Part shown: piece by piece, positions 1 through 64,000 of the stretch | Numbering within the stretch: position 1 is the stretch's first letter | Layout of the letters: each line of letters opens with the position of its first letter | Origin: a virus | Lineage: Duplodnaviria > Caudoviricetes | Virus record (IMG/VR): IMGVR_UViG_3300017560_000009 | Coordinates: 16,421 to 80,420 of that record | Direction: 5' to 3' (one strand) | DNA: 64,000 nt | The notes under the pieces: generated by a model | What the model was told of the DNA's origin: nothing | Database searches by the model: none | What the model saw: only the letters and a program-made list of their open reading frames with translations | Translations under genes and position numbers: made by a program

Positions 1-3000
1 TCGCTCTCGCGCCTGGGTCTCGTTGAAGAAGACATCAACGTCAAGACGCAAGGTCTGTATGGCGCGTTGATGAACCTGAAGACCGCAGGCTTCACGGCCA
101 GCGATGCGATGAACGTGTTTGAGGCCCGCTCGTCGTCGGCCTTCAACGCCTTGACTTCGAACCTTCAGAAGATGGAGCTGTTCCAAGAAACGCTCCTGAA
201 CACCGACGCCGCGACTCGTGCCAACGCCGACCAGATGCAAACGCTGGGCGCGCAGTTCGACCGCGTGAAGAACCAGACCAACCTGCTGGTCAGCGAAGCG
301 CTGAAGCCGATGGCCGTGGTGCTGACCAACGTGTTCGAAGTCATCGCTGATGGCGAAGGCAAGCTGAAGGAAATGTCTGTGCTGGTCCAGGGCGTTGGTG
401 CTCTGCTGGCAGGCGGCGCGTTCGCGGTCGGCCTGAAGTACGCGGCTTCGCTGCTGGGCGGTATCGCCGGCCTGTTGGTTCCCGGAGGAAGCATCCTTCG
501 CGCTACGACCTGGGCGGCGGCACTTGGCCCCATCGGTCTGTATGTTGGCGCGGTCTCTGCTGCCGCTGCGGGCGTGGCCTACCTCGTCATGCAACTCACC
601 AAGGGCGAAGATGCTTTCGAGAAGCAACGTACCAAGGTGAACGAGTCGAAGGCCACGCTGCAAGAGACAACTCAGGCCTATGACACCATCGGTCGCCGCA
701 TCACGAACGTGCAAGACAAGATGATCGCCATGAACCGCGATACATCTGGTGCGATGCTGCGTCGTGAGGTCAACGACGTGGCCAAGCAGTTCGAAGAGTA
801 CGGTGTGACGCTTGACCGCAGCGCGATCAAGAAGACCGAAGACTTGATCGACGCTCTTCAGCGCCTGCGCTCCGAACTGGGCAAGCGCTACGCGATTGAT
901 GCGTCGATCATGGCCAACGATCTGGAAACCTTGACGCTTCGTGCGCAGGACAAGTCCGGCAAGCTGGCCACCACTTCGCGCAACCGCCCGTTCGCAGATG
1001 GCACGCTCGACAAGACCTTCGCCCTCCCCGACCTGTACGCCGGATACTCGACGCTTGAGTTCATGCTGGGGACCGCAGGCCGTACCGGGAAACGCCTTGG
1101 CACAACCCTGGGAGGTCGTGACTCGACCGGCTACATTCCCCTGCAAGAAGGTCTGAACTCCAACAACATTCAGTCCATCGTGCAGTACCTGAAAGACTCC
1201 GGGATTGAAGGCACTGAAGGGGTTGGCGCTGGTCTGATGGAAGCCTTCGGCTTGAACGGCAAGGCCTTCCCCAACGACGCCGGCTCCATCGGTCAAGCGA
1301 TCTCGGCCTTCTCGCAGCTGAACCGTCAAGCTGCCCGTCAGCGCTCGTCTTCCGCAGATGGAAGCATGGAGTTCCGTCGCGCCGAGGGCATCTCGGCGAT
1401 GGCTGAGTCCATGGTGGCCACGCTGCGCACCGTGCAGCACTCGGTGCAGGAGCAAGACAAGGCCGGCCGTGAAGCCGAACAAGCCCGCAAGACTGAGGCC
1501 TCTGCGGTCTACAGTCAGTCGCCTGAAGCCCAGGCGCTGGGCAGCGAGGTGCAGGCTGTGATCCAGGGCGTAAACCGCGCCATGGCCAGCCGTGCCTCTG
1601 GAGCCTCGCAGCCGTTCGATGCGCTGTGGAACGCGGTCAAGATGGCTGAAAGCGGTGGCAAGCAGTTCGACGCCAACGGCAATCCGCTGACCAGCCCCAA
1701 GGGCGCTATCGGGATCTCGCAGCTCATGCCGAACACCGCGCCGGACGCCGCACGTCTGGCTGGTGTGGAGTGGGATGAGAACGCCTACAAGACCGACGCG
1801 GCCTACAACGAGAAGCTGGGTCAGGCCTACCTGAAGTCTCTGCTGTCGCGCTACGGCGGCAACCAGATGCTGGCCACGTCCGCCTACAACTGGGGCATGG
1901 GCAACGTCGATAAGCTGCTGGCCAAGGGTGATCCTCGGACCCCTGGTTCTGGTGTGACCTCGACCGACTTCATGATGAATCTGCCGGCCGAGACGCGGAA
2001 CTACAACATGCGAACCGGGACGGCGGACTACGCCACCGGCCTCGGCGTGTATGGTGCCTTCAACAGCCTGCAAGCCAACAAGCAGATGGCTTCAGCCCGC
2101 ACAGAAGCCGGCGACATGCTGCGTAGACTGACGACCATGCTGGAAGAAGCCACGAAGAGCGGCAACGACCAGATGATCGCCACGATCAACGAGCAGATCA
2201 AGCTGTTGAACGAATCTAAGAGCAGCATCGACAAGGTGTATGCAGGGTCTCGTGCCGCTGCTGAACAAGCTATCAACCGTACTTCGGTTGCTCAACAACG
2301 GAGCATCGCTGAACAGATTGAACAGTCCCGTCGTGAAGCTGCGAACGAGAAGGATCCTGAAGTGGTTCAGGCTATCTTCGAGCGCATCAAGGCTCTCACG
2401 AATATGTCTTATGACGCCGAGATTGATAAGCTGAAGAAGACGAACGAGGCCAAGTACAACGCGGCTACGGGAACCAGCGAGTACACCGAGGACGTGAACG
2501 ACCAGCTCCTGGCTATTCAAGCCAAGAGAGAAGCGGATATCGCCAAGGAGTCGGAGAACCAAAAGCATGAAATGGAGAAGCGCTACGACATCATCGCTGA
2601 TCGTAGGCTTGCCACCAACATGCGTTCTGATCGTGTTGCGTTTCAACGCTTCATGGACGCCATTGAAGCTCGTCGCAAGGCTACCAGCAAGGCTCTTGCA
2701 GCTGAACTCAATAGCGCCGAGATTGACTCCGGCCTGCGCGGCTATCAGCGTGATCAGAAGATGATGAGTGATCCGCGCTACGCCTCCCAGTACAGCGGGG
2801 TACAGCGCAACTACCTGACGACGCAGATTGCTGATGCTCAAGACGTGACTGACCGTGCTCAGTACGCGCTTGTGACCGCTCGTCTGAAGCAGATGGAACG
2901 AGATGCTGAATCCTTGAAGGAACAGCTCAACTCGTACACCGAACGCCTCGGGACTGAAGGACTCGAAGATGGTTCGCTCTATCAGAAGCGCAGCGGTCTT

Positions 3001-3897
3001 CTGGAAAGCTCCAACGAGTACCGTATGGTCACGAAGGAGATTGACGAAGCAAACCGTCAACGTCGTGATGTCACGGAGCAAATCAACAAGCTGGAAACGG
3101 ATCGTTTGCCGGTGCTCGAACAGCAGAAGAACCTGTACGAGACCATCAGCCGTCAGAAGCCGGCCCCCGTCAGCTTCTCCGAAGGGATGAAGCAGGCCAA
3201 CGAGAACTTCCTTCGTGACAACGACGAAACGGCCACGGCTATCGACGGCTATGGCCAGTTCTTGTCCACGTCGAAGAACTCGCTGGCCACCTTCCTGTCG
3301 GACGTGGCCACTCGATCCAAGACTGCTGGCGAGGCCTTCAAGGACTTTGGCCTGAGCGTGGCGCGTTCCATGATGGACATCGCCAACCAGTATCTGGCCA
3401 TGGCCGCAATCAAAGGCCTGATAGGGCTGGTATCGGGGGTTGTAGGCGGCGCTGCCGGAGGCGGCGGTTCTGCGGGCGCTGGTGACGTGTTTACGCCCAC
3501 CACGACTGGTTTTGCCAACCAGGGTGGCGTGGCCCGCGCTGGGGGCTTCTATCGCTTCGCCAATGGGGGCAAGGTGCCTGGAGGCATGCCGCGTGACTCT
3601 GTACGCGCTCTGCTGCGCCCTGGTGAGGTGGTGATGAACACGGACGCCGTGTCGGCGGTCGGCGAAGACTTCCTGACCGGCCTGAACACCTACGGTCGCC
3701 GCGAGGTCCAAACCAGCGCGCCGCCTCGTCTGCCGCAGACGAAGCGCGAGCCGGACATGACCAACGTGTACATCGTGGCTCCAGGCCAGCAGCCGTCCAT
3801 GGGTCCGAAGGACGTACTGGTCACGCTGCAAGATGATGTCTTGCGTGGTGGTCAAACCAAGAAACTGATTCGCCAAGTTGCGATGGGAGAGATTTAA
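1..3897 (+). CDS. Tail tape measure protein with internal soluble lytic transglycosylase (SLT) domain; 5'-truncated (frame open from base 1)
   Basis: More than 1290 aa, Ala-rich and helical, upstream of lambda-like tip genes. SLT motifs AVKMAESGG, GAIGISQLMPNTA and SAYNWGMGNV at about 1624-1920. Typical TMP C-terminus (FANGGKVPGG...DSVRALLRPGEVVMN). No stop codon in frame between 1 and 67. Confidence 0.92.
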   Translation, partial: SLSRLGLVEEDINVKTQGLYGALMNLKTAGFTASDAMNVFEARSSSAFNALTSNLQKMELFQETLLNTDAATRANADQMQTLGAQFDRVKNQTNLLVSEALKPMAVVLTNVFEVIADGEGKLKEMSVLVQGVGALLAGGAFAVGLKYAASLLGGIAGLLVPGGSILRATTWAAALGPIGLYVGAVSAAAAGVAYLVMQLTKGEDAFEKQRTKVNESKATLQETTQAYDTIGRRITNVQDKMIAMNRDTSGAMLRREVNDVAKQFEEYGVTLDRSAIKKTEDLIDALQRLRSELGKRYAIDASIMANDLETLTLRAQDKSGKLATTSRNRPFADGTLDKTFALPDLYAGYSTLEFMLGTAGRTGKRLGTTLGGRDSTGYIPLQEGLNSNNIQSIVQYLKDSGIEGTEGVGAGLMEAFGLNGKAFPNDAGSIGQAISAFSQLNRQAARQRSSSADGSMEFRRAEGISAMAESMVATLRTVQHSVQEQDKAGREAEQARKTEASAVYSQSPEAQALGSEVQAVIQGVNRAMASRASGASQPFDALWNAVKMAESGGKQFDANGNPLTSPKGAIGISQLMPNTAPDAARLAGVEWDENAYKTDAAYNEKLGQAYLKSLLSRYGGNQMLATSAYNWGMGNVDKLLAKGDPRTPGSGVTSTDFMMNLPAETRNYNMRTGTADYATGLGVYGAFNSLQANKQMASARTEAGDMLRRLTTMLEEATKSGNDQMIATINEQIKLLNESKSSIDKVYAGSRAAAEQAINRTSVAQQRSIAEQIEQSRREAANEKDPEVVQAIFERIKALTNMSYDAEIDKLKKTNEAKYNAATGTSEYTEDVNDQLLAIQAKREADIAKESENQKHEMEKRYDIIADRRLATNMRSDRVAFQRFMDAIEARRKATSKALAAELNSAEIDSGLRGYQRDQKMMSDPRYASQYSGVQRNYLTTQIADAQDVTDRAQYALVTARLKQMERDAESLKEQLNSYTERLGTEGLEDGSLYQKRSGLLESSNEYRMVTKEIDEANRQRRDVTEQINKLETDRLPVLEQQKNLYETISRQKPAPVSFSEGMKQANENFLRDNDETATAIDGYGQFLSTSKNSLATFLSDVATRSKTAGEAFKDFGLSVARSMMDIANQYLAMAAIKGLIGLVSGVVGGAAGGGGSAGAGDVFTPTTTGFANQGGVARAGGFYRFANGGKVPGGMPRDSVRALLRPGEVVMNTDAVSAVGEDFLTGLNTYGRREVQTSAPPRLPQTKREPDMTNVYIVAPGQQPSMGPKDVLVTLQDDVLRGGQTKKLIRQVAMGEI

Positions 3898-4292
3898 TGG
3901 CGCTGCAAGATGACATCTTCAGCTTCCCCGCCCACACCGTGTCGGAGAAGTACCCGCAGAGCGGCCTGCGGGTACAGCTCGGGAACTCGTATCAGTTCGA
4001 TTCCCCTCCGAGCGGGCCTGATCAACGCACCTTCACGCTCAACTTCGAATCCATGGTTCGACTGCTGGGAGAAGACGGGAAGATGGACACCACCACGATG
4101 CAGGAGGTGAATGCTGGCGCGTTGCTGATGTTCTATGAGAATCATCGGCTGTACAAGCCCTTCACGTACCCGCACCCCTGGTTGGGGGACATCATCGTGA
4201 AGTTCAACGCCCCGTTGGAATTGCCCAAGGGGATTAAGAACGGGGGAGGGTGGACTGAACCCTTCTCCATCGAACTTATTGAGCAACCATGA
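3897..4292 (+). CDS. Distal tail / lambda gpM-like minor tail protein
   Basis: Directly after the TMP. VQLGNSYQ...TFTLNF and LLMFYENH...FTYPHP pattern typical of gpM. Confidence 0.7.
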   Translation: MALQDDIFSFPAHTVSEKYPQSGLRVQLGNSYQFDSPPSGPDQRTFTLNFESMVRLLGEDGKMDTTTMQEVNAGALLMFYENHRLYKPFTYPHPWLGDIIVKFNAPLELPKGIKNGGGWTEPFSIELIEQP

Positions 4293-4786
4293 GAGCTGAT
4301 CTTCCTGTTGATCACGTCATTGATGCGTTCGAGCTGGTCGGCAAGGCCCAGGTCGATCTGGTAAAGATCGAACTGAACCAGAACAGCGGCGGCACGATCA
4401 TCTGCATCAATCCTTCGGTGGACCGCGTGTGGCAAGGCCGCACCTGGGAGTTCATACCTTTCACCATCCAAGGTGAGGGTGTGAGCACCCAGGGTGAAGC
4501 CAAGCGCCCGAAGTTCTCGGTGGCCAACCCTGATGGTGCGTTCTCGGCCTTTATCGCTCAAGGCAAGATGGACAACGCGACCATCACGAGGTATCGGGTC
4601 AACGTCGAAGACGTGATCAACAACGTGAACCGTTTTCAGATGAATGTGTGGCGTATTTCGAGGGTCATGTCGATGGGCAAGCCCACTGCGACCTTCGAAC
4701 TGCGCTCACCCCTTGATGGTCAATTCTTCCTCTTGCCGGCTGACGCCTTCTATCCCCCGGAGTACCCTCATGTCTCTCTTCAGTAA
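4289..4786 (+). CDS. lambda gpL-like minor tail protein
   Basis: Position, ATGA overlap, and WQGRTWEFIPFTIQG...RPKFSVAN...TFELRSPLD motifs. Confidence 0.75.
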   Translation: MRADLPVDHVIDAFELVGKAQVDLVKIELNQNSGGTIICINPSVDRVWQGRTWEFIPFTIQGEGVSTQGEAKRPKFSVANPDGAFSAFIAQGKMDNATITRYRVNVEDVINNVNRFQMNVWRISRVMSMGKPTATFELRSPLDGQFFLLPADAFYPPEYPHVSLQ

Positions 4787-5318
4787 GTACATCGTCGGCT
4801 TCGAGGGCATCGAGTACGTGGAAGGCCGTCAGGACTGCTACCAGCTCGTGCGCAGCTGGTTCAAGAAGCACTACGACCTGCCGATGGTCAACTATGCCCG
4901 CCCCAACGGCCTCGTGGTCCAAGGGGAATCCGTGATCTACAAGAACATGGAAGCCCTGGGCTTCTACCTTGATCAATCTGCGCAGCTGAACCGCCTCCAG
5001 ATCGGGGACGTGCTGATGATGCAGGTCAATACGCGCATGCCCGAACCGAACCATGTTGGCGTCTACGTCGGCAACGGCTACTTCCTGCACCATCTGTTCG
5101 GCCGCAAGTCCGTGGCGGACACGCTGGACGCCCGCTGGCGCGCCCGCGTCATGGATGTGTGCCGGCACGCCGATGTGGTGGAACAGAACCGAAATGGCCC
5201 CATTGAAACCGTGAGCATCCTCGACCTGATGACTCCGCAAATACGAGCACGCTATGAAAGAGAATCTGCTGGCCCTGTGGGTATCGACCCTGGAACGTTG
5301 CGGCCTAATACTCCGTGA
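4770..5318 (+). CDS. NlpC/P60 tail tip protein (C-terminal half of lambda gpK)
   Basis: GRQDCY (catalytic Cys), PNHVGVY and FLHH. Start moved to ATG 4770, which overlaps the end of gpL. Confidence 0.8.
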   Translation: MSLFSKYIVGFEGIEYVEGRQDCYQLVRSWFKKHYDLPMVNYARPNGLVVQGESVIYKNMEALGFYLDQSAQLNRLQIGDVLMMQVNTRMPEPNHVGVYVGNGYFLHHLFGRKSVADTLDARWRARVMDVCRHADVVEQNRNGPIETVSILDLMTPQIRARYERESAGPVGIDPGTLRPNTP

Positions 5319-5622
5319 CGGAACCATCATTGAATGTCAAAATGTTCATGAAGATCCGCACATCGGGGTGGAGATCTCAGCAGCAGATCTCGTGAGGTAC
5401 AAGGACGAAGCAATAGCCACATGGCATACCCACCCCGACTCTGGTTCGAACCTGTCGCCTGAAGACTATACGGCGTTCACGAACTGGCCAGATTGGAGGC
5501 ACTACATCGTTTCAGAGAAGGACGTGTGGTGCTACTACGTAAGAAATAACCTTGTGGTGTTGTTCGATGAAGAAGATCCATCTCCTTGGCTACCTGAACA
5601 AGTTCCATCCTCGACCCATTGA
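5254..5622 (+). CDS. JAB/MPN (Mov34) domain tail protein (N-terminal half of lambda gpK)
   Basis: ERCGLI, then WHTHPDSGSNLSPED = JAMM motif E...HxH...S..D. Confidence 0.8.
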   Translation: MKENLLALWVSTLERCGLILRDGTIIECQNVHEDPHIGVEISAADLVRYKDEAIATWHTHPDSGSNLSPEDYTAFTNWPDWRHYIVSEKDVWCYYVRNNLVVLFDEEDPSPWLPEQVPSSTH

Positions 5623-6181
5623 GGTCGAAGCTGAGAGCGTATCGGAGGCCTTGATCGCTCTCAAGTACGTCAAAGGCATCGACACTGAAACGATGGAGAA
5701 GAGAGTCGTGCGCGTCCTGGGCTTCGATTCCCAGGATGCGTTGAACGCGAAGACCGACGTGGTTGATATCTATGTCGTACCGTCTCTGCGAGGCGCTGGC
5801 GGCAAGAGCGGGGGTATCTTCCAGATCATCGTCGGCATCGTCCTGGTAGTGGTAGGAGCGCTGACCTCCTGGTCCGGGGGTGGCGCACTGATGGCCTCTG
5901 GTATCTCGATGATCGCTGGCGGGATCATTGCCATGCTGGCCCCAACACCGAAAATCTCCAAGAACGATTCTGATGGGGGAACGTCGCTCTTCATCCCGGC
6001 GACCCAGAACACGGTCAAGATCGGAACTCGCAAGCCCATTCTCTATGGCCGTATCAAGCACTTCGGCCATTACCTCTCGTTCAACGTCGATGCCAAGCGC
6101 TATGACGAAACGCCCCTGAACATTGCCGGCTACTGCAACAGCACCGGCTCGGGCCAAGATAACCTTTGCGTGATTTATTAA
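5567..6181 (+). CDS. lambda gpI-like tail assembly protein
   Basis: Ubiquitin-like N-terminus, IYVVPSLRGAGG, hydrophobic Gly-rich segment, PILYGRIKHFGHYLS. Start placed at MKKIHL. Confidence 0.8.
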   Translation: MKKIHLLGYLNKFHPRPIEVEAESVSEALIALKYVKGIDTETMEKRVVRVLGFDSQDALNAKTDVVDIYVVPSLRGAGGKSGGIFQIIVGIVLVVVGALTSWSGGGALMASGISMIAGGIIAMLAPTPKISKNDSDGGTSLFIPATQNTVKIGTRKPILYGRIKHFGHYLSFNVDAKRYDETPLNIAGYCNSTGSGQDNLCVIY

Positions 6182-9100
6182 ATGCAGATCGCACCTTTCC
6201 GTGGGGCGGGAGGCGGTGGCGGCGGTGGGGGATCTTATGATCGCACCAACGACAACCTGTTTTCCCGAGATACCGTCGAGCTGGTCCTTGGACTGAGCGT
6301 CGGCCCGATCCGTGGTTTGACGGGAGGGATGAAGACCTTCTATGTCGGCGGAACGCCTCTCATGGCCGAAGCCGGAACCATGAACTTTGAATCTTTCAAC
6401 CTGGGCCTGAAGCTCGGGTATGAAAGTGACACGCCCGTGAGCTACAAGCTCGGCGGCGAAGCCTCCAACAAGCAGGTCGGTACGAAGCTGGCCCAGAACT
6501 CGTGGATCACTCGCCAGACCGAAGCTTCGCTGCGCGGTGTGATCGACCAGATCCAAGTTCGTCTCACGATCTCGCAGCTGTACTATCAAGACGAAGACGG
6601 CATCTACAACAACACCGCTCAGTTTTATATCCAATACAAGCCGGCCTCATCGGGCTGGTGGCAGAACTACGGCGGTGGTCTGACCCAGCTTCATGGCAAG
6701 ACCATGAGCGGGTACTACGTGGACTACGTGTTCGACGTGCCGCGCATTGACGACGACTGGCTGGTTCGAGTCATGAAGGTTAACCCGGACAACAACAATG
6801 ACGTTGTGGCCGATCTCGCCTGGGAAAGCTATCAAGTCATCACGAAGCAGAACCGCCGCTACAACAAACTGGCGCTGGTCCATATCGTCGCGCTGGCGAC
6901 TAGCCAGTTCGGGTCGATCCCTGACTTCTCCGGCATCTATGATGGCCGCTTGATTTCGATCCCAACCAATTACAACCCTGACCTGCACATCTACGATGAG
7001 CTGGTTCCGTGGAACGGTACGTTCAAGACTGGCTGGACGAACAATCCGGCCTGGATCCTTTGGGATCTGATCATGAACACCGACTACGGCCTGCGGAAAT
7101 ACTATCCTCACATCACGGCCAACCGCTACGACTTCTACGAGGCGGCGAAGTGGTGTGACGCACCCGTGCCTAATGGCAAGGGCGGGTATCAACCTCGCTA
7201 TACGTGCAACATCGCACTGACCGAAGCGAGGAACGGTCTGGAGATGCTGCAATGGATCGCCGGCAGCTTCGGTGCCGTGATCTTCGATGACGCAACTGGT
7301 CAGATCTACCTGCGTGTGGACAAATGGGAAGAGCCGAAGATGCTCTTCACACCGGAGAACGTCGAGAACGGGGAGTTCAACTACAGCTTCACCGACCTCA
7401 CCACGCGCTACAACGACTACAAGGTCCAGTTCACGAACCCTGATCTGGACTGGAATACCGACCAGCGCCGCGTGAAGAGCGATGCTCACATCACGGCCTA
7501 TGGCAACATCGACACCGAGATGGTCATGGTCGGTTGCACGGACGAGCACGAAGCGCTGCGCCGTGGCTACTATCGCCTGATCACGTCCACAACCGAGACT
7601 GCTTCCGTCTCGTTCACCACAGCGCGCCTGGGAAAGATCGTTGATCCTTACACCATCGTTGCCATTGCCGACCCCACCCCTGGCTGGTCGATGCCTGGGC
7701 GCATCAAGCGCTACCACAACAGCTACATCGAGCTGCGCGACCCGATCTACTTCCTGGCTCAACAGAACTACACGCTGACGCTCCAGACCGTGGATGGACT
7801 GGTGAAGGTCGTGGTGGATCCCGAGCAAGTCGGTACGGTGTACAAGCTGCGCGTGGTCTCCGGCTACGTGCCTGATGGCCTGCCGGATCGCACGGTCTAC
7901 ACCATCGAAGACAACGGCAACTTCGGCATCGCCAAGCCGTTCCGTATCGTTGACTGGGAGTCCGTGGATGGAAGCCCGGACAAGTTCCGCTTCACCGCCG
8001 TCGAGGTCAACCGCAACAAGCAGGTCGGCGCGGACAACTGCACTCCTGTAGGCAGCGTCCAGTATTCGTTCAAGAACCCGCTGATCCCACCGCCTCCGAC
8101 GAACATCAAGGCCGAGTCTGGCACCGAGTATCTGATGATCTCGCAAGACGGCTCCTTGATGGCTCGCATCTTTGCATCTTGGGAAGCCCCGCCTAACGTG
8201 CTCATCGAGCGCTACGACATCCACTGGAAGGAAAGCCGGCTCTCCACCTGGAACTCAGCCACCAGCCCTGCGGAAAGCGTGTTGCTTGGTCCGTGCGAGA
8301 GCGGTGTGGCCTACGACATCGTGGTCTGGGCCGTGAACTCGTTCGGCAACCGTTCCGCCGCGCTGACGCTGTTCAACTACGTGGTGGTGGGCAAGAGCGA
8401 TCCTCCGTCGAACGTGAAGAACTTCACGATCCGTCGCCGCGCCAATGACATCCTGCTGCGCTGGGATGCGATCCCTGACCTGGACCGCAAGGGCTACGAG
8501 ATCCGGCAAGGCACGAACTGGGAAACTGCGACCGTGCTGGTCACGGACTACGCCGCTACACAGTTTGCGTGGACCACGACCGAAGGAGGCAGCTACACCT
8601 TCTTGATCCGCGCCATCGACACGTCGGGCAACTTCTCGCTGCTGCCCACGGCCCAGACGATCTATATCCAAGGCCCGAGCGCGGTCACAGGCGTGATCGC
8701 CATCCAGTCGAACAACCGGATCGAACTGCGCTGGACGCCGAACCCGGAAGACAACATCCTGGAGTACGAGATCCGCGAGGGCTTCTCGTGGGGTACAGGC
8801 GTGTTCTTGGCCAAGGTGAAGTCCACCAGCTACAGCATGACGGCAGGTTCGTCTGGCACGCGCATGTTCTGGCTGAAGGCCATCGCCTCGCCTGGGGTGT
8901 ATTCGGAACGCGCCACGTTCGTCACCACGGACATCGCGCAGCTGGACAACGCCAACATCATCTACACCACGGATGAGGTGGTCAACGGCTTCACTGGCAC
9001 GCGATACAACATGGTCGTGACCGGCGATACGCTGCGCATGGACGATGGCCGCGCCCACGCCGAGTACATCTTCCCGGTCGTGCTACCTACGGTCTTCCGC

Positions 9101-9784
9101 GCCCAGAACACGCTGTTCGTTGGCCTGGACGCCATCGTGGACCAGAGCACGCGCTGGGTCGATGCGACGTACCCCTGGACCGACGCCCGCGCCCAGACAC
9201 CGTGGACAATCCCTGGCGACATCTCGTCCATTGGCTACAAGGCCGAGATCGCTGTGCGCAAGGGCTTCCCGGACAACATCCGGCATTCGATCACCTTCAA
9301 CGGCACGCTGGTATCGGAAGGCCCAGCCGGCTACAACCCAGCTCCCGTCGTCTCGATGGACAACATCACGTATGCCACCGGCAAGTTCGGCCAAGGCTTG
9401 TACGTGCGAGGTGGAGACGGTGATAACCCGCTGCTGAAGACGATGCTGCTGCTGTCAACGCCGCTGCCTTCGGTATTCACCTACGGCGGTTGGTTCCGCA
9501 TCATGTCGGATGAGAACCAGGCCTTGACTACGCTGCACACTGACTCGTCTGGCCACTCGCTGTATTACAGCAAGACCCTAGAATCCCTCATATGGGGAGG
9601 CGCGGACGGCAACAGCTTGTACATCCCGTTCAAGCCGGAACTGGGTGAACGTTATCTGATGATGATGGTTCAAGATACCGCCAATCGTCGCCTGTATTTG
9701 GGCCGAGAAGATAAGACCTTTGTTCGCATTGAAATGTCAGCGGCTCCGTTTGAAACTGTGCAGTATCTGAGGTACACGACATGA
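6182..9784 (+). CDS. Tip attachment / central tail fibre protein J (FN3 repeats)
   Basis: 1200 aa. WTNNPAWILWDL, YEAAKWCD..VP.GKGG..PRYTCN, and FN3-like repeats (PPPPTNIKA, PSNVKNF, PSAVTGV). Confidence 0.92.
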   Translation: MQIAPFRGAGGGGGGGGSYDRTNDNLFSRDTVELVLGLSVGPIRGLTGGMKTFYVGGTPLMAEAGTMNFESFNLGLKLGYESDTPVSYKLGGEASNKQVGTKLAQNSWITRQTEASLRGVIDQIQVRLTISQLYYQDEDGIYNNTAQFYIQYKPASSGWWQNYGGGLTQLHGKTMSGYYVDYVFDVPRIDDDWLVRVMKVNPDNNNDVVADLAWESYQVITKQNRRYNKLALVHIVALATSQFGSIPDFSGIYDGRLISIPTNYNPDLHIYDELVPWNGTFKTGWTNNPAWILWDLIMNTDYGLRKYYPHITANRYDFYEAAKWCDAPVPNGKGGYQPRYTCNIALTEARNGLEMLQWIAGSFGAVIFDDATGQIYLRVDKWEEPKMLFTPENVENGEFNYSFTDLTTRYNDYKVQFTNPDLDWNTDQRRVKSDAHITAYGNIDTEMVMVGCTDEHEALRRGYYRLITSTTETASVSFTTARLGKIVDPYTIVAIADPTPGWSMPGRIKRYHNSYIELRDPIYFLAQQNYTLTLQTVDGLVKVVVDPEQVGTVYKLRVVSGYVPDGLPDRTVYTIEDNGNFGIAKPFRIVDWESVDGSPDKFRFTAVEVNRNKQVGADNCTPVGSVQYSFKNPLIPPPPTNIKAESGTEYLMISQDGSLMARIFASWEAPPNVLIERYDIHWKESRLSTWNSATSPAESVLLGPCESGVAYDIVVWAVNSFGNRSAALTLFNYVVVGKSDPPSNVKNFTIRRRANDILLRWDAIPDLDRKGYEIRQGTNWETATVLVTDYAATQFAWTTTEGGSYTFLIRAIDTSGNFSLLPTAQTIYIQGPSAVTGVIAIQSNNRIELRWTPNPEDNILEYEIREGFSWGTGVFLAKVKSTSYSMTAGSSGTRMFWLKAIASPGVYSERATFVTTDIAQLDNANIIYTTDEVVNGFTGTRYNMVVTGDTLRMDDGRAHAEYIFPVVLPTVFRAQNTLFVGLDAIVDQSTRWVDATYPWTDARAQTPWTIPGDISSIGYKAEIAVRKGFPDNIRHSITFNGTLVSEGPAGYNPAPVVSMDNITYATGKFGQGLYVRGGDGDNPLLKTMLLLSTPLPSVFTYGGWFRIMSDENQALTTLHTDSSGHSLYYSKTLESLIWGGADGNSLYIPFKPELGERYLMMMVQDTANRRLYLGREDKTFVRIEMSAAPFETVQYLRYTT

Positions 9785-10254
9785 GCATCATCGTTTCCGA
9801 CGTTTTCACGAGTCCTCAAGCCCTTACGTTTGACGACTTCCTGGAGATGTTGAATAACCAATCGCCTGTCGGGTTCAGCCCCTTCCAGCAGTTCGTGGCG
9901 GGAGACTATGAATACGACAAGGCGCTTTACCGGATCTCGATGAGTTCAACTTCCGGGGACCGAGGCATCATCACGAAGCTTCAAGTGGACGTGGACGTTC
10001 CTGACATGCTGGACCGTGGCCGAGTCACCATCACGCCGGCTGAAGCTGCGGCCGGATTGAAGTGGGTTCCGTTCACTCGTCCCTTCCACGTCCCACCTGT
10101 GCCGCTGGCTACCGTGATGAGCGCGTCTTACCCGTGCGTGGCCCGCATCCCCCAGGCCAACGTGACACGATCAGGCTTCATGGTCTCGCTTCAGAAAACG
10201 GACGGATCCGGAGGCACGGACGGCGTGCTTACCTGGGCCGCGCACTCGTATTAA
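9781..10254 (+). CDS. Hypothetical tail tip-associated protein
   Basis: ATGA-coupled to J; beta-rich C-terminus (PFTRPFHVPP...LTWAAHSY). Confidence 0.6.
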   Translation: MSIIVSDVFTSPQALTFDDFLEMLNNQSPVGFSPFQQFVAGDYEYDKALYRISMSSTSGDRGIITKLQVDVDVPDMLDRGRVTITPAEAAAGLKWVPFTRPFHVPPVPLATVMSASYPCVARIPQANVTRSGFMVSLQKTDGSGGTDGVLTWAAHSY

Positions 10255-10315
10255 ACCTGGGCTTTGTCAAGGCTCCCGGATAAAATCGCATCATTGATCA
10301 ACGGAAGAATTCAAC

Positions 10316-11758
10316 ATGCAAGGCTATACCCAAATACCGGAGTCACAGCGCGTATCGGACTCGTTGCCGATGCTGCTGAACAACGACCTGACGGCGATCT
10401 CGCGCAACAGCGGTACGGCGTTCCCCACGGCCGGTCTCCAAGTGGGCATGTCCTTCCTGCATCTGACCGAGCGCAAGCTGTACCGTTTGGACAGCGTGTC
10501 GCCCATTACCTGGGCGCTGGAACTCGACCTGACGCGCCAGCTCGTCTACAACGACACCGTGGCGTTGCTCCAGATCGACATCGCCTCGAAGATCCCGCTG
10601 GCTGGAGGGGTCATGACCGGGTTGCTCACGCTGTCCGGCAACCCCGTCAACCTGATGCACGCGGCCAACAAGCAGTACGTGGACACCGCGATGGCCACGG
10701 CTTCCGCGTCCGCCAATACGCGGGTGCTGCGCACGGGCGACACCATGACCGGCCCGCTGACGCTTCCCGGTGATCCATCCTTGGATCTTCATGCCGCGAC
10801 GAAGCGCTACGCTGACTACCTGTACAACTTGTCAAACCAGAACAAGCTGGGCAAGGTCGGCGATACGGTGAACGAGATCTACAACACCGGATGGTTCCGT
10901 TCGGTCGGCGCTGTGGGCTGGTACAACCAGACTTATGGAGGCGGCATCACGATGTCGGATGCCTCCTGGGTCCGTGTCTATGGCAGCAAGGGCTTCTTGA
11001 CCGACTGGCACCAGTTGATTGCTGGCGGTCAGATCTACACCTCGCGCTACGGCTACCTCGAAAACGCCTTCGCCGCCAAGGGCGCTGAAGATCGCGTCTA
11101 CGCAGCCGGCACCTACGACGAAGGCGCAGGCGTCTGGTATCGACCCGGCAGCTACTATCTCGTCCGCTCCGGCGCGTACATCTATCTCGTGCGGCCCAAG
11201 GCCAACTGCAACTGCGACTGCAACTGCTCCTGCTTCCCGGCCGGCACGATGGTGCTGATGGCCGATGGCACGCAGAAGCCTATCGAACAGGTGCAGGTCG
11301 GCGATATGGTCATGGCCTGGGACGGCTCGGCCGACGAAGTGGTCGAGATGGAAACCCCGATCCTGGGGGATCGTCGCCTGATGCGCTTGACCGATGGCTC
11401 GCTATCCTGGTCCGAAGAGCATCTGCTGTGGACCCGCCAGGAAGGCAAGGAATGGTGGGGATGCGCCAACCGCAACCAGTGGTACTCCGAAGTGCTGGTG
11501 GACCACATCAAGGGTCTGCCTGACAACGCCTCGCTGCGTGACATCGGCGATCAAGTCGAGCTGGCTCACGTCTCTGGCTGGGTCAACCGTGAAGTCACGG
11601 GCCAGCAGGAAGATCCCAACACCCAGCTCTACCTGCCGCGCACGAAGCGCACGCACATGATCATCGTCAACGGCTATCTGGCCGGCGCGGGCGTCGATGG
11701 TTTCTCGATGGACTACAACGAAGTGAACTGGACGGGGATTCCCAATGTTGCTGCATAA
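10316..11758 (+). CDS. Short tail fibre with Cys-rich (N/D)C repeat and C-terminal Hint domain
   Basis: Fibre repeats LTLSGNP..LMHAANKQYVD and LTLPGDP..DLHAATKRYAD. Shufflon/gp37-like GWFRSVGAVGWYNQTYGGGITMSD segment. ANCNCDCNCS at 11201-11230 followed by CFPAGTMVLMADG. Confidence 0.85.
   Translation: MQGYTQIPESQRVSDSLPMLLNNDLTAISRNSGTAFPTAGLQVGMSFLHLTERKLYRLDSVSPITWALELDLTRQLVYNDTVALLQIDIASKIPLAGGVMTGLLTLSGNPVNLMHAANKQYVDTAMATASASANTRVLRTGDTMTGPLTLPGDPSLDLHAATKRYADYLYNLSNQNKLGKVGDTVNEIYNTGWFRSVGAVGWYNQTYGGGITMSDASWVRVYGSKGFLTDWHQLIAGGQIYTSRYGYLENAFAAKGAEDRVYAAGTYDEGAGVWYRPGSYYLVRSGAYIYLVRPKANCNCDCNCSCFPAGTMVLMADGTQKPIEQVQVGDMVMAWDGSADEVVEMETPILGDRRLMRLTDGSLSWSEEHLLWTRQEGKEWWGCANRNQWYSEVLVDHIKGLPDNASLRDIGDQVELAHVSGWVNREVTGQQEDPNTQLYLPRTKRTHMIIVNGYLAGAGVDGFSMDYNEVNWTGIPNVAA
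11231..11758 (+). other. Hint (Hedgehog/intein-like) autoprocessing domain within the tail fibre gene
   Basis: Block A CFPAGTMVLMADGTQKPIEQVQVGDMV, block B WSEEHLLW, block F-like LYLPRTKRTHMIIVNGYL. No terminal His-Asn. Confidence 0.85.
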
Positions 11759-12467
11759 ATCTTTCGTGGATCCCGCCCTCGTGTTCCAGGAGAACGAGGA
11801 AGAAGCCAAGAAGTGGTCCTTGACGATTCGTGTCCAGGCCACTCCGACTGGCTTCATCATGTCATCATCGGAATACTCGCTCTACTGGCAATTTGACTAC
11901 ACGAAGCTGGCGCACGGTGATGACATGATGTACATCGTGCAAGACCGTGGCCAGCAAGTGAAGTACATCTGGAAGTCCGAGTTCGCCAACTCCAAGGACG
12001 GGCTGGCTGCTGCGCTCCAGCGCAACAACATCGACTCCTTCTCACCGCTGGCCGTGATCGCTATCGGCCGCAGTACCAGCGACTGGGCGGCGCTCTTCAT
12101 GACGAACACGACCCAGACCCTGGGCGAGTTCGTGAAGCTGGACTCCAAGTACGAGCGCATGCGCAGCGACCATATCTTGATGGACATGGCCCCGTCGATG
12201 GCTCCCATGATCCAGGCCTATGACGACAAGATGGCGCTGCTGCGCAAGATCCGCACCAACGATTCCATCGCGGCGCTGGAGTCCCAGGTGGATCTGCTGA
12301 CGACCTGGGTGGCCGCGCTGATCCCGGAGGAATTCCGAGACCAGTTGCTGGAGGTCATAGCTTCAAGGAATAAAGATACCAAAGTGGTTTTTGATGATAT
12401 GCTTGCGTTCAAACAGCGCCTGCGTACTGCGGTGGGCGATTACCAACGCACCAAGAACCCGTCATGA
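11745..12467 (+). CDS. Hypothetical protein between the Cys-rich fibre and the radical SAM gene
   Basis: 240-aa ORF overlapping both neighbours (14-nt overlap and ATGA overlap). Confidence 0.75.
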   Translation: MLLHKSFVDPALVFQENEEEAKKWSLTIRVQATPTGFIMSSSEYSLYWQFDYTKLAHGDDMMYIVQDRGQQVKYIWKSEFANSKDGLAAALQRNNIDSFSPLAVIAIGRSTSDWAALFMTNTTQTLGEFVKLDSKYERMRSDHILMDMAPSMAPMIQAYDDKMALLRKIRTNDSIAALESQVDLLTTWVAALIPEEFRDQLLEVIASRNKDTKVVFDDMLAFKQRLRTAVGDYQRTKNPS

Positions 12468-13822
12468 CCACCTTTGTTCTCAAGACGGTCGATGCCAACG
12501 GCGTCGGCCGTGATTTTTTGTACAACAACATGGCGAGCGTGCTGCGCGATTACGCGACCAGCAACAAGCTCCTGCCGGGTGTGACGCAAGAGAAGGTCAC
12601 GCCCACTAAGCCCGTCATGCTGACCTGGGGTAAGAGCCGCGAGGTCCGCGTGCTGAAGATCCAGCTGGGCTTGTCCTGCAACTACTCCTGCGAATACTGC
12701 CTCCAGCGCTTCGTGCCTTTCGAGCAAGACACGAGCGCCCAGGACGTGGAAGCCTTCTTGGCTAGTCTGGAAGCCAACGTGGTGTTGGCCCCCGATGCCA
12801 AGATCCAGTTCTGGGGCGGCGAACCCCTGGTCTACTGGAAGACCATGTTCCCCCTGGCGCGTGCGCTGCGCGCCCGCTACCCCGAGGTCGAATTCTCGGT
12901 CATCACCAATGGTTCGCTCATGGACCCGGAGAAGGCGCTGTTCCTGTTGGAGCTGGGCTTCACGGTCTCCATCTCGCACGATGGCCCTGGCCAAGCTGTG
13001 CGTGGTGAAGACCCCTTCGACAACCCGAAGACCAAGCAGGCGATCTTGATGCTCTACAACCGCCTGCGTCCCCTCGACCGGATCTCGTTCAACGCGATGA
13101 TCCACAAGAACAACCAGAGCCGCGCAGCGGTGCAGAAGTTCTTCCAGGAGCTGACCGGCGACGAGGACGTGCCGATAGGGGAGGGCAGCTTCATCGACGC
13201 CTACGATGAAGGCGGCATGATGCACACCGCCATGACCGATCAAGAGCACATCGACTACCGCAGACTGGCCTACGATGAGATCTCCAACGGCCAAGCGTTG
13301 AACTTCGGCACGATCACGCACAAGATCCGCGACTTCTTCGAGACACTGGATACGGGCCGAAGCGCCTACCACGTCTGGCAGAAGTGCGGCATGGACAAGG
13401 ACGACCGCATCGCCGTCACGCTCAAGGGCGATGTGCTGACCTGCCAGAACGTCTCGACCACTTCGACCGCAGCCAATGGTGCGCCCCACCATGCTGGCAA
13501 CATCGAGAAGATGGAAGAAGTGAAGATCGAGACCAGCACGCACTGGCTCTCGCGGCCCAACTGCCGGTCTTGTCCGGTTTTGCAGTTGTGCCGTGGCTCG
13601 TGCATGTACCTGCAAGGCCCGCTGTGGGAGGCCAGCTGTGCAGCCGCCTACAGCGACAACGTGGTCCTACTGGCGGTGGCTATCAAGGAGCTGACTGGCC
13701 ACCAGCTGGTGTCTATCGAACCCCTGGAAGACTCGCTGCCTGAAGTGCGGCGCAACGTCTTCGCAGACCCAACTACCAAGAACCCGGCTCGGAAAGTCAT
13801 TCCGATCACCCTGGAGAAGTAA
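12464..13822 (+). CDS. Radical SAM enzyme with C-terminal SPASM domain
   Basis: CNYSCEYC (CxxxCxxC), FWGGEPL, ITNG, ISHDG. SPASM cysteines KCGM...LTCQ...CRSCPVLQLCRGSC...SC. Confidence 0.93.
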   Translation: MTTFVLKTVDANGVGRDFLYNNMASVLRDYATSNKLLPGVTQEKVTPTKPVMLTWGKSREVRVLKIQLGLSCNYSCEYCLQRFVPFEQDTSAQDVEAFLASLEANVVLAPDAKIQFWGGEPLVYWKTMFPLARALRARYPEVEFSVITNGSLMDPEKALFLLELGFTVSISHDGPGQAVRGEDPFDNPKTKQAILMLYNRLRPLDRISFNAMIHKNNQSRAAVQKFFQELTGDEDVPIGEGSFIDAYDEGGMMHTAMTDQEHIDYRRLAYDEISNGQALNFGTITHKIRDFFETLDTGRSAYHVWQKCGMDKDDRIAVTLKGDVLTCQNVSTTSTAANGAPHHAGNIEKMEEVKIETSTHWLSRPNCRSCPVLQLCRGSCMYLQGPLWEASCAAAYSDNVVLLAVAIKELTGHQLVSIEPLEDSLPEVRRNVFADPTTKNPARKVIPITLEK

Positions 13823-13824
13823 AA

Positions 13825-14238
13825 ATGGAAAACCCTCAAGCAGCCCAACCCGAAGGCCTCTCGCCGGAAGTCGCCAACGTCTTGATCAAGACGCTTCAGG
13901 ACCAGCGCAACACCGCCCATGATGAGCTGGCCAAGGCGCTCACGAACGTCACGCTGCTGACCCAGCAGGGCCAGCAGTTCCTGGAACAGCACACGATGTT
14001 GAACAAGGCTTACGACGAGCTGATCAAGAACTTCTCGGCCGTCGAAGAAGAGGCCGTCGCGCTGCGCGCCGCGAATGCCGCCTTGACCGCCAAGCTGGAG
14101 CAAGCCCAGGCTCCGCAACCCGGCGTGGTCAGCACGCTCATGACGGCCGACAATCCCCCGGCCGTGATGCCTCCCAGTCACCAAGACCCTCTTGCGCCGA
14201 CTGGCGGGCCGGTGACGGCGAGGGGGTCGGAAAGTTGA
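13825..14238 (+). CDS. Hypothetical coiled-coil protein
   Basis: Heptad-rich 137 aa, starts 2 nt after the radical SAM stop. Confidence 0.7.
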   Translation: MENPQAAQPEGLSPEVANVLIKTLQDQRNTAHDELAKALTNVTLLTQQGQQFLEQHTMLNKAYDELIKNFSAVEEEAVALRAANAALTAKLEQAQAPQPGVVSTLMTADNPPAVMPPSHQDPLAPTGGPVTARGSES

Positions 14239-14362
14239 CGGCCCGGAGGTCGTGCTGGAAGAGGCGGTGAGCCGATTCTGGAAGCGAGTGAAAGGGTGGG
14301 CTAGGGTAGCGTGGGAAAAGCGCACCATGGCCTGGAAATCGAAGCCCTGAACCTCTATGCAC

Positions 14363-14385
14363 AAGCGCCCGCAAGGGCGCTTTTT
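14363..14385 (+). terminator. Rho-independent terminator
   Basis: AAGCGCCC-GCAA-GGGCGCTT followed by TTT. Confidence 0.85.
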
Positions 14386-14456
14386 CATGCCAGAAAACCT
14401 TTGGGAAGGCTAGTCCTTCCCGGTTAGAATCATCCAACCTTCACTGGAGCATAAAA

Positions 14457-14987
14457 GTGATCATCACCCCCCAACAACTCAAGCGGATCATGCCCAACGC
14501 ATCCATCGCCAACACGGAGATCTATGCTCCCTTGTTGACGAAGCACATGATCAAGTGGCACATCGACACGTTCGAGCAAGCCACGGCTTTCATTGCCAAC
14601 GTTGGTCATGAAAGCGGCGAGTTGAAGTACACGGAAGAGATCGCTAGTGGAGCGGCTTACGAAGGCCGCAAGGATCTGGGGAACACTGAACCCGGTGATG
14701 GGAAGCGCTACAAAGGAAGAGGGCTGATTCAACTGACGGGCCGCACGAACTACCTGCTCATGGGCCTGATGCTGGATCAAGATTTCATCAACAACCCAAC
14801 CTTGCTCATGCAACCTGAGTTCGCGTCGGAGAGTGCTGCGGCCTTTTGGTGGAACAACTATTTGGACAAGGTGGCAACTTCAGCGTCCAAGTTCATCACC
14901 GTGGTCAAACGCATCAACGGCGGCACCAACGGCATAGACCACCGCGAACAGCTGTACAAGAATGCGCGTAAGGTTCTCGCGGAGTAA
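14457..14987 (+). CDS. Endolysin, glycoside hydrolase family 19
   Basis: FIANVGHESG, YEGRKDLGNTEPGDGKRYKGRGLIQLTGRTNY, RINGGTNGIDHR. GTG start with GGAG RBS. Confidence 0.93.
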   Translation: MIITPQQLKRIMPNASIANTEIYAPLLTKHMIKWHIDTFEQATAFIANVGHESGELKYTEEIASGAAYEGRKDLGNTEPGDGKRYKGRGLIQLTGRTNYLLMGLMLDQDFINNPTLLMQPEFASESAAAFWWNNYLDKVATSASKFITVVKRINGGTNGIDHREQLYKNARKVLAE

Positions 14988-14990
14988 GCA

Positions 14991-15401
14991 ATGAACCATA
15001 ACGACTTCATCGGCCGGCTAATGTTCACGTCTTGGGCAGTTGTCGTGGTCATCCTGGCTGTCACTCCGTCTGACTCCATCCCGGAACTGAGTACGATGTA
15101 CGGAGGGAAGTTCCTCACGACACTCCTGGCGCTCGCATGCCTGTTCCTGGTGTCTGACCTAGTGATTAACGACTTCATGCCCGCTCGTTTCGTGTTTCGC
15201 AGCGCTACCAAGTGGCGCACCTGGGCTTATATCCTCTCGTCGTTCGTCTTTACCGCCCACCTGTTCGTGGTGATGCGTTCCATTGGTTTCATCGAAGGTG
15301 GAACCATCGCGCTTTACACGACCATGGTGGTCTTTGGCTTGCTGCTCTCGTTTCGCAACATCTTCTGCCTTCGAGGGAAAAAGCGTGCAACCCATCATTA
15401 A
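14991..15401 (+). CDS. Membrane protein of the lysis cassette (holin/antiholin candidate)
   Basis: About four hydrophobic segments and a basic C-terminus; lies between endolysin and spanins. Confidence 0.65.
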   Translation: MNHNDFIGRLMFTSWAVVVVILAVTPSDSIPELSTMYGGKFLTTLLALACLFLVSDLVINDFMPARFVFRSATKWRTWAYILSSFVFTAHLFVVMRSIGFIEGGTIALYTTMVVFGLLLSFRNIFCLRGKKRATHH

Positions 15402-15795
15402 ATATTTGGCCGCTATGACGGCCATGCTGTGGGGCGTGACCTTCACCGCTGCGGTACGCGCTGAAGGTATCGGATATCGCATTGGCGCAGACCTTGCGAG
15501 CATCCCGTTTTCTGCATACGTGATCGTCACGATGCTCAGTGGTATCGGAGGTTTCGTTTCGACACTCATCCGGCTTTCCAACGAGCCTGATGAGAAGCTG
15601 GCACGTTGGAAGCTGCTTGTCCTACGCGATATGGCAGCGTCGTTGCTGGCTGGCGTGGTGGTGTTCTTCTGGAGCGAAGCTTCGCAGTGGTCTACCGCGA
15701 ATGCTGCCATCATGATCACGCTGGCTGGGTTTGGCGGCACCAAGGTGCTAGACATCTTGGTCGATAAGTTCATCGCCAAAAGGGAGCCGCAATGA
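15385..15795 (+). CDS. Holin candidate
   Basis: Multiple TM segments; SGIGGFVS...LAGFGGTKVLDIL pattern; GTG start overlapping the previous gene. Confidence 0.65.
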   Translation: MQPIIKYLAAMTAMLWGVTFTAAVRAEGIGYRIGADLASIPFSAYVIVTMLSGIGGFVSTLIRLSNEPDEKLARWKLLVLRDMAASLLAGVVVFFWSEASQWSTANAAIMITLAGFGGTKVLDILVDKFIAKREPQ

Positions 15796-16358
15796 AGATG
15801 ATCTCGCTACAGACCACCATCATTGCGGCCGCAATAGCACTCGCTACCGGGGGCATTGCTGGGTCTCTGACGGCCTGGAGTCTTACCAAGAACCACTACG
15901 TCGCAAAGATCGAGAAACAACAACGTGAAGCGAGTGAGCAAGCCCGCGTTGCCGAACAACAGTTCAACACCAAGGTTGCCAACCTCAATTCTGATAGCGC
16001 CAAGAGGTTGGATCAAGTTTCAACAGCTTTTCAAGAGAAACTGAATGCTGCGGAGAAGAAATATGAGGATGTTGCTGCCCTTATTGCTGATGGCACTTAC
16101 AGCTTGCGCGACCCCGGCACCAGTAGCTCCTGTGAAGTACCCAAGGATCGAAGTGTCGCCGCCGCCAGCAGCGGTAATGGTCAAGCGGGAGGCCAACTTT
16201 CGGCAAAGGCTACTCGATTTCTTTGGGGGGAAGCCGAACGTGCCGACCTCATCACCGAGCAACTAGCCGCGACCCAAGAGGTAGCCGCTGCCTACTGGCA
16301 ACTGATCAACAAGTACGGGTTGGAGATTGAAGCTTTGACCCTCACCATGCAAAGGTAG
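15792..16358 (+). CDS. i-spanin (Rz-like)
   Basis: N-terminal TM, coiled-coil periplasmic part, and an embedded lipoprotein gene in another frame. Confidence 0.85.
   Translation: MKMISLQTTIIAAAIALATGGIAGSLTAWSLTKNHYVAKIEKQQREASEQARVAEQQFNTKVANLNSDSAKRLDQVSTAFQEKLNAAEKKYEDVAALIADGTYSLRDPGTSSSCEVPKDRSVAAASSGNGQAGGQLSAKATRFLWGEAERADLITEQLAATQEVAAAYWQLINKYGLEIEALTLTMQR
16063..16266 (+). CDS. o-spanin (Rz1-like) lipoprotein embedded in Rz
   Basis: MRMLLPLLLMALTAC lipobox, Pro-rich mature part, entirely inside Rz in the +1 frame. Confidence 0.88.
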   Translation: MRMLLPLLLMALTACATPAPVAPVKYPRIEVSPPPAAVMVKREANFRQRLLDFFGGKPNVPTSSPSN

Positions 16359-16362
16359 TCGC

Positions 16363-16980
16363 ATGACCCAACAACTAATGCCGACCAACGTGGCGGGCCA
16401 GCAAGTCATCTTGGTCGTGTCCCCTGTTGTGGCCAACGGAGATTCCATCGTGCCTCTCAGAATGCTTTACGGGAGCGGCGCTCCTGGCAACAACGTCGGT
16501 GACGACAAAGAGTTCTATCTGAACATCGACAACTACCGCCTGTATGGTCCGAAGATCGGTGGGCTGTGGGGCGATGGCTATCTGCTGAAGGGCGACAAGG
16601 GCGATGCCGGCCAGAACGGCAAGATCAACATGGAGACCATCGCCACGCTGGTCGGTGGCACGGGGTCTCCCTTCACCTTCAACCTGGATCTGTCGCAAGA
16701 AGCGTCGATGTTCACTCTGGTGCTCCAGGCTGATGAAAACGCCATCATGCTGCAAAACACGAGCGCGCCCGAAGGCATGGCTCGTACCTTCACGATGATC
16801 CTGCAACAAGGCACCGGAAGCAGCCGCGTGACGACCTGGGATCCGCGCATCCGCTGGCCGGATAACGTGAAGCCCACGCTGTCGTTCCAAAGCGGCATGC
16901 GTGACATCTTCCACTTCGTGTCGCTGGACCGTGGTGACTCGTTCATCCCGTTCTACCTCGGCGGCAACTTCCCGGTGTAA
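16363..16980 (+). CDS. Putative virion structural protein
   Basis: YGSGAP...FYLNID..RLYGPK..G.WGDG..LKGDKGDAG motif of the type seen in fibre/collar proteins. Confidence 0.6.
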   Translation: MTQQLMPTNVAGQQVILVVSPVVANGDSIVPLRMLYGSGAPGNNVGDDKEFYLNIDNYRLYGPKIGGLWGDGYLLKGDKGDAGQNGKINMETIATLVGGTGSPFTFNLDLSQEASMFTLVLQADENAIMLQNTSAPEGMARTFTMILQQGTGSSRVTTWDPRIRWPDNVKPTLSFQSGMRDIFHFVSLDRGDSFIPFYLGGNFPV

Positions 16981-16983
16981 GTC

Positions 16984-18498
16984 ATGCGCAACATTGTCGC
17001 CAGTGCTTTCTCCCGCAACTCTCCCTTCGCGCAAAACGCGAAGATGATGGGCGTCGGCTTCGTGGAGTTCCTGAAGCTGAAGACGGGCTTCGCCGACGCC
17101 ACGCATCCATGGACGAACTACGTGGTCAACGACGTGGGCGTCATCGCCAACACGCTGACTGGCACGGACATGGGCAACGGCTGGACCGACCACACTGCGG
17201 TCTCGCTGGATCAGATGGAGCTGATGCAGGGTGCGTTCGCCATGTGGAAGGCCACGGGCGAGCCGCGCTATTACACCCTCTTCATGCAGACCTTGACCGC
17301 GTATCGCACGTACTTCTACGCTGGCCAGCCTGTGCCTCCGTTCGCGCAGATCTGGCGCGCCAACTACATCGTCAATGCCCGCGAGCCGTTCACCTTGAAT
17401 GGTCAGACGGTGGCGCGCAACCAGCCCTACGATCCTCTGCCTCCGGGTGGTGGGACGGTCGTGACCGATCCTGCGCTCATGGGCAACTACACGTTTGCGG
17501 ATCTGTCGCTGGCAGAACTGCTGTCCCAGGCCTTCTCGTTCACAGCGGAGCGCGACTTCCAGGCGATGTTCAACTCGGTCGTCTACACCGCGTTCGACTT
17601 CCTGGCCAACATGGAACAAGGTAACGCGGGGGTGAGCCTTCCCTACGTGCCTGGGGCCGCGCCTGGAACCATCGGCATGACGCCACGATTGTTCCGCAAG
17701 GACTCGTGGAGCGGCATGTGCTTTCTGGCCATGCAGTATCCTTCAGCCATGGCGACGGCCGGTCGTGCAGACGAGATGATCAACGTCATCAACCTGTACA
17801 CGGACTCGCAGGATGCGTACCTCTCGGCCAAGGCCATTGATGGTCCGTTCTACACGACGTACCTGTGGGACCGTCCTGGAAACCCTGATCCTGGCGGCTT
17901 CCCGTGGGCGAACTCCGGGCTGAACAACGACAACGCCCGAGCCTTCCTGAACATGGCCCGCCTGATGCTCACGCTGCATGAGCGCAATGGCACGCCGATC
18001 CCGGAACCCGAGCGCATCTGCACGCGGCACGCTGAATGGCTCTATGCCTACGTGCAAGCCAACAACGAGCTGCCCACGTTCAATGATCCGATGGATCCGA
18101 TCAACGCGACCGCGCCGGGAATCTACGGCCCGACCGCCGCGCTGTATCTGACCGGCCTCGTGTTCATGGCGCGTGCTGGCTACGACACGCCCGAGATGCA
18201 GACGCTTCGCACGTTCTGCTTCAACAAGCTGTCGTCGTTCTACGCCATCACGCGCTCGCCCGTCGATATGTCCGGGGCGTTCACGCCGGACGCTGCGAAT
18301 CGGAACTTCACGTCAGCGCACGGTGGCATGGCGCTGCGTGCTCTGGGAGAATTCATCTCCTGGGAAACTCGCAACGACCCTGCTGTGGTTCGACCTGTTG
18401 GTCTGGCGCGTGTGATGCTGGAAAACGAATCGGGGTTCGTGCGCGTGGAAACCGCCGATGGTGTTGTGTTGAAAGAAGAATCTCAAGCCGAGGAATAA
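16984..18498 (+). CDS. Hypothetical virion-associated protein, possible alpha/alpha-toroid glycosidase-like fold
   Basis: 504 aa with aromatic-rich helical repeats (AMWKATGEPRYYTLF; FYAGQPVP). Acidic C-terminal LENESG motif precedes the fibre gene. Fold call is tentative. Confidence 0.55.
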   Translation: MRNIVASAFSRNSPFAQNAKMMGVGFVEFLKLKTGFADATHPWTNYVVNDVGVIANTLTGTDMGNGWTDHTAVSLDQMELMQGAFAMWKATGEPRYYTLFMQTLTAYRTYFYAGQPVPPFAQIWRANYIVNAREPFTLNGQTVARNQPYDPLPPGGGTVVTDPALMGNYTFADLSLAELLSQAFSFTAERDFQAMFNSVVYTAFDFLANMEQGNAGVSLPYVPGAAPGTIGMTPRLFRKDSWSGMCFLAMQYPSAMATAGRADEMINVINLYTDSQDAYLSAKAIDGPFYTTYLWDRPGNPDPGGFPWANSGLNNDNARAFLNMARLMLTLHERNGTPIPEPERICTRHAEWLYAYVQANNELPTFNDPMDPINATAPGIYGPTAALYLTGLVFMARAGYDTPEMQTLRTFCFNKLSSFYAITRSPVDMSGAFTPDAANRNFTSAHGGMALRALGEFISWETRNDPAVVRPVGLARVMLENESGFVRVETADGVVLKEESQAEE

Positions 18499-18501
18499 GA
18501 G

Positions 18502-21500
18502 ATGCCTGATCTCAAGATTAGCGAGTTCGAAGAACGGACTCCGCTGCAAGGTACGGAAGACATTGCCGCAGCCGATGCTGGGTTGAACGTGCGCTTCAAG
18601 GTCTCCACCTTGCGCCTGTTCTTGAACGCTGCCTGGGGAGAATACGCGGGCTTCATCAAGGCTGCTGAACGCACCAAGCTCTCCAACATCGCCACAGCTG
18701 CGACCAAGAACAGACCCGACTTGGAGCTGCTGAACCGCGAGAACCACACCGGCTCGCAGTCCGTGAGCACGATCACGGGTCTGGGCAAAGTAGCCACGTC
18801 CAACCAGTACAACGACCTCGACGGCAAGCCTGCCGCTATCGGTCTGGCTACCAGTGCAACCGCTGGTCTCGTCGCGCTCAGCCCTGGCATGACGCTCGAC
18901 CCCATCACCAACCAGCTGTACGTGACGCGCATGACCCAGCGACCCTCGCTGGATCCCATCATGAAGTCGCCCAAGATCACGCTGGCCAACTCCGACTACA
19001 CCGCCGCTGGCGATGGCACGGGGCAGGGTACTGTGATCGGCACGACCGGCAACTTCGCCGGCAAGTGGTACTTCGAAGTCGTGTTCGCGGCTGGCACGGC
19101 CAACGTGGATAACGCAGTGGGCTTGGCCACGCTCGACGCGGATCTCGACCTCATCCCCGGCGTGGCTGGCCCTGGTGCTGCGATCCGCCAGACGACCGGC
19201 GCGATCTCGGTAGACGCGGGGGCCGTCACGGGCAATGCCCAGGCCTTCAACACCGTCAGCAACGTGGTGCGTGTCGCGCTCGACGCTGCGGCCGGCCGCG
19301 TGTGGTTCGCGGTCGGCAACGCGCCGTGGAACGGCAGCTCCAGCGCCAACCCGGCCACGGGGGCTGGCGGCTTGGTCATCGGTAAACGCAAGCTTTATCC
19401 TTTCGTCTCGGTGGCTTCTGATGCAAGCTTCACCGTGCGCTTCGGCGGCACGATGAGCTTCACCACGCCGGCAGGCTACGCGCCGTGGGCGACCTCGACG
19501 CAAGCCATCCGATTGGCGGACTTGACCGACGTTGACTCGTCGGGCTGGGAAGCGGATCTCGTGCTGAAGTTCGACGTGGCCAGCGGCAAGTGGAAGGCGT
19601 TGCCGGAAGCCGATTACGTCGTGCAGGCAACCGCGCTGGTCGGACAGGCCACCCAGGCTGCGGAAGATGCGCTCGCGGCCAAGGACGGGGTGGACGCGAC
19701 CGTCACCACGGTGCAGGGCTACGCGGCCGAAGCGCTGGCCAGCAAGAACGCAGCGGCCAGCAGCGCTACCGCCGCCGCCGACAGTGCCTCGGCAGCGGAC
19801 GCGAGCAAGACCGCTGCGGCCAGCAGCGTCACCACTGCGGCCGGGCATGCGACTGCGGCCAACAACTCCAAGACGGCAGCGGAAACGGCCAAGACGGCGG
19901 CGGAAACGGCCCGCGACACGGCTGTGACGGCGGCGAACTCGACGGCGGCGGATGTCACCGCCGCCGAGCTGGCCCGCAATCAGGCCGCAGGCAATGCGAC
20001 GGTGGCGCAGTCCGCTCGTGACGCCGCTGAAGGCAGCGCCACGGCAGCGGCCGGCAGCGCGAGCGCAGCGCTGGCCAGCAAGAACGCAGCGGCCGACAGT
20101 GCCACGGCAGCGGATGGCAGCAAGACGGCAGCGGCGAACAGCGCCACGGGTGCGGCCAGCGCCAAGACGGCAGCGGAAACGGCCCGCGATCAGGCGGTCA
20201 CGGCGGCGAACTCGACGGGGGATAACGTCACCGCTGCCCAGGCGGCACGGGATGCCGCAGCGGGAAGCGCCACGGCAGCGGCGAACAGCGCCACGGCAGC
20301 AGACGCGAGCAAGACTGCTGCTGCGGCGAGCGCCGCTGCGGCGGCACAGAGCGCGGAAGATGCGGAGGCAGCGGGCGCGGGCTGGCAAGCGGGCTTGGCC
20401 GAGGCCGGGATCCCGAACGCCAAGGTGCTCACCGGCACCGTGGACTGGCAGACGCTGGACAAGTCCGGGTATTTCATCCTGCCTTCTATCGGCACGAACG
20501 GCCCGCCCGTGGAGTCCTCGTACTTCGGCACCGTGCTGGCTCACGTTGAGGTGGCAGCGGACGGTTCGCGCCAGATCTGGGCGTATCTGAACGCGCTCGA
20601 CAGCACATGGTCGGCCCAGGCATGGACGATGGCGCGTCGGCCGTCCGGGGTGTGGAAGCGCTGGGAACCGATGGGGGGCTTCTCGTATCGGCGCACGCGC
20701 AGCTTGAACATGGGCAGCGCGACCCTGGCAGCGGTGGACCGTGGCAACTTGTTGGCTGTCACCCCCGTTGCAGGCAATACCTTCACTCTTCCTGATCTCA
20801 ACGCCAGTGGGGTAAATGCCGGCGATGCGTTCACCTTCTACAACTACTCGGGTAGCACCCAGCTCGTTATCAAGCCCACGGGAACCAACCAGATCTGGTA
20901 CATGCCTGATGGTAGGCTTCCTCGTGACACGTCCAACGTCTATTCCGTTACGTTGAACCCAGGGGAAAGCATCACGCTGGTGGTCAACGATAACCGTGTC
21001 AACTGGGTGCCTCTCAACTATTCGAAGGCACCTCCTGCGGTTCGAATTCCCGTCATAACGAACGGGATCAACCTCAACACCTTGATCGTGCCGGGGGTCT
21101 ATAGTTTCTCTGGAAGTCAGGCGGTGCATGCGGACGCCGTTGGCTGGCCCGCTGGGATCTCGTCTCAAGATGGATTCATTGAAGTCATGCCGTCCGGATC
21201 GGCTGCATTAAATGATGTCTTCCAGAGGATCACCTTCGTCCCCTCGACCAGCGGCTACAAGGCGGTGAGCTATGAGCGCATGATCCTGAACGGAACGCCT
21301 ACCGGGGGTCGCCAGTGGCGCATCGTTGGTCCTGTCTCCCACTATGATCTGCTGCCCACGGCCAACAACGGCCCAGTGTATGTGGATGAGGTGGGGGATG
21401 TGTGCGTGTGGGATACGCTGGACAGCAAGTATTACAAGGACAAGACCTACAGCCAGATGATCACCTGGGTCTTCTCGACCTCCTGGATGCCGCCGCGTTG

Positions 21501-22086
21501 GTGCAAGTACGCTCGCATCGTGGAGATGATAGGCGGCGGTGGCGGCGGCGGCACCGGACCCAACTTCTCCACTGGCCTTGCTGGCGCGGGGGGCAGTGGC
21601 GGGTACGCGGGCCAGAGCCTTACCCGGAACTCGTCGTACCTGGAAATCACCTTGACCCCCGGTGCGGTCATGGACGTTGTGATCGGAGCGGGTGGGGCCG
21701 GAGGCAACGACACGACCAACGGAGCCGCAGGGAACCAGGGCGGTCTGACCTCCTTCGCTGGTAAGACAGTCACAGGCGGGCAGGGAGGGGGGAAGGCGTC
21801 AGGGGCGTATCCCAGCGGGATGGGTGTGATCGGCGAGAAAGGCTGGCCGGCCACTGTGACCAACCAGCGTGGTGGCTCGGGCGGCGATGGTCAACCCTCT
21901 CGGTTCGGCCCTGGTGGCACCGGGGGTCTTGGTGGCTCGGATTCCATCGCGCCGCTTCCTGGAAACGTCGCACCCAACTATTCTTACGGCGCGGGCGGCG
22001 GTGGCGGTGGTGGCTCGGTGAGCGGAGTCGGAAATGCGAAGAACGGCGGCAATGGCGCCCCTGGCATCATCATCTTGGAGTATTGA
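18502..22086 (+). CDS. Long tail fibre / adhesin: SPRY-like domain, Ala-rich stalk, Gly-rich C-terminus
   Basis: KISEF N-terminus; GKWYFEVVF (SPRY/B30.2); lambda Stf-like Ala/Ser/Thr repeats; MIGGGGGGG...GAGGAGG...GGNGAPGIIILEY glycine-rich tip. Confidence 0.85.
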   Translation: MPDLKISEFEERTPLQGTEDIAAADAGLNVRFKVSTLRLFLNAAWGEYAGFIKAAERTKLSNIATAATKNRPDLELLNRENHTGSQSVSTITGLGKVATSNQYNDLDGKPAAIGLATSATAGLVALSPGMTLDPITNQLYVTRMTQRPSLDPIMKSPKITLANSDYTAAGDGTGQGTVIGTTGNFAGKWYFEVVFAAGTANVDNAVGLATLDADLDLIPGVAGPGAAIRQTTGAISVDAGAVTGNAQAFNTVSNVVRVALDAAAGRVWFAVGNAPWNGSSSANPATGAGGLVIGKRKLYPFVSVASDASFTVRFGGTMSFTTPAGYAPWATSTQAIRLADLTDVDSSGWEADLVLKFDVASGKWKALPEADYVVQATALVGQATQAAEDALAAKDGVDATVTTVQGYAAEALASKNAAASSATAAADSASAADASKTAAASSVTTAAGHATAANNSKTAAETAKTAAETARDTAVTAANSTAADVTAAELARNQAAGNATVAQSARDAAEGSATAAAGSASAALASKNAAADSATAADGSKTAAANSATGAASAKTAAETARDQAVTAANSTGDNVTAAQAARDAAAGSATAAANSATAADASKTAAAASAAAAAQSAEDAEAAGAGWQAGLAEAGIPNAKVLTGTVDWQTLDKSGYFILPSIGTNGPPVESSYFGTVLAHVEVAADGSRQIWAYLNALDSTWSAQAWTMARRPSGVWKRWEPMGGFSYRRTRSLNMGSATLAAVDRGNLLAVTPVAGNTFTLPDLNASGVNAGDAFTFYNYSGSTQLVIKPTGTNQIWYMPDGRLPRDTSNVYSVTLNPGESITLVVNDNRVNWVPLNYSKAPPAVRIPVITNGINLNTLIVPGVYSFSGSQAVHADAVGWPAGISSQDGFIEVMPSGSAALNDVFQRITFVPSTSGYKAVSYERMILNGTPTGGRQWRIVGPVSHYDLLPTANNGPVYVDEVGDVCVWDTLDSKYYKDKTYSQMITWVFSTSWMPPRWCKYARIVEMIGGGGGGGTGPNFSTGLAGAGGSGGYAGQSLTRNSSYLEITLTPGAVMDVVIGAGGAGGNDTTNGAAGNQGGLTSFAGKTVTGGQGGGKASGAYPSGMGVIGEKGWPATVTNQRGGSGGDGQPSRFGPGGTGGLGGSDSIAPLPGNVAPNYSYGAGGGGGGGSVSGVGNAKNGGNGAPGIIILEY
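19630..20380 (+). repeat. Intragenic Ala-rich modular repeats
   Basis: Identical 28-mer AGCGCTGGCCAGCAAGAACGCAGCGGCC at 19731 and 20067; recurring KTAAETARD and SATAAD blocks. Confidence 0.85.
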
Positions 22087-22088
22087 TC

Positions 22089-22655
22089 ATGGCAGTTGTC
22101 GAAGCAGTGCGTAAGCTGGTTGTGGCGGGGGTTGGTGAACCCCTTAACGGTGAGGTGGTGAACGTGGTCGTGGCCGCGCCGGGGTTCCGGCTCCCCGGCT
22201 TCACGTTGATGGCCTCGGAAGAGGGCGGGCTGGGCTGGCAGTACGTGAACGGGGTCTTGACCCCGCCACCGACCTCGCCCGTGGAAGAGCCGCCCACAGC
22301 GGCCCAGCTGAAGCGCGAGGCCATCACGCGCATCAACGTGGCCAGCGAACAGGGCTTGCGCCAGTACCTGGAGATATACCCCGAGTACGAGATCCAGACG
22401 TGGCCCAAGCAGGAAGCCGAGGCGCGGGCCTGGGCGCTGGACGCGAACGCGCCAACGCCCACTTGTGATCTCATCATGGCCGAGCGCGGGCTGACCAAAG
22501 AGGACTTCATGCAGCGCGTGATCATCAAGGCGGATCTCTTCACCGAGATGTCCGGGCGCGCAGCCGGCAAGCGCCAGCGCCTGGAAGATGAGATCACGGC
22601 GCTGGCCGACGACGACCCTGATCTCGCGGCCAAGCTCGACGCTATCGTTTGGTAG
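22089..22655 (+). CDS. Tail fibre assembly chaperone-like protein
   Basis: Follows the fibre gene. G.GWQY.NG.L.PP and YP.YE.QTWP.QE.EARAW motifs typical of Tfa/DUF4376-type chaperones. Confidence 0.75.
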   Translation: MAVVEAVRKLVVAGVGEPLNGEVVNVVVAAPGFRLPGFTLMASEEGGLGWQYVNGVLTPPPTSPVEEPPTAAQLKREAITRINVASEQGLRQYLEIYPEYEIQTWPKQEAEARAWALDANAPTPTCDLIMAERGLTKEDFMQRVIIKADLFTEMSGRAAGKRQRLEDEITALADDDPDLAAKLDAIVW

Positions 22656-22666
22656 CACAAACGACA

Positions 22667-22698
22667 AAAAGCCCCACACCGCAAGGTGTGGGGCTTTT
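22667..22698. terminator. Bidirectional rho-independent terminator at the convergence of the two gene blocks
   Basis: AAAAGCCCCACACC-GCAA-GGTGTGGGGCTTTT. Confidence 0.92.
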
Positions 22699-22715
22699 CT
22701 CATGACGGACGCCTG

Positions 22716-23339
22716 CTACAGCGCCAGCACTTCGGCATAGACTCGATTCATCGCCGCACGTAGGGCGTCTTGCTCGTCCTTGTTGTTGATGATCACATGG
22801 TCGAACAACTCGTCTGCCAACGGGATTTCCGACTGGTGTGTGATGTCGGGTTTAGGTGCCCAAGGTGCGAAGATCTTCACGAAGGTCGTGTCGAAGTCCC
22901 GCTCAAGCATCTCGTACTCGGTGGCGAACCGCAAGTCGTCCACAAGGATGACATGGCCAGGGCTTCGCCGCCAATGTTGCTCGATCTTCATCTTGGCCAG
23001 ATGAACCCACAGGTTGGGGTGGATGATGTTGCGGCCCCACTCGGTTCCCAGCGTTTGCTGGAGACGACGCGGCGTGACGCCGAACAACTCCTGGATCGGC
23101 AGCGACTTCATCATGGGATCTTCCATCGACTTCACGGCCATGTCTGGCGCGTCACCCATGTAGATCAAGAGCGTGGCCAGCATGTTCTTGATCGGCGCGG
23201 CGAACTTCACCACGTCCAGGCCGTGCGCCGACACCAGATGCTTGGTCGAAGTGGTCTTGCCGTGGGATGCGGCACCGTGGATGGCGATGACTTTGGGCCT
23301 GCCAGCCTTTGGTAGCAATCTTTTGGTTGAGTCAGTCAT
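22716..23339 (-). CDS. Deoxynucleoside monophosphate kinase
   Basis: IAIHGAASHGKTT P-loop, KFAAPIK, PRRLQQTLGTEWGR, VDDLRFATE, HQSE. Start at MTDS overlaps the ThyX stop. Confidence 0.88.
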   Translation of the reverse strand: MTDSTKRLLPKAGRPKVIAIHGAASHGKTTSTKHLVSAHGLDVVKFAAPIKNMLATLLIYMGDAPDMAVKSMEDPMMKSLPIQELFGVTPRRLQQTLGTEWGRNIIHPNLWVHLAKMKIEQHWRRSPGHVILVDDLRFATEYEMLERDFDTTFVKIFAPWAPKPDITHQSEIPLADELFDHVIINNKDEQDALRAAMNRVYAEVLAL

Positions 23340-24576
23340 TGCTGGACCCTCCAGAATCGCCGCCAGCGCCCGATTCGGAGCTGGGTAAGGGGTCAGTGTG
23401 GGTAGCACCAGAAAACGCTTCACGGGGCTTCTCCTGGCCTTGTTCCACGGCGATGGCGAAAGCCAGCGCCGTGCCGTCATCCAGAGGGTACTGGTAGCCG
23501 GGTTTTCGGTTCTGGCGCGCCGTGAATTCCAGGCCGGAAGTCAAGCCACCATGACCTCTTGACTTTTCCGTCTCCATTCGGGAGAAGCTTGTCTTCGTCG
23601 GCAGCTCGGCCGTCCCCAGCTCGCGCACCACACGCTCGTTCATCCAGCTGCGCACCTCGGCGGCGCGGGCGTTGCGGATGGCCCAGTCCTCTCCCGTCCA
23701 CTTGCGCTTCAGGATGCCGACTTGCCGGCCTTCGTTGCGGTCGCGCATCTCGGCCTCGGCTTCAACCTGATAGCGGTACTGCCGCCATCCTTGGACGTTG
23801 CCGTACTGCTTCTCCATGCCTTCCATCGGCCGCAGCTGGTGCTCGGTCGGCGAAGCGTGGACAGGACGAGATCCCACCAGCAGGTCATGACGGGAGATCT
23901 CTTTCTCGATGGCAGCGTTGCCGTCGAACGGGGCCACGCTCACGCGAGCGCAGCGTGCGGCCGAGACCTTGAGCTGGGTGTCCAGCGGCAGCTCCTTGCG
24001 CTCTTGCCGGCTGATGTACGGCAAGTGCCACTCGTCGTAGCCCAAGGGCATGGGCGTCGAGAGTTCGATGGCCGTCATGATCTCGATGGCCAGATCTCGG
24101 ATAGTCGGATCGGCGTCGGCGTGGCAGCGCAGGACCGCGTAGGCGTGCCAGGACTTCTCGGAAGCCGTGATCAGCGTGTTCATGTACTGATACGGCTCGG
24201 TGACGCGGTTGGCCACTTGCTTGTGCGCGCCCAGCTTCATCATGCCCCACGACATGACGGCAGCGAACTTAGCAGCCATCGACCACAGCGTGCGCACACC
24301 GAAGAGACGCCAGCCCGTCAGCTCCGCGCCGGCCTGCATGCCAGCCTTGTTGCTTCCCCATTCGACCGGCATGGCCGGGTCGTTGAAGATCTGGGCCAGC
24401 ATCTTCTTGACAGGGATCGCACGCGAGGATCCAGAGTTGCGGTTCTGGTTGCGGTGCGTGAGCTGTTCAGCATGGACGATGCGCGGGTAGCGCAGCTGAA
24501 GCGTGATGACCCGCTTGCCAGCCGGGGAGATCGAATCTTCGATCACCTTGGCTGTGATGGTTGGTTTTAGTTTCAT
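23332..24576 (-). CDS. thyX: Flavin-dependent thymidylate synthase (ThyX-like) with a C-terminal extension
   Basis: THRNQNRNSGSSRAIP (RHRx7S-type signature), HKQVANRVTEPY, SAARCARVS, HASPTEHQ. ATG 24576 with AGAGGA RBS. Confidence 0.85.
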   Translation of the reverse strand: MKLKPTITAKVIEDSISPAGKRVITLQLRYPRIVHAEQLTHRNQNRNSGSSRAIPVKKMLAQIFNDPAMPVEWGSNKAGMQAGAELTGWRLFGVRTLWSMAAKFAAVMSWGMMKLGAHKQVANRVTEPYQYMNTLITASEKSWHAYAVLRCHADADPTIRDLAIEIMTAIELSTPMPLGYDEWHLPYISRQERKELPLDTQLKVSAARCARVSVAPFDGNAAIEKEISRHDLLVGSRPVHASPTEHQLRPMEGMEKQYGNVQGWRQYRYQVEAEAEMRDRNEGRQVGILKRKWTGEDWAIRNARAAEVRSWMNERVVRELGTAELPTKTSFSRMETEKSRGHGGLTSGLEFTARQNRKPGYQYPLDDGTALAFAIAVEQGQEKPREAFSGATHTDPLPSSESGAGGDSGGSSND

Positions 24577-24633
24577 ATGTCCTCTGTTGAAGAACCCGCT
24601 GCCGCCCCTGGCAGCGGGTGGCATACCGAAGGA

Positions 24634-25248
24634 TTACGACGCGGTGTGAGCAGCACCATCCTTGTCGGCACGCGCTTCGGCCGCTTGGTCCGAGTAGCCG
24701 GCTGCGCCATAACGCGCCTGCGTACCCGAGAGCAGCTTCTGGTTGTTGGCGGTGAAGAGTTCTTCCAGGCTGGAACCCATCAGATCGGCGGTCATCTTGA
24801 CCAGATACAGGGTCTGGCCGAAGGCCACGGACAGCTCGACCTTCTTCTGGACCAGGATGTCGTCGTCTTCCAGGGCCAGCTCGGACAGCGTGCCGATCAG
24901 CGAACCCAGCGCGTAGGTGATGCGCTCCAGGCGGCGGGCTTCGTCGTCTTCCGGCGAGAATTCGACTTGGTACATGACCGGGCGCATCTCGTAGTTCGTG
25001 GCAGCGAAGCCGATGGCGATGTACCAGCAGGTGTCGGCCAGCTCTTCGAACATGCCGAAACGCGGCGTGGCTTCACCTTCCTTGCGCGGCGTGTCGATGT
25101 TCTTGCCGTAGATGGCCACGCGCTTGACCTGACTGGCGAACTCGCCGATCTCGGTAATGCAACCGATGATCGCATGGCGCAAGCGCTTCGGCAGGGGGAA
25201 GGGCTTCTCGGTTTGCAGAGCGCCGTTTTGGTAAGCGATGATGTTCAT
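24634..25248 (-). CDS. MazG-like NTP pyrophosphohydrolase
   Basis: HAIIGCITEIGEF...EELADTCWY (ExxE...ExxD) and N..KL...RY...YSD.AA.ARADK C-terminus. Confidence 0.82.
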   Translation of the reverse strand: MNIIAYQNGALQTEKPFPLPKRLRHAIIGCITEIGEFASQVKRVAIYGKNIDTPRKEGEATPRFGMFEELADTCWYIAIGFAATNYEMRPVMYQVEFSPEDDEARRLERITYALGSLIGTLSELALEDDDILVQKKVELSVAFGQTLYLVKMTADLMGSSLEELFTANNQKLLSGTQARYGAAGYSDQAAEARADKDGAAHTAS

Positions 25249-25589
25249 TAGTAGGTTTCCTTCGGTGCGGTGAACCATGCGGTTCGAGGTTGAGAGATAA
25301 CGGGTACTGCGTATTGGATGATGTAGTCGCCCTCACGGGCCTGCACCATCGAGATCCTGCCTTGATCGTGCGCGAGGCGGGCTTCAGCCAGAACCACCAA
25401 GTCCGGTTCAGGCCATGCACGTTCCCATGCACGCTTTCGTGAGATGACCAGATGAAGTTTCTGCGGGGAACCCCACCCCACCATCCGGCATTCCTTTATC
25501 ACGGCGACCACTTCATCGACCGTGACCCTGAGTTGTCGGGATATGGACGCAGGCCCATATCCCATTTCGAGTAGTTGTTTTATGTTCAT
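25248..25589 (-). CDS. Hypothetical protein (possible N-terminal HTH)
   Basis: ATGA-coupled to sbcC; GYGPASISRQLRVTVDEV segment. Confidence 0.6.
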   Translation of the reverse strand: MNIKQLLEMGYGPASISRQLRVTVDEVVAVIKECRMVGWGSPQKLHLVISRKRAWERAWPEPDLVVLAEARLAHDQGRISMVQAREGDYIIQYAVPVISQPRTAWFTAPKETY

Positions 25590-27598
25590 TGCTTCAAAGG
25601 CAACTCGTAGATTACGTCCGCGATAGGTCGTTTGTGAGTCACCAGGATGACTTGCCGGATTGCGGGAGACAGGCGGCGCAGACATTCCGCCGTGAAGGCA
25701 GCACGCTCATCATCCATCCCTTCGTCTACTTCGTCCGCTTGGAACGACGAGAAGATGCTGTTGGTCATGATCTGCCCAAGTCCGATGCGAATAGCGAGGT
25801 TCGCAACGGCCTTGCCCGAACCAGACAACGTAGCGATGTCTGAACCGTCAACCTGGATATCGAAGTCCTCCGAGATAGTGATGTTGTTCCGAACGCCGCC
25901 CGTCATCTGCGACAACAACAGGGACGCCACCTGATTCAAGGAAGGCACCAAGAACGACTTGATGACCACCTTGGCTTCTTGCACCGCAGCCTTGGCGCGA
26001 GTCAGATCCTCGGACTCTGCCAGCAAGGCTTCCATGCCTTCGACCTTCTCTTCGTAGGCCTTGAGCATATGGACGAACGCCTCGCTTTCGACTTCGTACT
26101 GCTTGGCCTGGGCAGCGCGAGTGATGACGGATTCCAGCTGCGCCTCGGTCGGCTCCAGCTCGATCATGCGCTCACGCTTGCGCGGGTAGTCTTCCATGAA
26201 CACGTCATAGGCGCGCTTCTTCTCTTCGAAGAGCACCATGGCCGCGTCGAACTGCTGGCGCTTCTTCAGATCTTCCGAACGATCCGGCAAACCGTTCAAC
26301 TGCGCGGTCAATCCGGCCAGCTCTTCCGTGATGGCCGCGATGTCGTCGTCCGAATTCTTGAGGGCCACGGTGTGGTGCGCCATCGCGGTTTCGAAGTCCG
26401 ACTCGGCCTTGCGCACGTCTTCTTCGTGCTGGGCCTGCATGCGCTCCCAACGCACCGCATGATCCTTCTTCAGCTGTTCGATAGCGTCTTCGTTGGACAC
26501 GATCTTGGCCGCAGCGTTGATCTGCGCCAGCGTGAGCGCCGGAGCTTCGCATTCCTGGACGGCCTGCATGTCCGGGTGCGACAGCGCTTCCGCGATGGGC
26601 CAGTGGTGATTGCATGCGGGGCAGACGTGCTCGCCCTGGTCGATCAGCTTCTTCTTGGCCAACCATGCTTGGTGATGATGGTAAGCATCGCGCAGCGCGG
26701 CCAGTTGCTCGGCCGTGTGCGTCGGCACGATCAGCTCGGGCAACACCAGCTTCGGCTCGACCAGCGCAGGCACCTCGCGGCGCTCGGGCTTCTTCAGCCC
26801 AGCGCGCTCGGCCTGGATCCGTTGGGCGCGGGCGGTGCGGTCGGTCAGCTTGCTGCGCACGGCCTGCCGCTCGTCCAGCAGAAGCTGGAGGGTCGCCGCC
26901 GTCTCCTGCACGTCGGTCTCGGGCTTCTTCGGCTCTTCCGGCACGCGGGACAGCTCGGCCTTCAGGCCACGGAACTCGTCCACCAGCGGGCGCACGGCGT
27001 CCAGCTCGGCGGTCAAGACGGCAGCAGAAGCGTAGCCTGCGGGCTGGGTCGGCTCCTGGGGCCGCGTCAGCACCTCGGACATGCCCTCGGCGCGGCGGCG
27101 CTTCTCCAGCGCTTCCTTGCCCAGATCCTCGGCTATGCCGTCCAAGATGTGCAGGCCGATGGTCTGGTCCACCAGCCGCTTACGCTCGGTGGGCAGCGCG
27201 TCCGACAACGCTTCGATCTTGCCTTGCAGGCAGGCGTTGGCCATGGCGTAGACGCTGTAGCCGTAGCCGAACAGCTCGATGATCTTCTGGTTCACGGGCT
27301 TGGTGCCGGTCGCAATCGGATCGCCGCCGTTGTCGTAGAGCGCAGCGTTCTTCAGCCCGCGCTCGACCATGTAGCGGTTGCCGCGCACGGTGAATTCCAG
27401 CGAGACCTTCAGATCCTTCTTGTAGCCCGAGGCCGACACGCGCAGCGCAGCCACGCCCCAGAGTGCAAAGGCGACCATCTCCAGGATGACCGACTTGCCC
27501 GATTCGTTCTTGCCCACGATGGCCGTCTGGCCTTCACCGAATTCGAGCGTGGTGTCGTCGTGACGGAAACCGTTTTGAATGCGGATCTTATGCAGCAT
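25586..27598 (-). CDS. SbcC/Rad50/gp46-like SMC-family ATPase
   Basis: Walker A GKNESGKS, coiled coil with CPAC zinc hook, LSGSG signature, Walker B ADEVD, LVTH. Start at MLHKIRI. Confidence 0.93.
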   Translation of the reverse strand: MLHKIRIQNGFRHDDTTLEFGEGQTAIVGKNESGKSVILEMVAFALWGVAALRVSASGYKKDLKVSLEFTVRGNRYMVERGLKNAALYDNGGDPIATGTKPVNQKIIELFGYGYSVYAMANACLQGKIEALSDALPTERKRLVDQTIGLHILDGIAEDLGKEALEKRRRAEGMSEVLTRPQEPTQPAGYASAAVLTAELDAVRPLVDEFRGLKAELSRVPEEPKKPETDVQETAATLQLLLDERQAVRSKLTDRTARAQRIQAERAGLKKPERREVPALVEPKLVLPELIVPTHTAEQLAALRDAYHHHQAWLAKKKLIDQGEHVCPACNHHWPIAEALSHPDMQAVQECEAPALTLAQINAAAKIVSNEDAIEQLKKDHAVRWERMQAQHEEDVRKAESDFETAMAHHTVALKNSDDDIAAITEELAGLTAQLNGLPDRSEDLKKRQQFDAAMVLFEEKKRAYDVFMEDYPRKRERMIELEPTEAQLESVITRAAQAKQYEVESEAFVHMLKAYEEKVEGMEALLAESEDLTRAKAAVQEAKVVIKSFLVPSLNQVASLLLSQMTGGVRNNITISEDFDIQVDGSDIATLSGSGKAVANLAIRIGLGQIMTNSIFSSFQADEVDEGMDDERAAFTAECLRRLSPAIRQVILVTHKRPIADVIYELPLKQ

Positions 27599-28598
27599 TG
27601 TGACGCTCCTTGTACATGGCCAGCACCTTCTCGGAGGTGGGCTGCGTGACTTCGTTCTTGGTGAGGCAGCGCGAGATGACATCGACCGTATCGAAGGACT
27701 CGGGATGCACGCTGATATCCACGAAGTCCTCGCCGTTGTCCTGGATGAGCTTGGTCGTGATCGCCCAGGCATCAATGGCGAAGTCCACCTTCTCGCCGGG
27801 TTTCAACTGGACGCGCAGCGCCTTGTCATGGAAGAAGGTCGGATCTTCAGCCAGCTTGGCGCGCACGGCTTCCAGCGGCATGGTGATGTAGCGGTCGCTA
27901 TCCGGGTCTTCCGCGTGCGAGTACGGCTGCATGGATCCGGTGTAGAGGATCTTCACCTCGCCCACTTCGTATTCCACGGCATTGTGGTCATGCCCCGAGA
28001 CCAGCAGCTTGCAGTACGGGCGCAGCTCGTTCAGCGGGATGCAGTTGTGCGGTTCCTCATCGAACGTCACGCGGTCCCAGTGGCCGACCACCATGTCGAA
28101 CTCGTAGTCGTCGGCCGTCAGCTTCTTGGCCATGTCACGCGAGTTGATGAAGGGGTGCCAGGGCAAGAGGCCGATGCGCAGCACCGAGTCGTGGAACTCC
28201 AGGATCTCGGGTTGATCTTCGGTGATGATCAGACGGTCGCCCGATTCGATCATGCGGGCCAGGATGGCGTAAGACGACACCTTGTCCACGTCACGCGAAG
28301 CATCGTGGTTGCCACGGATGACCACGATGTGCAGGTCCGGGTTGTTGCCGTAGGCATCCATGATGAGCTGGAAGAAGCGCATCACGATAGCGTTGGGAAC
28401 GGCGAACTGGTCGAACACGTCACCCACGATGATCACCACGTCCAGGCCTTCGGTGTTCAGCTCCGCTTCCAGCTGTTCCCACTGGCTTTCCTCGCGCTCG
28501 CCACGGCGGTCCAGCGGCACGCCGGTCTCGAACTTGCGGCCAAGGTGGGGATCTCCGATCAACCCGATCTTCTTGCCTTGCAGTTCCAAAATCTTCAT
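27588..28598 (-). CDS. SbcD/Mre11/gp47-like metallophosphoesterase nuclease
   Basis: GDPHLG, GDVFD, GNHD, GHDH, YTGS; adjacent to the SbcC-like gene. Confidence 0.93.
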   Translation of the reverse strand: MKILELQGKKIGLIGDPHLGRKFETGVPLDRRGEREESQWEQLEAELNTEGLDVVIIVGDVFDQFAVPNAIVMRFFQLIMDAYGNNPDLHIVVIRGNHDASRDVDKVSSYAILARMIESGDRLIITEDQPEILEFHDSVLRIGLLPWHPFINSRDMAKKLTADDYEFDMVVGHWDRVTFDEEPHNCIPLNELRPYCKLLVSGHDHNAVEYEVGEVKILYTGSMQPYSHAEDPDSDRYITMPLEAVRAKLAEDPTFFHDKALRVQLKPGEKVDFAIDAWAITTKLIQDNGEDFVDISVHPESFDTVDVISRCLTKNEVTQPTSEKVLAMYKERHNAA

Positions 28599-28666
28599 GG
28601 TTTCTTCTCCGGTAAAAAGCCCTCGGGTTCTTACGCCGAGGGCTGTACTACGTTGCGCTGGTTGGC

Positions 28667-29254
28667 TTACGCCATCTCGAAGGCCGGGTGCGGCGTCGAG
28701 TGCGCCTTGGCCGTCAGCAGCACCTTGATCTGGTGCAGCACGTCATGCAGCGCGTTGTGGGCGTCCCCTTGGAACGGGATCATCGTTTCCAGAGGCGGGG
28801 GATCTTGCGGGTAGTAGCGACCGCGCAAGAACGAGTTCATGTCGTTGGTCATGCGGAAGTGGAACGGATTGCCCACGCCGAATTCCTTGAAGTAGGACTC
28901 CAGGAACGGGTACTCGAAGTGCGAGGGCTTGGCCCACAGACGCGGCTGGTCGTTATAGGGATCAAGATCAGCTTGCACCCAGTCCTTGAAGGCCTGCAAG
29001 ACCAGCTCGGGCTTCTCGCCACGGGACATGATCGACATCAGCAGATCCTTCTTATCCTTGAGCCACCACGACCGGGTGTCTTCCTGCCAGAAGCGCGTCG
29101 GCGGCATCATCAGGCAGCGGTCGAAGGTATGCGGCGAGATCGTGCCTTCCTTCAGGTTGAACTTCACAGCGGCGATCTGGATTATGGCGGTGGTCTCCGG
29201 CTGCGTGCCGGTGGATTCCAAGTCGCACATAACGTCGGGAAAGAGTTGAGTCAT
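28667..29254 (-). CDS. DEDDh 3'-5' exonuclease
   Basis: CDLESTG, WAKPSHFE, HNALHD. Confidence 0.85.
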   Translation of the reverse strand: MTQLFPDVMCDLESTGTQPETTAIIQIAAVKFNLKEGTISPHTFDRCLMMPPTRFWQEDTRSWWLKDKKDLLMSIMSRGEKPELVLQAFKDWVQADLDPYNDQPRLWAKPSHFEYPFLESYFKEFGVGNPFHFRMTNDMNSFLRGRYYPQDPPPLETMIPFQGDAHNALHDVLHQIKVLLTAKAHSTPHPAFEMA

Positions 29255-29697
29255 TGCTGTACCCAGAGAGTGAATTGAGGAAAGGTGAGGGAAGGGAGGT
29301 CAAGCCACTTCACCGACTTCTTACCAGCATCAACGAGTCGGATGAAGTGTCCAGCATCCACCACATGCCACTGTTCCAGCGCCAAGTGGTAGATGAAGAA
29401 GAAGTATCGGCCTCCCGCCGCCAGTGTTTGGCGAGCGCAGGCCATTTGTTGTTTGGTGATGTTGGAGAAAGCGAAGGACGTTTCATTGGCCGTCTCCTTC
29501 ACTTCCGCATAGAACATCTTGTTGTAGGCACTCATCATGTAGTCGGCAGGTTGAGCGTCCTTTCGGGCCAGATGATTGGCCTGTTGGCCAATAACGAACG
29601 TCGAGTCTGTGAAGCGTTGGACGTGGACCCGCTTACCATGGGGTTTCCACCAGTCTTCGAACATGCTTTCGGCGTCCTTGCCCTTACCGCGTGCCAT
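29251..29697 (-). CDS. PD-(D/E)XK nuclease, RecU-like Holliday junction resolvase
   Basis: ESMFE...PADY...YAEVKET...QQ pattern. Confidence 0.7.
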   Translation of the reverse strand: MARGKGKDAESMFEDWWKPHGKRVHVQRFTDSTFVIGQQANHLARKDAQPADYMMSAYNKMFYAEVKETANETSFAFSNITKQQMACARQTLAAGGRYFFFIYHLALEQWHVVDAGHFIRLVDAGKKSVKWLDLPSLTFPQFTLWVQQ

Positions 29698-29724
29698 GGT
29701 GCTTCCTTCAAGAATGAAGGTTGC

Positions 29725-29770
29725 ATTATAGGCCGGAATACACCTTTGTGGTGCATCCGGCCTAGTCTTT
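29725..29770. promoter_or_regulatory. Intergenic inverted repeat overlapping a TATAAT box (minus strand)
   Basis: TAGGCCGGA(29729-37)/TCCGGCCTA(29756-64) with inner CACC/GGTG; ATTATA at 29725-30. Confidence 0.5.
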
Positions 29771-30001
29771 TTACTTGGGCAGGTTCAGCCCAAGTTTCTG
29801 GTGGGCCTTGCTCAGCAACTCCATAGCCAAGTCGATGGCTTCCTTCGGGGTCAGGTGAACGCGCAGATCACGTTGATCACCGTGTTTTTCGAAGAACTCC
29901 ATCTCCACGCCCTCGGGCGAACTGGGGCTGGCCCTCACCATGACGGCGTTGACATCGACCAGCTTAGCTGCCCGCTTGTTGAACTTCTCATCAACTTTCA
30001 T
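29771..30001 (-). CDS. Hypothetical protein
   Basis: ORF from MKVDEK with GGAG RBS. Confidence 0.65.
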   Translation of the reverse strand: MKVDEKFNKRAAKLVDVNAVMVRASPSSPEGVEMEFFEKHGDQRDLRVHLTPKEAIDLAMELLSKAHQKLGLNLPK

Positions 30002-30011
30002 GGTATCTCCT

Positions 30012-30311
30012 TCAATAGACCATGCAGTCCCGGCTACCGCAACGCCAGCCTTGCGTGTCTTGATGGACGTTCTCCGTGGTCCCGCAGCAGACACATTTGT
30101 GCGGCACCAGGGTGAAGCGCGGCACGCCGGTATGGTGCTGGCCCTGGAAGTTCTCGACCGTCCTGGTCCAGTGCCGGCCATCGTGCTTGCCACGGAAGGT
30201 CACGGACGGTAGGTCGATCCCACCCTCCAGGGTGATGTGGCCCGTGCAGACGACGTGGTAGAGCTTGCCGTTGACGTGGGTGTAGTCACGGCCGACGAGG
30301 ATTTCAGGCAT
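30012..30311 (-). CDS. DUF1653-like protein
   Basis: YTHVNGKLYHVV...WTRTVENF resembles the DUF1653 pattern Y.H.KG..Y.V...W.R....F. Confidence 0.6.
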   Translation of the reverse strand: MPEILVGRDYTHVNGKLYHVVCTGHITLEGGIDLPSVTFRGKHDGRHWTRTVENFQGQHHTGVPRFTLVPHKCVCCGTTENVHQDTQGWRCGSRDCMVY

Positions 30312-31647
30312 GTTCCACCTCCTGCACTTCGTGAAGCCGCACGTACACCGGGTTCTTCAGCGAGCCGTCCTTGGTGATCTCGATGGCTTCCAGCACCACG
30401 CGCTTGCCGTTCATGCGCTCACCCATCGACCAGAAGAGACCACGGGTGCCGAGGTCGAAGCCGGAACCGCACTTCGAGTCGAACTTCACACCATGCTCGT
30501 CCTGGCCACGGACCATGATGCCTCCCATGTTGCCTTCCAGCGCCGAGTTCTTCTTGCCTTCGTACATGCCGTAGATCACACCGTCGAAGGTTTGCAGCGG
30601 CTTGCCCTTCAACCAGTTGCCCGAGCGCTTGTACTCGTAGTAGCCACGCGGGTCTTTGATCATCAGACCTTCATAGCCATCGTCCACGGCCTTGCGCAGC
30701 TTCTTGGACAGCTCTTCCTGGGTGTGCGCCCATTCGAAGGGGCTGGGACGCAGCAGCAGGTCGTCGCCGTAGAGGTTCTTCAACTCGTCCAGCGCGGCCA
30801 GCAGCATGCTGGAGCGGGCCTCCTGGTCCATCGCGCATTCCTGGTTGTCCCATTGGTTCAGCGGGATCCAGTCGAAGAGGTAGTAGCGCAGCTTGGACTT
30901 ATCAGCGCCTTCCTTCTTCGATTCCATGGTGGCGTTCCAGGTGTTGGACTTGCCACCGGGGTTGAGCTGCTGGTCCATGACCTCGCCGTCGAAGACCACG
31001 CCGTTGATGCTGCCGACCAGGAGGGTACGCAGTGAATCCAGCTGGGCGTCGAACATATCTTCCAGCCAGCCTTTGCGCTGGTCCAGGCCGTCGCGGGAAC
31101 GCATCTCGAAGCGGGCCGGAAAGTCCGGGCGCTTCTTGATGAGCGTGGTCACACGCTGGCCGTCGAACTTCAGCTCGACCATGCAGGGGATTACGGCGTC
31201 GTTCTTGCCCGGTTCCCACTTCTCGGCCAGCATCACGTCGAAGACGGGGATGAAACCGGGGAGGATCTTGTTGATCTCCTTCGCGCCCATGCCCACGCGC
31301 AGGTTCTTGCGCAGCACGCAAGCCAAGGCTTCCGCCGCTTCCTGGGGGTACAGGCCCAGGACTGCCGTGATCTCCTTCTGCGCGGCCTTGCCCGTCAGCT
31401 CGCGGTCGGACAGCTGGTCCAGCAGCGTGAAGAAGTGGTCGATGGGCTTGCAGCTCATGTCCGGGTATTCCTCGGGCATGTCGAAGTTCTTCACGCCGAA
31501 GGTGGTAAACGGCGTCATGGCCTTGAACACCAGCTCGTGCGCGGTACTGGGCGGCGCGCCCAGCTGAATGAAGGCCTCGGCCTTCTCGATGCGACTGCCA
31601 GTGGCCGCAGCGGCGCGCATGAAGTTCACAAAACGGGTAAGACTCAT
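30304..31647 (-). CDS. ATP-dependent DNA ligase
   Basis: ELKFDGQR (KxDG), FDGE, YLFD, EGLMIKD, WLKGKP, and an OB-fold CGSGF segment. Confidence 0.94.
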   Translation of the reverse strand: MSLTRFVNFMRAAAATGSRIEKAEAFIQLGAPPSTAHELVFKAMTPFTTFGVKNFDMPEEYPDMSCKPIDHFFTLLDQLSDRELTGKAAQKEITAVLGLYPQEAAEALACVLRKNLRVGMGAKEINKILPGFIPVFDVMLAEKWEPGKNDAVIPCMVELKFDGQRVTTLIKKRPDFPARFEMRSRDGLDQRKGWLEDMFDAQLDSLRTLLVGSINGVVFDGEVMDQQLNPGGKSNTWNATMESKKEGADKSKLRYYLFDWIPLNQWDNQECAMDQEARSSMLLAALDELKNLYGDDLLLRPSPFEWAHTQEELSKKLRKAVDDGYEGLMIKDPRGYYEYKRSGNWLKGKPLQTFDGVIYGMYEGKKNSALEGNMGGIMVRGQDEHGVKFDSKCGSGFDLGTRGLFWSMGERMNGKRVVLEAIEITKDGSLKNPVYVRLHEVQEVEHA

Positions 31648-31650
31648 CTT

Positions 31651-31836
31651 TCAATCCTCGTACAAGTTAACCCAGGCTTGCTTTTCTTTGTCCCAGTATT
31701 CTTGGGCAAGCATGGTGTAGGTGGAAAACCACATCGTCCCTGGCGCTGCGGTACTGACCTGACCAGTATTTGGGTCTGTGTACCGCAGCGTCCCGTGGCG
31801 AGGCTCAGCTGTTCTTGAACTCTTGCCAGTTGACAT
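31651..31836 (-). CDS. Hypothetical protein
   Basis: Small ORF packed in the operon. Confidence 0.5.
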   Translation of the reverse strand: MSTGKSSRTAEPRHGTLRYTDPNTGQVSTAAPGTMWFSTYTMLAQEYWDKEKQAWVNLYED

Positions 31837-32086
31837 TGGGCGCTTCCTCGCTTTCGTTCTTCAGCCATTGCTCGGCTTCGATCACGCCATCAAGCAGTTC
31901 CTGGTCGAACTCTTCGCCCGTGGATTCTTCGCCGTACTTATCGAAGATCTCATCATGGGTGGGCAGCTCTTCGAGCACCCACACCTGGGCGTCCAGCGTG
32001 TGCTTGTGGAAGTTCGGAATGAACATCCGGCACTGGGCGAGTTCTACCAGCTCGGCCGCGATCTCTTCCTTGGTGCGCAGGGCCAT
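31805..32086 (-). CDS. Hypothetical acidic protein
   Basis: Start MALRTK with GGGAAG RBS; tightly packed. Confidence 0.65.
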   Translation of the reverse strand: MALRTKEEIAAELVELAQCRMFIPNFHKHTLDAQVWVLEELPTHDEIFDKYGEESTGEEFDQELLDGVIEAEQWLKNESEEAPNVNWQEFKNS

Positions 32087-32087
32087 G

Positions 32088-32333
32088 TCACTTCCCCTCG
32101 ACCAGACGTTCGAGGTCTTGCGCGAGCATCGGCAGCTCACGCTCGCAGTGGCGGGCGTAGGCACGCAGCGCGGGGCCGGCGTACTTGTCGTTGTCGATGT
32201 CGATCACGAAGTAACGCGCACCTTCGCGGTCGCCACCCGGTTGGTCGCGCCCGTCATTGCGGGTCACGGTGAACTTCTCGTACAAGCCCTCGGGCTGCAC
32301 GTCGTTGGGGTTGTAGGGTGTGTCCATCTTCAA
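32088..32333 (-). CDS. Conserved-looking phage hypothetical protein
   Basis: GLYEKFTVTR.DG.D.PGG...ARYFVID...D.YA..AL.AYA pattern. Confidence 0.7.
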   Translation of the reverse strand: MKMDTPYNPNDVQPEGLYEKFTVTRNDGRDQPGGDREGARYFVIDIDNDKYAGPALRAYARHCERELPMLAQDLERLVEGK

Positions 32334-32965
32334 TCCTTGAGGTAGTGAGTCTGCGGGGCCATCGACTGGCCCATGGGGGCCAGCTTGTTGTACATCTGCA
32401 TGAACCGCTTACGCGATTCATCGCGGTTCCACACGCAGTCCAGGTAGACCTCCAGTGGGAAGTCCAGTCTGGCCAGCGTGAGGTGGTTGATACCGGCGTC
32501 TTCCAGGCAGGCCCAGAGGTCGCCGTTCTGAAGCAGAACATGCTTCTCGATGGCCAAGGCCACGAGATCCGCGTAGCGGATACGCGGGTCGTGCGTCGGA
32601 TCGAAACGGAACCAGCGGGCCATGTGGCCATGCAGCTCGTTCTCGATCCTGCGGTAGTCCGGCAGCAGGCGCTTGAGTGGCGAGGTGGCGTCTCCCATCA
32701 GCGATTCTGTCGCATCATGGAAGAGGCCCATGTACCAGAGCTGCGGCTGGCTCGGGTTCAGTTCCATCAGCAGCTGGGCAACCAGCACGCTGTGCTGTGC
32801 GACGTTGTAGGTCACATAAGGGAGCTGGCCGCAGTAGCGCGCCGTCGAAGACAGTCCGCTCGCCACGTCGTACACGCTCATGTGGCTGTTCGCTCCGATG
32901 TTGGTCCAGTCGAAGTAGCCACCGGAGGCCAGCGACACGTCATCTTTATGCGGGGTTGGCTTCAT
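32330..32965 (-). CDS. HD-domain phosphohydrolase (YfbR/5'-deoxynucleotidase-like)
   Basis: RYCGQ...YNVAQHSVLV, LFHDATESLMGD..SPLK, YADLVALAIEK. Confidence 0.88.
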   Translation of the reverse strand: MKPTPHKDDVSLASGGYFDWTNIGANSHMSVYDVASGLSSTARYCGQLPYVTYNVAQHSVLVAQLLMELNPSQPQLWYMGLFHDATESLMGDATSPLKRLLPDYRRIENELHGHMARWFRFDPTHDPRIRYADLVALAIEKHVLLQNGDLWACLEDAGINHLTLARLDFPLEVYLDCVWNRDESRKRFMQMYNKLAPMGQSMAPQTHYLKD

Positions 32966-33617
32966 CTTCGGTCTCCTTGTTGGCGCGGTCGAGCTTGTGC
33001 TGAGCGACCATCAGCTCCCACTCTTCCTTCTTCACACGCCGGCAACCTTCCAGGCTGTCGGGATCATAGGTAGCGCACGGTCCCGTGACCTTGAAGCCTT
33101 TGTCTTCCTGCTCCTTGACATAGGCCCGGATGTCAGGCGCCCACATGGCATAAGGACCGTCCTTGCCCAAGTACAGGAAGCCGACTTCATGCAGCGGAGG
33201 CCAGCCGATGTGGCGGAAACCTTCTTCCGATTCCTTGCCGTCCTCGATCTTGACGAAGGACATGGTGAGCGGGATCTTGTAGGCGTCCACCAGCTTGCTC
33301 GGTTGCGTTTCGATGCAAGGCTGGTTCTTGAAACGCTCCGCCCAGTGCGTGCCTTGCTTCGGGTGGCAGGTCTTGTTGCGACCCTTCGGCTTGGTGAAGT
33401 CCGGGTGGTGGTGGCCGCGTTCGAACTGCACGCCCAGCAAGGTGCCTTTGTCGATGTGACGGAAGGCTCCTTCCACCTTGGCTTCGTCGCTGATTTCCTT
33501 GATCAGCGCAGCGCGAGCGCCGTCCGTGGCGATCACGTCACGGATGTGGGCTTGCACCAGTTCGAGGGCGAGACCCCCTTCGATGATGTAGTAGAGAGAG
33601 GGAATGTTGGGGTTCAT
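32946..33617 (-). CDS. Hypothetical protein
   Basis: ATGA-coupled to polA; 223 aa. Confidence 0.7.
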   Translation of the reverse strand: MNPNIPSLYYIIEGGLALELVQAHIRDVIATDGARAALIKEISDEAKVEGAFRHIDKGTLLGVQFERGHHHPDFTKPKGRNKTCHPKQGTHWAERFKNQPCIETQPSKLVDAYKIPLTMSFVKIEDGKESEEGFRHIGWPPLHEVGFLYLGKDGPYAMWAPDIRAYVKEQEDKGFKVTGPCATYDPDSLEGCRRVKKEEWELMVAQHKLDRANKETEDEANPA

Positions 33618-36340
33618 GCGGCTTTCCTTTCTTGTTTGGGGCCGTCCAGGATGTAGTCCAGGATGGCTTGCCGTTCTTCGTCGTTGGCAGCGTTGCCCCA
33701 CGAGCTTTCAGCCACGCAGGGGACGCCCTTCTGGATTTCCATCAGTTCGATCTGGCCGTTCGGTGCTTTGTCCAGGCTCCACGGCTGCAACGTCTTACCG
33801 ATGGCCAGCGAAGAGTCCAGCTTCAGGTTGTTGATGAGGCCAGCGCCTTCGATCATGACAGCGTATAGATCCTTCATGAAGGCCAGGGCTTGCGAACGCG
33901 GCACGGAGTAGACCAGTTCGTCATGGATCAGCAGGAAGAAGCGGGCGCGGTATCCCTTCTCAGCGATCACTTCCTTCATGCGCTTGATCTTGCGCTTGGC
34001 CAGCGCCGCACACAGACCTTGCACCATGGAGTTCACCGACTGGTTGCCGGCGCGGCGGTTGATCTTCTTGATGACCAGCTCGCCGAAGTTGGTGATGGCT
34101 TCGACACCGTAGTGCTGGAACTTCTGGCGCATGTGGGCCATCCATTCGTAGGTCGATTCGAAGCGATCACGACGATGGTGGTCAGGCAGTTCGACGTAGC
34201 CGTTGTCACGCGAGAAGTCGATGACACCAAGACGCCATGCTTCGCCTTGAGGGAACGTGTTGCGGTACTTCTCGGTCTGCTCCCACATCTCGTCCGATGT
34301 CCAACCCATTTCCTTGGCCGTGGTGCCGAGCGCGCCGGAGTACCAGTAGCCGAAGTTGGACACCTTGCCGACCTTGGTTCGCAACTCCTTCTTCTTCGGG
34401 CTGATGTCGTACTCTTCCTTGCTCATCCCGGTCATACCGAGTACGGCACGAGAGTGCAGATCCTTGTGCGGGCGCTGGCCATAAGCGTCGAAGAAGCCCG
34501 CATCGCCGGAGTATTCCCCGATGATCACCAGCTCAACCGCCGACCAGTCCGCCGAGATCAGCACATGCTCTTCACCCTCAGCGTCGTCCTTGTCAGCTTC
34601 GAAGAAGCCGCGCACGTACTGGGATTCCCCGAACTTGGCCAGCTGCTGGCCGTTGGGGGTCGAGCACGCCGAGCGCCGGCTGGCCAGCAAGCTGGACAAG
34701 ACCGGGTACACGCGGTTGGTATCAGGGTCGATGAGGTTCAGATACGGCGTGATGTACAGCTTCACGCGCTGGGAGATCCCGGCCATCTTGGCGTAGACAT
34801 CGAACACCCCCAGGCCGGCCCGGAAACGGGCATAGGCGCTCTCCAATTCCTCGGGGAGTACCCAGGTAGCCACGTCCTCCAAAACCTCGCCCTGCGGGTC
34901 CACAGGCACGCCCTTTTCGGGGTGGATGAAACCGGCCAGCTCGCCCTCGGCGTAGCGCTTGATCCAGCGGCGGCGCAACTCGGTGCGGCAGTCGCCATCC
35001 GATTGGGTCTTGCCGTTGACCAGCATGAAGCTGCCGCGCATCAGGTCGTACAGAATGACGCGCATCGGCATGTAGTGGACGAGGTTCGGGCCAGTGCTTT
35101 CACGCTCACCATTTTCCAGCGCCCAGGCGGCTGAGACCGGTGAGCGAACCTGTTTGACCTGCAAGTAGTCGTCCTGGTGGTCCATGCTGTTGGCCCAGGC
35201 CACGATCTGGGAGCGGTACTTGGCGACGTTGCCGCTGCCTTTGGTCTCGTCCCAATACCACTTGTCGTACTTGGCCAGCTTGTCGTGCATGTCGGCAGGG
35301 AAGGGGAGCAAGCCCTTAACTGCGGCCTTCAACTCCCGCAGCGATTGCGCTTCCAACGAGCGCTCGACCGAACGGCGCGCATACACCGCGTCGGTGTTCA
35401 TCTCGATGCCGTGTTGCCAGACTTCGGAGGCCGCTTTCACGAAAGGCATTTCCTGTTCCAGATACGTCTGGAAGACAGGCGGGTTGGTCTGCATGATGTA
35501 GGCCAGCACCGTATGGAACAGCTTCAGGCACCAGTAGGCGTCGTCCACGCCGTAGCTGGCCACTTCGTCGCCAGTCAACTGGCCCATGTGGACCTTCTTG
35601 CCCATGGTCTGTTCAAACGTGGCCATGTCGTAGCCGAACCAGGACTTCACCGCACGCTTCAGGTCGTAGCCGATCTTGATGGAAGCGACGTAGCCGTTCC
35701 AGCTGTGGTCTGCGTCCGACTCCTTGGCGATGACCTTGTACAGCAGCTCTTCCTGTTCGTTGCTCATCTCCATGCCCGGTTGGTAGCCGGCGAAGACGCG
35801 CTGCACGATGGGCAGAAGCTTCTCGATCCCGCCCAGACCTGGGCCATAGAAGCGATCCCGGAAGTAGGTGTCAGGCGAGTAGGCCGACACGCACAACTGC
35901 ATGGAGCACAGCACCTTGTCGCCCAGCTCGAAGCCCAGCGACTTGGCCATCATGGTCCATTCATAGTTGGCGTTGTGGATGACCCAGTACGCATCGGGGC
36001 GCTTGGCCTCCAGCATCTGCTTGGCCACTTCCCACGGCACGCGGTTCTCCACGTCCGCGTGAGCGAGATTGATGTAGTAGCCGCGCTCGCCTTTGTCCGG
36101 GTAGATCGAAAACCCGGTCACGGTGGTGCGGTTCACATCGAACACCAGACGCGCCGCCGCCGACTTGCGGCCTTCATCGTCCGCCTTCATGAAGCGGTTC
36201 AGGCCATCGTGACGGTCGATGTCCTGGGTTTCAATGTCGAAGCCGATCATGCCGGCCTTCGACACCTCGTCCACGATGATCGGAAGATACTGGTCGATGT
36301 TGCGAGCATCGACCAGTATCTTGTTCTGCAATTCCAACAT
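33614..36340 (-). CDS. polA: DNA polymerase, family A, with 3'-5' exonuclease domain
   Basis: Exo motifs GFDIET, IHNANYE, YGVDDA. Pol motif A ISADWSAVEL, motif B RTKVGKVSNFGYWY, motif C LIHDEL. Confidence 0.96.
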   Translation of the reverse strand: MLELQNKILVDARNIDQYLPIIVDEVSKAGMIGFDIETQDIDRHDGLNRFMKADDEGRKSAAARLVFDVNRTTVTGFSIYPDKGERGYYINLAHADVENRVPWEVAKQMLEAKRPDAYWVIHNANYEWTMMAKSLGFELGDKVLCSMQLCVSAYSPDTYFRDRFYGPGLGGIEKLLPIVQRVFAGYQPGMEMSNEQEELLYKVIAKESDADHSWNGYVASIKIGYDLKRAVKSWFGYDMATFEQTMGKKVHMGQLTGDEVASYGVDDAYWCLKLFHTVLAYIMQTNPPVFQTYLEQEMPFVKAASEVWQHGIEMNTDAVYARRSVERSLEAQSLRELKAAVKGLLPFPADMHDKLAKYDKWYWDETKGSGNVAKYRSQIVAWANSMDHQDDYLQVKQVRSPVSAAWALENGERESTGPNLVHYMPMRVILYDLMRGSFMLVNGKTQSDGDCRTELRRRWIKRYAEGELAGFIHPEKGVPVDPQGEVLEDVATWVLPEELESAYARFRAGLGVFDVYAKMAGISQRVKLYITPYLNLIDPDTNRVYPVLSSLLASRRSACSTPNGQQLAKFGESQYVRGFFEADKDDAEGEEHVLISADWSAVELVIIGEYSGDAGFFDAYGQRPHKDLHSRAVLGMTGMSKEEYDISPKKKELRTKVGKVSNFGYWYSGALGTTAKEMGWTSDEMWEQTEKYRNTFPQGEAWRLGVIDFSRDNGYVELPDHHRRDRFESTYEWMAHMRQKFQHYGVEAITNFGELVIKKINRRAGNQSVNSMVQGLCAALAKRKIKRMKEVIAEKGYRARFFLLIHDELVYSVPRSQALAFMKDLYAVMIEGAGLINNLKLDSSLAIGKTLQPWSLDKAPNGQIELMEIQKGVPCVAESSWGNAANDEERQAILDYILDGPKQERKAA

Positions 36341-36349
36341 GACAGCTCC

Positions 36350-36751
36350 TTAGAACTCGCGCCGGCCCACAACCTCGCCGGTGAAGTCGTGAATCAACAG
36401 TTCAGTCGGGTAGTTCTTTCCGTCAACCATCAGCACCTTCGGGGCGATCAGGTTTTCGAATACCGTCTGGCCCCAGCAGTTGATGACGACTTGATCGCCT
36501 TTGCTGAAGAAGTGAGCCGGGGGACCGTGCAGTGTGATCTCGCCTTCAACGTCGGACTCGATCACATAGGTTTCCCAGTGCTTGCCGTTGGCCATGCTGT
36601 TGACATGGACCATCTCGAACGGCTCGATGCCCACCAGCGCCATTAGGCGGCGGCAGATGGCGATGCTTCCCCGGTAATTCAGGTTGGCGTCCGTCACCGT
36701 GGCGCGGTGGATCTTGGCGCGCAGGAAGGTGCGCGTGGTCTGGTGGGCCAT
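36350..36751 (-). CDS. panD: Aspartate 1-decarboxylase (PanD)-like pyruvoyl proenzyme with a divergent active site
   Basis: AKIHRATVT, YRG|SIAI self-cleavage site, NGK..ETYVI, GD.VVI. The E. coli R54 and N72 positions are His here. Confidence 0.85.
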   Translation of the reverse strand: MAHQTTRTFLRAKIHRATVTDANLNYRGSIAICRRLMALVGIEPFEMVHVNSMANGKHWETYVIESDVEGEITLHGPPAHFFSKGDQVVINCWGQTVFENLIAPKVLMVDGKNYPTELLIHDFTGEVVGRREF

Positions 36752-37197
36752 TACACGCGCCCCTTGCGCACGTCGCCGACCATCTCGTAGCGACCCATGG
36801 CCAGCGGCACGATGGGGCGGTTTTCGACGGTGATGACGATGTTGGCTTCGCGGGCTTCGGCCAGCAGCAGCTCCAGCTTGGCCTGGATGCGCGCCAGGGC
36901 TTCGTCCTGGTCCACGGGCGGTGCAGTCTTCTTGGCCACGTACTGGAAGACTTCTTCACGGGTCACTACCACTTCCATCTTGTGCTCGCCGGAGGCCTTC
37001 CACTTGGCCTTGGCCGGTTTCTTGGTCGGCACGAACACATCCCCAGTCAGCTTCAGCGCATGCGTGCCGATGCGTTCGACCAGATAGAAGTTGAAGTTCT
37101 CCAGGCCTATCGTGTCCCGGTTCAACTTCTCCCAGGCCGCGAGCATATAGTCCTGGGGTTCCATGCCAAAGAGGTCTTTGTATTCAGGCGTCTTCAT
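36751..37197 (-). CDS. Hypothetical protein
   Basis: Start MKTPEY with AAGGA RBS; stop overlaps the panD start. Confidence 0.65.
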   Translation of the reverse strand: MKTPEYKDLFGMEPQDYMLAAWEKLNRDTIGLENFNFYLVERIGTHALKLTGDVFVPTKKPAKAKWKASGEHKMEVVVTREEVFQYVAKKTAPPVDQDEALARIQAKLELLLAEAREANIVITVENRPIVPLAMGRYEMVGDVRKGRV

Positions 37198-37198
37198 G

Positions 37199-37414
37199 TC
37201 AGTTTCCTTGTTCGAGGATGGCAACTTGCAACGCGAGGCCAGCGGTCGAGACGGCCAGCACGCCGATGGCACCGTGTTCCTGCACGATGGCAACGATCTT
37301 GCCGACCAGCTCTTCGCCGAGCTTGCGTTGATCTTCGGGGAGGGTCTTGATGAGGTCTTGGGCTTGCATCAAGTCAAGGCGAGCAGCGCGGAGTTCTTCG
37401 GGGGAGGTCTTCAC
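37199..37414 (-). CDS. Hypothetical protein
   Basis: GTG start overlapping the exonuclease stop (GTGA). Confidence 0.55.
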   Translation of the reverse strand: MKTSPEELRAARLDLMQAQDLIKTLPEDQRKLGEELVGKIVAIVQEHGAIGVLAVSTAGLALQVAILEQGN

Positions 37415-38193
37415 AGCATGTATCCTTTGAGGATGTTTTCGATTTGCCCGATGTTGGGAATACCTGCCTTCATGTACTTCTTCAGCTCCGCGTCGGGCAC
37501 GTCGCGGAATCCGATGATGTCCCACATCTTTCGCAGGACGGGTTCGTTCTCTTTGATCCACTTCAGAGAAGCCGGTTTCAATGCCAAAGCTTCGGCAAAC
37601 ATCTCGAAGTCGAGCGGTGTTGAATTTACGAAGTAGTCGAGCCATAGCTTCTTATCCGTGTTGCTCCAGGCCACGTCGCCGAACTTGTAGACACCGGAGA
37701 TCGAGTCGGAAGCATCCCCCACCAGTGTCTTGCGCAAGCGCACTTCGGTCCAGTCCGTGGCTTCATAGACCACATTGTCGCGCCCATGGATGGTCACGTT
37801 CGTGCCATCGCATAGCGCGAGAAAGTCACCGTCGTTGGAGTAGATCTTGAATCGCTGGCCAGTGCCAGCACGGGAGCGCACGAGCGCTGCAATCACATCA
37901 TCCGCCTCATGGTAGGGGACTTCAACCTGGATGCAGCGGGTGTGGAGCAAGACCTGCTTGAACAGATCTTGAGTCTTGTAGAACTCGTCGGTGGCGCGAA
38001 CGCGCTTGACCTTGTAGTTGGGGTAGATATCGCGGCGATACTTCTTGGAGTGATAGCCGTCCCAGACGTAGATGACCGGATCACCGACCGGGTACATCAT
38101 CTGGATATCAGCCAGCACGCCTCGCATCATCCCGGTGGCTTCGAAGGTCCGGCGAAACGTGTTGTTGCCGTCGATCAGGTGAATCGTGGTCAT
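37411..38193 (-). CDS. 5'-3' exonuclease / flap endonuclease (T5 D15 / T4 RNase H-like)
   Basis: LIDGNN, VWDG, RRDIYPNYK, EADDVIA, SNDGD, LVGDASDSISG. Confidence 0.92.
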   Translation of the reverse strand: MTTIHLIDGNNTFRRTFEATGMMRGVLADIQMMYPVGDPVIYVWDGYHSKKYRRDIYPNYKVKRVRATDEFYKTQDLFKQVLLHTRCIQVEVPYHEADDVIAALVRSRAGTGQRFKIYSNDGDFLALCDGTNVTIHGRDNVVYEATDWTEVRLRKTLVGDASDSISGVYKFGDVAWSNTDKKLWLDYFVNSTPLDFEMFAEALALKPASLKWIKENEPVLRKMWDIIGFRDVPDAELKKYMKAGIPNIGQIENILKGYML

Positions 38194-38206
38194 GGTCATC
38201 CTCGGG

Positions 38207-38246
38207 AGAAAGAAAAAGGGCGGAAGGTTTTATCCTTCCACCCTTT
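38207..38246 (-). terminator. Rho-independent terminator just upstream of the exonuclease gene
   Basis: Minus strand GGGTGGAAGG-ATAAAA-CCTTCCGCCC followed by TTTTTCTTTCT. Confidence 0.75.
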
Positions 38247-38426
38247 GATGGTCCCAGTTGTTGTCCAAGCGTTGCGGGATGGTCTTTAGCGAAAGCACGC
38301 ATAGCGGACCATGGAGCGTTGCCGAACTGAAGGTGCCAAGGTTTCCTGCCGACTTACATGACGGTTGCTTTCCCGTCATCAGCTCCCCTCGGGACCGTCC
38401 ACCTTCCAACTGGGACCATCAAAGGG
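38241..38426. ncRNA. Candidate structured non-coding RNA / cis-regulatory element (unidentified)
   Basis: Perfect 20-bp inverted repeat (38241-60 / 38407-26) enclosing 146 nt with nested helices. No family recognised. Confidence 0.55.
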
Positions 38427-38447
38427 CCGCGCCCTGAGACGCGGCCC
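38420..38447 (-). terminator. Terminator-like hairpin after ssb
   Basis: GGGCCGCG-8 nt-CGCGGCCC followed by TTTG on the minus strand (short U tract). Confidence 0.55.
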
Positions 38448-38453
38448 CTCGTC

Positions 38454-39161
38454 TTACTCGTCGCCGCCTTCGTCCTGGACCATCTCGCCCAACAACTTCC
38501 AGGTCATGATGCCCCAGGTGTTGTTGTTCTTGTTGGTCTTGGCTTCGAAGCTGACTTCGACTTCAACGCACTTGCCCACCAGACCGGCGCTCACCACGGC
38601 CTTGTAGAACGATTCCCACGCGGCCCAGTTCGTGGTCGAGGTGGAGTAGCCCAGGCGCTGACCGGCCTTGGCCAGTTCAGTACCCTTCGGCGACTTCACG
38701 TCTTCCAGCAGGACCATCGGCACGTCCACCGAGCGGTACGGACGGGCCTTGGCGTCCAGCGCGACAGCCTTCTGGATCGCCTCGTTCCAGGGGATGCCCT
38801 TGTCGGACATCGCACCGTCGTAGGTGGACCAGTATTGCGCGGGGTTGCCGGCCTTGATGGACTGCTTGCAGGAGAAGCCCACGCCGTCCGTCATGTCGAT
38901 GTAGACCTTGAAGGACGAGACCAGTTCCTGGGTTTGACCCACGACCAGACCGAACTCCTTGCACTTGACCCAGATGTCAACGGTCATGCCGCCAGCCATC
39001 AGTTGGTCCATCGACATCTTCTGACCCGTTGGCATGGCGACAGCGCCGCCTTGTACTTGGGTCGAGACTGCGGTGCCGGTTTGTTGGGCGGCGGCTTGGG
39101 AAGCCACAGCGCCAGCGGCGTTTTGGGCTTGGGCGATTGCGTCAGCGATTGCGTCACTCAT
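38454..39161 (-). CDS. Putative single-stranded DNA-binding protein
   Basis: Located in the replication cluster; beta-rich core with aromatic residues; acidic C-terminal tail (QDEGGDE). Confidence 0.6.
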   Translation of the reverse strand: MSDAIADAIAQAQNAAGAVASQAAAQQTGTAVSTQVQGGAVAMPTGQKMSMDQLMAGGMTVDIWVKCKEFGLVVGQTQELVSSFKVYIDMTDGVGFSCKQSIKAGNPAQYWSTYDGAMSDKGIPWNEAIQKAVALDAKARPYRSVDVPMVLLEDVKSPKGTELAKAGQRLGYSTSTTNWAAWESFYKAVVSAGLVGKCVEVEVSFEAKTNKNNNTWGIMTWKLLGEMVQDEGGDE

Positions 39162-39252
39162 GTTAATGCTCCAGGGTATGTTTCAGTTTCGTATGTTCTC
39201 ACCAACTGGTGAGATGGCAAGATCATACCATGGTTCTTGAAGGATGGAAGAT

Positions 39253-39657
39253 CTATTTATCAGATAAATGGATCATTTCTTCCTCCTGTTTGTGTGCTGC
39301 GTTAATCGAATCAACCAGCTTGTTGAAGTGGTCAAGCGGGATTTGCCAGTGCATGTGGGATTCAACGTCCACACGCATGTCATGTTCCATGCCGCAAGCG
39401 GTGTCGTACTTCAGGAACACCAGCTGGCCAAGAATCATGATGCCTTGAGGGCCGACGGGTTGGCCATCGAGGTCCACGATGTCCTTGGCCGCTTCGAAGA
39501 CCGGGAAGTGCTCACCGAGCATGTCGCTGATGGCGTCATGGTTGTCGCAGATCACTTCTTCTTCGATGATCTCCAACGAGACCTTCTTGGCGCTCGGGTC
39601 ATCCTTCCAGGTATGCAGCTTCACCATGTAGGCGAAGGGGACGGTGCCGGTAATCAT
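39253..39657 (-). CDS. Hypothetical protein
   Basis: ATGA-coupled to the helicase. Confidence 0.65.
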   Translation of the reverse strand: MITGTVPFAYMVKLHTWKDDPSAKKVSLEIIEEEVICDNHDAISDMLGEHFPVFEAAKDIVDLDGQPVGPQGIMILGQLVFLKYDTACGMEHDMRVDVESHMHWQIPLDHFNKLVDSINAAHKQEEEMIHLSDK

Positions 39658-41108
39658 GATGCCTCCATAAAGGTTGCCATGCTGGCCTTGCGGTCAGCGA
39701 TCTTGTCCACGTCGTAGATGCCACCTTCCATGGCTTCCTCGTCCATGTTCTGCTGCGAGAGCTTGAACACTTCCTTGGTCGGATCCACGAGGTGGGCTTC
39801 CCGCGACTTCATCTCGATGATCTTCATGATGCGTTGATCAATCGAGTCGCGGTACTCCAGCACGTAGATGAGCAGCGGCGTGTCACGCTTACCACGGATA
39901 CCACGGCGATACGCCTGCATGAACGAATCGTCCTGGTAGTCCAAGGAGGCGAACACCATGACACGCAGATGGTTCCAGTTGAACCCGATGCCGGCCGTGG
40001 CGGGGGAGGCCACCACGCAGTCGAGATCCCCGCGCTGGAAAGCCGCGTCGATCTCAGCGCGCCGGTTGGCCGACACCGTGCCATTGATGAGTCCCACGCG
40101 CAGGCCCATGGACTTGGCCAGCTCCACGATGCGGAGCTGTTCCGGCACGAGGGAAGCGAAGACCGCGATAGGCTCGCCGGACTGCACGGCGTCACCTAGG
40201 TGGATCTTCAGGCGCTCGTCCTTGCCCGTCGTACCGACCTTCAGGCCGAACGTCTCTGGGTGGGCCATGAGCTGGCGGCAGCGGATCGCCGCGACCGCCA
40301 TGGATCCGGCCGACAAGAAGCTGTCTTCCAGTTCGACCAGCGCGGATTCTTCCATCTGGTCGTAGACCTTGCGCTGGGCCGGCGACATATCGCACAGCTC
40401 AGGGATGATGACCTTGGCTTCCGGCCCGTGAACTTCTTCGAACGTGTGGCGCACGGCCACGTTCATGAAGATCTGGCGCAGCTTTTCGTGGTTGCGCCAT
40501 CCCGTGATCTTGCCCGAAGCGTCGTCGCGCACGGCATGAAAGCCGATGAACGCGCCGTAGCTTCCGTAGAAGCGCGGTTCGATCACCTGGAGTGCGGGGT
40601 ACGCGCTGGAGAGCCGGCCCTTGATGATGGTTCCGGTCATGCCCAGGAAGGTGTCCATCTCCTTCATGGAGTCGTACCAGTTCTGGGTGCGCGTGGAGTC
40701 GTTGCCAGTGAAGCCCAGGTGCAGCTCGTCCACCGTCTGGTGTTGCATGCGGGGGTGGTAGCGCAGGATGTTGTCCCAGTCAGCAGACCAGCGGTCAAAG
40801 CCCATGAGCAAGACCTTGCCGGATCCCTTCTTCATGATCTCTTCACGCTCGCCTGGGGAGCCGTCCACGATCAAGACTTCATCTTCCTTGAAGTGGCTGA
40901 AGTCCAGGATGTCCTGGCGGTTCTTGCGCAGCAGCGACTTGGGCATGACCCAAGCCGATTCGATGTTCTTCTCGCTGGCCAGATACCACGTATACATCGC
41001 GGCGCTGCCAGTCTTCTGCGCGCCAGGGTCGGACAAGTTCAGGCAGCGCTTCTTCGTCATGTAGAACGACAAGTCAGCGATCTGGTGAGGGCGGGGAGTG
41101 ACGCGCAT
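39654..41108 (-). CDS. SF2 (SNF2-like) DNA helicase
   Basis: RPHQ, SDPGAQKT, VDELH, GMTGT, ATAGIGFNW, QAYRRGIR. Confidence 0.92.
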   Translation of the reverse strand: MRVTPRPHQIADLSFYMTKKRCLNLSDPGAQKTGSAAMYTWYLASEKNIESAWVMPKSLLRKNRQDILDFSHFKEDEVLIVDGSPGEREEIMKKGSGKVLLMGFDRWSADWDNILRYHPRMQHQTVDELHLGFTGNDSTRTQNWYDSMKEMDTFLGMTGTIIKGRLSSAYPALQVIEPRFYGSYGAFIGFHAVRDDASGKITGWRNHEKLRQIFMNVAVRHTFEEVHGPEAKVIIPELCDMSPAQRKVYDQMEESALVELEDSFLSAGSMAVAAIRCRQLMAHPETFGLKVGTTGKDERLKIHLGDAVQSGEPIAVFASLVPEQLRIVELAKSMGLRVGLINGTVSANRRAEIDAAFQRGDLDCVVASPATAGIGFNWNHLRVMVFASLDYQDDSFMQAYRRGIRGKRDTPLLIYVLEYRDSIDQRIMKIIEMKSREAHLVDPTKEVFKLSQQNMDEEAMEGGIYDVDKIADRKASMATFMEAS

Positions 41109-41112
41109 TGCA

Positions 41113-41817
41113 TTACCTCTTTACAGGAAGCGGGCCGAGGGGATCATCTTCTCGGCGCATGTGACGTTTCAAGACCATCATGCCCAGGCTTTCAAGGGGC
41201 ATCTGGCTGAGCGTGTCGAAGTCCTCGACGCCCAGCTGCGTTGTGATCTTTTCAATCGGTTGAGTCACGATCAGATGCGGGGATCCGGTCATGATCAGAT
41301 TGCGGCGGCTGTTGTAGCTGATGTCTTTCAGGTCTTCCAACAGGCCGTGCTGGCGCACAGTCATCTGCGTGATGACCAGCGGTTGCACGTTGGTGCGGCC
41401 CAGCTCGATAGGGAGCCGTGCGGGGTTCACGAGTGTCCACGCGGCCTGCACGATAGGCTCAATCGGGCTGGAGAGCCGCGAGAGCGTGTACAGAGGGCGC
41501 AGCAGCTCGTTGCCGGCGTCTTCGATGAAGTACAGGCCAGGGGTGTACTGTTCCTTCGGGATCGGCAGCATGGCGCGAACCAGCGGATCCTGGGCGTATC
41601 GGCGGAACAGCTCCCAGTGGCGCGCATCCGGCACCGCCGCCGAGACCGGGAACATATGATTGCAGGTCTTGACGCCGTTGGGACGCACGCGGTAAGGGGA
41701 GGGCGCACGCAGCGACAGGAAGTTCACTGCGCCGCGCCCTTGATGGAGGTAAGCCACTCCGGTTTCGGTCCAGTGGACACCGAAGTAGGGGACTTCAATC
41801 TGCGTTTCTACGGTCAT
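41113..41817 (-). CDS. Hypothetical protein
   Basis: ATGA-coupled to the upstream HTH gene. Confidence 0.65.
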   Translation of the reverse strand: MTVETQIEVPYFGVHWTETGVAYLHQGRGAVNFLSLRAPSPYRVRPNGVKTCNHMFPVSAAVPDARHWELFRRYAQDPLVRAMLPIPKEQYTPGLYFIEDAGNELLRPLYTLSRLSSPIEPIVQAAWTLVNPARLPIELGRTNVQPLVITQMTVRQHGLLEDLKDISYNSRRNLIMTGSPHLIVTQPIEKITTQLGVEDFDTLSQMPLESLGMMVLKRHMRREDDPLGPLPVKR

Positions 41818-42212
41818 ATTTGCACCAGCTCGGCGATGGGTTTCTTCGTATAGGTGGAGATGTCCAGGAGATCGGTCAAGGTGACATCGAAGACACCTTT
41901 CTCTATGGCCGCAAGCTTGTGCGTTGTCCACCCGATCCTGGCCGCAGCTTCCTGACGGGTCTGGCGGATCTCCATGGAACGAGTGAAGGCCAGACGCTCA
42001 CCCAGCTTTTCATGGGTTCGGCTGATGGTGCTTTTCATCTTCCTTTCTTTGGGTCCGTTGAACTTCTCCCGGTCGGAGGCCTTGATACCACGCGCAGCTA
42101 GGATCTTCCTGACCAAAGGTTCGGAGATCTGGAACGACCTAGCGAGCGCGGGGGCCGAGGAACCCATAAGGTATCCATCGGCCACCTGTTGGTCGCGCTC
42201 GTCCTTCGTCAT
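41814..42212 (-). CDS. HTH (XRE/Cro-like) DNA-binding protein
   Basis: LGERLAFTR...TRQEAAARIGWTTHKLAAIEKG..DVTL..L XRE pattern, plus an N-terminal HTH-like segment. Confidence 0.75.
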   Translation of the reverse strand: MTKDERDQQVADGYLMGSSAPALARSFQISEPLVRKILAARGIKASDREKFNGPKERKMKSTISRTHEKLGERLAFTRSMEIRQTRQEAAARIGWTTHKLAAIEKGVFDVTLTDLLDISTYTKKPIAELVQI

Positions 42213-42216
42213 ACCG

Positions 42217-42444
42217 TCAACCGATCTTGGTGAACGGATACTTGGAGGGATTCTTCTTGATCGTGCTGGAGAAGGCCGAACCAACCGAGGTGGATTGGAA
42301 GACGTGTTCGACAACGTGGGGTTCGACCCCCTGGTATTCGTACACGCCACCACGGGTGAACTTCACCTTGAGGGTGGAGGTGCGAGCGTCGTAAGCGTAA
42401 CCCGTGATCTGGGACGATTCGACGGCGGTGAAGGTGGTGTTCAT
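42217..42444 (-). CDS. KTSC domain protein
   Basis: VESSQITGYAYD..TSTLKVKF..GGVYEY.GV......F..S.SVG..F...IK. Confidence 0.88.
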   Translation of the reverse strand: MNTTFTAVESSQITGYAYDARTSTLKVKFTRGGVYEYQGVEPHVVEHVFQSTSVGSAFSSTIKKNPSKYPFTKIG

Positions 42445-42565
42445 CTTGATTCCTTGAAGGAAGGTTGAAGGGTAGGGGTGGCGGGTTACGATCCAAATGC
42501 TCGTCAGCATCGCGCCTTCCGGTTAAGAACCGGGTGCTCTCCATGAGCTACACCCCACAGGAAAA

Positions 42566-43126
42566 TCAGCCCGGACTGTACAGGTTCTCGAAGTCCTGGC
42601 GAGCGGCCGAGGGCCGCGTCGGTTGCGGCACGCCATCGCTGCACAACCCCTGGCCGGCGAGTGCGGCGCGGGTCTTGTCATCAGCTTGGCATAGCACGTC
42701 GATGGCTGCGGTCTCCAGACGCTGGGAGCGATTGGGATCCTTTGTCGTGGCGCTGGCCTGCATGATGCGTTCGAAGTTGCGGCGCAGGTTGCAGTTCTTG
42801 TCTTCGACCGGAACGGCGACGTTGATGCCGAAGGCGATGGCCGAGCCACCTCCACCGCCCGAGACCATGCAGCTGTCGGGCGAGAAGGATCCGTAGAAGC
42901 CTTGACCAGCCACAGGCGGCGCGAACTTCTGCGTGCTCGTGCCGTCGTTGCTGGACTGGAAGGTAATGTTCTGGGCATTGCCCGCGTTCGTCGCGCCGCT
43001 GGACGACTGGGTAGTTGCATTCGAGCTGGTGTTTACGGCTACCTGCGCCGTCGCGTTCAGCGGGAAGCCGGCGACCAGAGCAACAAAAGCGGCGATTCCG
43101 AAAGAAATCTTAAACATGGTGAGCAC
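42566..43126 (-). CDS. Secreted protein with four Cys and a Ser/Thr/Asn/Gln-rich N-terminus
   Basis: Signal peptide ending in ATA-Q; DSCM, KNCN, VLCQ, GLCS. Confidence 0.8.
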   Translation of the reverse strand: MLTMFKISFGIAAFVALVAGFPLNATAQVAVNTSSNATTQSSSGATNAGNAQNITFQSSNDGTSTQKFAPPVAGQGFYGSFSPDSCMVSGGGGGSAIAFGINVAVPVEDKNCNLRRNFERIMQASATTKDPNRSQRLETAAIDVLCQADDKTRAALAGQGLCSDGVPQPTRPSAARQDFENLYSPG

Positions 43127-43143
43127 CTGTAAAACTGGAGTTG

Positions 43144-43173
43144 AAAAAAGCGGGGGCCATCGGCCCCCGCTTT
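43144..43173 (-). terminator. Rho-independent terminator
   Basis: AAAGCGGGGGCC-3 nt-GGCCCCCGCTTT; T6 tract on the minus strand. Confidence 0.85.
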
Positions 43174-43189
43174 CACTGCCGAGACGGAC

Positions 43190-43705
43190 TTAGTGCGGGC
43201 CGAAGCCGCCGATGTTGCCCGTCGTCTTGATGGCGCCCACAGCGCCGATGGCGACCGTTCCCCAGGTAGCCGTGCCACCCGCGTTCACCTTGGTCTGGCC
43301 GAAGGCCGCGTTGCCGTTGGCGATGCTATCGCCCACCGTGATCGGCGCGTTGCCGGACACGCTGCCGGAACCGAAGGAGTTGGCATAGTGGCTGGTGTTG
43401 GTGATGACCTGCGCGCCTTGGTAGTTCACGGTGCCGCCGATGCTGGCTTGGCCACCCGAGTTGCCCCAGGCGTTTTGGATCGACTGGCCGAAGCCGTTGA
43501 TCTGGGACGCGGCGACGGAACTGCCTTCGGAGAAGCTGTTGGCGCTGCCGGAGATCGCGCCGGCCGTGATCTGGCCACTGGCGGACACTCCGCCTTGGTT
43601 GCCGTTGTTGCCATTGCCGTTGTTGCCGTGCGCCCAGGCGGAACCTGCGGCCAGGGCCAGCCCGATGCTTGCGATCAGCGAGAGAGAGCGGAGGGATTTC
43701 ATCAT
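43190..43705 (-). CDS. Secreted Gly/Asn/Ser/Ala-rich low-charge protein
   Basis: Sec signal ending in SAWA-H; mature part almost free of charged residues. Confidence 0.82.
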   Translation of the reverse strand: MMKSLRSLSLIASIGLALAAGSAWAHGNNGNGNNGNQGGVSASGQITAGAISGSANSFSEGSSVAASQINGFGQSIQNAWGNSGGQASIGGTVNYQGAQVITNTSHYANSFGSGSVSGNAPITVGDSIANGNAAFGQTKVNAGGTATWGTVAIGAVGAIKTTGNIGGFGPH

Positions 43706-43755
43706 GGTAAGACTCCAGAGTTGGAAAGTTGCCGGTGAACCGACCGGCTGCGGTA

Positions 43756-44133
43756 TTACTCCTGCGTGGTGGCGAGGGCGAGGATGACCGCCCGCACCAC
43801 TTCGAACCCGTTGTTCCCGGTCGGGTCTTGGCTGAAGCCGGCAAGGGCTTCAGCGACTTGTTCGTGTTCTTGTACGCGCTCCACCAGCGGCTGCGGCACG
43901 TCGGTAGCGACGACGTAATCCGGCTTGCGGTGGAAGCCCTTGGAGGCCAGCCATTCGACCATGTTGATCTCGGGCTTGCCAGCATGGGTGACGCCCATGA
44001 AGATGAAGTTCAATCGGGCCGACTTGTCTTTCTTGAGGGAAAGAGGAATGCCCATGGTGGCCTGCATCCGCACGGTGGGGCTGTAGTTGTCAACGCGGAA
44101 GGAGGTGGATTGAACGTGATCGCCAGAACGCAT
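43756..44133 (-). CDS. Hypothetical protein
   Basis: AAGGA RBS; operon packing. Confidence 0.6.
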   Translation of the reverse strand: MRSGDHVQSTSFRVDNYSPTVRMQATMGIPLSLKKDKSARLNFIFMGVTHAGKPEINMVEWLASKGFHRKPDYVVATDVPQPLVERVQEHEQVAEALAGFSQDPTGNNGFEVVRAVILALATTQE

Positions 44134-44160
44134 AATGATTCCTTGATGGAAGGTTGAAGG

Positions 44161-44439
44161 TTACTTCTTCTTGAACGAAAGCACCAGCCCCCGTTTCAGG
44201 TTTTGCACTTCTTTTCTTTCTGCCTTGGAAAGATGGCCACTATCCAGGAGGTTGTTGGCGGCAGTCATCCAGGTCTCGCGGTTGACTTCACGCGGCGGGC
44301 GCGGATCTCCCTCGTCGTAAGCCGCTTGAATCACCGGGTTCTTGCGCAATTCGTTGGCCGTCTTGCGCAAGGCTTCGATGGCCTGCTTGGTGGTGAAGGG
44401 CTTGGTCTTAACCTCTTCGGTTTGGATTTCAGGGTTCAC
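44161..44439 (-). CDS. Hypothetical basic protein
   Basis: GGAG RBS; operon packing. Confidence 0.6.
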   Translation of the reverse strand: MNPEIQTEEVKTKPFTTKQAIEALRKTANELRKNPVIQAAYDEGDPRPPREVNRETWMTAANNLLDSGHLSKAERKEVQNLKRGLVLSFKKK

Positions 44440-44812
44440 GGGGATTGCTCCGTAGGATGTTGAGCGCCATATCGCGGATGGCGTGCTTGATGTTGTTCTC
44501 GTCCCCTTCGCAGAAGACCCCGATCAGCTCTGGGATCTCGGGATGAGTGCCGAAGGTGACACCTTCTGGGAGATGAGGCGCGACCAGCTCGCCGATACGG
44601 GCGAAGATGGCTTGGCCTTGCATCGACCAGAACGGATGAGATTCGTCCCGCAGCGCAGCACGCAGCCCGAGCGGGATCCATTCTTCCTTCAACGTGTTGA
44701 TCGACTCGATGTGGACCCTGGCCAGTACCAAGATCGCAGCATCGACCAGCTTACACATCGACTTGCTTTCGGCGAGGTACACCGGACGGTCGGAGGCGAG
44801 TTCGTAAGCCAT
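44429..44812 (-). CDS. Hypothetical protein
   Basis: GGAG RBS; operon packing. Confidence 0.65.
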   Translation of the reverse strand: MAYELASDRPVYLAESKSMCKLVDAAILVLARVHIESINTLKEEWIPLGLRAALRDESHPFWSMQGQAIFARIGELVAPHLPEGVTFGTHPEIPELIGVFCEGDENNIKHAIRDMALNILRSNPREP

Positions 44813-44814
44813 GC

Positions 44815-45018
44815 CTATCTCCGTTCGATGACCGCGCCTTTCGGCAGCGTGAAGAGCGGCATGACCATGAAGGTCTGAATCACGCCGACCTTCTGAAAGA
44901 CGGTCATGGTGGTCTTCCAGCGGTCCAGCACGGTCTGCGAATCAAAGAATCGCTGACGCATGCCGCCCTTCGGATACGTGACCAGCATGACAGCCGTGGT
45001 CTTGGCTTCAGTTTGCAT
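44815..45018 (-). CDS. Hypothetical protein
   Basis: AAGGA RBS; overlaps the upstream stop. Confidence 0.55.
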   Translation of the reverse strand: MQTEAKTTAVMLVTYPKGGMRQRFFDSQTVLDRWKTTMTVFQKVGVIQTFMVMPLFTLPKGAVIERR

Positions 45019-45583
45019 TGATGATGTGTCCTTTGCCCATGGCGTTGAGGCATTTGATGATCAGCTCCCTGGGAAAATCAACCATGTAGGCATGGCCGAG
45101 AAGATCTTCCAAGGTCGCCGGCCCGCCCATCGAGAAGATCTGGTCGAGTAGATCCTGGCAGTCGAGGGCCATCGTCTCTTCGGGACTTGGAGGTTCAGTG
45201 CTCACCAGCTCGCCGGCCTTCTTCTTTTCAGGTTTGGGCTGGCCAGGGATCAGAAGCTCCCAGTGGTCTGGGTTGCAGCACAGCGAGTTGCCGCAGGTAT
45301 TCAACAGCTTCCACGGGCGTTCAATCTCGCTGGTCTCAGGCTTCAGGTACTCATACACCACTCGCACGGGGTTGAGATACTTCTTGTTGTGTTGGATCGA
45401 GGCATAAGGCCTGTCCTTCTGAACCCTCAAGGTTGGAGGCTGGCCGAGAGCGAACCCCCGTCGCACGCGGGTCCGTGGTTGGCTCTTCTTGCCAGTCCAC
45501 TCCCAGCACATTTCCGGGTTGCCGTAGTTGGAAATGCGCTTGAGGATGCGCTTGACTACCTTGGCGAGTTCGTCTCTGTCCAT
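45008..45583 (-). CDS. Protein with an HNH-like (His-Cys box, Zn-loop) nuclease domain, possibly degenerate
   Basis: CWEWTG...LNTCGNSLCCNPDHW. The usual His of H.C.N..C.NP.H appears as Asn. Confidence 0.65.
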   Translation of the reverse strand: MDRDELAKVVKRILKRISNYGNPEMCWEWTGKKSQPRTRVRRGFALGQPPTLRVQKDRPYASIQHNKKYLNPVRVVYEYLKPETSEIERPWKLLNTCGNSLCCNPDHWELLIPGQPKPEKKKAGELVSTEPPSPEETMALDCQDLLDQIFSMGGPATLEDLLGHAYMVDFPRELIIKCLNAMGKGHIINAN

Positions 45584-45585
45584 GA

Positions 45586-45816
45586 TCAGAGATGCCCAAG
45601 CAGGTTGTCGAAGAAGTCCTGCGGCTCCTTGTCGCACTTGCCGCCCGTGTAAGCGCGGATGTGCTTCGTCGTCGTGCTGCTGAAACCTTTCTCGGTTTGC
45701 ACGTAGCCACGTCCGGGGATGAACGCGGCAACCGGCGTCTCGTAGGAGAAGAGCACTTCGGTGCCATCGTTCAGGATCAAGGTCGTGGAGTTGGCGGTGT
45801 TGATCTTGAGCTTCAT
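45586..45816 (-). CDS. Small conserved-looking phage protein
   Basis: LFSYETPVA...FSSTTTKHI pattern. Confidence 0.7.
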   Translation of the reverse strand: MKLKINTANSTTLILNDGTEVLFSYETPVAAFIPGRGYVQTEKGFSSTTTKHIRAYTGGKCDKEPQDFFDNLLGHL

Positions 45817-45817
45817 G

Positions 45818-46213
45818 TCAGTGTCCTTTGTTTGCTTTCTCGTCGTAGTAGGCGCGAAGCGCCGCCTGAAGAGCGTGTTTAATCACCCGAAGATACGGAT
45901 GACTTTGATCGGAATGCAAGACTTCGTTTGCTGCACGGACCATGGCCGCTGTGACCTGGATCTCTTCTTCTTCGGAAGGAGGCGGCGGCTCTTCATACTT
46001 CGGCTCGGGCAACGTCTCGGTCAAGACGCCGTTTTTGAAGAAGTTGACTTCACCCCAGCGGTATTGCCGCAGCCATGCCATCATGGCCCCAACACGTCGC
46101 CAGTCTGTGCCGGCGTATTCGAGATGGCCACCTTGGATCAGGTGATATTCGGCTGGACCTGATGGTGTGTTCATCATGTCCAGCATCGTGTACTTCTTAG
46201 GCTTCGTCGTCAT
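45818..46213 (-). CDS. Hypothetical protein
   Basis: Start MTTKPK with GGGAG RBS. Confidence 0.55.
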   Translation of the reverse strand: MTTKPKKYTMLDMMNTPSGPAEYHLIQGGHLEYAGTDWRRVGAMMAWLRQYRWGEVNFFKNGVLTETLPEPKYEEPPPPSEEEEIQVTAAMVRAANEVLHSDQSHPYLRVIKHALQAALRAYYDEKANKGH

Positions 46214-47153
46214 CGTCAGCTCCCTGTTCAAGCGCATAATGCATGCCAGCCTGCGGCACGGCGCTTTGACCATCGTAGCTTGGCGTTCCATCTTGAACGT
46301 AGACGGTGGCAGCTTCCAGCTGCTGACGACCTTCGCGGATCTCCATCTCGCGTTCGACCCAGAGATCCGGGTTGATCTCGTCCACGATGTGACGACGCAC
46401 AAGATTGGAGAGGTAGCGCGGCTCCAGCGCGTCCAGCTCCCACGACGATTCGCCGAACTGTTCGGCGTAGGCTTCGAACCGGGCATCCGTCGTCTTGGCC
46501 GGGTTCTCGGGAGGATTCTGTTCTTCGACCTGGGCCATGTTGAGCGCGAGACGGCGCAGCTCGAAACGGTAGCCGGCGAAGATCTCCAGGCGCTCGGTGA
46601 GGTCGCGGGTCATGTCGATGCCCGAGGGGTCGTGGTCGCCCAGGTGCAGGATCAACGAGCGCTGACGGCGCAACGTGGTCTCGGCGAAGTCGCGCAGCAC
46701 GGTGGAGGATGGGTAGCCACGGGCCGCGAGGATCGGCACGCCGAAGCGATGGCACACATCCGTGAGCACGCCCACCAGTGCTTCCTTCTCGATGATCACG
46801 AACACGCGGCGCGGCTGGTTGGCCCACATATCCATGTAGAACTGCTGGGCGCAAGCCTTGACCATGGAGGCGGGTGTGGACCACGTACCACGCCGCTGGA
46901 ATTCGCGGGTCCGGTCTTCGAACCAGTCCCAGTCCAACAGGCCGGCCATCTTGGCTTCATTGATCAAGTCGGCCACGCGCTTATAGCTGCGCATCGTGTT
47001 CTCGACGTGGCCACGGGCCACCAGCTGGTAGTAGGCCTGACGAGTCGTGAGGATCAGACCCATCGTTTCGTACTCGCGGCCGATGTCGTGGATGATGTTG
47101 ATCAATGCCAGCGACTCGGCACGGAACTTCTTGTCTTTATAGGCCTGCTTCAT
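46197..47153 (-). CDS. Spo11/topoisomerase VI-A-like (winged helix + TOPRIM) protein
   Basis: LTTRQAYYQL, IIEKEA, RGYPS, LGDHDPSG (DxD), ELDAL. Confidence 0.8.
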   Translation of the reverse strand: MKQAYKDKKFRAESLALINIIHDIGREYETMGLILTTRQAYYQLVARGHVENTMRSYKRVADLINEAKMAGLLDWDWFEDRTREFQRRGTWSTPASMVKACAQQFYMDMWANQPRRVFVIIEKEALVGVLTDVCHRFGVPILAARGYPSSTVLRDFAETTLRRQRSLILHLGDHDPSGIDMTRDLTERLEIFAGYRFELRRLALNMAQVEEQNPPENPAKTTDARFEAYAEQFGESSWELDALEPRYLSNLVRRHIVDEINPDLWVEREMEIREGRQQLEAATVYVQDGTPSYDGQSAVPQAGMHYALEQGADDDDEA

Positions 47154-47644
47154 TTCAGCTTCTCCATGATGACTTCGATAGCCTGCATGCAGCGCGGCAC
47201 GTCGAACATTGCGAAATGGCATTCAGCGGCTGAGATGCCCATGGCCTTGCCAAGCCATGCGTAGGCCTCGCTGCGGTCCTTGAACGGTGCGCGGGTATGT
47301 GAGGGCCAGTGCAGCTTGTTGAAGTGGCTCTTGGCCACTTTGCGGGCTTCCCGGATCTCGAACGTGGCCAACGTGCCGAGGGGAATGCCAGTGAACGGGT
47401 GGAGACCGACATACGCACCGCAGTGCTCGTTGCGGCACAGGAATACCCAGGGCCAGTCCCCGTACTCCATGCCGTTGTAGATCTCGGAATTCTTGACGCA
47501 CTCGACCTTTCCGCCGCAGTGCGGGCAGACGGTCGGCGCAGGCAGAGGGTCTTTCACCCTCGCTACAGCCTTGCGGCTGGGATTCCATGGGGTCTTGCCG
47601 TGCTGCGGTTCAAGCAGACGTTCCATGTCGAACTTGGCCATCAT
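47150..47644 (-). CDS. DUF3268-like zinc-finger protein
   Basis: CPHCG...C...CGAYVGLH...PLGTLA...R.ARK...F..L...AY.WL...MGI....CHFAMFD. Confidence 0.8.
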   Translation of the reverse strand: MMAKFDMERLLEPQHGKTPWNPSRKAVARVKDPLPAPTVCPHCGGKVECVKNSEIYNGMEYGDWPWVFLCRNEHCGAYVGLHPFTGIPLGTLATFEIREARKVAKSHFNKLHWPSHTRAPFKDRSEAYAWLGKAMGISAAECHFAMFDVPRCMQAIEVIMEKLK

Positions 47645-47657
47645 GATTCCTTGGTCG

Positions 47658-47693
47658 GAAAAGAAGCCCCGGTGCTTTCACACCGGGGCTTCT
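47658..47693 (-). terminator. Rho-independent terminator
   Basis: AGAAGCCCCGGTG-6 nt-CACCGGGGCTTCT followed by TTT on the minus strand. Confidence 0.8.
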
Positions 47694-47719
47694 GTACTGC
47701 AAGGCCCGGAGGCCGGCGC

Positions 47720-48208
47720 TTACTTGGCGGCTTCTTCGCCCGAGATCGTCTTCAGCAGGATGGGATCCAGCTTGAAGAACGTGGACAGATGCGTCAGCAG
47801 CGCGTTACCGTTGGCTTCGATGTTGGCCAGCAGCTCTTCACGCGAGGCCAGCAGCTCGGTCACGGCCGGCTGGGCTTCGACGGCGGGCGTGATCACGACG
47901 TTGGCGGCGTCAACTTCGGCTTCACGGCCCTCGACGGCTTCCTTCAGCAGCGTCGGCTGGATACCGGCCAGCAGCAGGTCCAGGACGCGGCCCAGGCCTT
48001 CGGCGCGGATCTTGCGGGCTTCTTCACGCTGGGCCTGCATCTTGGCGAAGGCTTCTTCCTGGGCCTGCGACCATTCGGCCGTGGGCTTGGGAGCGCCGCG
48101 CATGGCACGCGGGGTCTTGCCGTCATTGCCGCCCTTGTTCTTGGCGGGAGCCTTCGGGGCGGCGTTGGTCTTGTTGGTCTTGGTGGTGTCGGTAGCAGGG
48201 GTCGTCAT
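47720..48208 (-). CDS. Hypothetical protein (Lys/Ala/Thr-rich N-terminus)
   Basis: GAGGA RBS and phage-like codon usage. Confidence 0.75.
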   Translation of the reverse strand: MTTPATDTTKTNKTNAAPKAPAKNKGGNDGKTPRAMRGAPKPTAEWSQAQEEAFAKMQAQREEARKIRAEGLGRVLDLLLAGIQPTLLKEAVEGREAEVDAANVVITPAVEAQPAVTELLASREELLANIEANGNALLTHLSTFFKLDPILLKTISGEEAAK

Positions 48209-48280
48209 GATACGAAAGTTCCTCTAGAGGGAAGGGTGGTGAAGAAAGGATGGCCAGGGTTGGCCGGGGAAAGCCTGCGC

Positions 48281-48961
48281 TTACTGGTTCGAAGCGCGAG
48301 CGTTGTTGGTGATCAGGCCGAGATCGACCATGGCGTCCAGCGCCCGGGTCGCGGCGGCGTAGGTGAACGAGCCACCCATGGAGTTCATGGCTTGGTGGAC
48401 GCGGCGAATGGCGCTCTGGCGGCACACGAAGCCTTGGGGTGCCTTGGACAGCAGCACGTCGGCCTGGGGCGAACCAGCGGCGACGAGCGCGGCCTGGGGA
48501 CCGAGGGTGGCCACGACCAGATCGGAGTTGTTCAGCAGGATCTGCGCCATCATTTCGGGCGTCGGCGCGACACCTTCGGTCGCCAGCAAGGGCATCAAGG
48601 TGGATACCATCTGCACGGCGGCGGTGAAGCGTTTGTTGCGTTCTTCCAAGGCGCGTTGCTCGGCCGCTTCCTTGCGGGCGTTCAACGTGTCGAGCAGCTG
48701 TTGGTCGGAGTCCGACCAAACCAGAGGGTTGTTGTTCATTATTTGTTCCAGTTTCAGATTCAGCTTGGGAGCGCCCATCCACCATTCAATGGCATGGCGG
48801 CGATGCAGGCGTGAGGTGATCGAACCGTCAGATCTGCCGAGAAGCCTTCCGATGTACTGCACGTTATGAAAGGCTTCCCAGTAGACCTTCAACAGATGGT
48901 CGTCTGCCTCGCTCCACGGCTGACCGGCATTGCGATGCAGGGCAGACGGAGAGCGGAGCAT
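48281..48961 (-). CDS. Hypothetical protein with N-terminal Myb/SANT-like HTH
   Basis: PWSEADDHLL...IGRLLGRSDGSITSRL; a second WSDSD..LL repeat. Confidence 0.6.
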   Translation of the reverse strand: MLRSPSALHRNAGQPWSEADDHLLKVYWEAFHNVQYIGRLLGRSDGSITSRLHRRHAIEWWMGAPKLNLKLEQIMNNNPLVWSDSDQQLLDTLNARKEAAEQRALEERNKRFTAAVQMVSTLMPLLATEGVAPTPEMMAQILLNNSDLVVATLGPQAALVAAGSPQADVLLSKAPQGFVCRQSAIRRVHQAMNSMGGSFTYAAATRALDAMVDLGLITNNARASNQ

Positions 48962-48963
48962 GA

Positions 48964-49194
48964 TTAGATCTTCCGGTTCTTGGCCACTTCGGCGGCGTAG
49001 GCGCGGCCACGGCCGGTATTGCCGCGCATTTCGTGCGCGACGTTTTCGTCATCGAACTGGCGCTGGGCGTGGTAGCGAAGCTCGACGCCATCCCAGTCTT
49101 CGGGCATGTGGTCAACAGCAGCAACGAGCTTCTTCTTGATGCTGTCCATCAGGTCGGTGATGAACTTCTTCTTCTGGGCCTTGTTCAGAGCCAT
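48964..49194 (-). CDS. Hypothetical protein
   Basis: AAGGA RBS. Confidence 0.7.
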   Translation of the reverse strand: MALNKAQKKKFITDLMDSIKKKLVAAVDHMPEDWDGVELRYHAQRQFDDENVAHEMRGNTGRGRAYAAEVAKNRKI

Positions 49195-49252
49195 GGTTTA
49201 TCCTTGAAAGTTGAATGATGAAGTGGACTAGATAATACACCAGAATGGTTAG

Positions 49253-49267
49253 GAAGATTGGATCTTC
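49253..49267. promoter_or_regulatory. Palindrome GAAGAT-N3-ATCTTC (other copies at 57668-57682 with 1 mismatch and 61454-61468)
   Basis: All three copies lie in AT-rich intergenic DNA. Confidence 0.55.
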
Positions 49268-49356
49268 AAGAAAATAATTTATCCTCCATGCTTCAGACAT
49301 GGGGTTGAGAATAACCCCTTGACAAGAGGGCAACTATCCTCCCAATGGATGAAGCT

Positions 49357-49785
49357 TCAGCCGTAGATGACTGCGCCGAAGTATGCAGCTTGCAAGATCA
49401 TGTCGGCGCGCCATGCGTCGATGTTGCCGGCGTCGTCTTCCATGATCGCCTTGAGGATTTCCTGGCGGTAGGTCTCGTGGACGTTGGAGTCGTTGCCTTT
49501 CTCGTCCTTGAGGGTGCCGGCGATGAGGCCGGGGAGGGCGGCGCGCAGGGCGTCCAGATTGATGGTCTTGGTGGACTGGGCGGTGTCTTCGTCGCCCCAG
49601 TCCTCCACGACCACCGAGATGTACTCGTGGGTGTGCTTGCCCTTTCGGGTCACGGCGTTCTTGAACCGCGCCCACTCGGTGCTGTAGCCGCTCTCGATGG
49701 CCGTGCAGAGCACGTCCATCAAGAATTGGTCGGGGATGGCCACTTCGACCATCAGCTTGTCGCCTTCAATCTTGCAGTTGATCAC
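49357..49785 (-). CDS. Hypothetical protein
   Basis: GGAG RBS; ...DA...D.ILQ.A.FG..IYG C-terminus. Confidence 0.7.
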   Translation of the reverse strand: MINCKIEGDKLMVEVAIPDQFLMDVLCTAIESGYSTEWARFKNAVTRKGKHTHEYISVVVEDWGDEDTAQSTKTINLDALRAALPGLIAGTLKDEKGNDSNVHETYRQEILKAIMEDDAGNIDAWRADMILQAAYFGAVIYG

Positions 49786-50521
49786 GTTCTTTCTCCTTGA
49801 CTTCGATCTGGTGATGCAGGTTGGCGGACTTCTCCAGCAGGAGCTGGATCATGTCCTCGAAAACCTTCACCGGACGCGGCCAGTATTTCAGCTCACGGAT
49901 GAGGGCTTGATTCTTCTTGCGGTCGATGCGCAGCTCCTTGATCTCGGAGCGCATCTGGCTGATTTCTTCCTCCAGATCTTCGATCTGGCGCTCCCGCCTG
50001 TCCTCCGCATAGAACTCGCGGCTGCGCTCGGCCCACTTGTCGGCGTAGTGGTCCGCCCAACGTGCCGCCTCTTCCTTGTCGTCCGTGACTTCGAGCGGGA
50101 AGGTGACGATTTCGTTGTTCTCGCTCTGGTCGATGGCAGGGAAGAAGCGGGGTTCCCCGTTTTTGCCGACCAGCTGGAAGACGACGCCTTTGGCCGTGCC
50201 GTTGATGGCTCCGCACTCATCGTCCATGTACCAGCCGGTGTGGTCCAGGCGGATGATCTTGTCGGCGTCACCAACGAGACGGAAGCATTTCGGCGCGCCG
50301 GTCGAGTAGGTGTATCGGGTGTCACCCCACTGCTTGACCTGGGGGTTCTCGGTGTGCTCCCAGTACACCTCGCTCTTGCGCAAGAACGGGTTATGGCGCT
50401 GGCTGCGAATGTCTTTCCAGGATGGGCGCTTGCTACGCTCGGCGTCGTTGCGCAGTTTGTTCAGGCGAGAGAGAGCGCCTTCCGTCAGAGGGTTGCGGAA
50501 GAGGTGATGATCGTAAGGCAT
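49766..50521 (-). CDS. Hypothetical protein with C-terminal coiled coil
   Basis: Start MPYDHH with GGAGG RBS. Confidence 0.7.
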   Translation of the reverse strand: MPYDHHLFRNPLTEGALSRLNKLRNDAERSKRPSWKDIRSQRHNPFLRKSEVYWEHTENPQVKQWGDTRYTYSTGAPKCFRLVGDADKIIRLDHTGWYMDDECGAINGTAKGVVFQLVGKNGEPRFFPAIDQSENNEIVTFPLEVTDDKEEAARWADHYADKWAERSREFYAEDRRERQIEDLEEEISQMRSEIKELRIDRKKNQALIRELKYWPRPVKVFEDMIQLLLEKSANLHHQIEVKEKERDQLQD

Positions 50522-50555
50522 GATGCCTCCTTGTATGTGTGCTGAAAGTTGAGAA

Positions 50556-50963
50556 CTACTTATCGAACTTCTTGGATGTGATCGTGACCGGTACGTTCCC
50601 TTCCACCGTCTTGATGAAGTTGTTGGGAACACTGGAGATGTTCATGTACAGACGATGCCATCGCCCGTTGGTCTTGATCTTCCAGTTCGTCGGAATGCCC
50701 CGGACCATCAGACTGCAATCTTTCTCGACAGCCTGATAGATGATGTCTTCCGCGCTCTTGGTCAAGAACGGACCATTGCCCGTGCCGTACTGGATGAAGG
50801 CGTCAAAGCCGGGTTGTTGGAGCCGGCTGCGGATCAGTTCCTTCATGCCATCCAGCGTATCGGCGCGAAGCTTCTGTTCGTTCACCGTGGCCACCCAGCG
50901 GATGCCGGAGCTATTGAGGTCAGCCGGATGGATGTTGACCCCGAAGTACGTGATGATCTTCAT
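50556..50963 (-). CDS. Hypothetical protein
   Basis: ATGA-coupled; AAGGA RBS. Confidence 0.65.
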   Translation of the reverse strand: MKIITYFGVNIHPADLNSSGIRWVATVNEQKLRADTLDGMKELIRSRLQQPGFDAFIQYGTGNGPFLTKSAEDIIYQAVEKDCSLMVRGIPTNWKIKTNGRWHRLYMNISSVPNNFIKTVEGNVPVTITSKKFDK

Positions 50964-51295
50964 ACGTAGTCCTTGTGCGCATCCCATTCGCCACCTTCGG
51001 CGTCGATCTCGTCGTGGCCGCGCAGGGAGTTGTTGGTGTCGAACATCAACTGGGCTTCAGCCAGCGTGACGACGCGGGGATTCTGGAACTTCAGCTTGGC
51101 GGCGATGCCATCCGCGATGTGGCGGACCTGCACACGCAGCACGCTGTCGTCCAGCACTTCGGTCCAGTAACGGCCACGATGGCGGACACGGTTGCGATCC
51201 AGCATGAACAGCTTGATCTCCGGGTTGTGGCGCTTATCGCAGACGATGATGAACGGGCCGGAAGAGGGGAGGGCGTTAGCCGTGGCGTTTTTCAT
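50960..51295 (-). CDS. Hypothetical protein
   Basis: Start MKNATA with GGAG RBS. Confidence 0.6.
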   Translation of the reverse strand: MKNATANALPSSGPFIIVCDKRHNPEIKLFMLDRNRVRHRGRYWTEVLDDSVLRVQVRHIADGIAAKLKFQNPRVVTLAEAQLMFDTNNSLRGHDEIDAEGGEWDAHKDYV

Positions 51296-51728
51296 AGACG
51301 TACTTCTCCAGGCTGCAATTACCTCGCAGCACTTCATCAATGGTGATAGGGTCGAAACCCGGTTGGTGGTTGTCAGCTTCCGCGCCGATCTGCACAGTCC
51401 AGTGTGCGTCACGATCCATGCCATGCGCGGCCAGCACGGCTTCAGCCATGAAGTGCCGCTTGGTGGCGCGGGAGAGCTTCTTGTAATCGTCCTCGTCCAT
51501 GCCGAAGATGGAACGAGCGTTCTTGAGTTCTTCGGGCTTGCGCCCCATGAAGATGGTTCCGCGTTCAAGCCAGAATTGATTGTCCGGGCCTCCAGCATCG
51601 GAGCACGGCGTGACGCGGATGACATCCACGTAATGCGGCCAGCCTTCGAAGCTGTAGAAGCCGCCTCCATTCTCCATGCTCAGATCGCCGAAGCGGTGCC
51701 AGCGGAAGCGTTTTGCAGGCTTGTACAT
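51276..51728 (-). CDS. Hypothetical protein
   Basis: GAGGG RBS; palindromic motif 26 bp upstream. Confidence 0.7.
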   Translation of the reverse strand: MYKPAKRFRWHRFGDLSMENGGGFYSFEGWPHYVDVIRVTPCSDAGGPDNQFWLERGTIFMGRKPEELKNARSIFGMDEDDYKKLSRATKRHFMAEAVLAAHGMDRDAHWTVQIGAEADNHQPGFDPITIDEVLRGNCSLEKYVYEKRHG

Positions 51729-51765
51729 ATGTCCCTCGTCTGTGTGATGAAAGGTTCGTTACGAA

Positions 51766-52044
51766 CTACTCGGAATCGACGGGCTTGGCCGCTCCTTCGA
51801 ACTCCGCGTAGCTGGCCAGCTCTTTGATGAGGGCTTCCGCGAGATCCGGGTGGCCACGTTCAACCAGCGCGCCGACCACGCAGGCCATCAGCACGGCAGC
51901 GCGAAAGCCGTTGGTGCGCCGACCACCGATGACGACAGACGCCGCCCAGGGGACCGTGTTGCGTTGCTCGGGGCTGGGGCGCGTCAGGGCATCGCAGATG
52001 GAGCCGGCGCGGGCTTTGTAGTAGGGGAGGGTATGCAGGCTCAT
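51766..52044 (-). CDS. Hypothetical protein
   Basis: ATGA-coupled early ORF. Confidence 0.55.
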   Translation of the reverse strand: MSLHTLPYYKARAGSICDALTRPSPEQRNTVPWAASVVIGGRRTNGFRAAVLMACVVGALVERGHPDLAEALIKELASYAEFEGAAKPVDSE

Positions 52045-52277
52045 GCTGCCACCTGTTCGCGGCTGTGCGTGAATTCCAGGCGACGGCCGGAACCGGACTT
52101 GACCGCGTGGACCTCGTTGAACGCGGCGCAGGCGTTGTCCCATCCGGTTTTGGCCTTGGCCAGCGCCTCGGTGGCGCGGCGCATCGCCTCTTCGGCTTCG
52201 TTGTGCGCCAGAATGGCTTGCTGGTATTCCTTCAAGGCCTGGACGTGATTGGCCAAGGTCTGTTCTTTGTGCGTCAT
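52041..52277 (-). CDS. Hypothetical protein
   Basis: GGAG RBS; helical. Confidence 0.6.
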   Translation of the reverse strand: MTHKEQTLANHVQALKEYQQAILAHNEAEEAMRRATEALAKAKTGWDNACAAFNEVHAVKSGSGRRLEFTHSREQVAA

Positions 52278-52307
52278 GATGACTCCGTTTGTGTGCTGCG
52301 GGTTAGA

Positions 52308-52484
52308 TCATCCGATGACGATGTACACAGCATCGGACTTGTGGAAGGGCTTCTCGCCCACGCCTTCGTGCAGGTAGACGTGCCGCCCTTGCGAGGCGTT
52401 CATCTTCTGGAAGGTGTGATCATCGTGGAGGGGACGAAAGATCGTCCCCACCTTCAGATCTTCGAAGGTGGTGAGGTCGCTCAT
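52308..52484 (-). CDS. Hypothetical protein
   Basis: ATGA-coupled; TFEDLKVGTIF pattern. Confidence 0.55.
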   Translation of the reverse strand: MSDLTTFEDLKVGTIFRPLHDDHTFQKMNASQGRHVYLHEGVGEKPFHKSDAVYIVIG

Positions 52485-52765
52485 GCAGGCTCCAGTTGCT
52501 CGCGGTGTTCGGTGAACGACGCCGACCAGCGCATGCCGTGATCCGTGCGGATACCGTTGATCACGCAGCCGGTTTCGGCCGCGATGTGGTTGAGCACGGC
52601 TTGCGACAGCGGCCAGCACTTGAGCGACTTGTCGGTGTTGTCCACCGTATGGTCCGCCAAGATCTCGTTGATCTTGGGGACCATGGTTGGCGCACGGAGC
52701 CGGATGCGTTCGACCAGCTCGCGCAGCGAGTGGAAAGGCCCGCAGTCAGGAATGGCGTTGTCCAT
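52481..52765 (-). CDS. Hypothetical protein
   Basis: Start MDNAIP follows the upstream stop by 1 nt. Confidence 0.55.
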   Translation of the reverse strand: MDNAIPDCGPFHSLRELVERIRLRAPTMVPKINEILADHTVDNTDKSLKCWPLSQAVLNHIAAETGCVINGIRTDHGMRWSASFTEHREQLEPA

Positions 52766-52766
52766 G

Positions 52767-52946
52767 TCAGGCGTCCAGAAGGTTGTTGGCGACTGCGCAG
52801 TCGTTCCAGGCGGCGCGGGCCGTCGTGAACGTCTTGCCGCGTTCCTCCGGGAACAGCACCTTGAACCAGTAGAAGCCCTGGGACGAGTCCGCGACGGCGT
52901 AGCCAGCGGACTTGGCGAGGGATTCCGGGTTGTGTTTTCCACCCAT
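52767..52946 (-). CDS. Hypothetical 59-aa protein (below the ORF-track cut-off)
   Basis: MGGKHNPESLAKSAGYAV...NLLDA*; AAGGAG RBS; fills the gap between neighbours. Confidence 0.65.
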   Translation of the reverse strand: MGGKHNPESLAKSAGYAVADSSQGFYWFKVLFPEERGKTFTTARAAWNDCAVANNLLDA

Positions 52947-52957
52947 GACTTGCTCCT

Positions 52958-53215
52958 TTATTGATTGTTGACGACGAGCTTGAGGTAACGCACCGTGGCC
53001 TGGGGGACCGTGATGCGTCGGCGATGGCTGGTGTTGCGCGCCGAATCGAAACCGAGTCGGTACGCATCATCCAGATCTTGGCAAATGCCAGCGAGAGCGT
53101 GGCTCTGGCCGAGCGCATGGCCCAGCTGCGCATCGTTCCAGCCTTGCTGGAATGACAGGCAACGGCCCGCCTCGGTGTTGGCTGGGTTCAGATTGCGGTC
53201 GGCGACTTGTTCCAT
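52958..53215 (-). CDS. Hypothetical protein
   Basis: Operon packing. Confidence 0.55.
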   Translation of the reverse strand: MEQVADRNLNPANTEAGRCLSFQQGWNDAQLGHALGQSHALAGICQDLDDAYRLGFDSARNTSHRRRITVPQATVRYLKLVVNNQ

Positions 53216-53217
53216 GA

Positions 53218-53838
53218 TCAGTGGACCGTCCCGTTACCCGGCACGCGGTTGGGTTCGATGACCTGCTTGACGATCTCGTCGTATGCCTCGGTGCCGGGGG
53301 CATACTCGTGAGCGCGGTCCATGTCCGGCTCGCCGTCCTTGTCCAGCGGGATCACCAGCATCGGCACGGGGCCGTCCGAAGGCAGCACGCCCTTGATGGC
53401 TTCTTCGATCACGCTGGCCAGCCTGCGGCCCATGTTGTTGCGATGCTTGCGGTATTCCACGCCCATGAGATCCATCAGGAAGTGGCGGTCGGCGTTGCCA
53501 TCGGCCAGTTTCTCGGGCAGCGCGTCCAGCTTGATCGGAGGACGGTCGAGGTGGCCCAGGACGATGTTGGCGATCTCTTCGGTGGAGATGGGCGCTTCTT
53601 CGATGAAGAGACGCACGGCTTCGCACAGGAACGGTGCGAGCTTGACTTCATCATCGTCCTTCGTGACGCCGAGCGAGGCCATCGTGGCTTCGGCGCGCTC
53701 CACGATCTTGTCGCGCATCGGTTCGATCTCTTCGCCACGGAAGTAGCGGCCTTGGCGCGTGGCGGTGTTGAAGAGCACCATGGCGCAGCAGCCGATGATG
53801 ATGCCGGTGTCCGACGCTTTAGCGGTGAGGTAGTTCAT
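53218..53838 (-). CDS. Hypothetical protein
   Basis: AAGGA RBS; palindrome 20 bp upstream. Confidence 0.75.
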   Translation of the reverse strand: MNYLTAKASDTGIIIGCCAMVLFNTATRQGRYFRGEEIEPMRDKIVERAEATMASLGVTKDDDEVKLAPFLCEAVRLFIEEAPISTEEIANIVLGHLDRPPIKLDALPEKLADGNADRHFLMDLMGVEYRKHRNNMGRRLASVIEEAIKGVLPSDGPVPMLVIPLDKDGEPDMDRAHEYAPGTEAYDEIVKQVIEPNRVPGNGTVH

Positions 53839-53873
53839 GTTGCTTCCTTGAGGGATGGTTCGTTACGAACCGA

Positions 53874-54221
53874 TTACGAGCGGTGGCGCATGCCGGAGGT
53901 GGCATGCAGATGCTGGAAGGTGGCGTCCGAGATGTGCCAGAAGGTGATCTCACGGGTGTAGATCTCACCTTCATGGGAGATGCAGGCACGGATCCTCAGA
54001 CTGGTCCACTGATACTCGTGTCCCATGTCGTAATCCACGCCGGCCTTCCTGTAGCTCTCCAGCCACGGGACCGGATGGCCATGTGCCTCGGAGGCGGCGT
54101 CGGCGTGTTCCTTCATGACGCGGTTGAAGGCCGCAGTTTCGAACACGACGAGCCGGCCGTCGAGTTCCCAGTGGCCACCGTTCCAGCCGTCCACGAATTT
54201 CAGTTGCATGTCATTCCTCAC
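53874..54221 (-). CDS. Hypothetical protein
   Basis: Operon packing. Confidence 0.55.
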   Translation of the reverse strand: MRNDMQLKFVDGWNGGHWELDGRLVVFETAAFNRVMKEHADAASEAHGHPVPWLESYRKAGVDYDMGHEYQWTSLRIRACISHEGEIYTREITFWHISDATFQHLHATSGMRHRS

Positions 54222-54498
54222 GTTCTTTGGCTTTCATGGCGTGCCATGCAATGGCCTTCGCCTCGTAAGCCGTGATGATCACCTGGAGCTTCTTCTCGCA
54301 GGCCTGGGCCAGCCGCAGGCTGTGGAACTCGGCCCATTCTTCCCACTTGTCGTAGGAGTTGGAACCGGATTCAACCGAATACTCCCTGGCTGCGTACACC
54401 TCGATCTCCAGCTCCCTGGAGATCGAGGCATCTTCGCGCAGCATGTCAGCCAGCTCCTGGCTTCCCGAGATGCTGACGTGATAGATCGTTGTGATCAT
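54211..54498 (-). CDS. Hypothetical protein
   Basis: ATGA-coupled. Confidence 0.6.
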   Translation of the reverse strand: MITTIYHVSISGSQELADMLREDASISRELEIEVYAAREYSVESGSNSYDKWEEWAEFHSLRLAQACEKKLQVIITAYEAKAIAWHAMKAKEREE

Positions 54499-55487
54499 TG
54501 GTTGGGAACCTCCCAGTTGAACCCGGCCGCGAGCATGTCCAGCTTCATCGCTTCGATCAGCGCGGGCAGACGCGCCTCCAACAGTGCCTTCAGCTCTTCA
54601 CGCGGCAGGCACAGTTGCTCGTCGGTGGCTTCGGGCCAGCAGGCGCTGCTGCGAGCGAAGTTCAGCTCGCGTTCCTTTCCTTCGCCAAAGAGCGTCGGCA
54701 CGGTCTCGAAGCGGATGAAACGACGATTGGCGCGACGGGCCTTGTATTCCCGGTCGAACACTTCAGCCCAGGCTTGGGCTTCGACTTCGGTGTCGAACGG
54801 GCATTCATGCCACTTGGCCTCGAATCCCTTCAGCGTGAACTTCGGAGTGAAGTTGTATTCGGTGGCCTTGGTCTTGACGTACTCTACCGCCACCACTTCG
54901 AAGTCGTAGTGATCGGGGTTGGAACGCGGCGTCTTCGCCATGAAGTCCAGACGGGCCATCGCCCAGCGCAGGAAGCTTTGCTTGATCTCCTGCGGGATCG
55001 GGCTGTCTCCCACATACATGACCGTCTTCTGGTGCTTCTCGCCGGGGTGCGGCTCGCCCTTACGCAAGCCCCAGTGGTCACGGTCGCCAGCGTGGTACAG
55101 CGCATTGGCGGGATAGTGCATCGGACCATCGGTGGACGCGAGATTCCAGCGCTGGAGATGTGCCAGCTCGGGAAAGTGCTTGGCGATCTCTTCGTCGCAA
55201 CGTCCGCAGCTTTCGATACGATCATCGGCGCGGATGCCGAGCTTCGGGTTGTAGATCGTGCCGGTCACGCAGAAGTCGTTGTGGCCGTTCTTGCAGTTGT
55301 CATCGAAGCGCACTTCGACAACGATGGTCTTGCGGGTGCCATCTTCGTTGAACTGGCGGCGGGCCTTGAAGACCTGATGCATGTACGTGATCTTGCCAAG
55401 CCGGCCGGGGGCCGAGTACGGGATACGGGTCATGCGGCCTTCGACACCGAGCATGGTGAAAGCGAATTCAGTGGCGGTATCAGTCAT
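54495..55487 (-). CDS. Conserved-looking phage hypothetical protein
   Basis: 330 aa; DDNCKNGHNDF...CGRCDEEIAKHFPEL...STDGPMHY.AN.LYH; AAGGA RBS. Confidence 0.8.
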   Translation of the reverse strand: MTDTATEFAFTMLGVEGRMTRIPYSAPGRLGKITYMHQVFKARRQFNEDGTRKTIVVEVRFDDNCKNGHNDFCVTGTIYNPKLGIRADDRIESCGRCDEEIAKHFPELAHLQRWNLASTDGPMHYPANALYHAGDRDHWGLRKGEPHPGEKHQKTVMYVGDSPIPQEIKQSFLRWAMARLDFMAKTPRSNPDHYDFEVVAVEYVKTKATEYNFTPKFTLKGFEAKWHECPFDTEVEAQAWAEVFDREYKARRANRRFIRFETVPTLFGEGKERELNFARSSACWPEATDEQLCLPREELKALLEARLPALIEAMKLDMLAAGFNWEVPNQ

Positions 55488-55526
55488 GATGCGTCCTTGT
55501 GTGATGTGTGATGTGGGAGATACAGC

Positions 55527-56135
55527 TTACGCCGCTTCTTCCTCGGTTTCCGGGACTTCTTCTTCCAGCGTGGCCATGCGCACGGTGGAGAAGAGGCCAG
55601 GGAGTTCGGAAATGGCGCGTTCGCGCAGGTCGTTCATGGGCAGCAGGTCGAGATCGCCTTCATCCCCCGTGAGATTGTCCACGGTGTAGGTGCCTTGCTT
55701 CACCATGGAAATGCCGTACTTGAGGACCGCGTTGTGGTCTTCGGCATTCGAATACCGCTGCGTGGCCAGAATGTCTTTGATGATCGCCGGCCGGCCGGTG
55801 TAGTAGACCAGCTGGCCAATAGCGAACTTTCCGGGCGGCGCGTCTTCAAGGTACTCCTTCACGTAACGGTCGTGATAGGAGGACTCGTTGACCAGCGCTT
55901 CGGGCAGCTGGAGCAATCCCTTGAGGTGGACTTCGCCACCACGGCTGGCGATCAGGCGGCACATACCCAACAGGTACAGGCTGCAAAAGCTGGACAGATA
56001 CCCGGTGCTGTTCTGGGAGAGCGGGGTGGCCTTGGCCACGTCGGTCGTGCCTTCGGAAGAGCCTTGCACTTCCCAGACGATGACGCCGGCCTTGTTGATA
56101 TCTTGAGCGCGGATGAAGGGGTAACGATTAGCCAT
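55527..56135 (-). CDS. Hypothetical protein
   Basis: Start MANRYP overlaps the upstream stop. Confidence 0.7.
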   Translation of the reverse strand: MANRYPFIRAQDINKAGVIVWEVQGSSEGTTDVAKATPLSQNSTGYLSSFCSLYLLGMCRLIASRGGEVHLKGLLQLPEALVNESSYHDRYVKEYLEDAPPGKFAIGQLVYYTGRPAIIKDILATQRYSNAEDHNAVLKYGISMVKQGTYTVDNLTGDEGDLDLLPMNDLRERAISELPGLFSTVRMATLEEEVPETEEEAA

Positions 56136-56319
56136 GGTTCTTCTCTTCTTCGATGAGTTCGTTGAGGTCAGTGGTTTCGAGCCGAGTGAGTTCGTTACGA
56201 ACCTCGTCCACTTCTTCGGCTCTGGTGTCAATAGGAGACTTGCGTTGCAGCATCGACAGCTTGGTCAGCAATCCGGCTCGTCTGGCGAGAATGGGCAGGA
56301 TGTCCCGAAACGTGATCAT
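56128..56319 (-). CDS. Hypothetical protein
   Basis: ATGA-coupled. Confidence 0.55.
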   Translation of the reverse strand: MITFRDILPILARRAGLLTKLSMLQRKSPIDTRAEEVDEVRNELTRLETTDLNELIEEEKNHG

Positions 56320-56591
56320 GGCACCACCGGCATTCCATCAACCGGGGTTTCTGTGGTGCCGAGGCCGACCACGGGATGCTCATGCCCTTGAACAAACAGG
56401 CAGATCCCGTGACCGGCGTTCAGCTGGGCCAGCTCGTTCTCGCTGGGACGCCAGACGGAGACCATCCAGTTGTGACCTCCGTGTTGTTGCTCGATAACAG
56501 GCAGCGGCGAACAATCTCCGTGTATTTTCGGATCCCAGCCTTGGGGAACACCGAGTACACGAGTCGCGTTTGCAGGGTGGAGAATATCCAT
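56316..56591 (-). CDS. Hypothetical protein
   Basis: LG.P.GWD....G.C..LP...MVSVWRPS..EL..LN.G..I.L...G..HP pattern; AAGGA RBS. Confidence 0.75.
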   Translation of the reverse strand: MDILHPANATRVLGVPQGWDPKIHGDCSPLPVIEQQHGGHNWMVSVWRPSENELAQLNAGHGICLFVQGHEHPVVGLGTTETPVDGMPVVP

Positions 56592-56794
56592 GGTTCATCC
56601 TTGAAGGTGTCAAGTTGCATCTTGTACAACATTTCTGCCACGCCCGCCAGCACTACGGTGTAAGGCTCCACCGTGGCGACGGATTGGTTGTAGCAGGCCG
56701 TGATGATCTGCTCGGCCCAGACTTCGCTGTCAACGGCCAAGTGGATCCGCCAATGAAGTCTTTCGACCTCATCGCGGATTTCGTGCAGGTTCAT
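56420..56794 (-). CDS. Hypothetical protein; 3' third overlaps the next gene
   Basis: Starts 2 nt after the upstream stop; 172-nt same-strand overlap. Confidence 0.4.
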   Translation of the reverse strand: MNLHEIRDEVERLHWRIHLAVDSEVWAEQIITACYNQSVATVEPYTVVLAGVAEMLYKMQLDTFKDEPWIFSTLQTRLVYSVFPKAGIRKYTEIVRRCLLSSNNTEVTTGWSPSGVPARTSWPS

Positions 56795-56796
56795 TT

Positions 56797-57195
56797 CTAC
56801 TCGCGGTAGTTGAGGAATAGGTGCGGGAAGGCTTCTTCGAATCGGCGACGGTTCAAGCTGTCGCTCTTGATCCAGAGGTGGGCCATCATCACGGCTTGAC
56901 CGCCGCCCTTGGACAAGATGCTGTGAATGGCTTTCAGCTTCTCGTCTTCGTCCATCATGGCCACGGCTGCGGCCTTGATCACGTCATCTTCACGGCCGGA
57001 GCGCATCGAAGCGTGGGCGAAGGCTTTCATCGCTTCGAGGATCTTGGGCGTCCAGCCGATGATGCCGTGCCATGACAGGTATTCGTCCAGCAGGGTGGAG
57101 GCGAGCGAGTTGGTGATATCGAAGTCGGTCTGACCACGCTCGCGCAGATCGACCAAGATGTGGTCTGGGATGAGATTGATGTTGATCAGGTGCAT
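56797..57195 (-). CDS. Hypothetical protein
   Basis: GAGGG RBS; AD..N..R...AFP-like C-terminus. Confidence 0.7.
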   Translation of the reverse strand: MHLININLIPDHILVDLRERGQTDFDITNSLASTLLDEYLSWHGIIGWTPKILEAMKAFAHASMRSGREDDVIKAAAVAMMDEDEKLKAIHSILSKGGGQAVMMAHLWIKSDSLNRRRFEEAFPHLFLNYRE

Positions 57196-57202
57196 GATGC
57201 CC

Positions 57203-57406
57203 TCACTCGGTGGGATATAGGGTCCGACGCATCAAGTCGATGGAGTCGGCGAAGCTGTGACCGTTGTTGCGCAGCCGCATGAGAAAGGGCGCTCCCTTCT
57301 CCTTTATCTCTTCCTGGATCTCACGAGTCACAGGCTGGCCTTTGACGTGGCCGAGCACTTGATCGAGTTCCTTGAGGATCATTGCGTCTGTGTGCTGAAG
57401 TTTCAT
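57203..57406 (-). CDS. Hypothetical protein
   Basis: Start MKLQHT follows the upstream stop. Confidence 0.55.
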   Translation of the reverse strand: MKLQHTDAMILKELDQVLGHVKGQPVTREIQEEIKEKGAPFLMRLRNNGHSFADSIDLMRRTLYPTE

Positions 57407-57408
57407 GA

Positions 57409-57630
57409 TCAAACCTTTGGTTTGGTTACGCGGCCCGCTATCGGGATGGCCGCAATGGCAAATGCCATCATGATGATCAATGACCATGCCAAGCCGCCGA
57501 GATCGTATGGCAGATGGAACGATGACACGTTATCCGCCAGCCACCAGCTCACGTCGAGCACAGCCTGCATGCCCACGATATAGGCGATGAGGCTGAGCAC
57601 GAAGATGATGGCGTACTTGAGATAGGTCAT
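57409..57630 (-). CDS. Small two-TM membrane protein
   Basis: Two hydrophobic segments and a basic C-terminus. Confidence 0.65.
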   Translation of the reverse strand: MTYLKYAIIFVLSLIAYIVGMQAVLDVSWWLADNVSSFHLPYDLGGLAWSLIIMMAFAIAAIPIAGRVTKPKV

Positions 57631-57702
57631 TAGGCATCCGTTTGGGTTACACCCAACATGATGCCATGAAGATTGAATCTTGAAAAGTTCGTTACGAACC
57701 TT

Positions 57703-58062
57703 TCAGAAGTTGTAGGTGATGACCGTGCGCACAACTGCCTCGCGCTTGCCAACGAAGCGCACGTCAGCGGAATAGTTGGCGCACCCGCAGCAGTCATACT
57801 CGTGGGCGCAACCATGACGGCTGAACGCATCGTGCAACGCCTGCGTCCAGATCTTGCGGTTCCAGGTTTTCGGGACGATGACGCGCATGACGTACACCGG
57901 ACCATGCGACGGCTCTTCGTAGTAGGCCTCCGGCTGGTTGACCTTGCGCCGGCCCAGCACCTTGACCTCGCCGATGTAGGCGTGGTCATCGAGATCCTTG
58001 AACGTGCCGACGTATTTGTGGGTCAGCCGCAGGTACACATCTTGATGGTGTGCCATGGTCAT
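57703..58062 (-). CDS. Hypothetical protein (CAHEYDCCGC motif)
   Basis: ATGA-coupled; probable metal-binding Cys/His cluster. Confidence 0.7.
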   Translation of the reverse strand: MTMAHHQDVYLRLTHKYVGTFKDLDDHAYIGEVKVLGRRKVNQPEAYYEEPSHGPVYVMRVIVPKTWNRKIWTQALHDAFSRHGCAHEYDCCGCANYSADVRFVGKREAVVRTVITYNF

Positions 58063-58301
58063 TTCTTCCTTTCGACGCAGACGAGGTAGCGAATGTCGCC
58101 TGCTTTGCTGTTGGAGACGGCAGTGAAAAGGTTCGTGACGAACTCTTTGCCTTCCATGCCTTTCGATCTGCGGCTGGCTGTCGGGTTGAGCCGGTGCATG
58201 ATGCGGTTGTAGTTGGCAACGTCGGTCTCGATGTACCGACGTTCGCCCACCTCCAGCTGCATCAGCAGGCCTTGCCAGCTATCGCGGCGGGGTCCGGTCA
58301 T
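58059..58301 (-). CDS. Hypothetical protein
   Basis: Start MTGPRR overlapping the upstream gene end. Confidence 0.55.
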   Translation of the reverse strand: MTGPRRDSWQGLLMQLEVGERRYIETDVANYNRIMHRLNPTASRRSKGMEGKEFVTNLFTAVSNSKAGDIRYLVCVERKK

Positions 58302-58551
58302 GGTGGAGGGTGTCCAAAAGGAGCAGCAGCCCGAGCTTTTCCAGGCCGTTGAGCGGGCCGCTGAGCACGGAGGTACTGGCATGTGCCTCCAGCTGCGAAA
58401 TCGCCTCAGCGACCGTTTCCTGGGCCACAAAGCCATGGTTGCGCAGCTGGAGCCGGACCATGGGCAGCAGGCCTTTGGGGACGACCTCGGTTTTCAGGCG
58501 CTGCACCAGCTCGCCGAAGCTGCCTTCAGGGTAGATCTGATCTTCAGTCAT
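58279..58551 (-). CDS. Hypothetical protein
   Basis: GGAG RBS. Confidence 0.6.
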   Translation of the reverse strand: MTEDQIYPEGSFGELVQRLKTEVVPKGLLPMVRLQLRNHGFVAQETVAEAISQLEAHASTSVLSGPLNGLEKLGLLLLLDTLHHDRTPPR

Positions 58552-59002
58552 CTGCCACTCCTGCCGCGATAGCCAGACGCAGGATGGCTTCCCACTTCAG
58601 GCTGTAGGTTTTGCCCGTGCGCTCGCAACGGATCATGGGAGACGCGGAAGATGACATGAGCAGTTCGAACTTGCCCAGCGCGGGATCCGCGCATTCCGCG
58701 CCGCCGACGTGTTGAGTGATCATCAGCACTTCGGGTCCATAGATGTTGCCGGCGCTGGCGGTGTAGCGCTCGGCGATCAGCTCGCCGATCTTGCGCATCG
58801 CGCCTTCGGAACGCACGAGATCCACTTCGGCGTCGTAGCTGCCGCCACGGGTCACGCGGAGCGGCATATCCATGACGATCACGCCGTGTTCGTCTTCCAG
58901 GCGCACCCATGGCAGGTTCTCGGGACCGACCCGCAGCTCTTGCGGGATCTTATTGGCCTTGTGGGGCAGGGGAGGCCGACGATCTTGAGCACGTTTGACC
59001 AT
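58544..59002 (-). CDS. Hypothetical protein
   Basis: Start MVKRAQ with AAGGA RBS. Confidence 0.65.
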   Translation of the reverse strand: MVKRAQDRRPPLPHKANKIPQELRVGPENLPWVRLEDEHGVIVMDMPLRVTRGGSYDAEVDLVRSEGAMRKIGELIAERYTASAGNIYGPEVLMITQHVGGAECADPALGKFELLMSSSASPMIRCERTGKTYSLKWEAILRLAIAAGVADD

Positions 59003-59006
59003 GATG

Positions 59007-59420
59007 TCACCATCCTTCGTGTTGATCACGCGGCAGGCCGCAATGCTGGCACACGCGGTGCGTTTTCGGGTCTTGTTCATACCCGTTGCACTTGCCCTGG
59101 ATCGTGCCTGCCAGTGGTTTCACGAGCGAGCGCAGCGCCGTGTCGATGTGCTCGTCGGTCATGTATTCGTACAGCTCGGCCACCAACACGCGCCGCTTCA
59201 TGACGTAAGCATCCTGCGTGATGCCCTCGAACTGGAATTGCGGGCCGACGCATTGGTCGCCCCACATGCAGTCCCAGCGAAAGCGACGGTTGAGATCCTT
59301 CACTTGGTCGATGCGCAGGATGCTGGAGTCCTTGGTGCGGTACAGCTCGCGGTTGTGGTCCAGGTTCGTGCATTTGATGAGCGCTCCCAGGCGCTCCAGA
59401 TGCTCGGCTTTGATCTTCAT
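59007..59420 (-). CDS. Hypothetical protein with C-terminal CxxC motif
   Basis: D.HIDTALR motif; CQHCG; palindrome 15 bp upstream. Confidence 0.65.
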   Translation of the reverse strand: MKIKAEHLERLGALIKCTNLDHNRELYRTKDSSILRIDQVKDLNRRFRWDCMWGDQCVGPQFQFEGITQDAYVMKRRVLVAELYEYMTDEHIDTALRSLVKPLAGTIQGKCNGYEQDPKTHRVCQHCGLPRDQHEGW

Positions 59421-59447
59421 ATCTTGCCCCATTGGTTCGTTACGAAC

Positions 59448-59732
59448 CTAGTTGATGTTGCCTTCGAAAATGTCCCAGCACGCCATCCACAGCAGGTACA
59501 TCCGTGCCGTGGTGTCATCCATGGTCTCGGCATCGTCAATGCCGTACTCACGCAGGATGGTGCGCATGTCTGTCATGTTCAATGCAGCCAGCTGGATGGC
59601 CATGCGCTCGTCCAAAACAGCTTGACGGGCGGCCGGCGTGTTGTCGCCAGTGCGAGCCACACTGTCCACAATGTCTTGAGGGATGTTGAGTTCCAAGCGG
59701 CCACAGCCGCTGGTCCAGTAGCGATCAGGCAT
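59448..59732 (-). CDS. Hypothetical protein
   Basis: GGAG RBS; L.EYG...LW.ACWDI motif. Confidence 0.7.
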   Translation of the reverse strand: MPDRYWTSGCGRLELNIPQDIVDSVARTGDNTPAARQAVLDERMAIQLAALNMTDMRTILREYGIDDAETMDDTTARMYLLWMACWDIFEGNIN

Positions 59733-59907
59733 TGCGGATCTCCTTGTTGTCGCGCACCTGTTGACCATCCTGGAACATCAGGACTTGCGAGCCGGTTTCG
59801 CGGCGAGACTTCTTGTCGTGTTCGTTGTACGCGGCGCGGGCCTGCTTGCCGTTGTGGCCATCGAACACGACTTGGCCATCGACAGTGATCTTGAATTGTT
59901 GGCGCAT
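59725..59907 (-). CDS. Hypothetical protein
   Basis: Operon packing. Confidence 0.6.
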   Translation of the reverse strand: MRQQFKITVDGQVVFDGHNGKQARAAYNEHDKKSRRETGSQVLMFQDGQQVRDNKEIRNA

Positions 59908-59909
59908 GA

Positions 59910-60371
59910 TTATTCGTCCTGGACGGAGAGTAAGACGGTGGTGAAGAGGCTCAGCATATCGTCGGGCAAATCTCCGACGCCGGCCGGTTCGCTGCTGTAA
60001 AGCGTGCGCTCGAATTCATCTGTGAACGAAGGCTCGAAGATGTAGACGTGGTTAAGCGGCTCATCGTCTTCCACGCTCTGGTGGATCGAAATGCGCATCT
60101 TGTTGTGGATCGAGTTGCGGTAGAGCGTGACTTTCTCCACCCCCAGTTTATGGGTCAACGTACCCATCATGGTCTCTATCTGGAAGTCGGCCATGGAGTA
60201 GTCGCGCACGGCTTCGGCAAGGTCGAAGGAATAGGCCTTCAGCTCATCGCGGTTCAGCGTGTGGGACGCCGTGATGAAGTGCTGGTTCAAGCTGGCCAGA
60301 CGTTGATCAACCACGGCTTTGGAAAGGCTGCGACGGTAGACCAACGAGGCGAGTTTTTGGATGAAATTCAT
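59910..60371 (-). CDS. Hypothetical protein
   Basis: Start placed at MNFIQ. Confidence 0.6.
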   Translation of the reverse strand: MNFIQKLASLVYRRSLSKAVVDQRLASLNQHFITASHTLNRDELKAYSFDLAEAVRDYSMADFQIETMMGTLTHKLGVEKVTLYRNSIHNKMRISIHQSVEDDEPLNHVYIFEPSFTDEFERTLYSSEPAGVGDLPDDMLSLFTTVLLSVQDE

Positions 60372-60406
60372 TTCAGGTTCCCGGTAACAAGTTACAGGTT
60401 GATCGG

Positions 60407-60850
60407 TCAATACGGGACTTCGAGAGTCAGAAACTGGTCGAACAACTCGCCGATATACGACTTGATGTCGTTTCGGTTAGGACCATGAACCTTCAGCTCG
60501 AAACCATGGGCAAGCGACGGCTTGACGACTACCTGATGCTCGGTCCAGCCTTCGTAATAGCCGTGATCGCTCATGTGCTGAAAGTTCGTAACGAACACAA
60601 GGCGATCAGGACGGGAATCGTGCAGTTGAAACTGCGTGCCGGAGTTGAACCCGCTACCACTCGGGGCGTACTCCTTGGTCAGTTCCTTCATGCGCTCAGC
60701 ATGGCGATTCAACCAGTCATCGCGGGAATCACCTTGAGTGGAGGCGAGGCGATTGTTGTACGCTACCAAGCGCATGGCCATGACTTGGTACAGCGGACGC
60801 TTTTGCGTCAGGACTTGGGGGATGACTTGGGATTCAACCGGTTGAGTCAT
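60407..60850 (-). CDS. Conserved-looking phage hypothetical protein
   Basis: PSGSGF..GT...RLVF...F.HM...GYY.GWTEH.V.V.PSL..GF.L...G.NRN.IK.Y pattern. Confidence 0.8.
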   Translation of the reverse strand: MTQPVESQVIPQVLTQKRPLYQVMAMRLVAYNNRLASTQGDSRDDWLNRHAERMKELTKEYAPSGSGFNSGTQFQLHDSRPDRLVFVTNFQHMSDHGYYEGWTEHQVVVKPSLAHGFELKVHGPNRNDIKSYIGELFDQFLTLEVPY

Positions 60851-61200
60851 GGTAGTTCCGTTTGAGTGATGAGCCTGCCCACGGCACGTTTGCCGGGATT
60901 TTGTCGCTGCGGGCCAGCTGGCGGGGTACGGAGCATAGCGCAATAGGGCTAGGGCTTGCGTACCAGGGCTGGGAGGGGCGAATTAGGGCAGGTGGCTACC
61001 TGGGTAGCGGGGGATGGGATTGGGGCGCTGTACGGGCTTATTTTGGGCTAGGCCGTTTGGATGACCAGGATGGCCACACGACGCTACAGGACCATCGAAA
61101 GGATGATGGCCATGCAGGCGAGGCTGGCGACGGCGGCAAGCTCGAAAACCTCGGTCTTACTCCAGGGTTTGGAGCCGGAGCGGAGCCTGGAGGGGGTCGA

Positions 61201-61770
61201 AAAGTTGGGGTGGTACGCGGATTCTCGGAGCGGGAGCAGGAGCGCGGAAGAGGGGGGATTTATCATATAAGAGGCTCGCAAGTGCTTGATTTATAAGGAG
61301 GTGGAGACGGAGCAGGAGACGGAGGTGGAGCGGGAGCGGGGAGAAAGTTGTGGTGGTACAAATGCTCTATTTCTACTCTATAGAGAATATAAAAAACCCT
61401 ATAAATAGCTGTCCTTTACTTCAAGAAAATAGAGGTTGTACCACCACAACTTTGAAGATCGAATCTTCATGGTCAGAAAAAAGTTTGACCAGAAAAAATT
61501 GCCCAACAAAATCAATAGGTTAGAGCAGAAGTACCCTATAAATCGAAAACCTATAATTGACCAGTGGGCCGAAATCCTTGTGGTCCAACACAAAGTTGGG
61601 GATTTATAGGGTTTTTATTCGCGCGCCTTGCGCGGATCATGGATGGCTCAAATACCACCACCACTTTTGCAGTGCAGCATGGTTCGTTACGAACCTTTGA
61701 ACTCGCTGCAAAGCCGCGCCAGTGCTCACGATGGCCCAAATCCCAACTTTTCCACCAAGACCCTATAGGC
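61201..61770. promoter_or_regulatory. AT-rich, iteron-like repeat region (origin or packaging/terminal control region candidate)
   Basis: 18-bp perfect inverted repeat 61344-61361 / 61436-61453 around 74 bp of AT-rich DNA; ACCCTATAAAT at 61396, 61533 and (reverse) 61602. Confidence 0.55.
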
Positions 61771-61965
61771 GTGGGCGGGGTAGCGCGAGGGATAGCACGT
61801 CCCCTGTTTCCGAGGGGCCGGATCCTGGCGTGGGCGGGGTAGCGGCACTCCTACCTTTTCGTGACGCCCTAAAACGTGGCGCAGAAACAACACGCTACCA
61901 CGCCCACGCGCAAACCCTAATTGACTTTTCCCTTTTTCTTACTTTTCCACTCCCGAGACAACAGC

Positions 61966-62274
61966 CTACGCACGGCACCACGCCGCACTCAACCTTGCCG
62001 CCATTTGCGCCAGGGAATCGGCGACTTCAACCCGCTTGCGCGTGGTTTTGCGCTTCTGCCGCACCTTATCGACTTGGCTTTTCTCTTCCAACCAGTCGAA
62101 TTCGCCGCTCAACTCCAGTTGCCGGACCTCTTCCCGCATCAGTTGCCGGCTCAGAATCGCCTGCCGATGCTCGGTCCTGGAGCGGACGATCAAGTCCCGC
62201 TTCCACGCCAATTGCGCAGACACGCCGCTGCTGATGACCTTGGAATAGTTTCCAATCGTCGGATCGTTACTCAT
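61966..62274 (-). CDS. Hypothetical basic protein
   Basis: Palindrome 23 bp upstream as for other early genes; RBS weak. Confidence 0.45.
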   Translation of the reverse strand: MSNDPTIGNYSKVISSGVSAQLAWKRDLIVRSRTEHRQAILSRQLMREEVRQLELSGEFDWLEEKSQVDKVRQKRKTTRKRVEVADSLAQMAARLSAAWCRA

Positions 62275-62422
62275 GGGGAATTTCCAGACTTGAAAAGTTC
62301 GTTACGAACTTTGGGGATCAGAAATCGGAATTGGAAACGCTCAATTCCAACTTGACCGTGGACGGGTATAGGACGAGCCGCTACCACGCCCACGGCCAGG
62401 GGACGCGCCTTATAGAGAGGCG

Positions 62423-62450
62423 AAAAAAGCCCCTGCCGCTAGGGCAGGGG
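62423..62450 (-). terminator. Rho-independent terminator
   Basis: CCCCTGCC-5 nt-GGCAGGGG followed by CTTTTTT on the minus strand. Confidence 0.75.
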
Positions 62451-62488
62451 AAAGGCGGGGCGACCAGGGACGCCGCCCCGCCGGGGCG

Positions 62489-63181
62489 TTACGCTGCGAC
62501 CGCTTCAGCTTCAGCGTGGACCGAGTAGCCCATGTCCACGATATGGGCCATAAGGGACTTGATGAAAGCGGCGCGGTCTTCTTCGCTCATGGCTTGCATT
62601 TGAGCCGCGATGGTAGCCGCGTAGGCTTCAGGACCGGACGCGGCCGCCAAAGGCGCGTCCGGTTCGCTTTCGGCCGTGGGCGTGGCCGGGGTAGCGGCCG
62701 GGGCAACAGGTGCGGGCGTTTCCACCTTCGCGCCACGCTTCGCATTGCCCCCCGCAAACCCGAAGGTAGTCCAGAGGGTTTCCACGTCAGACACCTTGCA
62801 ATCGTTGACCATCCAGGCAATGACCGCCTTGATAGCATCCGCCTGGGCCATCTCATGCAGCGCCAGCACATTCAACCCGCGCTCAGCCGCGCATGCCGCA
62901 ATCGCTACCCCCTTTTCCGCGTATTTCTTGAAACGGGCGAAATACACGTCACGCGCCGCGTCCCGCGCCGCGTCATCCATCTTTTCCCAGGCCTTGCCGT
63001 GGTCGGCCATGGCGGCGTCCAGCTGCAAAGCCTTGCGCAGCTCAGCCGCGTAACCGCGCACATCCGCCTTGCCATCCAGCACGGCATGGGCCACGACGGC
63101 GGCATATCCGCCCAGGTCGGCACGCATGGCCTTAACGATGGCGGCGCGGGTGGTGGTGATATTGAGGGTTTGCGTTTGCAT
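62489..63181 (-). CDS. Hypothetical Ala-rich protein, first gene of the leftward early block
   Basis: AAAGGA RBS 8 nt before ATG 63181; palindrome 24 bp upstream; Pro/Ala/Thr linker. Confidence 0.75.
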   Translation of the reverse strand: MQTQTLNITTTRAAIVKAMRADLGGYAAVVAHAVLDGKADVRGYAAELRKALQLDAAMADHGKAWEKMDDAARDAARDVYFARFKKYAEKGVAIAACAAERGLNVLALHEMAQADAIKAVIAWMVNDCKVSDVETLWTTFGFAGGNAKRGAKVETPAPVAPAATPATPTAESEPDAPLAAASGPEAYAATIAAQMQAMSEEDRAAFIKSLMAHIVDMGYSVHAEAEAVAA

Positions 63182-63437
63182 GATGATCATCCTTTAGGCG
63201 TTTGGTTCGTTACGAACCTTTGTAAACCGTAGGGGCGAAGTTGCCCCGGGCCTCGTGGCCCTGGCACCAGGGAGACATTCCCCGATTGCTTAGGTGTAAG
63301 TGTACCTAGATATTTTGCGACCCTCAAGCACATTAATGGCCAGGATGTCAAGTCCTGTTTTGTAAAAATTCTGAAAAAAATAACTATAGGAAAGCACCCA
63401 TTCTGTAGTATCCTGTCGCTACCCCGCCCACGCCCAC

Positions 63438-63508
63438 GGGATTCGGCCCCACGCCCAGGCGCGCTGCCCAACCAGGAACCGGGATTCGGCCCCACGCCCA
63501 GGCGCGCT
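63438..63508 (+). repeat. 28-bp direct repeat
   Basis: GGGATTCGGCCCCACGCCCAGGCGCGCT at 63438 and 63481. Confidence 0.85.
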
Positions 63509-63680
63509 ACAGGAGCGCCCACCAGGATCGGCTCCAGGCCCGCGCAGCGCCCGCCAGAACCCGGATCTGAGCCGCGCACCAGAGGGAGTAGGGCGCTTCA
63601 CCCGCCCTCCCCTACCGAAAATCCCAGAAGGGGAGGGCGGGGCAACCAGCCACCTCAACCCCAAAATCAGCGACCCCAAC

Positions 63681-64000
63681 ATGACCGACCTCGACCGCCA
63701 ACCACTCGACCTAGAAGCCGCCCTCGACCGCCTGCCAAACCCATTCGAAGAGGGCGCAGACGCGCCCTGGCGGGAGATAGCCCCCCGTCAGAAGCAGGCA
63801 CCCCGCAACACGACGGCTCGCATGAAGGCAAGCGCTGAACTTATGGAAGTCATCCCCTACGACTTGGGGTATGACGACGGGTCCGGTCGCGTCATCTGGA
63901 TGCGCAACCCCAAGCGTGGTCCCCGCAAGGCTGGTCAAGTCGCGTCCTATGCCCACCACACCGGCTACCGCGACATCAACTACCGAGGATCAAGGCTCAA
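63681..64000 (+). CDS. Probable HNH endonuclease, N-terminal part (3'-truncated by the window edge)
   Basis: MTDLDRQ...LGYDDGSGRVIW...RKAGQVAS....GYRDINYRG matches the N-terminal L.Y...G...W...AG....GY..I...G pattern of phage HNH endonucleases. Confidence 0.6.
   Translation, partial: MTDLDRQPLDLEAALDRLPNPFEEGADAPWREIAPRQKQAPRNTTARMKASAELMEVIPYDLGYDDGSGRVIWMRNPKRGPRKAGQVASYAHHTGYRDINYRGSRL

Follow-up and report, generated by a model that had tools for sequence, protein, structure and literature searches.

We identified, in a 64,000-nucleotide stretch of phage DNA (hereafter the window), three overlapping genes that probably make up a module for maturing the tip of a tail fibre. The fibre precursor would release its own C-terminal Hint domain by self-cleavage, and a radical SAM/SPASM enzyme would then introduce thioether cross-links into the row of alternating cysteines, here called the ladder, that the cleavage leaves at the fibre's end.

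Three overlapping genes in the tail region

The phage is an Achromobacter JWF-like siphophage. Phages available in culture for work on the system are JWF and 2-1 of Achromobacter as well as RSP15 of Ralstonia. Three ORFs, encoding the fibre precursor, a 240-aa protein and the radical SAM enzyme, follow one another downstream of the gpJ gene (6182-9784) and upstream of an endolysin gene (14457-14987), and each overlaps the next (Table 1). The fibre gene, with its stop codon at 11756-11758, shares 14 nt with the gene for the 240-aa protein, which starts at 11745; the stop codon of the latter and the start codon of the radical SAM gene lie in a common ATGA (12464-12467). The original prediction had described three overlapping genes within the tail region, the fibre body ending in ANCNCDCNCS directly before a Hint domain, the second gene product being of unknown kind and the third a complete radical SAM/SPASM enzyme. 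This gene anatomy is what we observe, as documented for each gene below.

A 157-aa protein is encoded between gpJ and the fibre. It had no match in Pfam or PHROG, and tblastn placed it directly 5' of the fibre gene in all JWF-like loci, in front of two fibres that lack a Hint domain (L021 and L030), and in a further locus, L044.

Table 1. Features of the fibre-tip module and its upstream neighbour, in window positions
Feature	Position	Strand	Remark
157-aa protein, between gpJ and fibre	9781..10254	+	No Pfam/PHROG family; context gene, outside the proposed maturation step
Tail-fibre precursor, 480 aa	10316..11758	+	Body 1-296, Cys ladder 297-305, Hint 306-480
Cys ladder, N297-C-N-C-D-C-N-C-S305	11204..11230	+	Proposed substrate core; DNA read
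Hint/BIL domain, C306 to ~460, then 20-aa tail and stop codon	11231..11758	+	
240-aa accessory protein ("family C")	11745..12467	+	Directly upstream of the radical SAM gene
Radical SAM/SPASM enzyme, 452 aa, phrog_1802	12464..13822	+	Proposed ladder-modifying maturase
CX3CX2C motif (C72, C76, C79)	12677..12700	+	Radical SAM [4Fe-4S] cluster site; invariant in alignment A1
SPASM region, seven invariant Cys	13385..13639	+	Ligands for two auxiliary clusters; A1 columns, TIGR04085

The fibre body ends in a cysteine ladder

The protein is a putative tail fibre: it matched PHROG tail-fibre profiles over short stretches (phrog_16641, 4e-8; phrog_6320, 6e-5), and its gene sits after gpJ. Its N-terminus is conserved, and the body carries collar-like repeats of the form LHAA(T/N)K-x-Y-(V/A)D and a Pfam Shufflon_N match at residues 189-250; AlphaFold modelled this part poorly (pLDDT <50). 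We found no virion proteomics for the fibre.

The codons at the end of the body, aag gcc aac tgc aac tgc gac tgc aac tgc tcc tgc ttc ccg, spell K-A-N-C-N-C-D-C-N-C-S-C-F-P, so that the first cysteine of the Hint domain, C306 (11231-11233), follows immediately upon ladder residues N297-S305. Since residues 1-296 contain no cysteine, those of the ladder are the only ones in the predicted mature fibre. In an alignment of fibre homologues (A2), N297, C298, N299, C300, C302 and C304 vary little or not at all. The ladder can be read as a set of overlapping NxxC motifs (N297-C300, N299-C302 and D301-C304). Across 90 distinct tips, the number of ladder cysteines ranges from 4 to 8, the positions between them are occupied by N (350 times), D (42) or A (21) and by little else, and Cys is the very last residue in 41 of the tips. 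The fibre in the window has four N-C rungs, that of JWF five.

A Hint domain is predicted to expose the ladder

The domain that follows was modelled at pLDDT 77-92 (AlphaFold, residues 305-460). Pfam Hom_end_hint (PF05203) scored 45.4 bits (cut-off 32.1), covering only the first 40 Hint residues, and structure alignment with VIA-align matched the model to the bacterial intein-like domain BIL2 (6tmm; Z 17.4, rmsd 2.3 Å over 144 residues), to a Clostridium thermocellum BIL (2lwy; Z 14.8) and to hedgehog (1at0; Z 13.3); inteins align as well. C306, F307, H369 (in the S-E-E-H of block B) and W372 are invariant in A2, and a tail of 20 aa after the Hint fold is conserved (D466, Y467 and W472). What defines Hint/BIL autoprocessing, namely a Hint fold, a Cys1 nucleophile and S/T-x-x-His in block B, is therefore present. 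We rejected an intein, with protein splicing, for this domain: the protein ends about 20 residues past the fold, without a terminal His-Asn and without a C-extein.

Cleavage of the bond between S305 and C306, which would leave the four-Cys ladder at the fibre's C-terminus, is most likely but remains a prediction, as cleavage has not been observed. Such an exposure of the ladder had been proposed at the outset, and several lines of evidence now support it besides the invariant Cys1 and block-B motif. In most relatives the ladder already sits at the stop codon. The Hint-less fibre homologue of L021 is 306 aa long, compared with 305 aa for the predicted cleaved product. Finally, Hint-capped forms occur at at least three separate places on the radical SAM tree (at least three changes), in addition to a clade formed by L044 and L222.

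Like hedgehog-type Hint domains and BILs, the phage domain has the fold, the Cys1 and the block-B histidine, and it is C-terminal with nothing to splice to; unlike them, it carries as cargo a phage fibre whose Cys ladder abuts the scissile bond, and it is followed by the conserved 20-aa tail. Self-removal after synthesis is a property of the Peptidase_S74 domains, intramolecular chaperones at the C-terminus of phage tailspikes and fibres. Their fold and chemistry are unrelated, however, with a Ser-Lys dyad in place of a Hint thioester, and they are needed for trimer folding, whereas most phage ladder relatives manage without a Hint domain.

The enzyme is a complete radical SAM/SPASM protein outside the named maturase families

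The product of the third gene matched phrog_1802 (radical SAM, PHROG profiles) with an E value of 3.2e-70. It qualifies for the radical SAM superfamily (PF04055, 43.3 bits against a cut-off of 29.5) and for SPASM (TIGR04085, 35.3 bits against 27, residues 308-382). The cofactor motifs are complete: C72-X3-C76-X2-C79 is invariant in an alignment of 24 homologues (A1), as are all Cys of the SPASM region (C308-X13-G322-X4-C327, C367-X2-C370-X5-C376-X3-C380 and C392). The phrog_1802 family comprises more than 2700 homologues at E <1e-20. Annotations of its members mostly name an ill-defined metabolic gene or a "sulfatase-maturating" one.

Among NCBIfam models, the best full-length alignments were to PapB, CcpM and anSME, all far under their cut-offs, and the nearest named families are the thioether-forming maturases PapB, CcpM and QhpD, likewise below cut-off. 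We accordingly rejected membership of the PapB family of ranthipeptide maturases (NF047865, 58.7 bits against 340, residues 62-381), of QhpD (TIGR03906, 49.7 against 453) and of the anaerobic sulfatase maturases (TIGR03942, 47.7 against 349.45); CcpM scored 51.9 bits. The TIGR03942 score leaves the older label of the JWF protein, "anaerobic sulfatase-maturating enzyme", unsupported. By profile, the closest solved relatives are 8vpo, CteB (5wgg) and anSME (4k36). With every named maturase family so far below its cut-off, the chemistry of the enzyme cannot be read from homology. No RRE/PqqD family of Pfam or NCBIfam matched either the enzyme or the 240-aa protein.

Ladder and enzyme occur together in phages and prophages

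The gene-neighbourhood test suggested in the original prediction asks whether homologues of the enzyme accompany fibres with an (NC)n end, Hint-capped or not. The answer was strongly positive, both from enzyme to ladder and from ladder to enzyme, and in two independent collections. For viral loci in which 3 kb or more of upstream DNA was available, we counted same-strand ORFs that end in (xC)n with three or more units, or that combine a ladder with a Hint domain; such an ORF lies upstream of the radical SAM homologue in 57 of 63 loci, a number that inspection raises to about 61. In L036 and L076 no ladder ORF was visible on inspection although the enzyme is present. The replicate in bacterial genomes, mostly Burkholderiales prophages, gave 52 of 55 loci with enough upstream DNA.

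In the reverse direction, a DNA-level search for sequence that codes for NCNCNC[ND]C yielded 46 loci in which the motif is read in frame at the tip of an ORF. The enzyme is encoded within the fetched stretch in 36 of them; most of the other 10 have no downstream DNA there. It was found in none of 27 out-of-frame or other matches to the ladder pattern. Because the association holds in both directions, chance can be excluded, and because ladder and enzyme are paired in hundreds of further phages and prophages, the enzyme almost certainly acts on the ladder, even though the modification itself has not been observed.

Accessory genes vary among related loci

The 240-aa protein was modelled with high confidence (pLDDT 94.4) as an N-terminal beta domain (residues 1-125) and a helical bundle (140-237). 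It had no match in Pfam, PHROG or NCBIfam, the model found no fold match in structure searches, and only 28 representatives of the family turned up among 1.84 billion proteins. Its homologues always adjoin the radical SAM gene on the upstream side, also in four Hint-less loci (L019, L021, L030 and L067). We propose that it is an adaptor or chaperone, a role that has not been shown. Five loci (L121, L124, L129, L141 and L161) consist of two genes, a tip ORF followed directly by the enzyme; judged by gene content, the accessory genes are dispensable. Most related systems include a gene resembling 2OG-Fe(II) oxygenases, which is absent from this phage; the chemistry may thus differ by lineage or include steps we do not see.

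Possible chemistry at the ladder

Three groups of characterised enzymes offer comparisons. In the streptococcal RiPP system NxxcB/NxxcA, whose enzyme is of the radical SAM/SPASM type, a Cys sulfur is joined to the C-beta of the Asn three residues upstream, and Asp, Ala and Gln are tolerated at that place (PMC9389541). The phage ladder, as overlapping NxxC with N, D or A between its cysteines, resembles this substrate in motif. NxxcA, however, is a short peptide that carries a leader and is under quorum control, whereas the proposed phage substrate is the C-terminus of a 305-aa fibre, its motifs overlap, and no RRE was detected. PapB/PapA (freyrasin) and CteB/CteA place Cys thioethers on Cys-rich cores, as proposed for the phage enzyme, PapB giving the best full-length NCBIfam alignment and CteB being among the closest solved relatives by profile. 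PapB can take a free C-terminal carboxylate as a handle and recognises carboxylates (PMC12373016). It differs in linking Cys-X3-Asp, with the acceptor downstream of Cys, in having an RRE and in yielding small-peptide products, and the phage enzyme is not a member of its family. For cross-links on proteins, QhpD/QhpC and CrpC/CrpA provide the precedent (PMC13692751). There, a SPASM radical SAM enzyme puts Cys-to-Asp/Glu or other ranthionine links into a folded or large protein whose gene adjoins its own, outside RiPP biosynthesis. QhpC is an enzyme subunit, however, and CrpA comes from an archaeon and has no known role. Both are non-viral proteins without an alternating N-C ladder at the C-terminus and without a coupling to Hint cleavage.

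The enzyme might act on the ladder by other means, such as sactionine alpha-thioether formation, anSME-like conversion of Cys to formylglycine, epimerisation or MftC-like C-terminal oxidation, which we regard as unlikely without dismissing it. The scores of anSME (over its full length), PapB and CcpM differ little and are uniformly weak, the solved structures nearest to the enzyme along its whole length include anSME 4k36, and the strictly C-terminal place of the ladder recalls MftC, which is described as acting on a C-terminal dipeptide (PMC10288494). Against such chemistry, the acceptor-like positions are nearly all N, D and A, in agreement with the tolerance reported for the beta-thioether enzyme NxxcB, and ladders begin with N and finish with C, the order that pairing of each Cys with an acceptor upstream would give. 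Anaerobic sulfatase maturases use the motif C/S-x-P/A-x-R, and the ladder does not contain it.

The tip of the T4 long fibre (gp37) holds a His-x-His iron ladder. By comparison, the cysteines could form a metal or Fe-S site or a disulfide knot once the fibre is assembled, and the enzyme would serve some other purpose without modifying them covalently. Cysteines that alternate along one face of a strand would be well placed to bind metal in a trimer, and the authors of the CrpA study say that their Cys-rich protein may bind metals (PMC13692751). Such a role gives no reason for near-obligate, two-way linkage with one radical SAM/SPASM family, a linkage that includes two-gene loci and spans unrelated fibre bodies, and it leaves the near-exclusive N, D and A unexplained; we therefore consider it very unlikely. 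We give hardly any weight to a true phage-borne RiPP cluster, with ladder proteins as precursors of a released small peptide and the fibre-like part as mere leader. Enzymes of this class are characteristic of RiPP pathways, and some loci, L005 for example, have several small ladder paralogues (97-110 aa) in tandem, as in multi-precursor RiPP clusters. But the ladder protein here is a fibre encoded directly after gpJ, with a conserved N-terminus and a conserved 157-aa upstream partner; the module has no protease or exporter gene; the predicted Hint cut falls after the ladder, which would stay on its 296-aa body; and ladder ORFs elsewhere reach 690 aa. The description "RiPP-like" in the original prediction is accordingly apt as an analogy and fails as a definition, given a structural substrate of 305 aa and no matched RRE family. 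A RiPP pathway in the strict sense was rejected on these grounds, the precursor being a 480-aa fibre.

Thioether maturation of the fibre tip, the reading we prefer, would proceed as follows. After synthesis of the 480-aa precursor, the Hint/BIL domain would undergo an N-to-S acyl shift at Cys306, and resolution of the thioester would yield a 305-aa fibre ending N-C-N-C-D-C-N-C-S-COOH, as in relatives whose fibre gene stops at the ladder. That cleavage precedes modification is an inference. The enzyme would then bind the ladder, with a Cys thiolate held on an auxiliary Fe-S cluster, while a 5'-deoxyadenosyl radical takes a hydrogen, probably one on C-beta, from an Asn or Asp nearby. Thioether cross-links of the ranthionine type, within one chain or between fibre chains, would result, possibly with the 240-aa protein helping as adaptor or chaperone. 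The expected outcome is a covalently braced, redox-insensitive tip formed inside the reducing cytoplasm; that a modified tip binds the receptor is likewise inferred. Against this reading stands the fact that cleavage and modification of the fibre are both unobserved and that there are no experimental data on the fibre. Moreover, three overlapping NxxC rings within nine residues may be sterically difficult.

A more elaborate form of the model, which we put forward as a speculation with poor odds, has inter-chain thioethers from Cys to Asn or Asp locking the fibre trimer into a covalently closed, redox-proof tip, the Hint domain with its conserved D-Y-x4-W tail serving as a self-removing follower that recruits the enzyme before cutting itself off, and the number of rungs tuning the tip. 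Stitching of the trimer in this manner would, by analogy, be a radical-chemistry counterpart of capsid "chainmail".

Implications

Our literature search found no paper describing a ladder-radical SAM fibre system. If the model is correct, phages rewrite the chemistry of their host-recognition fibres enzymatically by means of radical SAM enzymes, a type of modification so far known in peptide natural products and in two or three proteins of cells, but not in virus particles. It would explain the abundant phage radical SAM family phrog_1802 and would reveal a new use of the Hint domain as a removable cap that exposes a C-terminal substrate. It would also bear on fibre engineering and heterologous expression, as the fibre would need its enzyme, and would reveal a way for a virus that assembles in a reducing cytoplasm to brace a protein in the absence of disulfides.

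Co-occurrence of the Cys ladder and the radical SAM enzyme

The original prediction, that homologues of the radical SAM/SPASM enzyme accompany fibres ending in (NC)n, with or without a Hint domain, was supported by a gene-neighbourhood analysis. Using an alignment of enzyme homologues, we fetched 80 viral loci; in 63 of them the sequence upstream of the enzyme gene extends for 3 kb or more. Loci were scored for a same-strand open reading frame (ORF) with at least three x-C units at or a few residues from the stop codon or, alternatively, for such a ladder leading into CFPxGT, with which a Hint domain begins. A ladder ORF or ladder-Hint ORF was present on the enzyme strand in 57 of the 63 loci. 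Four of the six misses are accounted for: the fibre of Ralstonia phage RSP15 (L003) ends in N-C-Q-C-G-N, the ladder ORF lies further upstream at L024 and L028, and L044 has a Hint form outside the search pattern. No ladder ORF was seen at the other two loci, L036 and L076. The identical test on 80 loci from bacterial genomes, mostly Burkholderiales prophages (Limnohabitans, Polynucleobacter, Burkholderia paludis MSh1 and Paraburkholderia) with some Alphaproteobacteria, was positive in 52 of 55.

We also performed the reverse test, scanning viral contigs for DNA encoding NCNCNC[ND]C. This sequence lay in frame at the tip of an ORF at 46 loci, and the enzyme was found within the fetched stretch in 36 of these; most of the other 10 are without downstream DNA. 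The enzyme is likewise present at seven further loci that have a longer tail or a Hint cap, and was found at none of 27 out-of-frame or unrelated matches. At several loci (L121, L124, L129, L141 and L161) the enzyme gene directly follows the ladder ORF; the remaining genes are therefore accessories.

Two variants of the locus deserve mention. RSP15 is a cultured myovirus (Ackermannviridae) with a minimal two-Cys ladder (L003:5377-9287), in which the "side tail fiber fragment" is followed by a family A gene (see below), a 276-aa gene and a radical SAM gene whose product is 44.5% identical to the window enzyme. At L005:3458-4379 (also at L006), three tandem ORFs of 97-110 aa, each beginning like a fibre and each with an N-C ladder that reaches the stop codon, precede genes for a family A protein, a 2OG-oxygenase-like protein and the radical SAM enzyme, an arrangement that resembles multiple precursors in one cluster. 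More small P4H/2OG-like genes lie nearby at 2853-3443 (+) and 7160-8136 (-).

Organization of the tail locus

The window covers bases 16421-80420 of an 80,420-bp IMG/VR virus record that is 99% complete. Among cultured phages, Achromobacter phages 2-1 and JWF are the closest; gene order is unchanged in both, and their enzymes are 88% and 79% identical to that of the window, respectively. The run of three overlapping genes noted in the tail region, encoding the fibre, a 240-aa protein and the enzyme, was confirmed.

Features of the tail region of the window
Feature	Position	Remarks
gpJ, central tail fibre	6182-9784	phrog_31, 7e-163
157-aa gene		between gpJ and the 480-aa fibre
Fibre precursor, 480 aa	10316-11758	
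Shufflon_N match (PF04917)	10880-11065	fibre residues 189-250; 34.1 bits vs cut-off 27.5
Ladder and Hint start	11204-11233	encodes N-C-N-C-D-C-N-C-S-C; final Cys is C306
Tail after Hint fold, 20 aa	11696-11755	fibre residues 461-480; low pLDDT
240-aa protein (family C)	11745-12467	14-nt overlap with fibre gene
Radical SAM enzyme, 452 aa	12464-13822	ATGA overlap with 240-aa gene
Terminator-like hairpin and T-run	12485-12521 (+)	just inside 5' end of enzyme gene; consensus match only
Coiled-coil protein, 137 aa	13825-14238	directly after enzyme gene; lysis genes follow
Tail-fibre-type gene, 205 aa	within 16363-18498	phrog_27998
Tail-fibre-type gene, 504 aa	within 16363-18498	phrog_2871 tail protein

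Terminator-like sites are no more numerous in the hairpin region than in shuffled sequence. The coiled-coil protein is common to the window phage, 2-1 and JWF, ending in A-R-G-S-E-S in all three; because tblastn did not find it in more distant JWF-like loci, it is unlikely to belong to the module. The two tail-fibre-type genes after the lysis cassette give the phage another set of fibres, in which there is no Cys ladder.

Three families, mutually unrelated by hhalign, account for the genes that separate fibre from enzyme: family A (proteins of about 250-310 aa that have one Ig-like end), family B (a weak match to 2OG-Fe(II) oxygenases, PF13759) and family C, the 240-aa protein. Only family C is present in the window, with no homologue of A or B in any frame. 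Family C is always directly upstream of the enzyme gene, at Hint-less loci included, and has only 28 representatives among 1.84 billion proteins. Its predicted structure (pLDDT 94.4) comprises a beta domain and a helical bundle. The top VIA-align match among 48,161 chains reached just Z 5.6 and involved the helical part, and the beta part matched SPP1 gp22 weakly (Z 4.8); Foldseek found no PDB match at E ≤1e-3, and the ESM Atlas none above chance. In the absence of a convincing relative, function cannot be read from the fold. The family alignment contains no conserved Cys or His, and a predicted complex of the 240-aa protein with the enzyme scored 0.00, which speaks neither for nor against binding. 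That it serves as an adaptor or chaperone is only a tentative suggestion.

The fibre tip and its Hint cap

The fibre has no cysteines in residues 1-296, a region with short PHROG tail-fibre matches as well as the Shufflon_N match. The latter match falls where the constant region of PilV-type shufflon adhesins ends, immediately ahead of their variable tips. The full-length model is unreliable over residues 1-304, and tip geometry cannot be read from it. Across 90 distinct free tips, the non-Cys ladder positions are occupied by N (350), D (42) and A (21), with all others at 6 or fewer; tips carry 4 to 8 Cys, and 41 terminate exactly on a Cys. The number of rungs differs even among close relatives, with four Cys in the window phage and 2-1 and five in JWF. 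Many otherwise unrelated fibre bodies have a short conserved strand-turn-strand element ahead of the ladder (Y-Y-L-V-R-S-G-A-Y-I-Y-L-V-R in the window phage), which we infer may be a recognition element. Ahead of the terminal ladder, some ladder proteins also carry a period-3 (C-Q-x)n repeat (e.g., ...Q-T-C-Q-G-C-Q-K-C-Q...) or additional N-C-N-C-G-x-F-N-C blocks.

The Pfam match to the Hint domain is limited to its first 40 residues, and an AlphaFold model is confident over residues 305-460 (pLDDT 77-92). Structural matches to this model include BIL2 6tmm (Z 17.4, rmsd 2.3 Å over 144 residues), mini-inteins, the hedgehog autoprocessing domain (Z 13.3) and the BIL domain of Clostridium thermocellum. 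An alignment of 12 Hint-type fibres shows no variation at C306, F307, W372 or the block-B His (H369, within S-E-E-H). The precursor has neither a terminal His-Asn nor a C-extein, so the domain can cleave its N-terminal bond and cannot splice. In the tail after the Hint fold, which might be a docking motif, D466, Y467 and W472 are nearly invariant across the JWF/Burkholderia clade and L163; the tail is absent in L044.

Mapping Hint caps onto a tree of 82 enzyme sequences requires three or more state changes (the JWF/Burkholderia clade, L163 and L183); the L044/L222 clade is an additional case, and L194 another capped fibre. The same fibre N-terminus and 157-aa upstream partner occur at the Hint-less loci L021 and L030, where a 306-aa fibre ends with the ladder, compared with 305 aa predicted for the cleaved product in the window phage. 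Cleavage between S305 and C306 would thus yield the product that most relatives encode directly, and we consider it very likely that the Hint domain cleaves the precursor.

In one enzyme clade (L108:41-943 (-), L262:3037-3750 and L265:3004-3930), the ladder ORF adjoins the enzyme gene, lying downstream of it in L262 and L265, and runs through ...N-C-S-K-I-I-C-(A/T)-K-L into a conserved extension of 100-170 aa. This extension is unlike Hint in appearance; it could represent another type of C-terminal cap.

The enzyme belongs to an unnamed SPASM family

The CX3CX2C motif and complete SPASM motif are invariant across 24 homologues, and the enzyme exceeds the cut-offs of the Pfam radical SAM and NCBIfam SPASM models, with assignment to phrog_1802 (3e-70). 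It falls far below the equivalog cut-offs for PapB (58.7 bits vs 340), CcpM (51.9 vs 500), QhpD (49.7 vs 453) and anSME (47.7 vs 349), and therefore represents an unnamed family within the SPASM group; the anSME score also fails to support the former label of the JWF enzyme, "anaerobic sulfatase-maturating enzyme." Most of the named families nearest to it are thioether-forming maturases. The family to which the enzyme itself belongs is very large in metagenomes (2729 proteins at E < 1e-20 among 8000 candidates scored). The nearest solved structures by profile are 8vpo, CteB (5wgg) and anSME (4k36). Catalytic-site proximity profiling is a published approach (PMC10288494); here its positions were readable only beside the motifs, at L80 after CX3CX2C and Q328-N329 after C327, where CteB has F112 and H363-Q364. 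Neither the enzyme nor the 240-aa protein had a PqqD or RRE family among its Pfam or NCBIfam matches.

A model for maturation of the fibre tip

Self-cleavage by Hint at S305/C306 would leave the ladder exposed at the C-terminus, where the enzyme would then install thioether cross-links. An (NC)n ladder is a series of overlapping NxxC motifs, and NxxcB joins a Cys sulfur to the C-beta of the Asn three residues upstream, tolerating Asp, Ala and Gln (PMC9389541), which fits the N, D and A of phage ladders. PapB is able to use a free C-terminal carboxylate (PMC12373016), and QhpD and, since 2026, CrpC are SPASM enzymes that cross-link proteins, beyond peptides (PMC13692751). These precedents lead us to favour thioether cross-linking.

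Three other explanations are less favoured. The enzyme could perform a different chemistry on the ladder. The ladder could bind metal and the enzyme be unrelated to it, a reading that leaves the two-way association of ladder and enzyme unexplained. The ladder protein might also yield a released peptide product. We judge it likely that the enzyme acts on the ladder, and put a non-alpha thioether product at about even odds.

No description of the system was found in the literature, including papers citing JWF; the original JWF paper was not covered. The enzyme class is already known, as is probably the chemistry; the novelty would lie in having a virion fibre as substrate, in the alternating ladder at its C-terminus and in the coupling to Hint self-cleavage.

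What the first reader, a model, noticed from the sequence alone, without database searches (positions are those of the whole stretch)
36350..36751. PanD-like pyruvoyl enzyme with a re-wired substrate pocket, directly upstream of DNA polymerase
Seen (manual alignment to E. coli PanD): K9, H11, Y22, the G24-S25 cleavage site, T57 and Y58 are conserved (here K13, H15, Y26, G28-S29, T61, Y62). R54 becomes His (H58, codon 36578-80), N72 becomes His, A74/A75 become Pro/Pro and D29 becomes Cys. Established: R54 salt-bridges the aspartate beta-carboxylate and sets specificity. The gene lies 9 nt before polA rather than among metabolic genes. Inference: a self-processing decarboxylase for a non-aspartate substrate, possibly making an amine for DNA/nucleotide modification or for the rSAM/Hint chemistry, rather than a CoA auxiliary gene.
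Basis: partly seen in the sequence, partly recalled or inferred. Interest (0 to 1): 0.72.

Follow-up and report, generated by a model that had tools for sequence, protein, structure and literature searches.

The report
Phage PanD-like decarboxylase, aspartate pocket rewired
An Achromobacter phage carries an intact, selected gene for a PanD-type self-cleaving decarboxylase that keeps the catalytic machinery but lacks the groups that hold aspartate's side chain, so it probably makes an amine other than beta-alanine; its position before DNA polymerase looks incidental.

Summary
The gene is on the minus strand at 36350-36751 and encodes 133 aa. It is a true PF02261 protein (E 7.5e-31) with a confident PanD fold. 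K9, H11, Y22, G24-S25, T57 and Y58 are kept. R54 is His and A74/A75 are Pro-Pro.

I found further clade-specific changes: position 47 is Asn, F55 is Trp and position 79 is Phe. Together these define an undescribed 'HWETY' subfamily, found on diverse phage contigs and in many bacterial phyla.

In M. tuberculosis PanD the distal carboxylate is held by Arg54 and the backbone NH of Ala74 and Ala75. Here the Arg54 guanidinium and both NH groups are absent, so aspartate is an unlikely substrate. The protein also scores below NCBI's panD equivalog cut-off.

The proposed links to polA, DNA modification and the rSAM/Hint module are not supported:
- Phage JWF lacks the gene but keeps polA and the rSAM enzyme.
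- About 20 other phage loci share no neighbour with it.

In bacteria, some copies sit beside RimK-like ATP-grasp ligases, a PLP fold-type-I enzyme or a CysK/SbnA-like enzyme. None of these occurs in this phage.

Verdict: a stand-alone accessory pyruvoyl decarboxylase with an unknown substrate, probably not aspartate. It is a new variant of a known kind and of moderate interest. The scan also noted this same stretch in an overlapping window.

The parts
36350..36751 (-). PanD-like gene, 133 codons plus TAA (protein P0001)
   Evidence: ORF list and translation. PF02261 E 7.5e-31. AlphaFold2 model with pLDDT 95.2. Best Foldseek matches are PanD structures, rmsd 1.3-1.7 A over about 109-120 aligned columns.
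36665..36670 (-). Codons for G28-S29, the predicted self-cleavage site; Ser29 would become the pyruvoyl group
   Evidence: Aligned to G24-S25 of E. coli and M. tuberculosis PanD. Invariant in all relatives aligned. Codons read.
36566..36580 (-). Codons for H58-W59-E60-T61-Y62, the 'HWETY' motif, aligned to R54-F55-x-T57-Y58
   Evidence: H, W, E and T are invariant in the 31-sequence clade alignment and Y is at least 90%. The motif is present in essentially all 24 phage and 52 MAG copies.
36518..36529 (-). Codons for H75-G76-P77-P78, aligned to N72-G73-A74-A75; the two prolines remove the backbone NH groups
   Evidence: PMC6969166 states that the NH of Ala74 and Ala75, together with Arg54, hold the ligand carboxylate in M. 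tuberculosis PanD.
36599..36607 (-). Codons for H49-V50-N51; N51 replaces the hydrophobic residue at position 47 (Trp47 in E. coli) near the active site
   Evidence: Asn in 97% of the HWE clade against Val/Leu/Tyr in ordinary PanDs. Trp47 is named as lying close to the active site in PMC3975893.
36506..36508 (-). Codon for F82 (position 79), Phe in every member of the HWE clade
   Evidence: Phe 100% against Val/Gly/Ala in ordinary PanDs; codon read.
36341..36349 (-). 9-nt spacer between the PanD-like stop and the polA start; TAAGGAGCTGTCATG carries a Shine-Dalgarno sequence for polA
   Evidence: Sequence read directly.
33614..36340 (-). Family A DNA polymerase, the next gene downstream in the same unit
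   Evidence: PF00476 E 8.5e-31; 81-82% amino-acid identity to JWF and L033 polA.
36751..37197 (-). Upstream gene of 148 aa, homologue of JWF gp057; its TAA overlaps the PanD-like ATG (TAATG)
   Evidence: no Pfam or PHROG match.
37411..38199 (-). 5'-3' exonuclease (FEN/RNase H-like), first gene of the transcription unit
   Evidence: PF02739 E 2.9e-18.
38215..38246 (-). Strong terminator-like hairpin (13 pairs followed by a T run) just upstream of the unit. No terminator-like site on this strand between it and the scan's lower limit at 33000, below the polA stop
   Evidence: a consensus scan only.

Best explanation
The gene encodes a self-processing, pyruvoyl-dependent amino-acid alpha-decarboxylase of the PanD fold (a double-psi beta-barrel). 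The proenzyme is predicted to cleave between Gly28 and Ser29. This would give a beta chain of about 3 kDa and an alpha chain whose N-terminal serine becomes the pyruvoyl cofactor. Thr61 (T57) would assist cleavage. The pyruvoyl group would form a Schiff base with the alpha-amino group of an L-amino acid. Lys13 (K9) would pair with the alpha-carboxylate and Tyr62 (Y58) would reprotonate after loss of CO2. These steps are inferred from conserved residues, not shown. The protein belongs to a distinct and so far undescribed 'HWETY' subfamily. In this subfamily the site that holds aspartate's beta-carboxylate in PanD has been replaced: the Arg54 guanidinium and the backbone NH of residues 74 and 75 give way to His, Pro-Pro, Asn47, Trp55 and Phe79. 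The substrate is therefore most likely not aspartate. It is more likely an amino acid whose side chain is neutral, cationic or amide-linked. My best guess, held weakly, is a small beta-substituted alanine such as cysteine, serine or diaminopropionate, or a side-chain-conjugated aspartate. The product would then be the corresponding primary amine. In this phage the gene stands alone as an accessory metabolic gene. It is translationally coupled into the replication operon, so it would be made while DNA is replicated, and it would act on a host metabolite. Its place before polA is an inheritance of the JWF-like lineage and not a sign of joint function.
For: Family and fold: PF02261 E 7.5e-31; model pLDDT 95.2; best Foldseek matches are all PanD, rmsd 1.3-1.7 A. 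Catalytic and cleavage residues are conserved. [quoted passage not shown] A processed N72A mutant structure, 3tm7, exists. Loss of the aspartate site: in M. tuberculosis PanD the ligand carboxylate is bound by Arg54 and the NH of Ala74 and Ala75, and R54A is inactive (PMC6969166). Arg54, Ala74 and Ala75 are listed as strictly conserved in aspartate decarboxylases (PMC3314653). Here they are His, Pro and Pro. The new signature is under selection. H54, W55, N47, P75 and F79 are essentially invariant in 24 phage and 52 MAG copies that are otherwise only about 40-70% identical. The W55 superclade separates from ordinary PanDs with SH-aLRT support of 99. dN/dS is 0.29 against phage 2-1 and 0.26 against L033. 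The score against the TIGR00223 panD equivalog is 83.9 bits, below the cut-off of 106. Not a CoA-operon gene: the subfamily co-occurs with an ordinary PanD in G005 and G010. It also occurs in a Saccharimonadia genome where no PanC was found. Bacterial copies neighbour RimK-like ATP-grasp ligases, a PLP fold-type-I enzyme and a CysK/SbnA-like beta-replacement enzyme. This fits an amine-forming step in a small-molecule or surface-modification pathway. Operon structure: TAATG overlap with the upstream gene, its own AAGGGG Shine-Dalgarno-like sequence, a 9-nt spacer to polA, and a terminator only upstream of the FEN gene.
Against: No experiment exists, and no model of the tetramer or docking could be run here, because the active site lies between subunits. 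His54 together with Asn47 could in principle still bind a carboxylate, so aspartate or glutamate is not excluded. In 8 of 10 bacterial genomes checked the HWE copy is the only PF02261 gene, and 3 of 5 tested have PanC. In those genomes it might therefore serve as the housekeeping enzyme. Pro74 alone occurs in 17% of ordinary PanDs. The substrate class I favour rests on a minority of bacterial contexts. The F2-F3 pair usually occurs without the PanD-like gene: only 4 of 80 loci have it. In addition, the phage copies lack all of these partners.
Confidence: 0.55

Rival explanations
1. It is still an L-aspartate 1-decarboxylase. In this reading the phage carries an auxiliary gene that raises beta-alanine, and so pantothenate and CoA, during infection. 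His58 and Asn51 would take over binding of the beta-carboxylate.
For: It is annotated panD in phage 2-1. All catalytic residues are kept. The HWE copy is the only PF02261 gene in 8 of 10 bacterial genomes checked, and PanC is present in three of those. Related S54 and L54 proteins pass the TIGR00223 cut-off.
Against: R54A is inactive in M. tuberculosis PanD, and Arg54, Ala74 and Ala75 are reported as strictly conserved in aspartate decarboxylases. The window protein scores below the equivalog cut-off. The subfamily co-occurs with an ordinary PanD in two genomes and occurs where no PanC was found. It was not seen beside panB or panC: panB/panC did not appear among the conserved neighbour families of the 53 bacterial loci, although individual neighbours were not all annotated. 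In a sample of 61 genomes of one order, 24 have no PF02261 gene at all, so other routes to beta-alanine exist.
Confidence: 0.2
2. It decarboxylates a longer acidic amino acid, for example L-glutamate to GABA. The shorter His54 and the small Asn47 would make room for one more methylene group and bind the distal carboxylate.
For: Arg to His and a bulky hydrophobic residue to Asn both shorten side chains at the far end of the pocket, and both can donate hydrogen bonds (inference).
Against: Pro74, Pro75, Trp55 and Phe79 make the site more hydrophobic, not more anion-friendly. Nothing in the gene contexts points to glutamate or GABA. This reading is purely geometric and no model of the assembled active site was available.
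Confidence: 0.1
3. It supplies an amine for DNA or nucleotide hypermodification, working with the replication genes.
For: It is co-transcribed and translationally coupled with polA. The phage also has a ThyX-like protein, a dNMP kinase and an HD 5'-nucleotidase. One relative, L004, sits between ribonucleotide reductase and ThyX.
Against: JWF has the same replication and nucleotide genes but lacks this gene. No neighbour is shared across the other phage loci. No kinase or transferase of the known thymidine hypermodification pathways was seen next to any copy; I searched for conserved neighbours, not for those families directly. The bacterial partners are unrelated to DNA.
Confidence: 0.07
4. 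It is a decaying or non-catalytic remnant, a 'moron' without enzymatic function.
For: It is absent from JWF, so it is dispensable for the lineage. It evolves faster than polA: 58-70% against 82% amino-acid identity.
Against: The frame is intact in three lineages. dN/dS is 0.26-0.29 against the window, and 0.52 between 2-1 and L033. All cleavage and catalytic residues are invariant. The fold prediction is confident.
Confidence: 0.05

Closest known systems
L-aspartate alpha-decarboxylase PanD (E. coli 1ppy/1aw8, M. tuberculosis 2c45/6oz8, H. pylori 1uhe)
   Same: Same Pfam family and same fold, rmsd 1.3-1.7 A. Same Gly-Ser self-cleavage site. Same Lys9, His11, Tyr22, Thr57 and Tyr58. About 30-36% identity.
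   Different: Arg54 is His; Ala74-Ala75 are Pro-Pro, so there are no backbone NH groups; position 47 is Asn; Phe55 is Trp; position 79 is Phe; the 65-66 loop is two residues shorter; a C-terminal beta-hairpin (115-132) is predicted. It scores below the TIGR00223 equivalog cut-off. It lies in a phage replication operon, not with panB/panC.
'panD' of Achromobacter phage 2-1 (OQ974181, WKV22060.1) and the unnamed orthologue in about-80-kb JWF-like phage contigs (P0003; L033/L034)
   Same: These are orthologues, 70% and 58% identical, in the same position immediately before polA and with the same HWETY / H-G-P-P signature.
   Different: None in kind. The public annotation 'aspartate 1-decarboxylase' is by homology only. 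The sister phage JWF lacks the gene.
Bacterial HWETY-type PanD-like genes (Planctomycetota, Alpha-, Beta- and Gammaproteobacteria, Saccharibacteria, Elusimicrobia and others)
   Same: Same signature at positions 45, 47, 54-58, 75 and 79, and the same superclade.
   Different: Most have Cys74-Pro75, Asp29 and Ile86 and form a separate branch. Many sit directly beside a TPR-ATP-grasp protein, a PLP fold-type-I protein, an ATPgrasp_ST protein or a CysK/SbnA-like enzyme. The phage genome has none of these.
Rhodococcus phage Jace gp87 'aspartate decarboxylase'
   Same: A phage-borne PF02261 protein.
   Different: It is another subtype: Arg54 is kept, with Trp55 and N-G-G-G at 72-75. It lies beside a P-loop/GNAT protein and a piece of CoA-transferase III. 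It is 32% identical to the window protein.
CrpG, the beta-methylaspartate alpha-decarboxylase of cryptophycin biosynthesis (recalled from memory, not checked here)
   Same: It is a precedent for a PanD homologue that works on a substrate other than aspartate.
   Different: Its substrate still carries the beta-carboxylate. I did not retrieve its sequence, so its residues at positions 54, 74 and 75 were not compared.

Membership tests
PanD / Asp_decarbox superfamily (PF02261, pyruvoyl-dependent, double-psi beta-barrel) | Sequence match above Pfam's gathering score | tested here: met
   106.8 bits against a cut-off of 25, E 7.5e-31, covering profile positions 3-112 of 115.
PanD / Asp_decarbox superfamily (PF02261, pyruvoyl-dependent, double-psi beta-barrel) | PanD fold | tested here: met
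   Model pLDDT 95.2. The top 30 Foldseek matches are PanD structures, with TM up to 0.92 and rmsd 1.3-1.7 A.
PanD / Asp_decarbox superfamily (PF02261, pyruvoyl-dependent, double-psi beta-barrel) | Gly-Ser cleavage site and Thr57, needed to form the pyruvoyl group | tested here: met
   G28-S29 and T61 are aligned and invariant. Thr57 is the only residue found to be required for activation (PMC3975893). This is sequence evidence only.
PanD / Asp_decarbox superfamily (PF02261, pyruvoyl-dependent, double-psi beta-barrel) | Actual self-cleavage and a pyruvoyl group in the protein | not testable with these tools
   Needs expression and mass spectrometry.
L-aspartate 1-decarboxylase proper (EC 4.1.1.11; NCBIfam TIGR00223 equivalog) | Score above the equivalog cut-off | tested here: not met
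   83.9 bits against a cut-off of 106.
L-aspartate 1-decarboxylase proper (EC 4.1.1.11; NCBIfam TIGR00223 equivalog) | Arg54, which binds the beta-carboxylate and sets specificity | tested here: not met
   His58 is at this position. Arg is 100% conserved in the 186 ordinary sequences aligned. R54A is inactive (PMC6969166).
L-aspartate 1-decarboxylase proper (EC 4.1.1.11; NCBIfam TIGR00223 equivalog) | Ala74-Ala75, whose backbone NH groups bind the distal carboxylate | tested here: not met
   Pro77-Pro78 are at these positions. Among ordinary PanDs position 75 is Ala 91%, Thr 4%, Gly 2%, and Pro was seen only once. The role of these residues comes from PMC6969166.
L-aspartate 1-decarboxylase proper (EC 4.1.1.11; NCBIfam TIGR00223 equivalog) | Lys9, His11, Tyr22 and Tyr58 of the catalytic site | tested here: met
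   K13, H15, Y26 and Y62.
L-aspartate 1-decarboxylase proper (EC 4.1.1.11; NCBIfam TIGR00223 equivalog) | Genomic or metabolic link to pantothenate synthesis (panB, panC) | tested here: not met
   The gene is in a phage replication operon. PF02261 is the only family of that pathway I searched for in the 80-kb phage genome, and it gave one hit. Bacterial relatives stand apart from any pan operon; panB/panC were not among their conserved neighbours. One host genome had no PanC hit.
L-aspartate 1-decarboxylase proper (EC 4.1.1.11; NCBIfam TIGR00223 equivalog) | Decarboxylates L-aspartate to beta-alanine | not testable with these tools
   Needs an enzyme assay or complementation of a panD mutant.
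Phage DNA hypermodification pathways (amino-acid-derived base modifications) | Conserved linkage of the decarboxylase to nucleotide- or DNA-modifying genes across homologues | tested here: not met
   No shared neighbour family in 24 phage loci other than the gene itself. JWF lacks it but keeps polA, ThyX-like and rSAM genes.
Phage DNA hypermodification pathways (amino-acid-derived base modifications) | Modified bases in virion DNA that depend on the gene | not testable with these tools
   Needs nucleoside LC-MS of phage DNA.

The most novel reading that the evidence does not exclude
HWETY-type PanD-like enzymes are a new class of pyruvoyl decarboxylase. They would act on beta-substituted alanines or on aspartate already amide-linked through its side chain, giving 2-substituted ethylamines or beta-alanyl amides. 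In bacteria, RimK-like ATP-grasp ligases and a PLP enzyme would then build these into a metabolite or a cell-surface polymer that is not yet known. Phages of many kinds would have captured the decarboxylase alone to redirect a host amino-acid pool during replication, for example to make a polyamine-like counter-ion, or to drain or alter a host metabolite.
Probability: 0.2. Interest if true: 0.7.

Novelty: new variant of a known kind. Interest (0 to 1): 0.5.

Why it matters
PanD is a textbook enzyme and a drug target: pyrazinoic acid binds the same Arg54/Ala74/Ala75 site. Databases name every family member 'aspartate 1-decarboxylase'. This work shows a coherent subfamily, present in at least dozens of phage contigs and in many bacterial phyla including CPR bacteria. 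In it that site is replaced by an equally conserved alternative. If its substrate differs, a whole set of public annotations is wrong, a new amine-forming reaction awaits discovery, and phages would have a new kind of auxiliary metabolic gene. The matter is directly testable. Phage 2-1 (with the gene) and JWF (naturally without it) are isolated on Achromobacter xylosoxidans, and the protein is small and predicted to fold well.

Tried and rejected
- Link to the rSAM/Hint genes: rejected. They sit at 10316-13822 on the plus strand, in the tail-fibre module. JWF keeps the rSAM enzyme at 79% identity but lacks the PanD-like gene.
- Functional link to polA: rejected as a general feature. The adjacency holds only in JWF-like phages. 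Clustering of neighbours in 24 phage loci found nothing shared; the second 'family' was only antisense ORFs over the gene itself.
- Pseudogene: rejected.
- Recent capture of the host's own panD: not supported. The best ordinary bacterial relatives are at most about 50% identical, and the window protein sits in a virus-dominated branch.
- PHROGs gave no family for the protein. The ESM Atlas gave only generic PanD clusters.
- Literature: I found no paper in the held library on phage PanD or on PanD relatives lacking Arg54. Absence from that library is not proof of absence.
- Bacterial partner families (F2, F3, F7, F8, F15, F34, F47, F48, F50) were searched for by tblastn in the window, in the other phage loci and in the whole 80-kb phage genome. 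None was found.
- Whether the HWE type is the housekeeping enzyme in bacteria: inconclusive.
- A profile search of the F2 family against PDB sequences returned only TPR matches, and the F3 profile returned nothing. The fold of F3 came from a model instead.
- Pocket geometry could not be measured.
Full report
WHERE THE WINDOW COMES FROM. The window is bases 16421-80420 of an 80,420-base IMG/VR virus record estimated to be 99% complete. It is 83% identical in DNA to Achromobacter phage 2-1 over 94% of a 13-kb test stretch. It is about 80% identical to Achromobacter phage JWF over 72% of that stretch. Genes on the minus strand around the finding form a replication and recombination module:
- SbcCD-like nuclease, an exonuclease and a RecU-like resolvase
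- an ATP-dependent ligase and an HD 5'-nucleotidase
- family A DNA polymerase, a 5'-3' exonuclease and a SNF2 helicase

THE OBSERVATION. The ORF at 36350-36751 is real but lies on the minus strand. Its 133-aa product matches Pfam Asp_decarbox with E 7.5e-31.
- Kept: K9, H11, Y22, G24-S25, T57 and Y58.
- Changed: R54 to His (codon CAC at 36578-36580), N72 to His, A74-A75 to Pro-Pro, and D29 to Cys.
The polA start codon lies 9 nt after the stop codon. That spacer, TAAGGAGCTGTCATG, carries polA's ribosome-binding site. The gene's own ATG overlaps the stop of the upstream gene as TAATG. A strong terminator-like hairpin lies only upstream of the 5'-3' exonuclease gene. The gene therefore sits inside the replication transcription unit. 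An AlphaFold2 model is confident (pLDDT 95.2). Its best structural matches are all PanD, with rmsd 1.3-1.7 A.

A DISTINCT SUBFAMILY, NOT A ONE-OFF. I collected 267 relatives from two very large protein libraries. Among them, 65 lack Arg54, and 62 of these fall in one group of the tree. A second tree that includes phage and MAG copies separates a 'Trp55' superclade from ordinary PanDs with SH-aLRT support of 99. A column-by-column comparison gives the signature of the window's branch, in E. coli numbering:
- His45, Asn47, His54-Trp55-Glu56-Thr57-Tyr58
- Asn or His at 72, Gly73, Pro or Cys at 74, Pro75, Phe79
- a loop at 65-66 that is two residues shorter
In ordinary PanDs the same positions are hydrophobic at 47, Arg54 (100%), Phe/Leu/Ile at 55, Ala74 (81%; Pro 17%), Ala75 (91%) and Val/Gly/Ala at 79. 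The new residues are essentially invariant in 24 phage and 52 MAG copies that are otherwise only about 40-70% alike.

WHY ASPARTATE IS UNLIKELY. The literature is explicit about these residues.
- Arg54 binds the beta-carboxylate of the substrate analogue (PMC3975893). It is credited with setting substrate specificity (PMC3314653).
- Arg54, Ala74 and Ala75 are listed among the strictly conserved residues of aspartate decarboxylases (PMC3314653).
- In the M. tuberculosis PanD-pyrazinoate complex the ligand carboxylate lies where the substrate analogue's distal carboxylate lies. It is held by the Arg54 guanidinium and by the backbone NH groups of Ala74 and Ala75. The R54A enzyme is inactive (PMC6969166).
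Proline has no backbone NH. In the window protein the Arg54 guanidinium and both backbone NH donors are therefore absent. The protein also falls below NCBI's curated cut-off for the panD equivalog, at 83.9 bits against 106.
Nothing needed for maturation or catalysis is lost. Thr57 is the only residue shown to be required for activation, and Tyr22 and Tyr58 mutants still process. A processed N72A mutant structure exists (3tm7, listed).
This is inference from residues. His54 and Asn47 might still bind a carboxylate, so aspartate or glutamate remains possible.

IS THE GENE ALIVE? Orthologues sit in the same place in phage 2-1, where the gene is annotated panD. They also sit there in about-80-kb phage contigs from two other sources (L033 and L034). 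dN/dS is 0.29 and 0.26 against the window, similar to the flanking genes. JWF has polA directly after the gp057 homologue and lacks the gene. JWF's polA is closer to that of L033 (87%) than the window's is (82%). Loss in JWF is therefore the simpler history; this is an inference.

IS IT TIED TO polA, DNA MODIFICATION OR THE rSAM/Hint GENES? I examined 24 phage loci in all, counting the window and phage 2-1. They came from exact-protein look-ups and from a scan of IMG/VR that gave 18 loci, many from contigs of 100-280 kb. All-against-all clustering of their ORFs found no family shared with the PanD-like gene beyond close relatives. The neighbours vary widely:
- ribonucleotide reductase, ThyX and a 2OG oxygenase in one locus
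- SpoVR, PrkA and rIIB in a T4-like locus
- an aldehyde dehydrogenase in another
The rSAM/Hint genes lie in the tail-fibre module, 23 kb away on the other strand. The rSAM enzyme is kept at 79% identity in JWF, which has no PanD-like gene.

WHAT BACTERIAL RELATIVES ADD. A scan of one genome per prokaryotic species found 53 loci with the same signature (residues checked). They come from Planctomycetota, Alpha-, Beta- and Gammaproteobacteria, Armatimonadota, Saccharibacteria, Taylorbacteria, Elusimicrobia, Omnitrophota and others. Most bacterial copies have Cys74-Pro75 and form their own branch. The window lies in a virus-dominated Pro-Pro branch that also holds ten MAG copies. Several partners recur next to the bacterial copies.
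- In 15 loci: a protein (F2) with N-terminal TPR repeats and a C-terminal RimK-like ATP-grasp domain. The domain assignment rests on weak CPSase_L_D2 and rimK_fam matches and on conserved motifs in the alignment.
- In 9 loci: a 480-740-aa protein (F3) with no Pfam match. Its model (pLDDT 72) matches PLP fold-type-I enzymes such as the Egt2 C-S lyase, the CsdA/SufS desulfurases and amino-acid decarboxylases. The Atlas gave the same lead.
- In 4 loci: an ATPgrasp_ST protein.
- In 5 loci: a CysK/CBS/cysteate-synthase/SbnA-like beta-replacement enzyme, below every equivalog cut-off.
The link is one-sided. F3 occurs at 575 or more loci. Of the best 80, 75 have F2 beside it but only 4 have the PanD-like gene. 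The decarboxylase is thus an occasional addition to an ATP-grasp/PLP pair. These contexts fit an amine-forming step that feeds an amide ligase. They also hint at beta-substituted alanines or side-chain-linked aspartate as substrates. That is a lead, not a result. None of the partners is present in the window, in the other phage loci or in the whole phage genome.

IS THE SUBFAMILY THE HOUSEKEEPING ENZYME IN BACTERIA? This is unresolved.
- The HWE copy is the only PF02261 gene in 8 of 10 genomes checked. It stands beside an ordinary copy in the other two.
- PanC was found in 3 of 5 genomes, but not in a Saccharimonadia genome or in one proteobacterial MAG.
- In a sample of 61 genomes of the order of one Phycisphaerales host, 37 have one PF02261 gene and 24 have none. 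The 30 best-scoring copies are all ordinary. One of those 30, G051, is an unpublished genome. It adds only one count to that tally, and no other claim rests on it.

MECHANISM PROPOSED.
- Shown: family, fold, intact frame, purifying selection, the conserved alternative signature, operon position, absence of partners, and no conserved linkage in phages.
- Inferred: self-cleavage at Gly28-Ser29 to a pyruvoyl enzyme; Schiff-base decarboxylation with Lys13 and Tyr62 in their PanD roles; a substrate that lacks a distal carboxylate; and action on a host metabolite at the time of replication.
I put 0.55 on this reading, 0.2 on a true aspartate decarboxylase, 0.1 on a longer acidic substrate, 0.07 on DNA modification and 0.05 on a dead gene.

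COMPARISON WITH WHAT IS KNOWN, AND NOVELTY. The protein is a member of the PanD superfamily. It fails three of the features that define aspartate 1-decarboxylase proper: Arg54, Ala74-Ala75 and the equivalog score. I found no paper in the held library on phage PanD or on PanD relatives without Arg54. PHROGs has no family for it. The only isolated phage in GenBank with this type is phage 2-1. Rhodococcus phage Jace gp87 is a different subtype that keeps Arg54. I rate it a new variant of a known kind, of moderate interest: a clear, widespread and testable case of probable change of function, but with the function itself still unknown.

Noticed in passing
window 23332-24624 (-), 22716-23480 (-), 32330-32965 (-): A 430-aa ThyX-like protein (phrog_85 'thymidylate synthase', E 5.5e-77; only a weak Pfam Thy1 match), a dNMP kinase (PF21448) and an HD-domain YfbR-like 5'-deoxynucleotidase. 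This trio could serve to replace or bias a nucleotide pool. JWF has homologues, so it is independent of the PanD-like gene.
   Followed up: partly
L058, L079, L080, L082, L060 and others (bacterial MAG loci); L127-L206: A widespread bacterial gene pair without a name: a TPR plus RimK-like ATP-grasp protein beside a protein of about 500-740 aa with a predicted PLP fold-type-I structure. There are at least 575 loci, including cultured Methylobacter tundripaludum, Cupriavidus, Undibacterium, Variovorax and Sulfuriferula. 75 of the best 80 loci keep the pair, and a few add the HWETY PanD-like gene.
   Followed up: partly
L067, L077, L078, L083, L084 (Coxiellaceae, Gammaproteobacteria, Omnitrophota MAGs): The HWETY PanD-like gene lies directly after two small unknown genes (about 190-200 aa) and a CysK/CBS/cysteate-synthase/SbnA-like PLP enzyme. 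This suggests a route from a beta-substituted alanine to its amine.
   Followed up: partly
L009, L010 (Bacillaceae chromosomes), protein P0022: A second PanD-type gene (Arg54-Trp55-Lys56, N-G-P-P) stands alone between long non-coding stretches near a 5'-nucleotidase, not in a pan operon. It passes the TIGR00223 cut-off and is named aspartate 1-decarboxylase.
   Followed up: no
L125 (Rhodococcus phage Jace) 1395-3615: gp87 is a PanD-type protein (Arg54, Trp55, N-G-G-G). It lies between a P-loop plus GNAT acetyltransferase protein and a fragment-sized CoA-transferase family III protein. This may be a small CoA-related cassette in an actinophage.
   Followed up: partly
L001 6583-9293 (Achromobacter phage 2-1): polA is annotated in two pieces (2517 and 207 nt). 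Read as one frame it has many stops, so the public record has a frameshift or sequencing error near the 5' end of polA, just after the panD-like gene.
   Followed up: no
proteins P0019, P0031, P0116, P0148, P0149, P0153, P0122: In the sister branch of the Trp55 superclade, position 54 is Leu, Phe, Ser or Pro while position 56 is often Arg or Lys (LWR, FWR, SWR, PWK). The positive charge may have moved two residues along the strand.
   Followed up: no
window 46197-47222 (-) and 47150-47644 (-): A DUF2399/Toprim-like protein (at the Pfam cut-off) is followed by a DUF3268 zinc-finger protein (E 3.5e-34) among the small early genes.
   Followed up: no
window 36350-36415 (residues 114-133 of P0001): The model predicts an extra C-terminal beta-hairpin (strands 115-121 and 127-132) that ordinary PanDs lack. 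This tail is variable across the clade. In E. coli the C-terminus is where the activator PanZ binds (recalled, not checked here).
   Followed up: no

What the first reader, a model, noticed from the sequence alone, without database searches (positions are those of the whole stretch)
51754..63217. Ten copies of the palindrome GTTCGTNACGAAC confined to the early region - a dedicated regulon or DNA-entry signal
Seen: 10 exact copies (centre T x8, A x1, G x1) within 11.5 kb and none noticed in the other 52 kb; chance expectation is about 0.004 per window. Five lie 15-26 bp upstream of start codons (51728, 53838, 59420, 62274, 63181). Three are kept inside ORFs (two read FVTN), and several extend to longer dyads (e.g. 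TGAAAAGTTCGT-T-ACGAACCTTTCA at 57682). Inference: (i) operators of a phage repressor/activator shutting off early genes; (ii) 5-8 bp stem, 3-nt loop hairpins acting as RNA processing/translation signals or N4-style ssDNA hairpin promoters; or (iii) protective/injection-stop or recombination sites for this variable region.
Basis: partly seen in the sequence, partly recalled or inferred. Interest (0 to 1): 0.72.

Follow-up and report, generated by a model that had tools for sequence, protein, structure and literature searches.

The report
Repeated operator palindromes in phage early genes
A JWF-like Achromobacter phage carries ten exact copies of a 13-bp palindrome only in its early-gene arm, and because relatives carry their own versions in the same place, these are most likely binding sites of a phage-encoded DNA-binding regulator, a feature seen before in other phages but never explained.

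Summary
GTTCGTNACGAAC occurs 10 times in the window (51754-63217) and nowhere else in the 80.4-kb genome; shuffles give 0.

The genome is a JWF-like Achromobacter siphovirus. All sites lie in the first 12 kb of the leftward early arm, and two lie in the terminal repeat. The 12 fixed bases are identical at every site in phages 2-1 and JWF, while aligned flanks are about 68% identical.

Thirteen further lineages carry a different palindrome in the same arm, for example GTTCAA-N-TTGAAC, GTGCGAC-N-GTCGCAC and GGTCCCG-N4-CGGGACC. Some have tandem arrays before the first early gene.

In two close relatives the half-sites GTTCGT and GTTCAT combine freely. In another lineage the centre flips orientation. 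The core RNA hairpin is weak (-2.5 kcal/mol). This favours recognition of double-stranded DNA by a symmetric protein over an RNA hairpin, a terminator or an N4-type promoter.

The binder is not identified. The best candidate is the phage's Arc/Mnt-family ribbon-helix-helix protein, because the P22 mnt operator has the same 6+1+6 layout.

The likely role is distributed repression of the early arm. The closest precedents are the unexplained 17-bp palindromes of Cluster O mycobacteriophages and the L5 stoperators. I file it as a new member of a known kind.

The parts
51754..51766 (.). Palindrome site 1. It overlaps the TAG stop of the upstream gene and lies 25 nt before the ATG at 51728.
   Evidence: Orthologous exact sites exist in phage 2-1 and JWF. 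A JWF homology block ends exactly at 51766.
53858..53870 (.). Palindrome site 2, 3 nt after a TAA stop and 19 nt before the ATG at 53838.
   Evidence: In 2-1 and JWF the central TAA of the orthologous site serves as the upstream gene's stop codon.
56190..56202 (.). Palindrome site 3, inside a 63-aa gene (reads V-R-N-E), 58 nt before the next start.
   Evidence: It is kept in three phages although neighbouring codons differ; only the centre base changes (N to D in JWF).
57687..57699 (.). Palindrome site 4, 3 nt after a TGA stop. It has the longest dyad, 11 bp on each side, and lies 56 nt before the next start.
58131..58143 (.). Palindrome site 5, inside a gene (reads F-V-T-N). The centre base is a synonymous position.
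59435..59447 (.). Palindrome site 6, directly after a TAG stop and 14 nt before the ATG at 59420.
60584..60596 (.). Palindrome site 7, in the middle of a 144-aa gene (reads F-V-T-N). It is the only site in this window with centre T on the sense strand.
   Evidence: The coding status of both flanks is shown by third-position substitutions against 2-1.
61682..61694 (.). Palindrome site 8, in the roughly 1-kb AT-richer non-coding stretch near the inner edge of the terminal repeat.
   Evidence: The same site is present in 2-1.
62297..62309 (.). Palindrome site 9, in the terminal repeat, 120 nt after a strong terminator and 22 nt before the second early gene.
   Evidence: The JWF and 2-1 records carry this site twice, once in each terminal repeat.
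63205..63217 (.). Palindrome site 10, in the terminal repeat about 130 bp from the physical genome end, 23 nt before the first early gene (14 nt if the ATG at 63190 is used).
   Evidence: Relatives have 2-3 tandem palindromes at this position.
62489..63190 (-). First early gene (g1, 230-233 aa, function unknown). It is a second-rank candidate for the binder.
   Evidence: It is one of only two early-arm genes kept across the group with 65% DNA-polymerase identity, at about 30% identity. It has no Pfam hit and only an unannotated PHROG. The model is helical (pLDDT 78.5) with no fold match. Its family has 21 clusters among 1.84 billion proteins.
61966..62274 (-). Second early gene (g2, 102 aa, function unknown), in the terminal repeat.
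62430..62450 (-). Intrinsic terminator between g1 and g2: an 8-bp GC-rich stem followed by a T run.
   Evidence: JWF annotates the equivalent terminator.

Best explanation
The ten palindromes are operator-type binding sites on double-stranded DNA for a symmetric (dimeric or tetrameric) sequence-specific protein that the phage most likely encodes itself. One site sits in the leader of the first early gene, one sits before the second, and the others sit at cistron junctions or inside genes of a long early transcription unit with few recognisable promoters. When occupied, they most likely repress the whole early arm together: they block RNA polymerase at the leader and act as elongation roadblocks further along, which would shut off early genes once the regulator accumulates. 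Shown here: the sites are real, exact, confined to the early arm, under base-by-base purifying selection, and replaced by other palindromes in related lineages. Inferred: that a protein binds them, that the effect is repression, and which protein it is. The leading candidate is the Arc/Mnt-family ribbon-helix-helix protein encoded on the opposite strand inside the structural module, at bases 12961-13164 of the whole genome record, outside this window.
For: 1. Ten copies against 0 expected, all within the last 12 kb of the genome.
2. All 12 fixed bases are identical at all 29 sites in this phage, 2-1 and JWF. Aligned flanks of 13 orthologous site pairs, which include two further relatives, average 68% identity.
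3. The three sites inside genes keep the motif at synonymous positions.
4. Thirteen other lineages carry a different palindrome in the same arm:
- GTTCAA-N-TTGAAC (G001, G002, G006)
- GTTCAC-N-GTGAAC (G003)
- GTGCGAC-N-GTCGCAC (G004)
- GTGCAG-NN-CTGCAC (G005, G009)
- GGTCCCG-N4-CGGGACC (G010)
- TTACT-N5-AGTAA (Lumi)
- TTTACC-N3-GGTAAA (Seuss)
- GGGGTAACGTTACCCC (KB12-38)
- ATTTC-NN-GAAAT (G011, a looser case)
.
5. G003, G004 and G005 have 2-3 tandem copies 28-41 bp apart just before the first early gene, like operator arrays.
6. In the close relatives L272 and L275 the half-sites GTTCGT and GTTCAT combine freely. L272 has 3 symmetric AT sites, 1 symmetric GC site and 6 hybrids, and 4 hybrids would give an A.C mismatch in sense RNA. 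Position 5 is therefore read per half-site and is not base-paired.
7. In this phage, G001, G004, G005 and KB12-38, symmetry extends to bases next to the dyad centre, which cannot pair in a hairpin.
8. In G010 the 4-bp centre reads GAAA in 7 sites and TTTC in 5 on the same strand.
9. Only 2 sigma-70-like sites were found in 16 kb, fewer than in shuffles, and none lies next to a palindrome.
10. The phage encodes an Arc-family protein (Pfam Arc, E 2.2e-6). The annotated P22 mnt operator reads GGTCCAC-G-GTGGACC, with the same 6+1+6 layout and the same AGGT flank.
11. Phages with the same palindrome have the same Arc-like beta-strand (FTLR in three, FTVR in three, STLR in two). Most different palindromes go with different strands.
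Against: - No binding, transcript or phenotype data exist. No RNA run could be used.
- Leader arrays contain spacing variants (centres of 0, 2 or 3 bases where 1 or 2 is standard). A hairpin tolerates such variants more easily than a rigid dimer does.
- The A-run/T-run flanks give a terminator-like shape.
- G003 (3 of 11 sites) and Seuss (1 of 5) have asymmetric centres.
- The Arc-like link is confounded by shared ancestry.
- If aligned to P22 Arc Q9/N11/R13, the presumed base-contacting residues (A, T, R) hardly vary between lineages with different palindromes.
- G004 and G005 share the strand STLR but have different palindromes.
- KB12-38 (a partial genome) has palindromes but no detectable Arc-like gene. 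G015 has a probable Arc-like gene but no palindrome family was found.
- None of the roughly 70 early and middle proteins has a recognisable helix-turn-helix domain.
- A host factor cannot be excluded.
Confidence: 0.55

Rival explanations
1. The sites act as RNA stem-loops in the early polycistronic mRNA. A protein or ribonuclease would recognise them to control translation, processing or stability of the downstream cistron.
For: - Six of ten sites lie between a stop codon and the next ribosome-binding site.
- In Seuss the palindrome contains the Shine-Dalgarno sequence 1-5 nt before the ATG, and in Lumi many sites overlap start codons.
- Centre A is preferred on the sense strand, 22 of 29 sites.
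- Spacing variants would be tolerated as loop-length changes.
Against: - The core hairpin is only -2.5 kcal/mol, and with flanks it ranges from -2.5 to -11.
- The Lumi stem would be 5 A-U-rich pairs with a variable 5-nt loop.
- Stems never show compensatory change, whereas the would-be loop is the variable part.
- Hybrid sites in L272 and L275 give A.C mismatches.
- The G010 loop would read GAAA or UUUC interchangeably.
- Three sites lie deep inside genes.
- The centre-A bias is partly explained by the central TAA serving as a stop codon and by sense-strand A excess.
- No Rfam family matches.
Confidence: 0.12
2. The sites are weak intrinsic terminators or attenuators that grade expression along the early arm. 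They would be kept uniform within each genome by concerted evolution rather than by a binding protein.
For: - The A-run + hairpin + T-run shape is seen in several lineages, for example AAAGTGCGACGGTCGCACTTTT in G004.
- The scan flagged site 58131 as terminator-like.
- No other terminators are annotated in JWF between 64.7 and 80.6 kb.
Against: - Stems are 5-6 bp and the T run is only 3-4 bases, absent at several sites.
- G010 has no T run.
- Sites in the middle of genes would truncate them.
- Exact identity across three phages with 76-84% nucleotide identity in this arm is not expected for terminators, which tolerate compensatory change.
- Tandem arrays before the first gene make little sense for terminators.
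Confidence: 0.08
3. The sites bind a host protein, or serve a DNA-level function unrelated to transcription. Examples are control of stepwise genome entry, protection of the first-entering end, or priming and replication signals.
For: - The sites are confined to the arm next to one physical end and include the terminal repeat.
- Phages of different hosts have different palindromes.
- The P4 alpha-type primase-helicase family is known from the literature to bind GTTCAC-type iterons, and this phage has such a primase.
Against: - Closely related lineages carry different palindromes, which fits a fast-evolving phage factor better than a conserved host factor. The hosts of these metagenomic lineages are unknown.
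- The primase-helicase is evenly conserved along its length, with no hypervariable DNA-binding end.
- No ParB N-terminal domain is present.
- Placement at cistron junctions in four distant lineages points to gene expression.
Confidence: 0.12
4. The sites are recombination linkers that promote exchange of early-gene cassettes between related phages, like the promoter-stem-loop cassettes of T4-type phages.
For: Five of 36 homology-block ends against 2-1 and JWF fall within 15 bp of a site, where about 1 is expected. The early arm is the most variable part of the genome.
Against: - Those ends are also gene junctions, where mosaic breaks fall anyway.
- Most gene-content differences are not bounded by sites.
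- A 13-bp identity is short for homologous recombination.
- No recombinase is linked to the sites.
- Relatives with different palindromes could not exchange by this route, yet each keeps its own set.
Confidence: 0.05

Closest known systems
17-bp repeats of Cluster O mycobacteriophages (TGTTCGG-N3-CCGAACA; PMC4351075)
   Same: Both are invariant inverted repeats with a free centre and occur in many copies. Both are densest in the leftward operon at the right genome end, with about one-third inside coding regions. Neither is tied to predicted promoters, and both occur in phages without an integrase. The authors predicted a dimeric DNA-binding protein and left the function unknown. The half-site core GTTCG is even shared.
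   Different: Cluster O has 34 copies spread over the whole genome, against 10 confined to the early arm and terminal repeat here. The spacing differs (7+3+7 against 6+1+6). The phage family and host phylum are unrelated. Diversification of the palindrome between lineages was not described for Cluster O.
Stoperators of mycobacteriophage L5 and other Cluster A phages (PMC9283540, PMC6550527)
   Same: Both comprise many copies of a 13-bp site in short intergenic spaces of long operons. Stoperators are proposed to stop transcription elongation as well as initiation, and site and repressor specificities diversify between related phages.
   Different: Stoperators are asymmetric. They are bound by a monomer with two domains, they work in one orientation only, and they belong to the immunity repressor of temperate phages. 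The sites here are palindromic, and no such repressor or integrase was seen.
P22 Mnt repressor and its operator (Arc/Mnt ribbon-helix-helix family)
   Same: The annotated mnt operator GGTCCAC-G-GTGGACC has the same 6+1+6 dyad and the same AGGT flank, and it differs from the G003 palindrome at one symmetric position. This phage encodes an Arc-family protein with the F-x-x-R-x-P strand and the R-x-x-N-x-E-I helix motif. Like P22 mnt and arc, its gene sits inside the late structural gene region, here on the opposite strand.
   Different: P22 has a single mnt operator overlapping one promoter. Here there are ten sites, most of them far from any promoter. Binding of the Arc-like protein to these sites is untested.
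Conserved inverted repeats bound by the phiC31 repressor (from my own knowledge: Ingham et al. 1994, Nucleic Acids Res 22:821; not retrieved here)
   Same: Highly conserved palindromic operators are repeated in intergenic regions of the early region.

Membership tests
Multi-copy dyad-symmetric repeats of the Cluster O mycobacteriophage type | Invariant inverted-repeat arms with a variable centre, present in many copies | tested here: met
   Ten of 10 sites here and 29 of 29 across three phages have identical arms, and the centre base varies.
Multi-copy dyad-symmetric repeats of the Cluster O mycobacteriophage type | Concentrated in the leftward operon at the right genome end, with a sizeable share inside coding regions and no link to promoters | tested here: met
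   All sites lie in the last 12 kb. Three of 10 are inside genes. No promoter-like site lies next to any palindrome.
Stoperators (Cluster A mycobacteriophages) | Asymmetric 13-mer whose orientation follows the direction of transcription | tested here: not met
   The sites are perfect palindromes. Only the centre base is asymmetric, and it flips between orthologous sites.
Stoperators (Cluster A mycobacteriophages) | Many copies in short intergenic spaces within operons | tested here: met
   Six of 10 sites lie between a stop codon and the next start.
Arc/Mnt ribbon-helix-helix repressor with its operator | The phage encodes a protein of the Arc family | tested here: met
   Pfam Arc PF03869, E 2.2e-6, 27.8 bits against a cut-off of 20.4, for the 67-aa product at bases 12961-13164 of the genome record.
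Arc/Mnt ribbon-helix-helix repressor with its operator | Operator with Mnt-type dyad (6+1+6 core with AGGT flank) | tested here: met
   The P22 mnt operator was read from the annotated record and compared with the site consensus. Ten of 16 symmetric positions are identical.
Arc/Mnt ribbon-helix-helix repressor with its operator | The protein binds the site, and its specificity residues change with the operator | tested here: inconclusive
   The same beta-strand goes with the same palindrome in eight phages, and six other strand types go with other palindromes. This follows phylogeny, one strand type (STLR) goes with two palindromes, and there are exceptions in KB12-38 and G015. Binding itself is not testable with these tools.
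Intrinsic (rho-independent) terminators | Stable G+C-rich stem followed by a run of U | tested here: not met
   The core is -2.5 kcal/mol. Only one of the 10 sites passed the terminator scan, whereas the true terminator at 62430-62450 did.
N4-type single-strand hairpin promoters | Hairpin upstream of the transcription start, read by a phage virion RNA polymerase | tested here: not met
   No RNA polymerase appears in the JWF annotation or in the Pfam scans. Not every open reading frame was scanned. Three sites lie inside genes, and in Seuss the palindrome contains the ribosome-binding site of the next gene.
ParB/KorB-type palindromic sites | Partner protein with a ParB N-terminal domain | tested here: not met
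   No ParB_N match in the whole genome at E 0.1, while the control genomes scored.
T4-type promoter-stem-loop cassettes | A conserved early promoter attached to each stem-loop | tested here: not met
   No conserved -35/-10 pair flanks the sites.

The most novel reading that the evidence does not exclude
A whole family of roughly 80-kb terminal-repeat siphoviruses silences its early arm through a distributed network of Mnt-type operators. These would be read by an Arc/Mnt-like ribbon-helix-helix repressor encoded in the late region. Operator and repressor would co-diversify between lineages, so that each lineage has a private 'immunity-like' specificity although the phages look virulent. This would also explain the unexplained Cluster O palindromes as the same strategy.
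Probability: 0.22. Interest if true: 0.7.

Novelty: new member of a known kind. Interest (0 to 1): 0.55.

Why it matters
Multi-copy palindromes in the early arms of apparently lytic phages have been described, in Cluster O mycobacteriophages, but never explained. This case adds a second, unrelated phage family, two of whose members (JWF and 2-1) are cultured isolates. It adds a series of natural specificity variants, down to a single-position half-site change. It also offers a concrete candidate binder that can be tested with a gel shift. If the sites prove to be roadblock operators, they would show how a phage without its own RNA polymerase shuts off some 40 early genes at once. They would also give a compact set of orthogonal repressor-operator pairs. 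Achromobacter phages of this group are being considered for therapy, so knowing their early-gene control is useful background.

Tried and rejected
- **Early-arm proteins.** Pfam and PHROGs scans of all 30 early-arm proteins found no DNA-binding domain; every PHROG hit is of unknown function.
- **Middle-region proteins.** Pfam scans of 30 more proteins gave only Arc, KTSC, DUF3268, DUF2399 and PanD-like hits, plus a dNMP-kinase hit and a glycine-rich-domain hit below its cut-off.
- **First early gene (g1).** The AlphaFold model has pLDDT 78.5. The best Foldseek hit against PDB has E 3.6 and the best VIA-align hit has Z 5.0, so no fold is assigned. The protein atlas gave only unnamed clusters. 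A profile search of 1.84 billion proteins found 21 clusters, all in the same phage group.
- **272-aa protein (41113-41931).** It is present in palindrome-bearing lineages and absent from TCUP2199, but has no Pfam hit and no atlas lead.
- **Primase-helicase as origin binder.** No hypervariable region was found.
- **ParB.** Absent.
- **Single-protein locus searches.** They found only JWF.
- **Sequencing runs.** No RNA holder is listed, and only assembled contigs are available, so transcript ends could not be examined.
- **Literature.** No paper in the library contains the motif. The JWF genome paper (Arch Virol 2017) is not in the library.
- **Rfam.** Nothing relevant.
- **Lineages without a palindrome family.** None was found in Acinetobacter phage TCUP2199, G012, G013 or G015 with exact-arm searches. 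Degenerate motifs may have been missed.

Full report
**What is there**

None of 100 shuffles gave any match. Relaxing to two mismatches adds only chance-level hits, so every real copy is exact. The window is bases 16421-80420 of an 80,420-bp virus record, and the remaining 16 kb has no copy. The confinement to the last 12 kb therefore holds genome-wide.

**Genomic setting**

- The closest records are Achromobacter phages 2-1 (84% identity over 60% of this region) and JWF (76% over 12%).
- In both records the two outermost sites occur at both ends with identical spacing. This shows direct terminal repeats of about 1.54 and 1.47 kb.
- The present record is a collapsed, permuted assembly. Sites 62297 and 63205 lie in the terminal repeat, and the physical end maps near 63342-63356.
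- JWF's annotation shows structural genes on the + strand. One long leftward arm runs from the right end through about 40 small unknown genes into the replication genes.
- The palindromes occupy the first 12 kb of that arm. 'Early' is an inference from this layout.

**Anatomy of the sites**

- On the gene-sense (-) strand the consensus is AAAG-GTTCGTAACGAAC-CTTT.
- Six sites sit between a stop codon and the next start. They abut or overlap the stop and lie 14-25 nt (one 56 nt) before the start.
- In JWF and 2-1 the central TAA of some sites is itself the stop codon of the upstream gene. Together with the A excess of the sense strand, this partly explains why A is the commonest centre base (22 of 29).
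- Three sites are truly inside genes. For 60584 the substitution pattern against 2-1 falls on third codon positions on both sides.
- One site lies in a 1-kb non-coding stretch.
- A strong terminator (62430-62450) separates the first two genes. Only two weak sigma-70-like sites exist in 16 kb, and neither is next to a palindrome.

**Selection**

All 29 sites in the three Achromobacter phages keep the 12 fixed bases. Aligned flanks of 13 orthologous site pairs, which include two further relatives, average 68% identity. The sites inside genes keep the motif at synonymous positions. No site shows a compensatory pair change.

**Relatives**

DNA-polymerase searches found a wide family of 75-85-kb genomes. 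I fetched 17 of them whole. The palindrome differs by lineage but occupies the same arm, and where terminal repeats are included in the record it is in the repeat as well.

| Lineage | Palindrome | Copies |
|---|---|---|
| G001, G002, G006 | GTTCAA-N-TTGAAC | 4-8 |
| G003 | GTTCA-N3-TGAAC | 11 |
| G004 | GTGCGAC-N-GTCGCAC | 10 |
| G005, G009 | GTGCAG-NN-CTGCAC | 7-8 |
| G010 | GGTCCCG-N4-CGGGACC | 15 |
| Lumi | TTACT-N5-AGTAA | 17 unique |
| Seuss | TTTACC-N3-GGTAAA | 5 unique |
| KB12-38 | CGGGGTAACGTTACCCCG | 10 |

. G011 has a looser ATTTC-NN-GAAAT set.

- Most lineages share the A-run/T-run flanks and the placement after stop codons and before ribosome-binding sites.
- G003, G004 and G005 have two or three tandem copies just upstream of the first early gene.
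- No palindrome family was found in Acinetobacter phage TCUP2199, G012, G013 or G015.

**DNA or RNA?**

Four observations point to recognition of double-stranded DNA by a symmetric protein.

1. In the close relatives L272 and L275 (first gene 68-71% identical) the sites read GTTC(G/A)T-N-A(C/T)GAAC, and the two half-sites combine freely. In L272, three sites are symmetric AT, one is symmetric GC and six are hybrids. L275 has one further symmetric GC site. Four hybrids would put an A.C mismatch in the sense RNA, and the other two would do so in the antisense strand. There is thus no pairing constraint at that position. It is read half-site by half-site.
2. In this phage, G001, G004, G005 and KB12-38 the symmetry reaches the bases next to the dyad centre, which could not pair in a hairpin.
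3. In G010 the 4-bp centre reads GAAA or TTTC almost equally on the sense strand.
4. The core RNA hairpin is worth only -2.5 kcal/mol, and the flanks add very unevenly. The Lumi version would be five A-U-rich pairs around a variable loop.

Against this stand the spacing variants in leader arrays, the terminator-like flanks and a few asymmetric centres. I therefore keep RNA-level and attenuator models as minority rivals.

An N4-type promoter is excluded for practical purposes. No phage RNA polymerase was seen, several sites are inside genes, and in Seuss the palindrome carries the Shine-Dalgarno sequence of the next gene.

**Who binds?**

- Sixty early and middle proteins have no recognisable DNA-binding domain.
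- Only two early-arm genes, the two in the terminal repeat, are shared across the group with 65% DNA-polymerase identity. The first (g1) is about 30% identical and always follows the leader sites. Its confident helical model matches no known fold, and its family is tiny. It remains a positional candidate only.
- The one recognisable regulator is a 67-aa Arc-family ribbon-helix-helix protein. It is encoded on the opposite strand inside the structural module, much as P22 mnt and arc sit within the late structural gene region.
- Reading the P22 record shows the annotated mnt operator as GGTCCAC-G-GTGGACC. It has the same 6+1+6 dyad and the same AGGT flank as the consensus here, and it is one symmetric position away from the G003 palindrome.
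- Arc-like beta-strand against palindrome:

| Beta-strand | Palindrome arm | Phages |
|---|---|---|
| FTLR | GTTCGT | this phage, 2-1, JWF |
| FTVR | GTTCAA | G001, G002, G006 |
| FTTR | GTTCAC | G003 |
| STLR | GTGC... | G004, G005, G009 |
| FSVR | GGTCCCG | G010 |
| SSIR | TTACT | Lumi |

.

This is consistent with co-variation, but it is confounded by phylogeny. The residues expected to touch bases hardly change. STLR goes with two different palindromes. KB12-38 and G015 are exceptions. I put the Arc-like protein at roughly one chance in three of being the binder.

**Mechanism proposed**

A symmetric phage protein accumulates after infection and occupies the leader sites and the internal sites. 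This stops host RNA polymerase at the start of the early arm and at successive cistron junctions. That accounts for four things: the restriction to one transcription arm, the indifference to promoters, the tolerance of positions inside genes, and the private specificity of each lineage. The steps from 'binding site' to 'repression by roadblock' are inference.

**Comparison with known systems**

- The nearest described feature is the 17-bp TGTTCGG-N3-CCGAACA repeat of Cluster O mycobacteriophages. It has 34 invariant copies, densest in the leftward right-end operon, with a third in coding regions and no promoter association. The phages have no integrase, and the function is unknown (PMC4351075).
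- L5-type stoperators work the way I propose, but they are asymmetric, orientation-dependent and bound by a monomeric immunity repressor (PMC9283540). This is therefore not a member of that family.
- KorB/ParB-type sites are excluded by the absence of a ParB domain.
- No paper in the library mentions this motif.
Site 61682 lies in it. I did not test the origin idea.

**Verdict**

This is a new member of a known but mechanistically unsolved kind of phage feature. A testable candidate regulator and a useful natural series of specificity variants come with it.

Noticed in passing
window 61800-63356: This stretch corresponds to the 1.47-1.54-kb direct terminal repeat of JWF and 2-1. The record is a collapsed, permuted assembly. 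The physical end maps next to an inverted repeat, CAGGA-cttgaca-TCCTG, at 63341-63357 that contains a perfect TTGACA.
   Followed up: partly
window 63299-63327 (- strand): A weak promoter-like pair, TTGAGG-17-TACACT, lies about 85 nt upstream of the first palindrome. The -10 region (ATATCTAGGTA...) is conserved in G005, where it reads TATAGT. It falls below the scan tool's threshold.
   Followed up: partly
window 61770-61910, 62380-62400 and 63430-63540: A family of GTGGGCGTGG(T/G)AGCG-like repeats, and a tandem duplication of about 60 bp (GCGCCTGGGCGTGGGGCCGAATCCCG...), lie around the terminal repeat edges. Their function is unknown.
   Followed up: no
window 61300-61660: An AT-richer non-coding stretch holds several TATAGGG/CCCTATA motifs and the only scan-positive promoter-like site on the - strand (61415-61386).
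   Followed up: no
genome bases 3469 and 3512 (before the window) and window 39256; L272 5481, 5525, 9597, 11435, 11462, 11818: A second, independent 13-bp palindrome family, TTTATC-N-GATAAA, sits in the divergent region before the terminase gene. In L272 it also sits near the terminal-repeat genes. G003, G005 and G009 have ACTATC-N-GATAGT instead. It is probably the site of another regulator.
   Followed up: partly
G003 about 82480-82510, G004 about 27470-27500, G005 about 40475-40510 (loci L259, L261, L270): The leader of the first early gene holds a small hairpin after TAATC(A/G)G whose stem differs between lineages with compensatory changes (GTGCG/CGCAC, GGTAC/GTACC, GGCGC/GCGC). Unlike the palindromes, it looks like a true RNA structure.
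   Followed up: no
KB12-38 (loci L160-L163), e.g. 34109, 37235, 41979, 50646, 76816: A strand-specific element, ATTAAACTAAAA, occurs 10-12 times before ribosome-binding sites. It follows the palindrome at some places and stands alone at others.
   Followed up: no
JWF 71207-71209 and 77584-77586; phage 2-1 73065-73067: The central TAA of the palindrome is used as the stop codon of the upstream gene, and at JWF 76941 the motif forms the last codons (W-F-V-T-N-F-stop). This shows how tightly the sites are packed into gene junctions.
   Followed up: yes
window 41113-41931 (- strand): A 272-aa protein of unknown function lies next to the helicase. It is present in all palindrome-bearing lineages tested, including KB12-38 and Seuss, and is not detected in TCUP2199. 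It has no Pfam hit and no atlas lead.
   Followed up: partly
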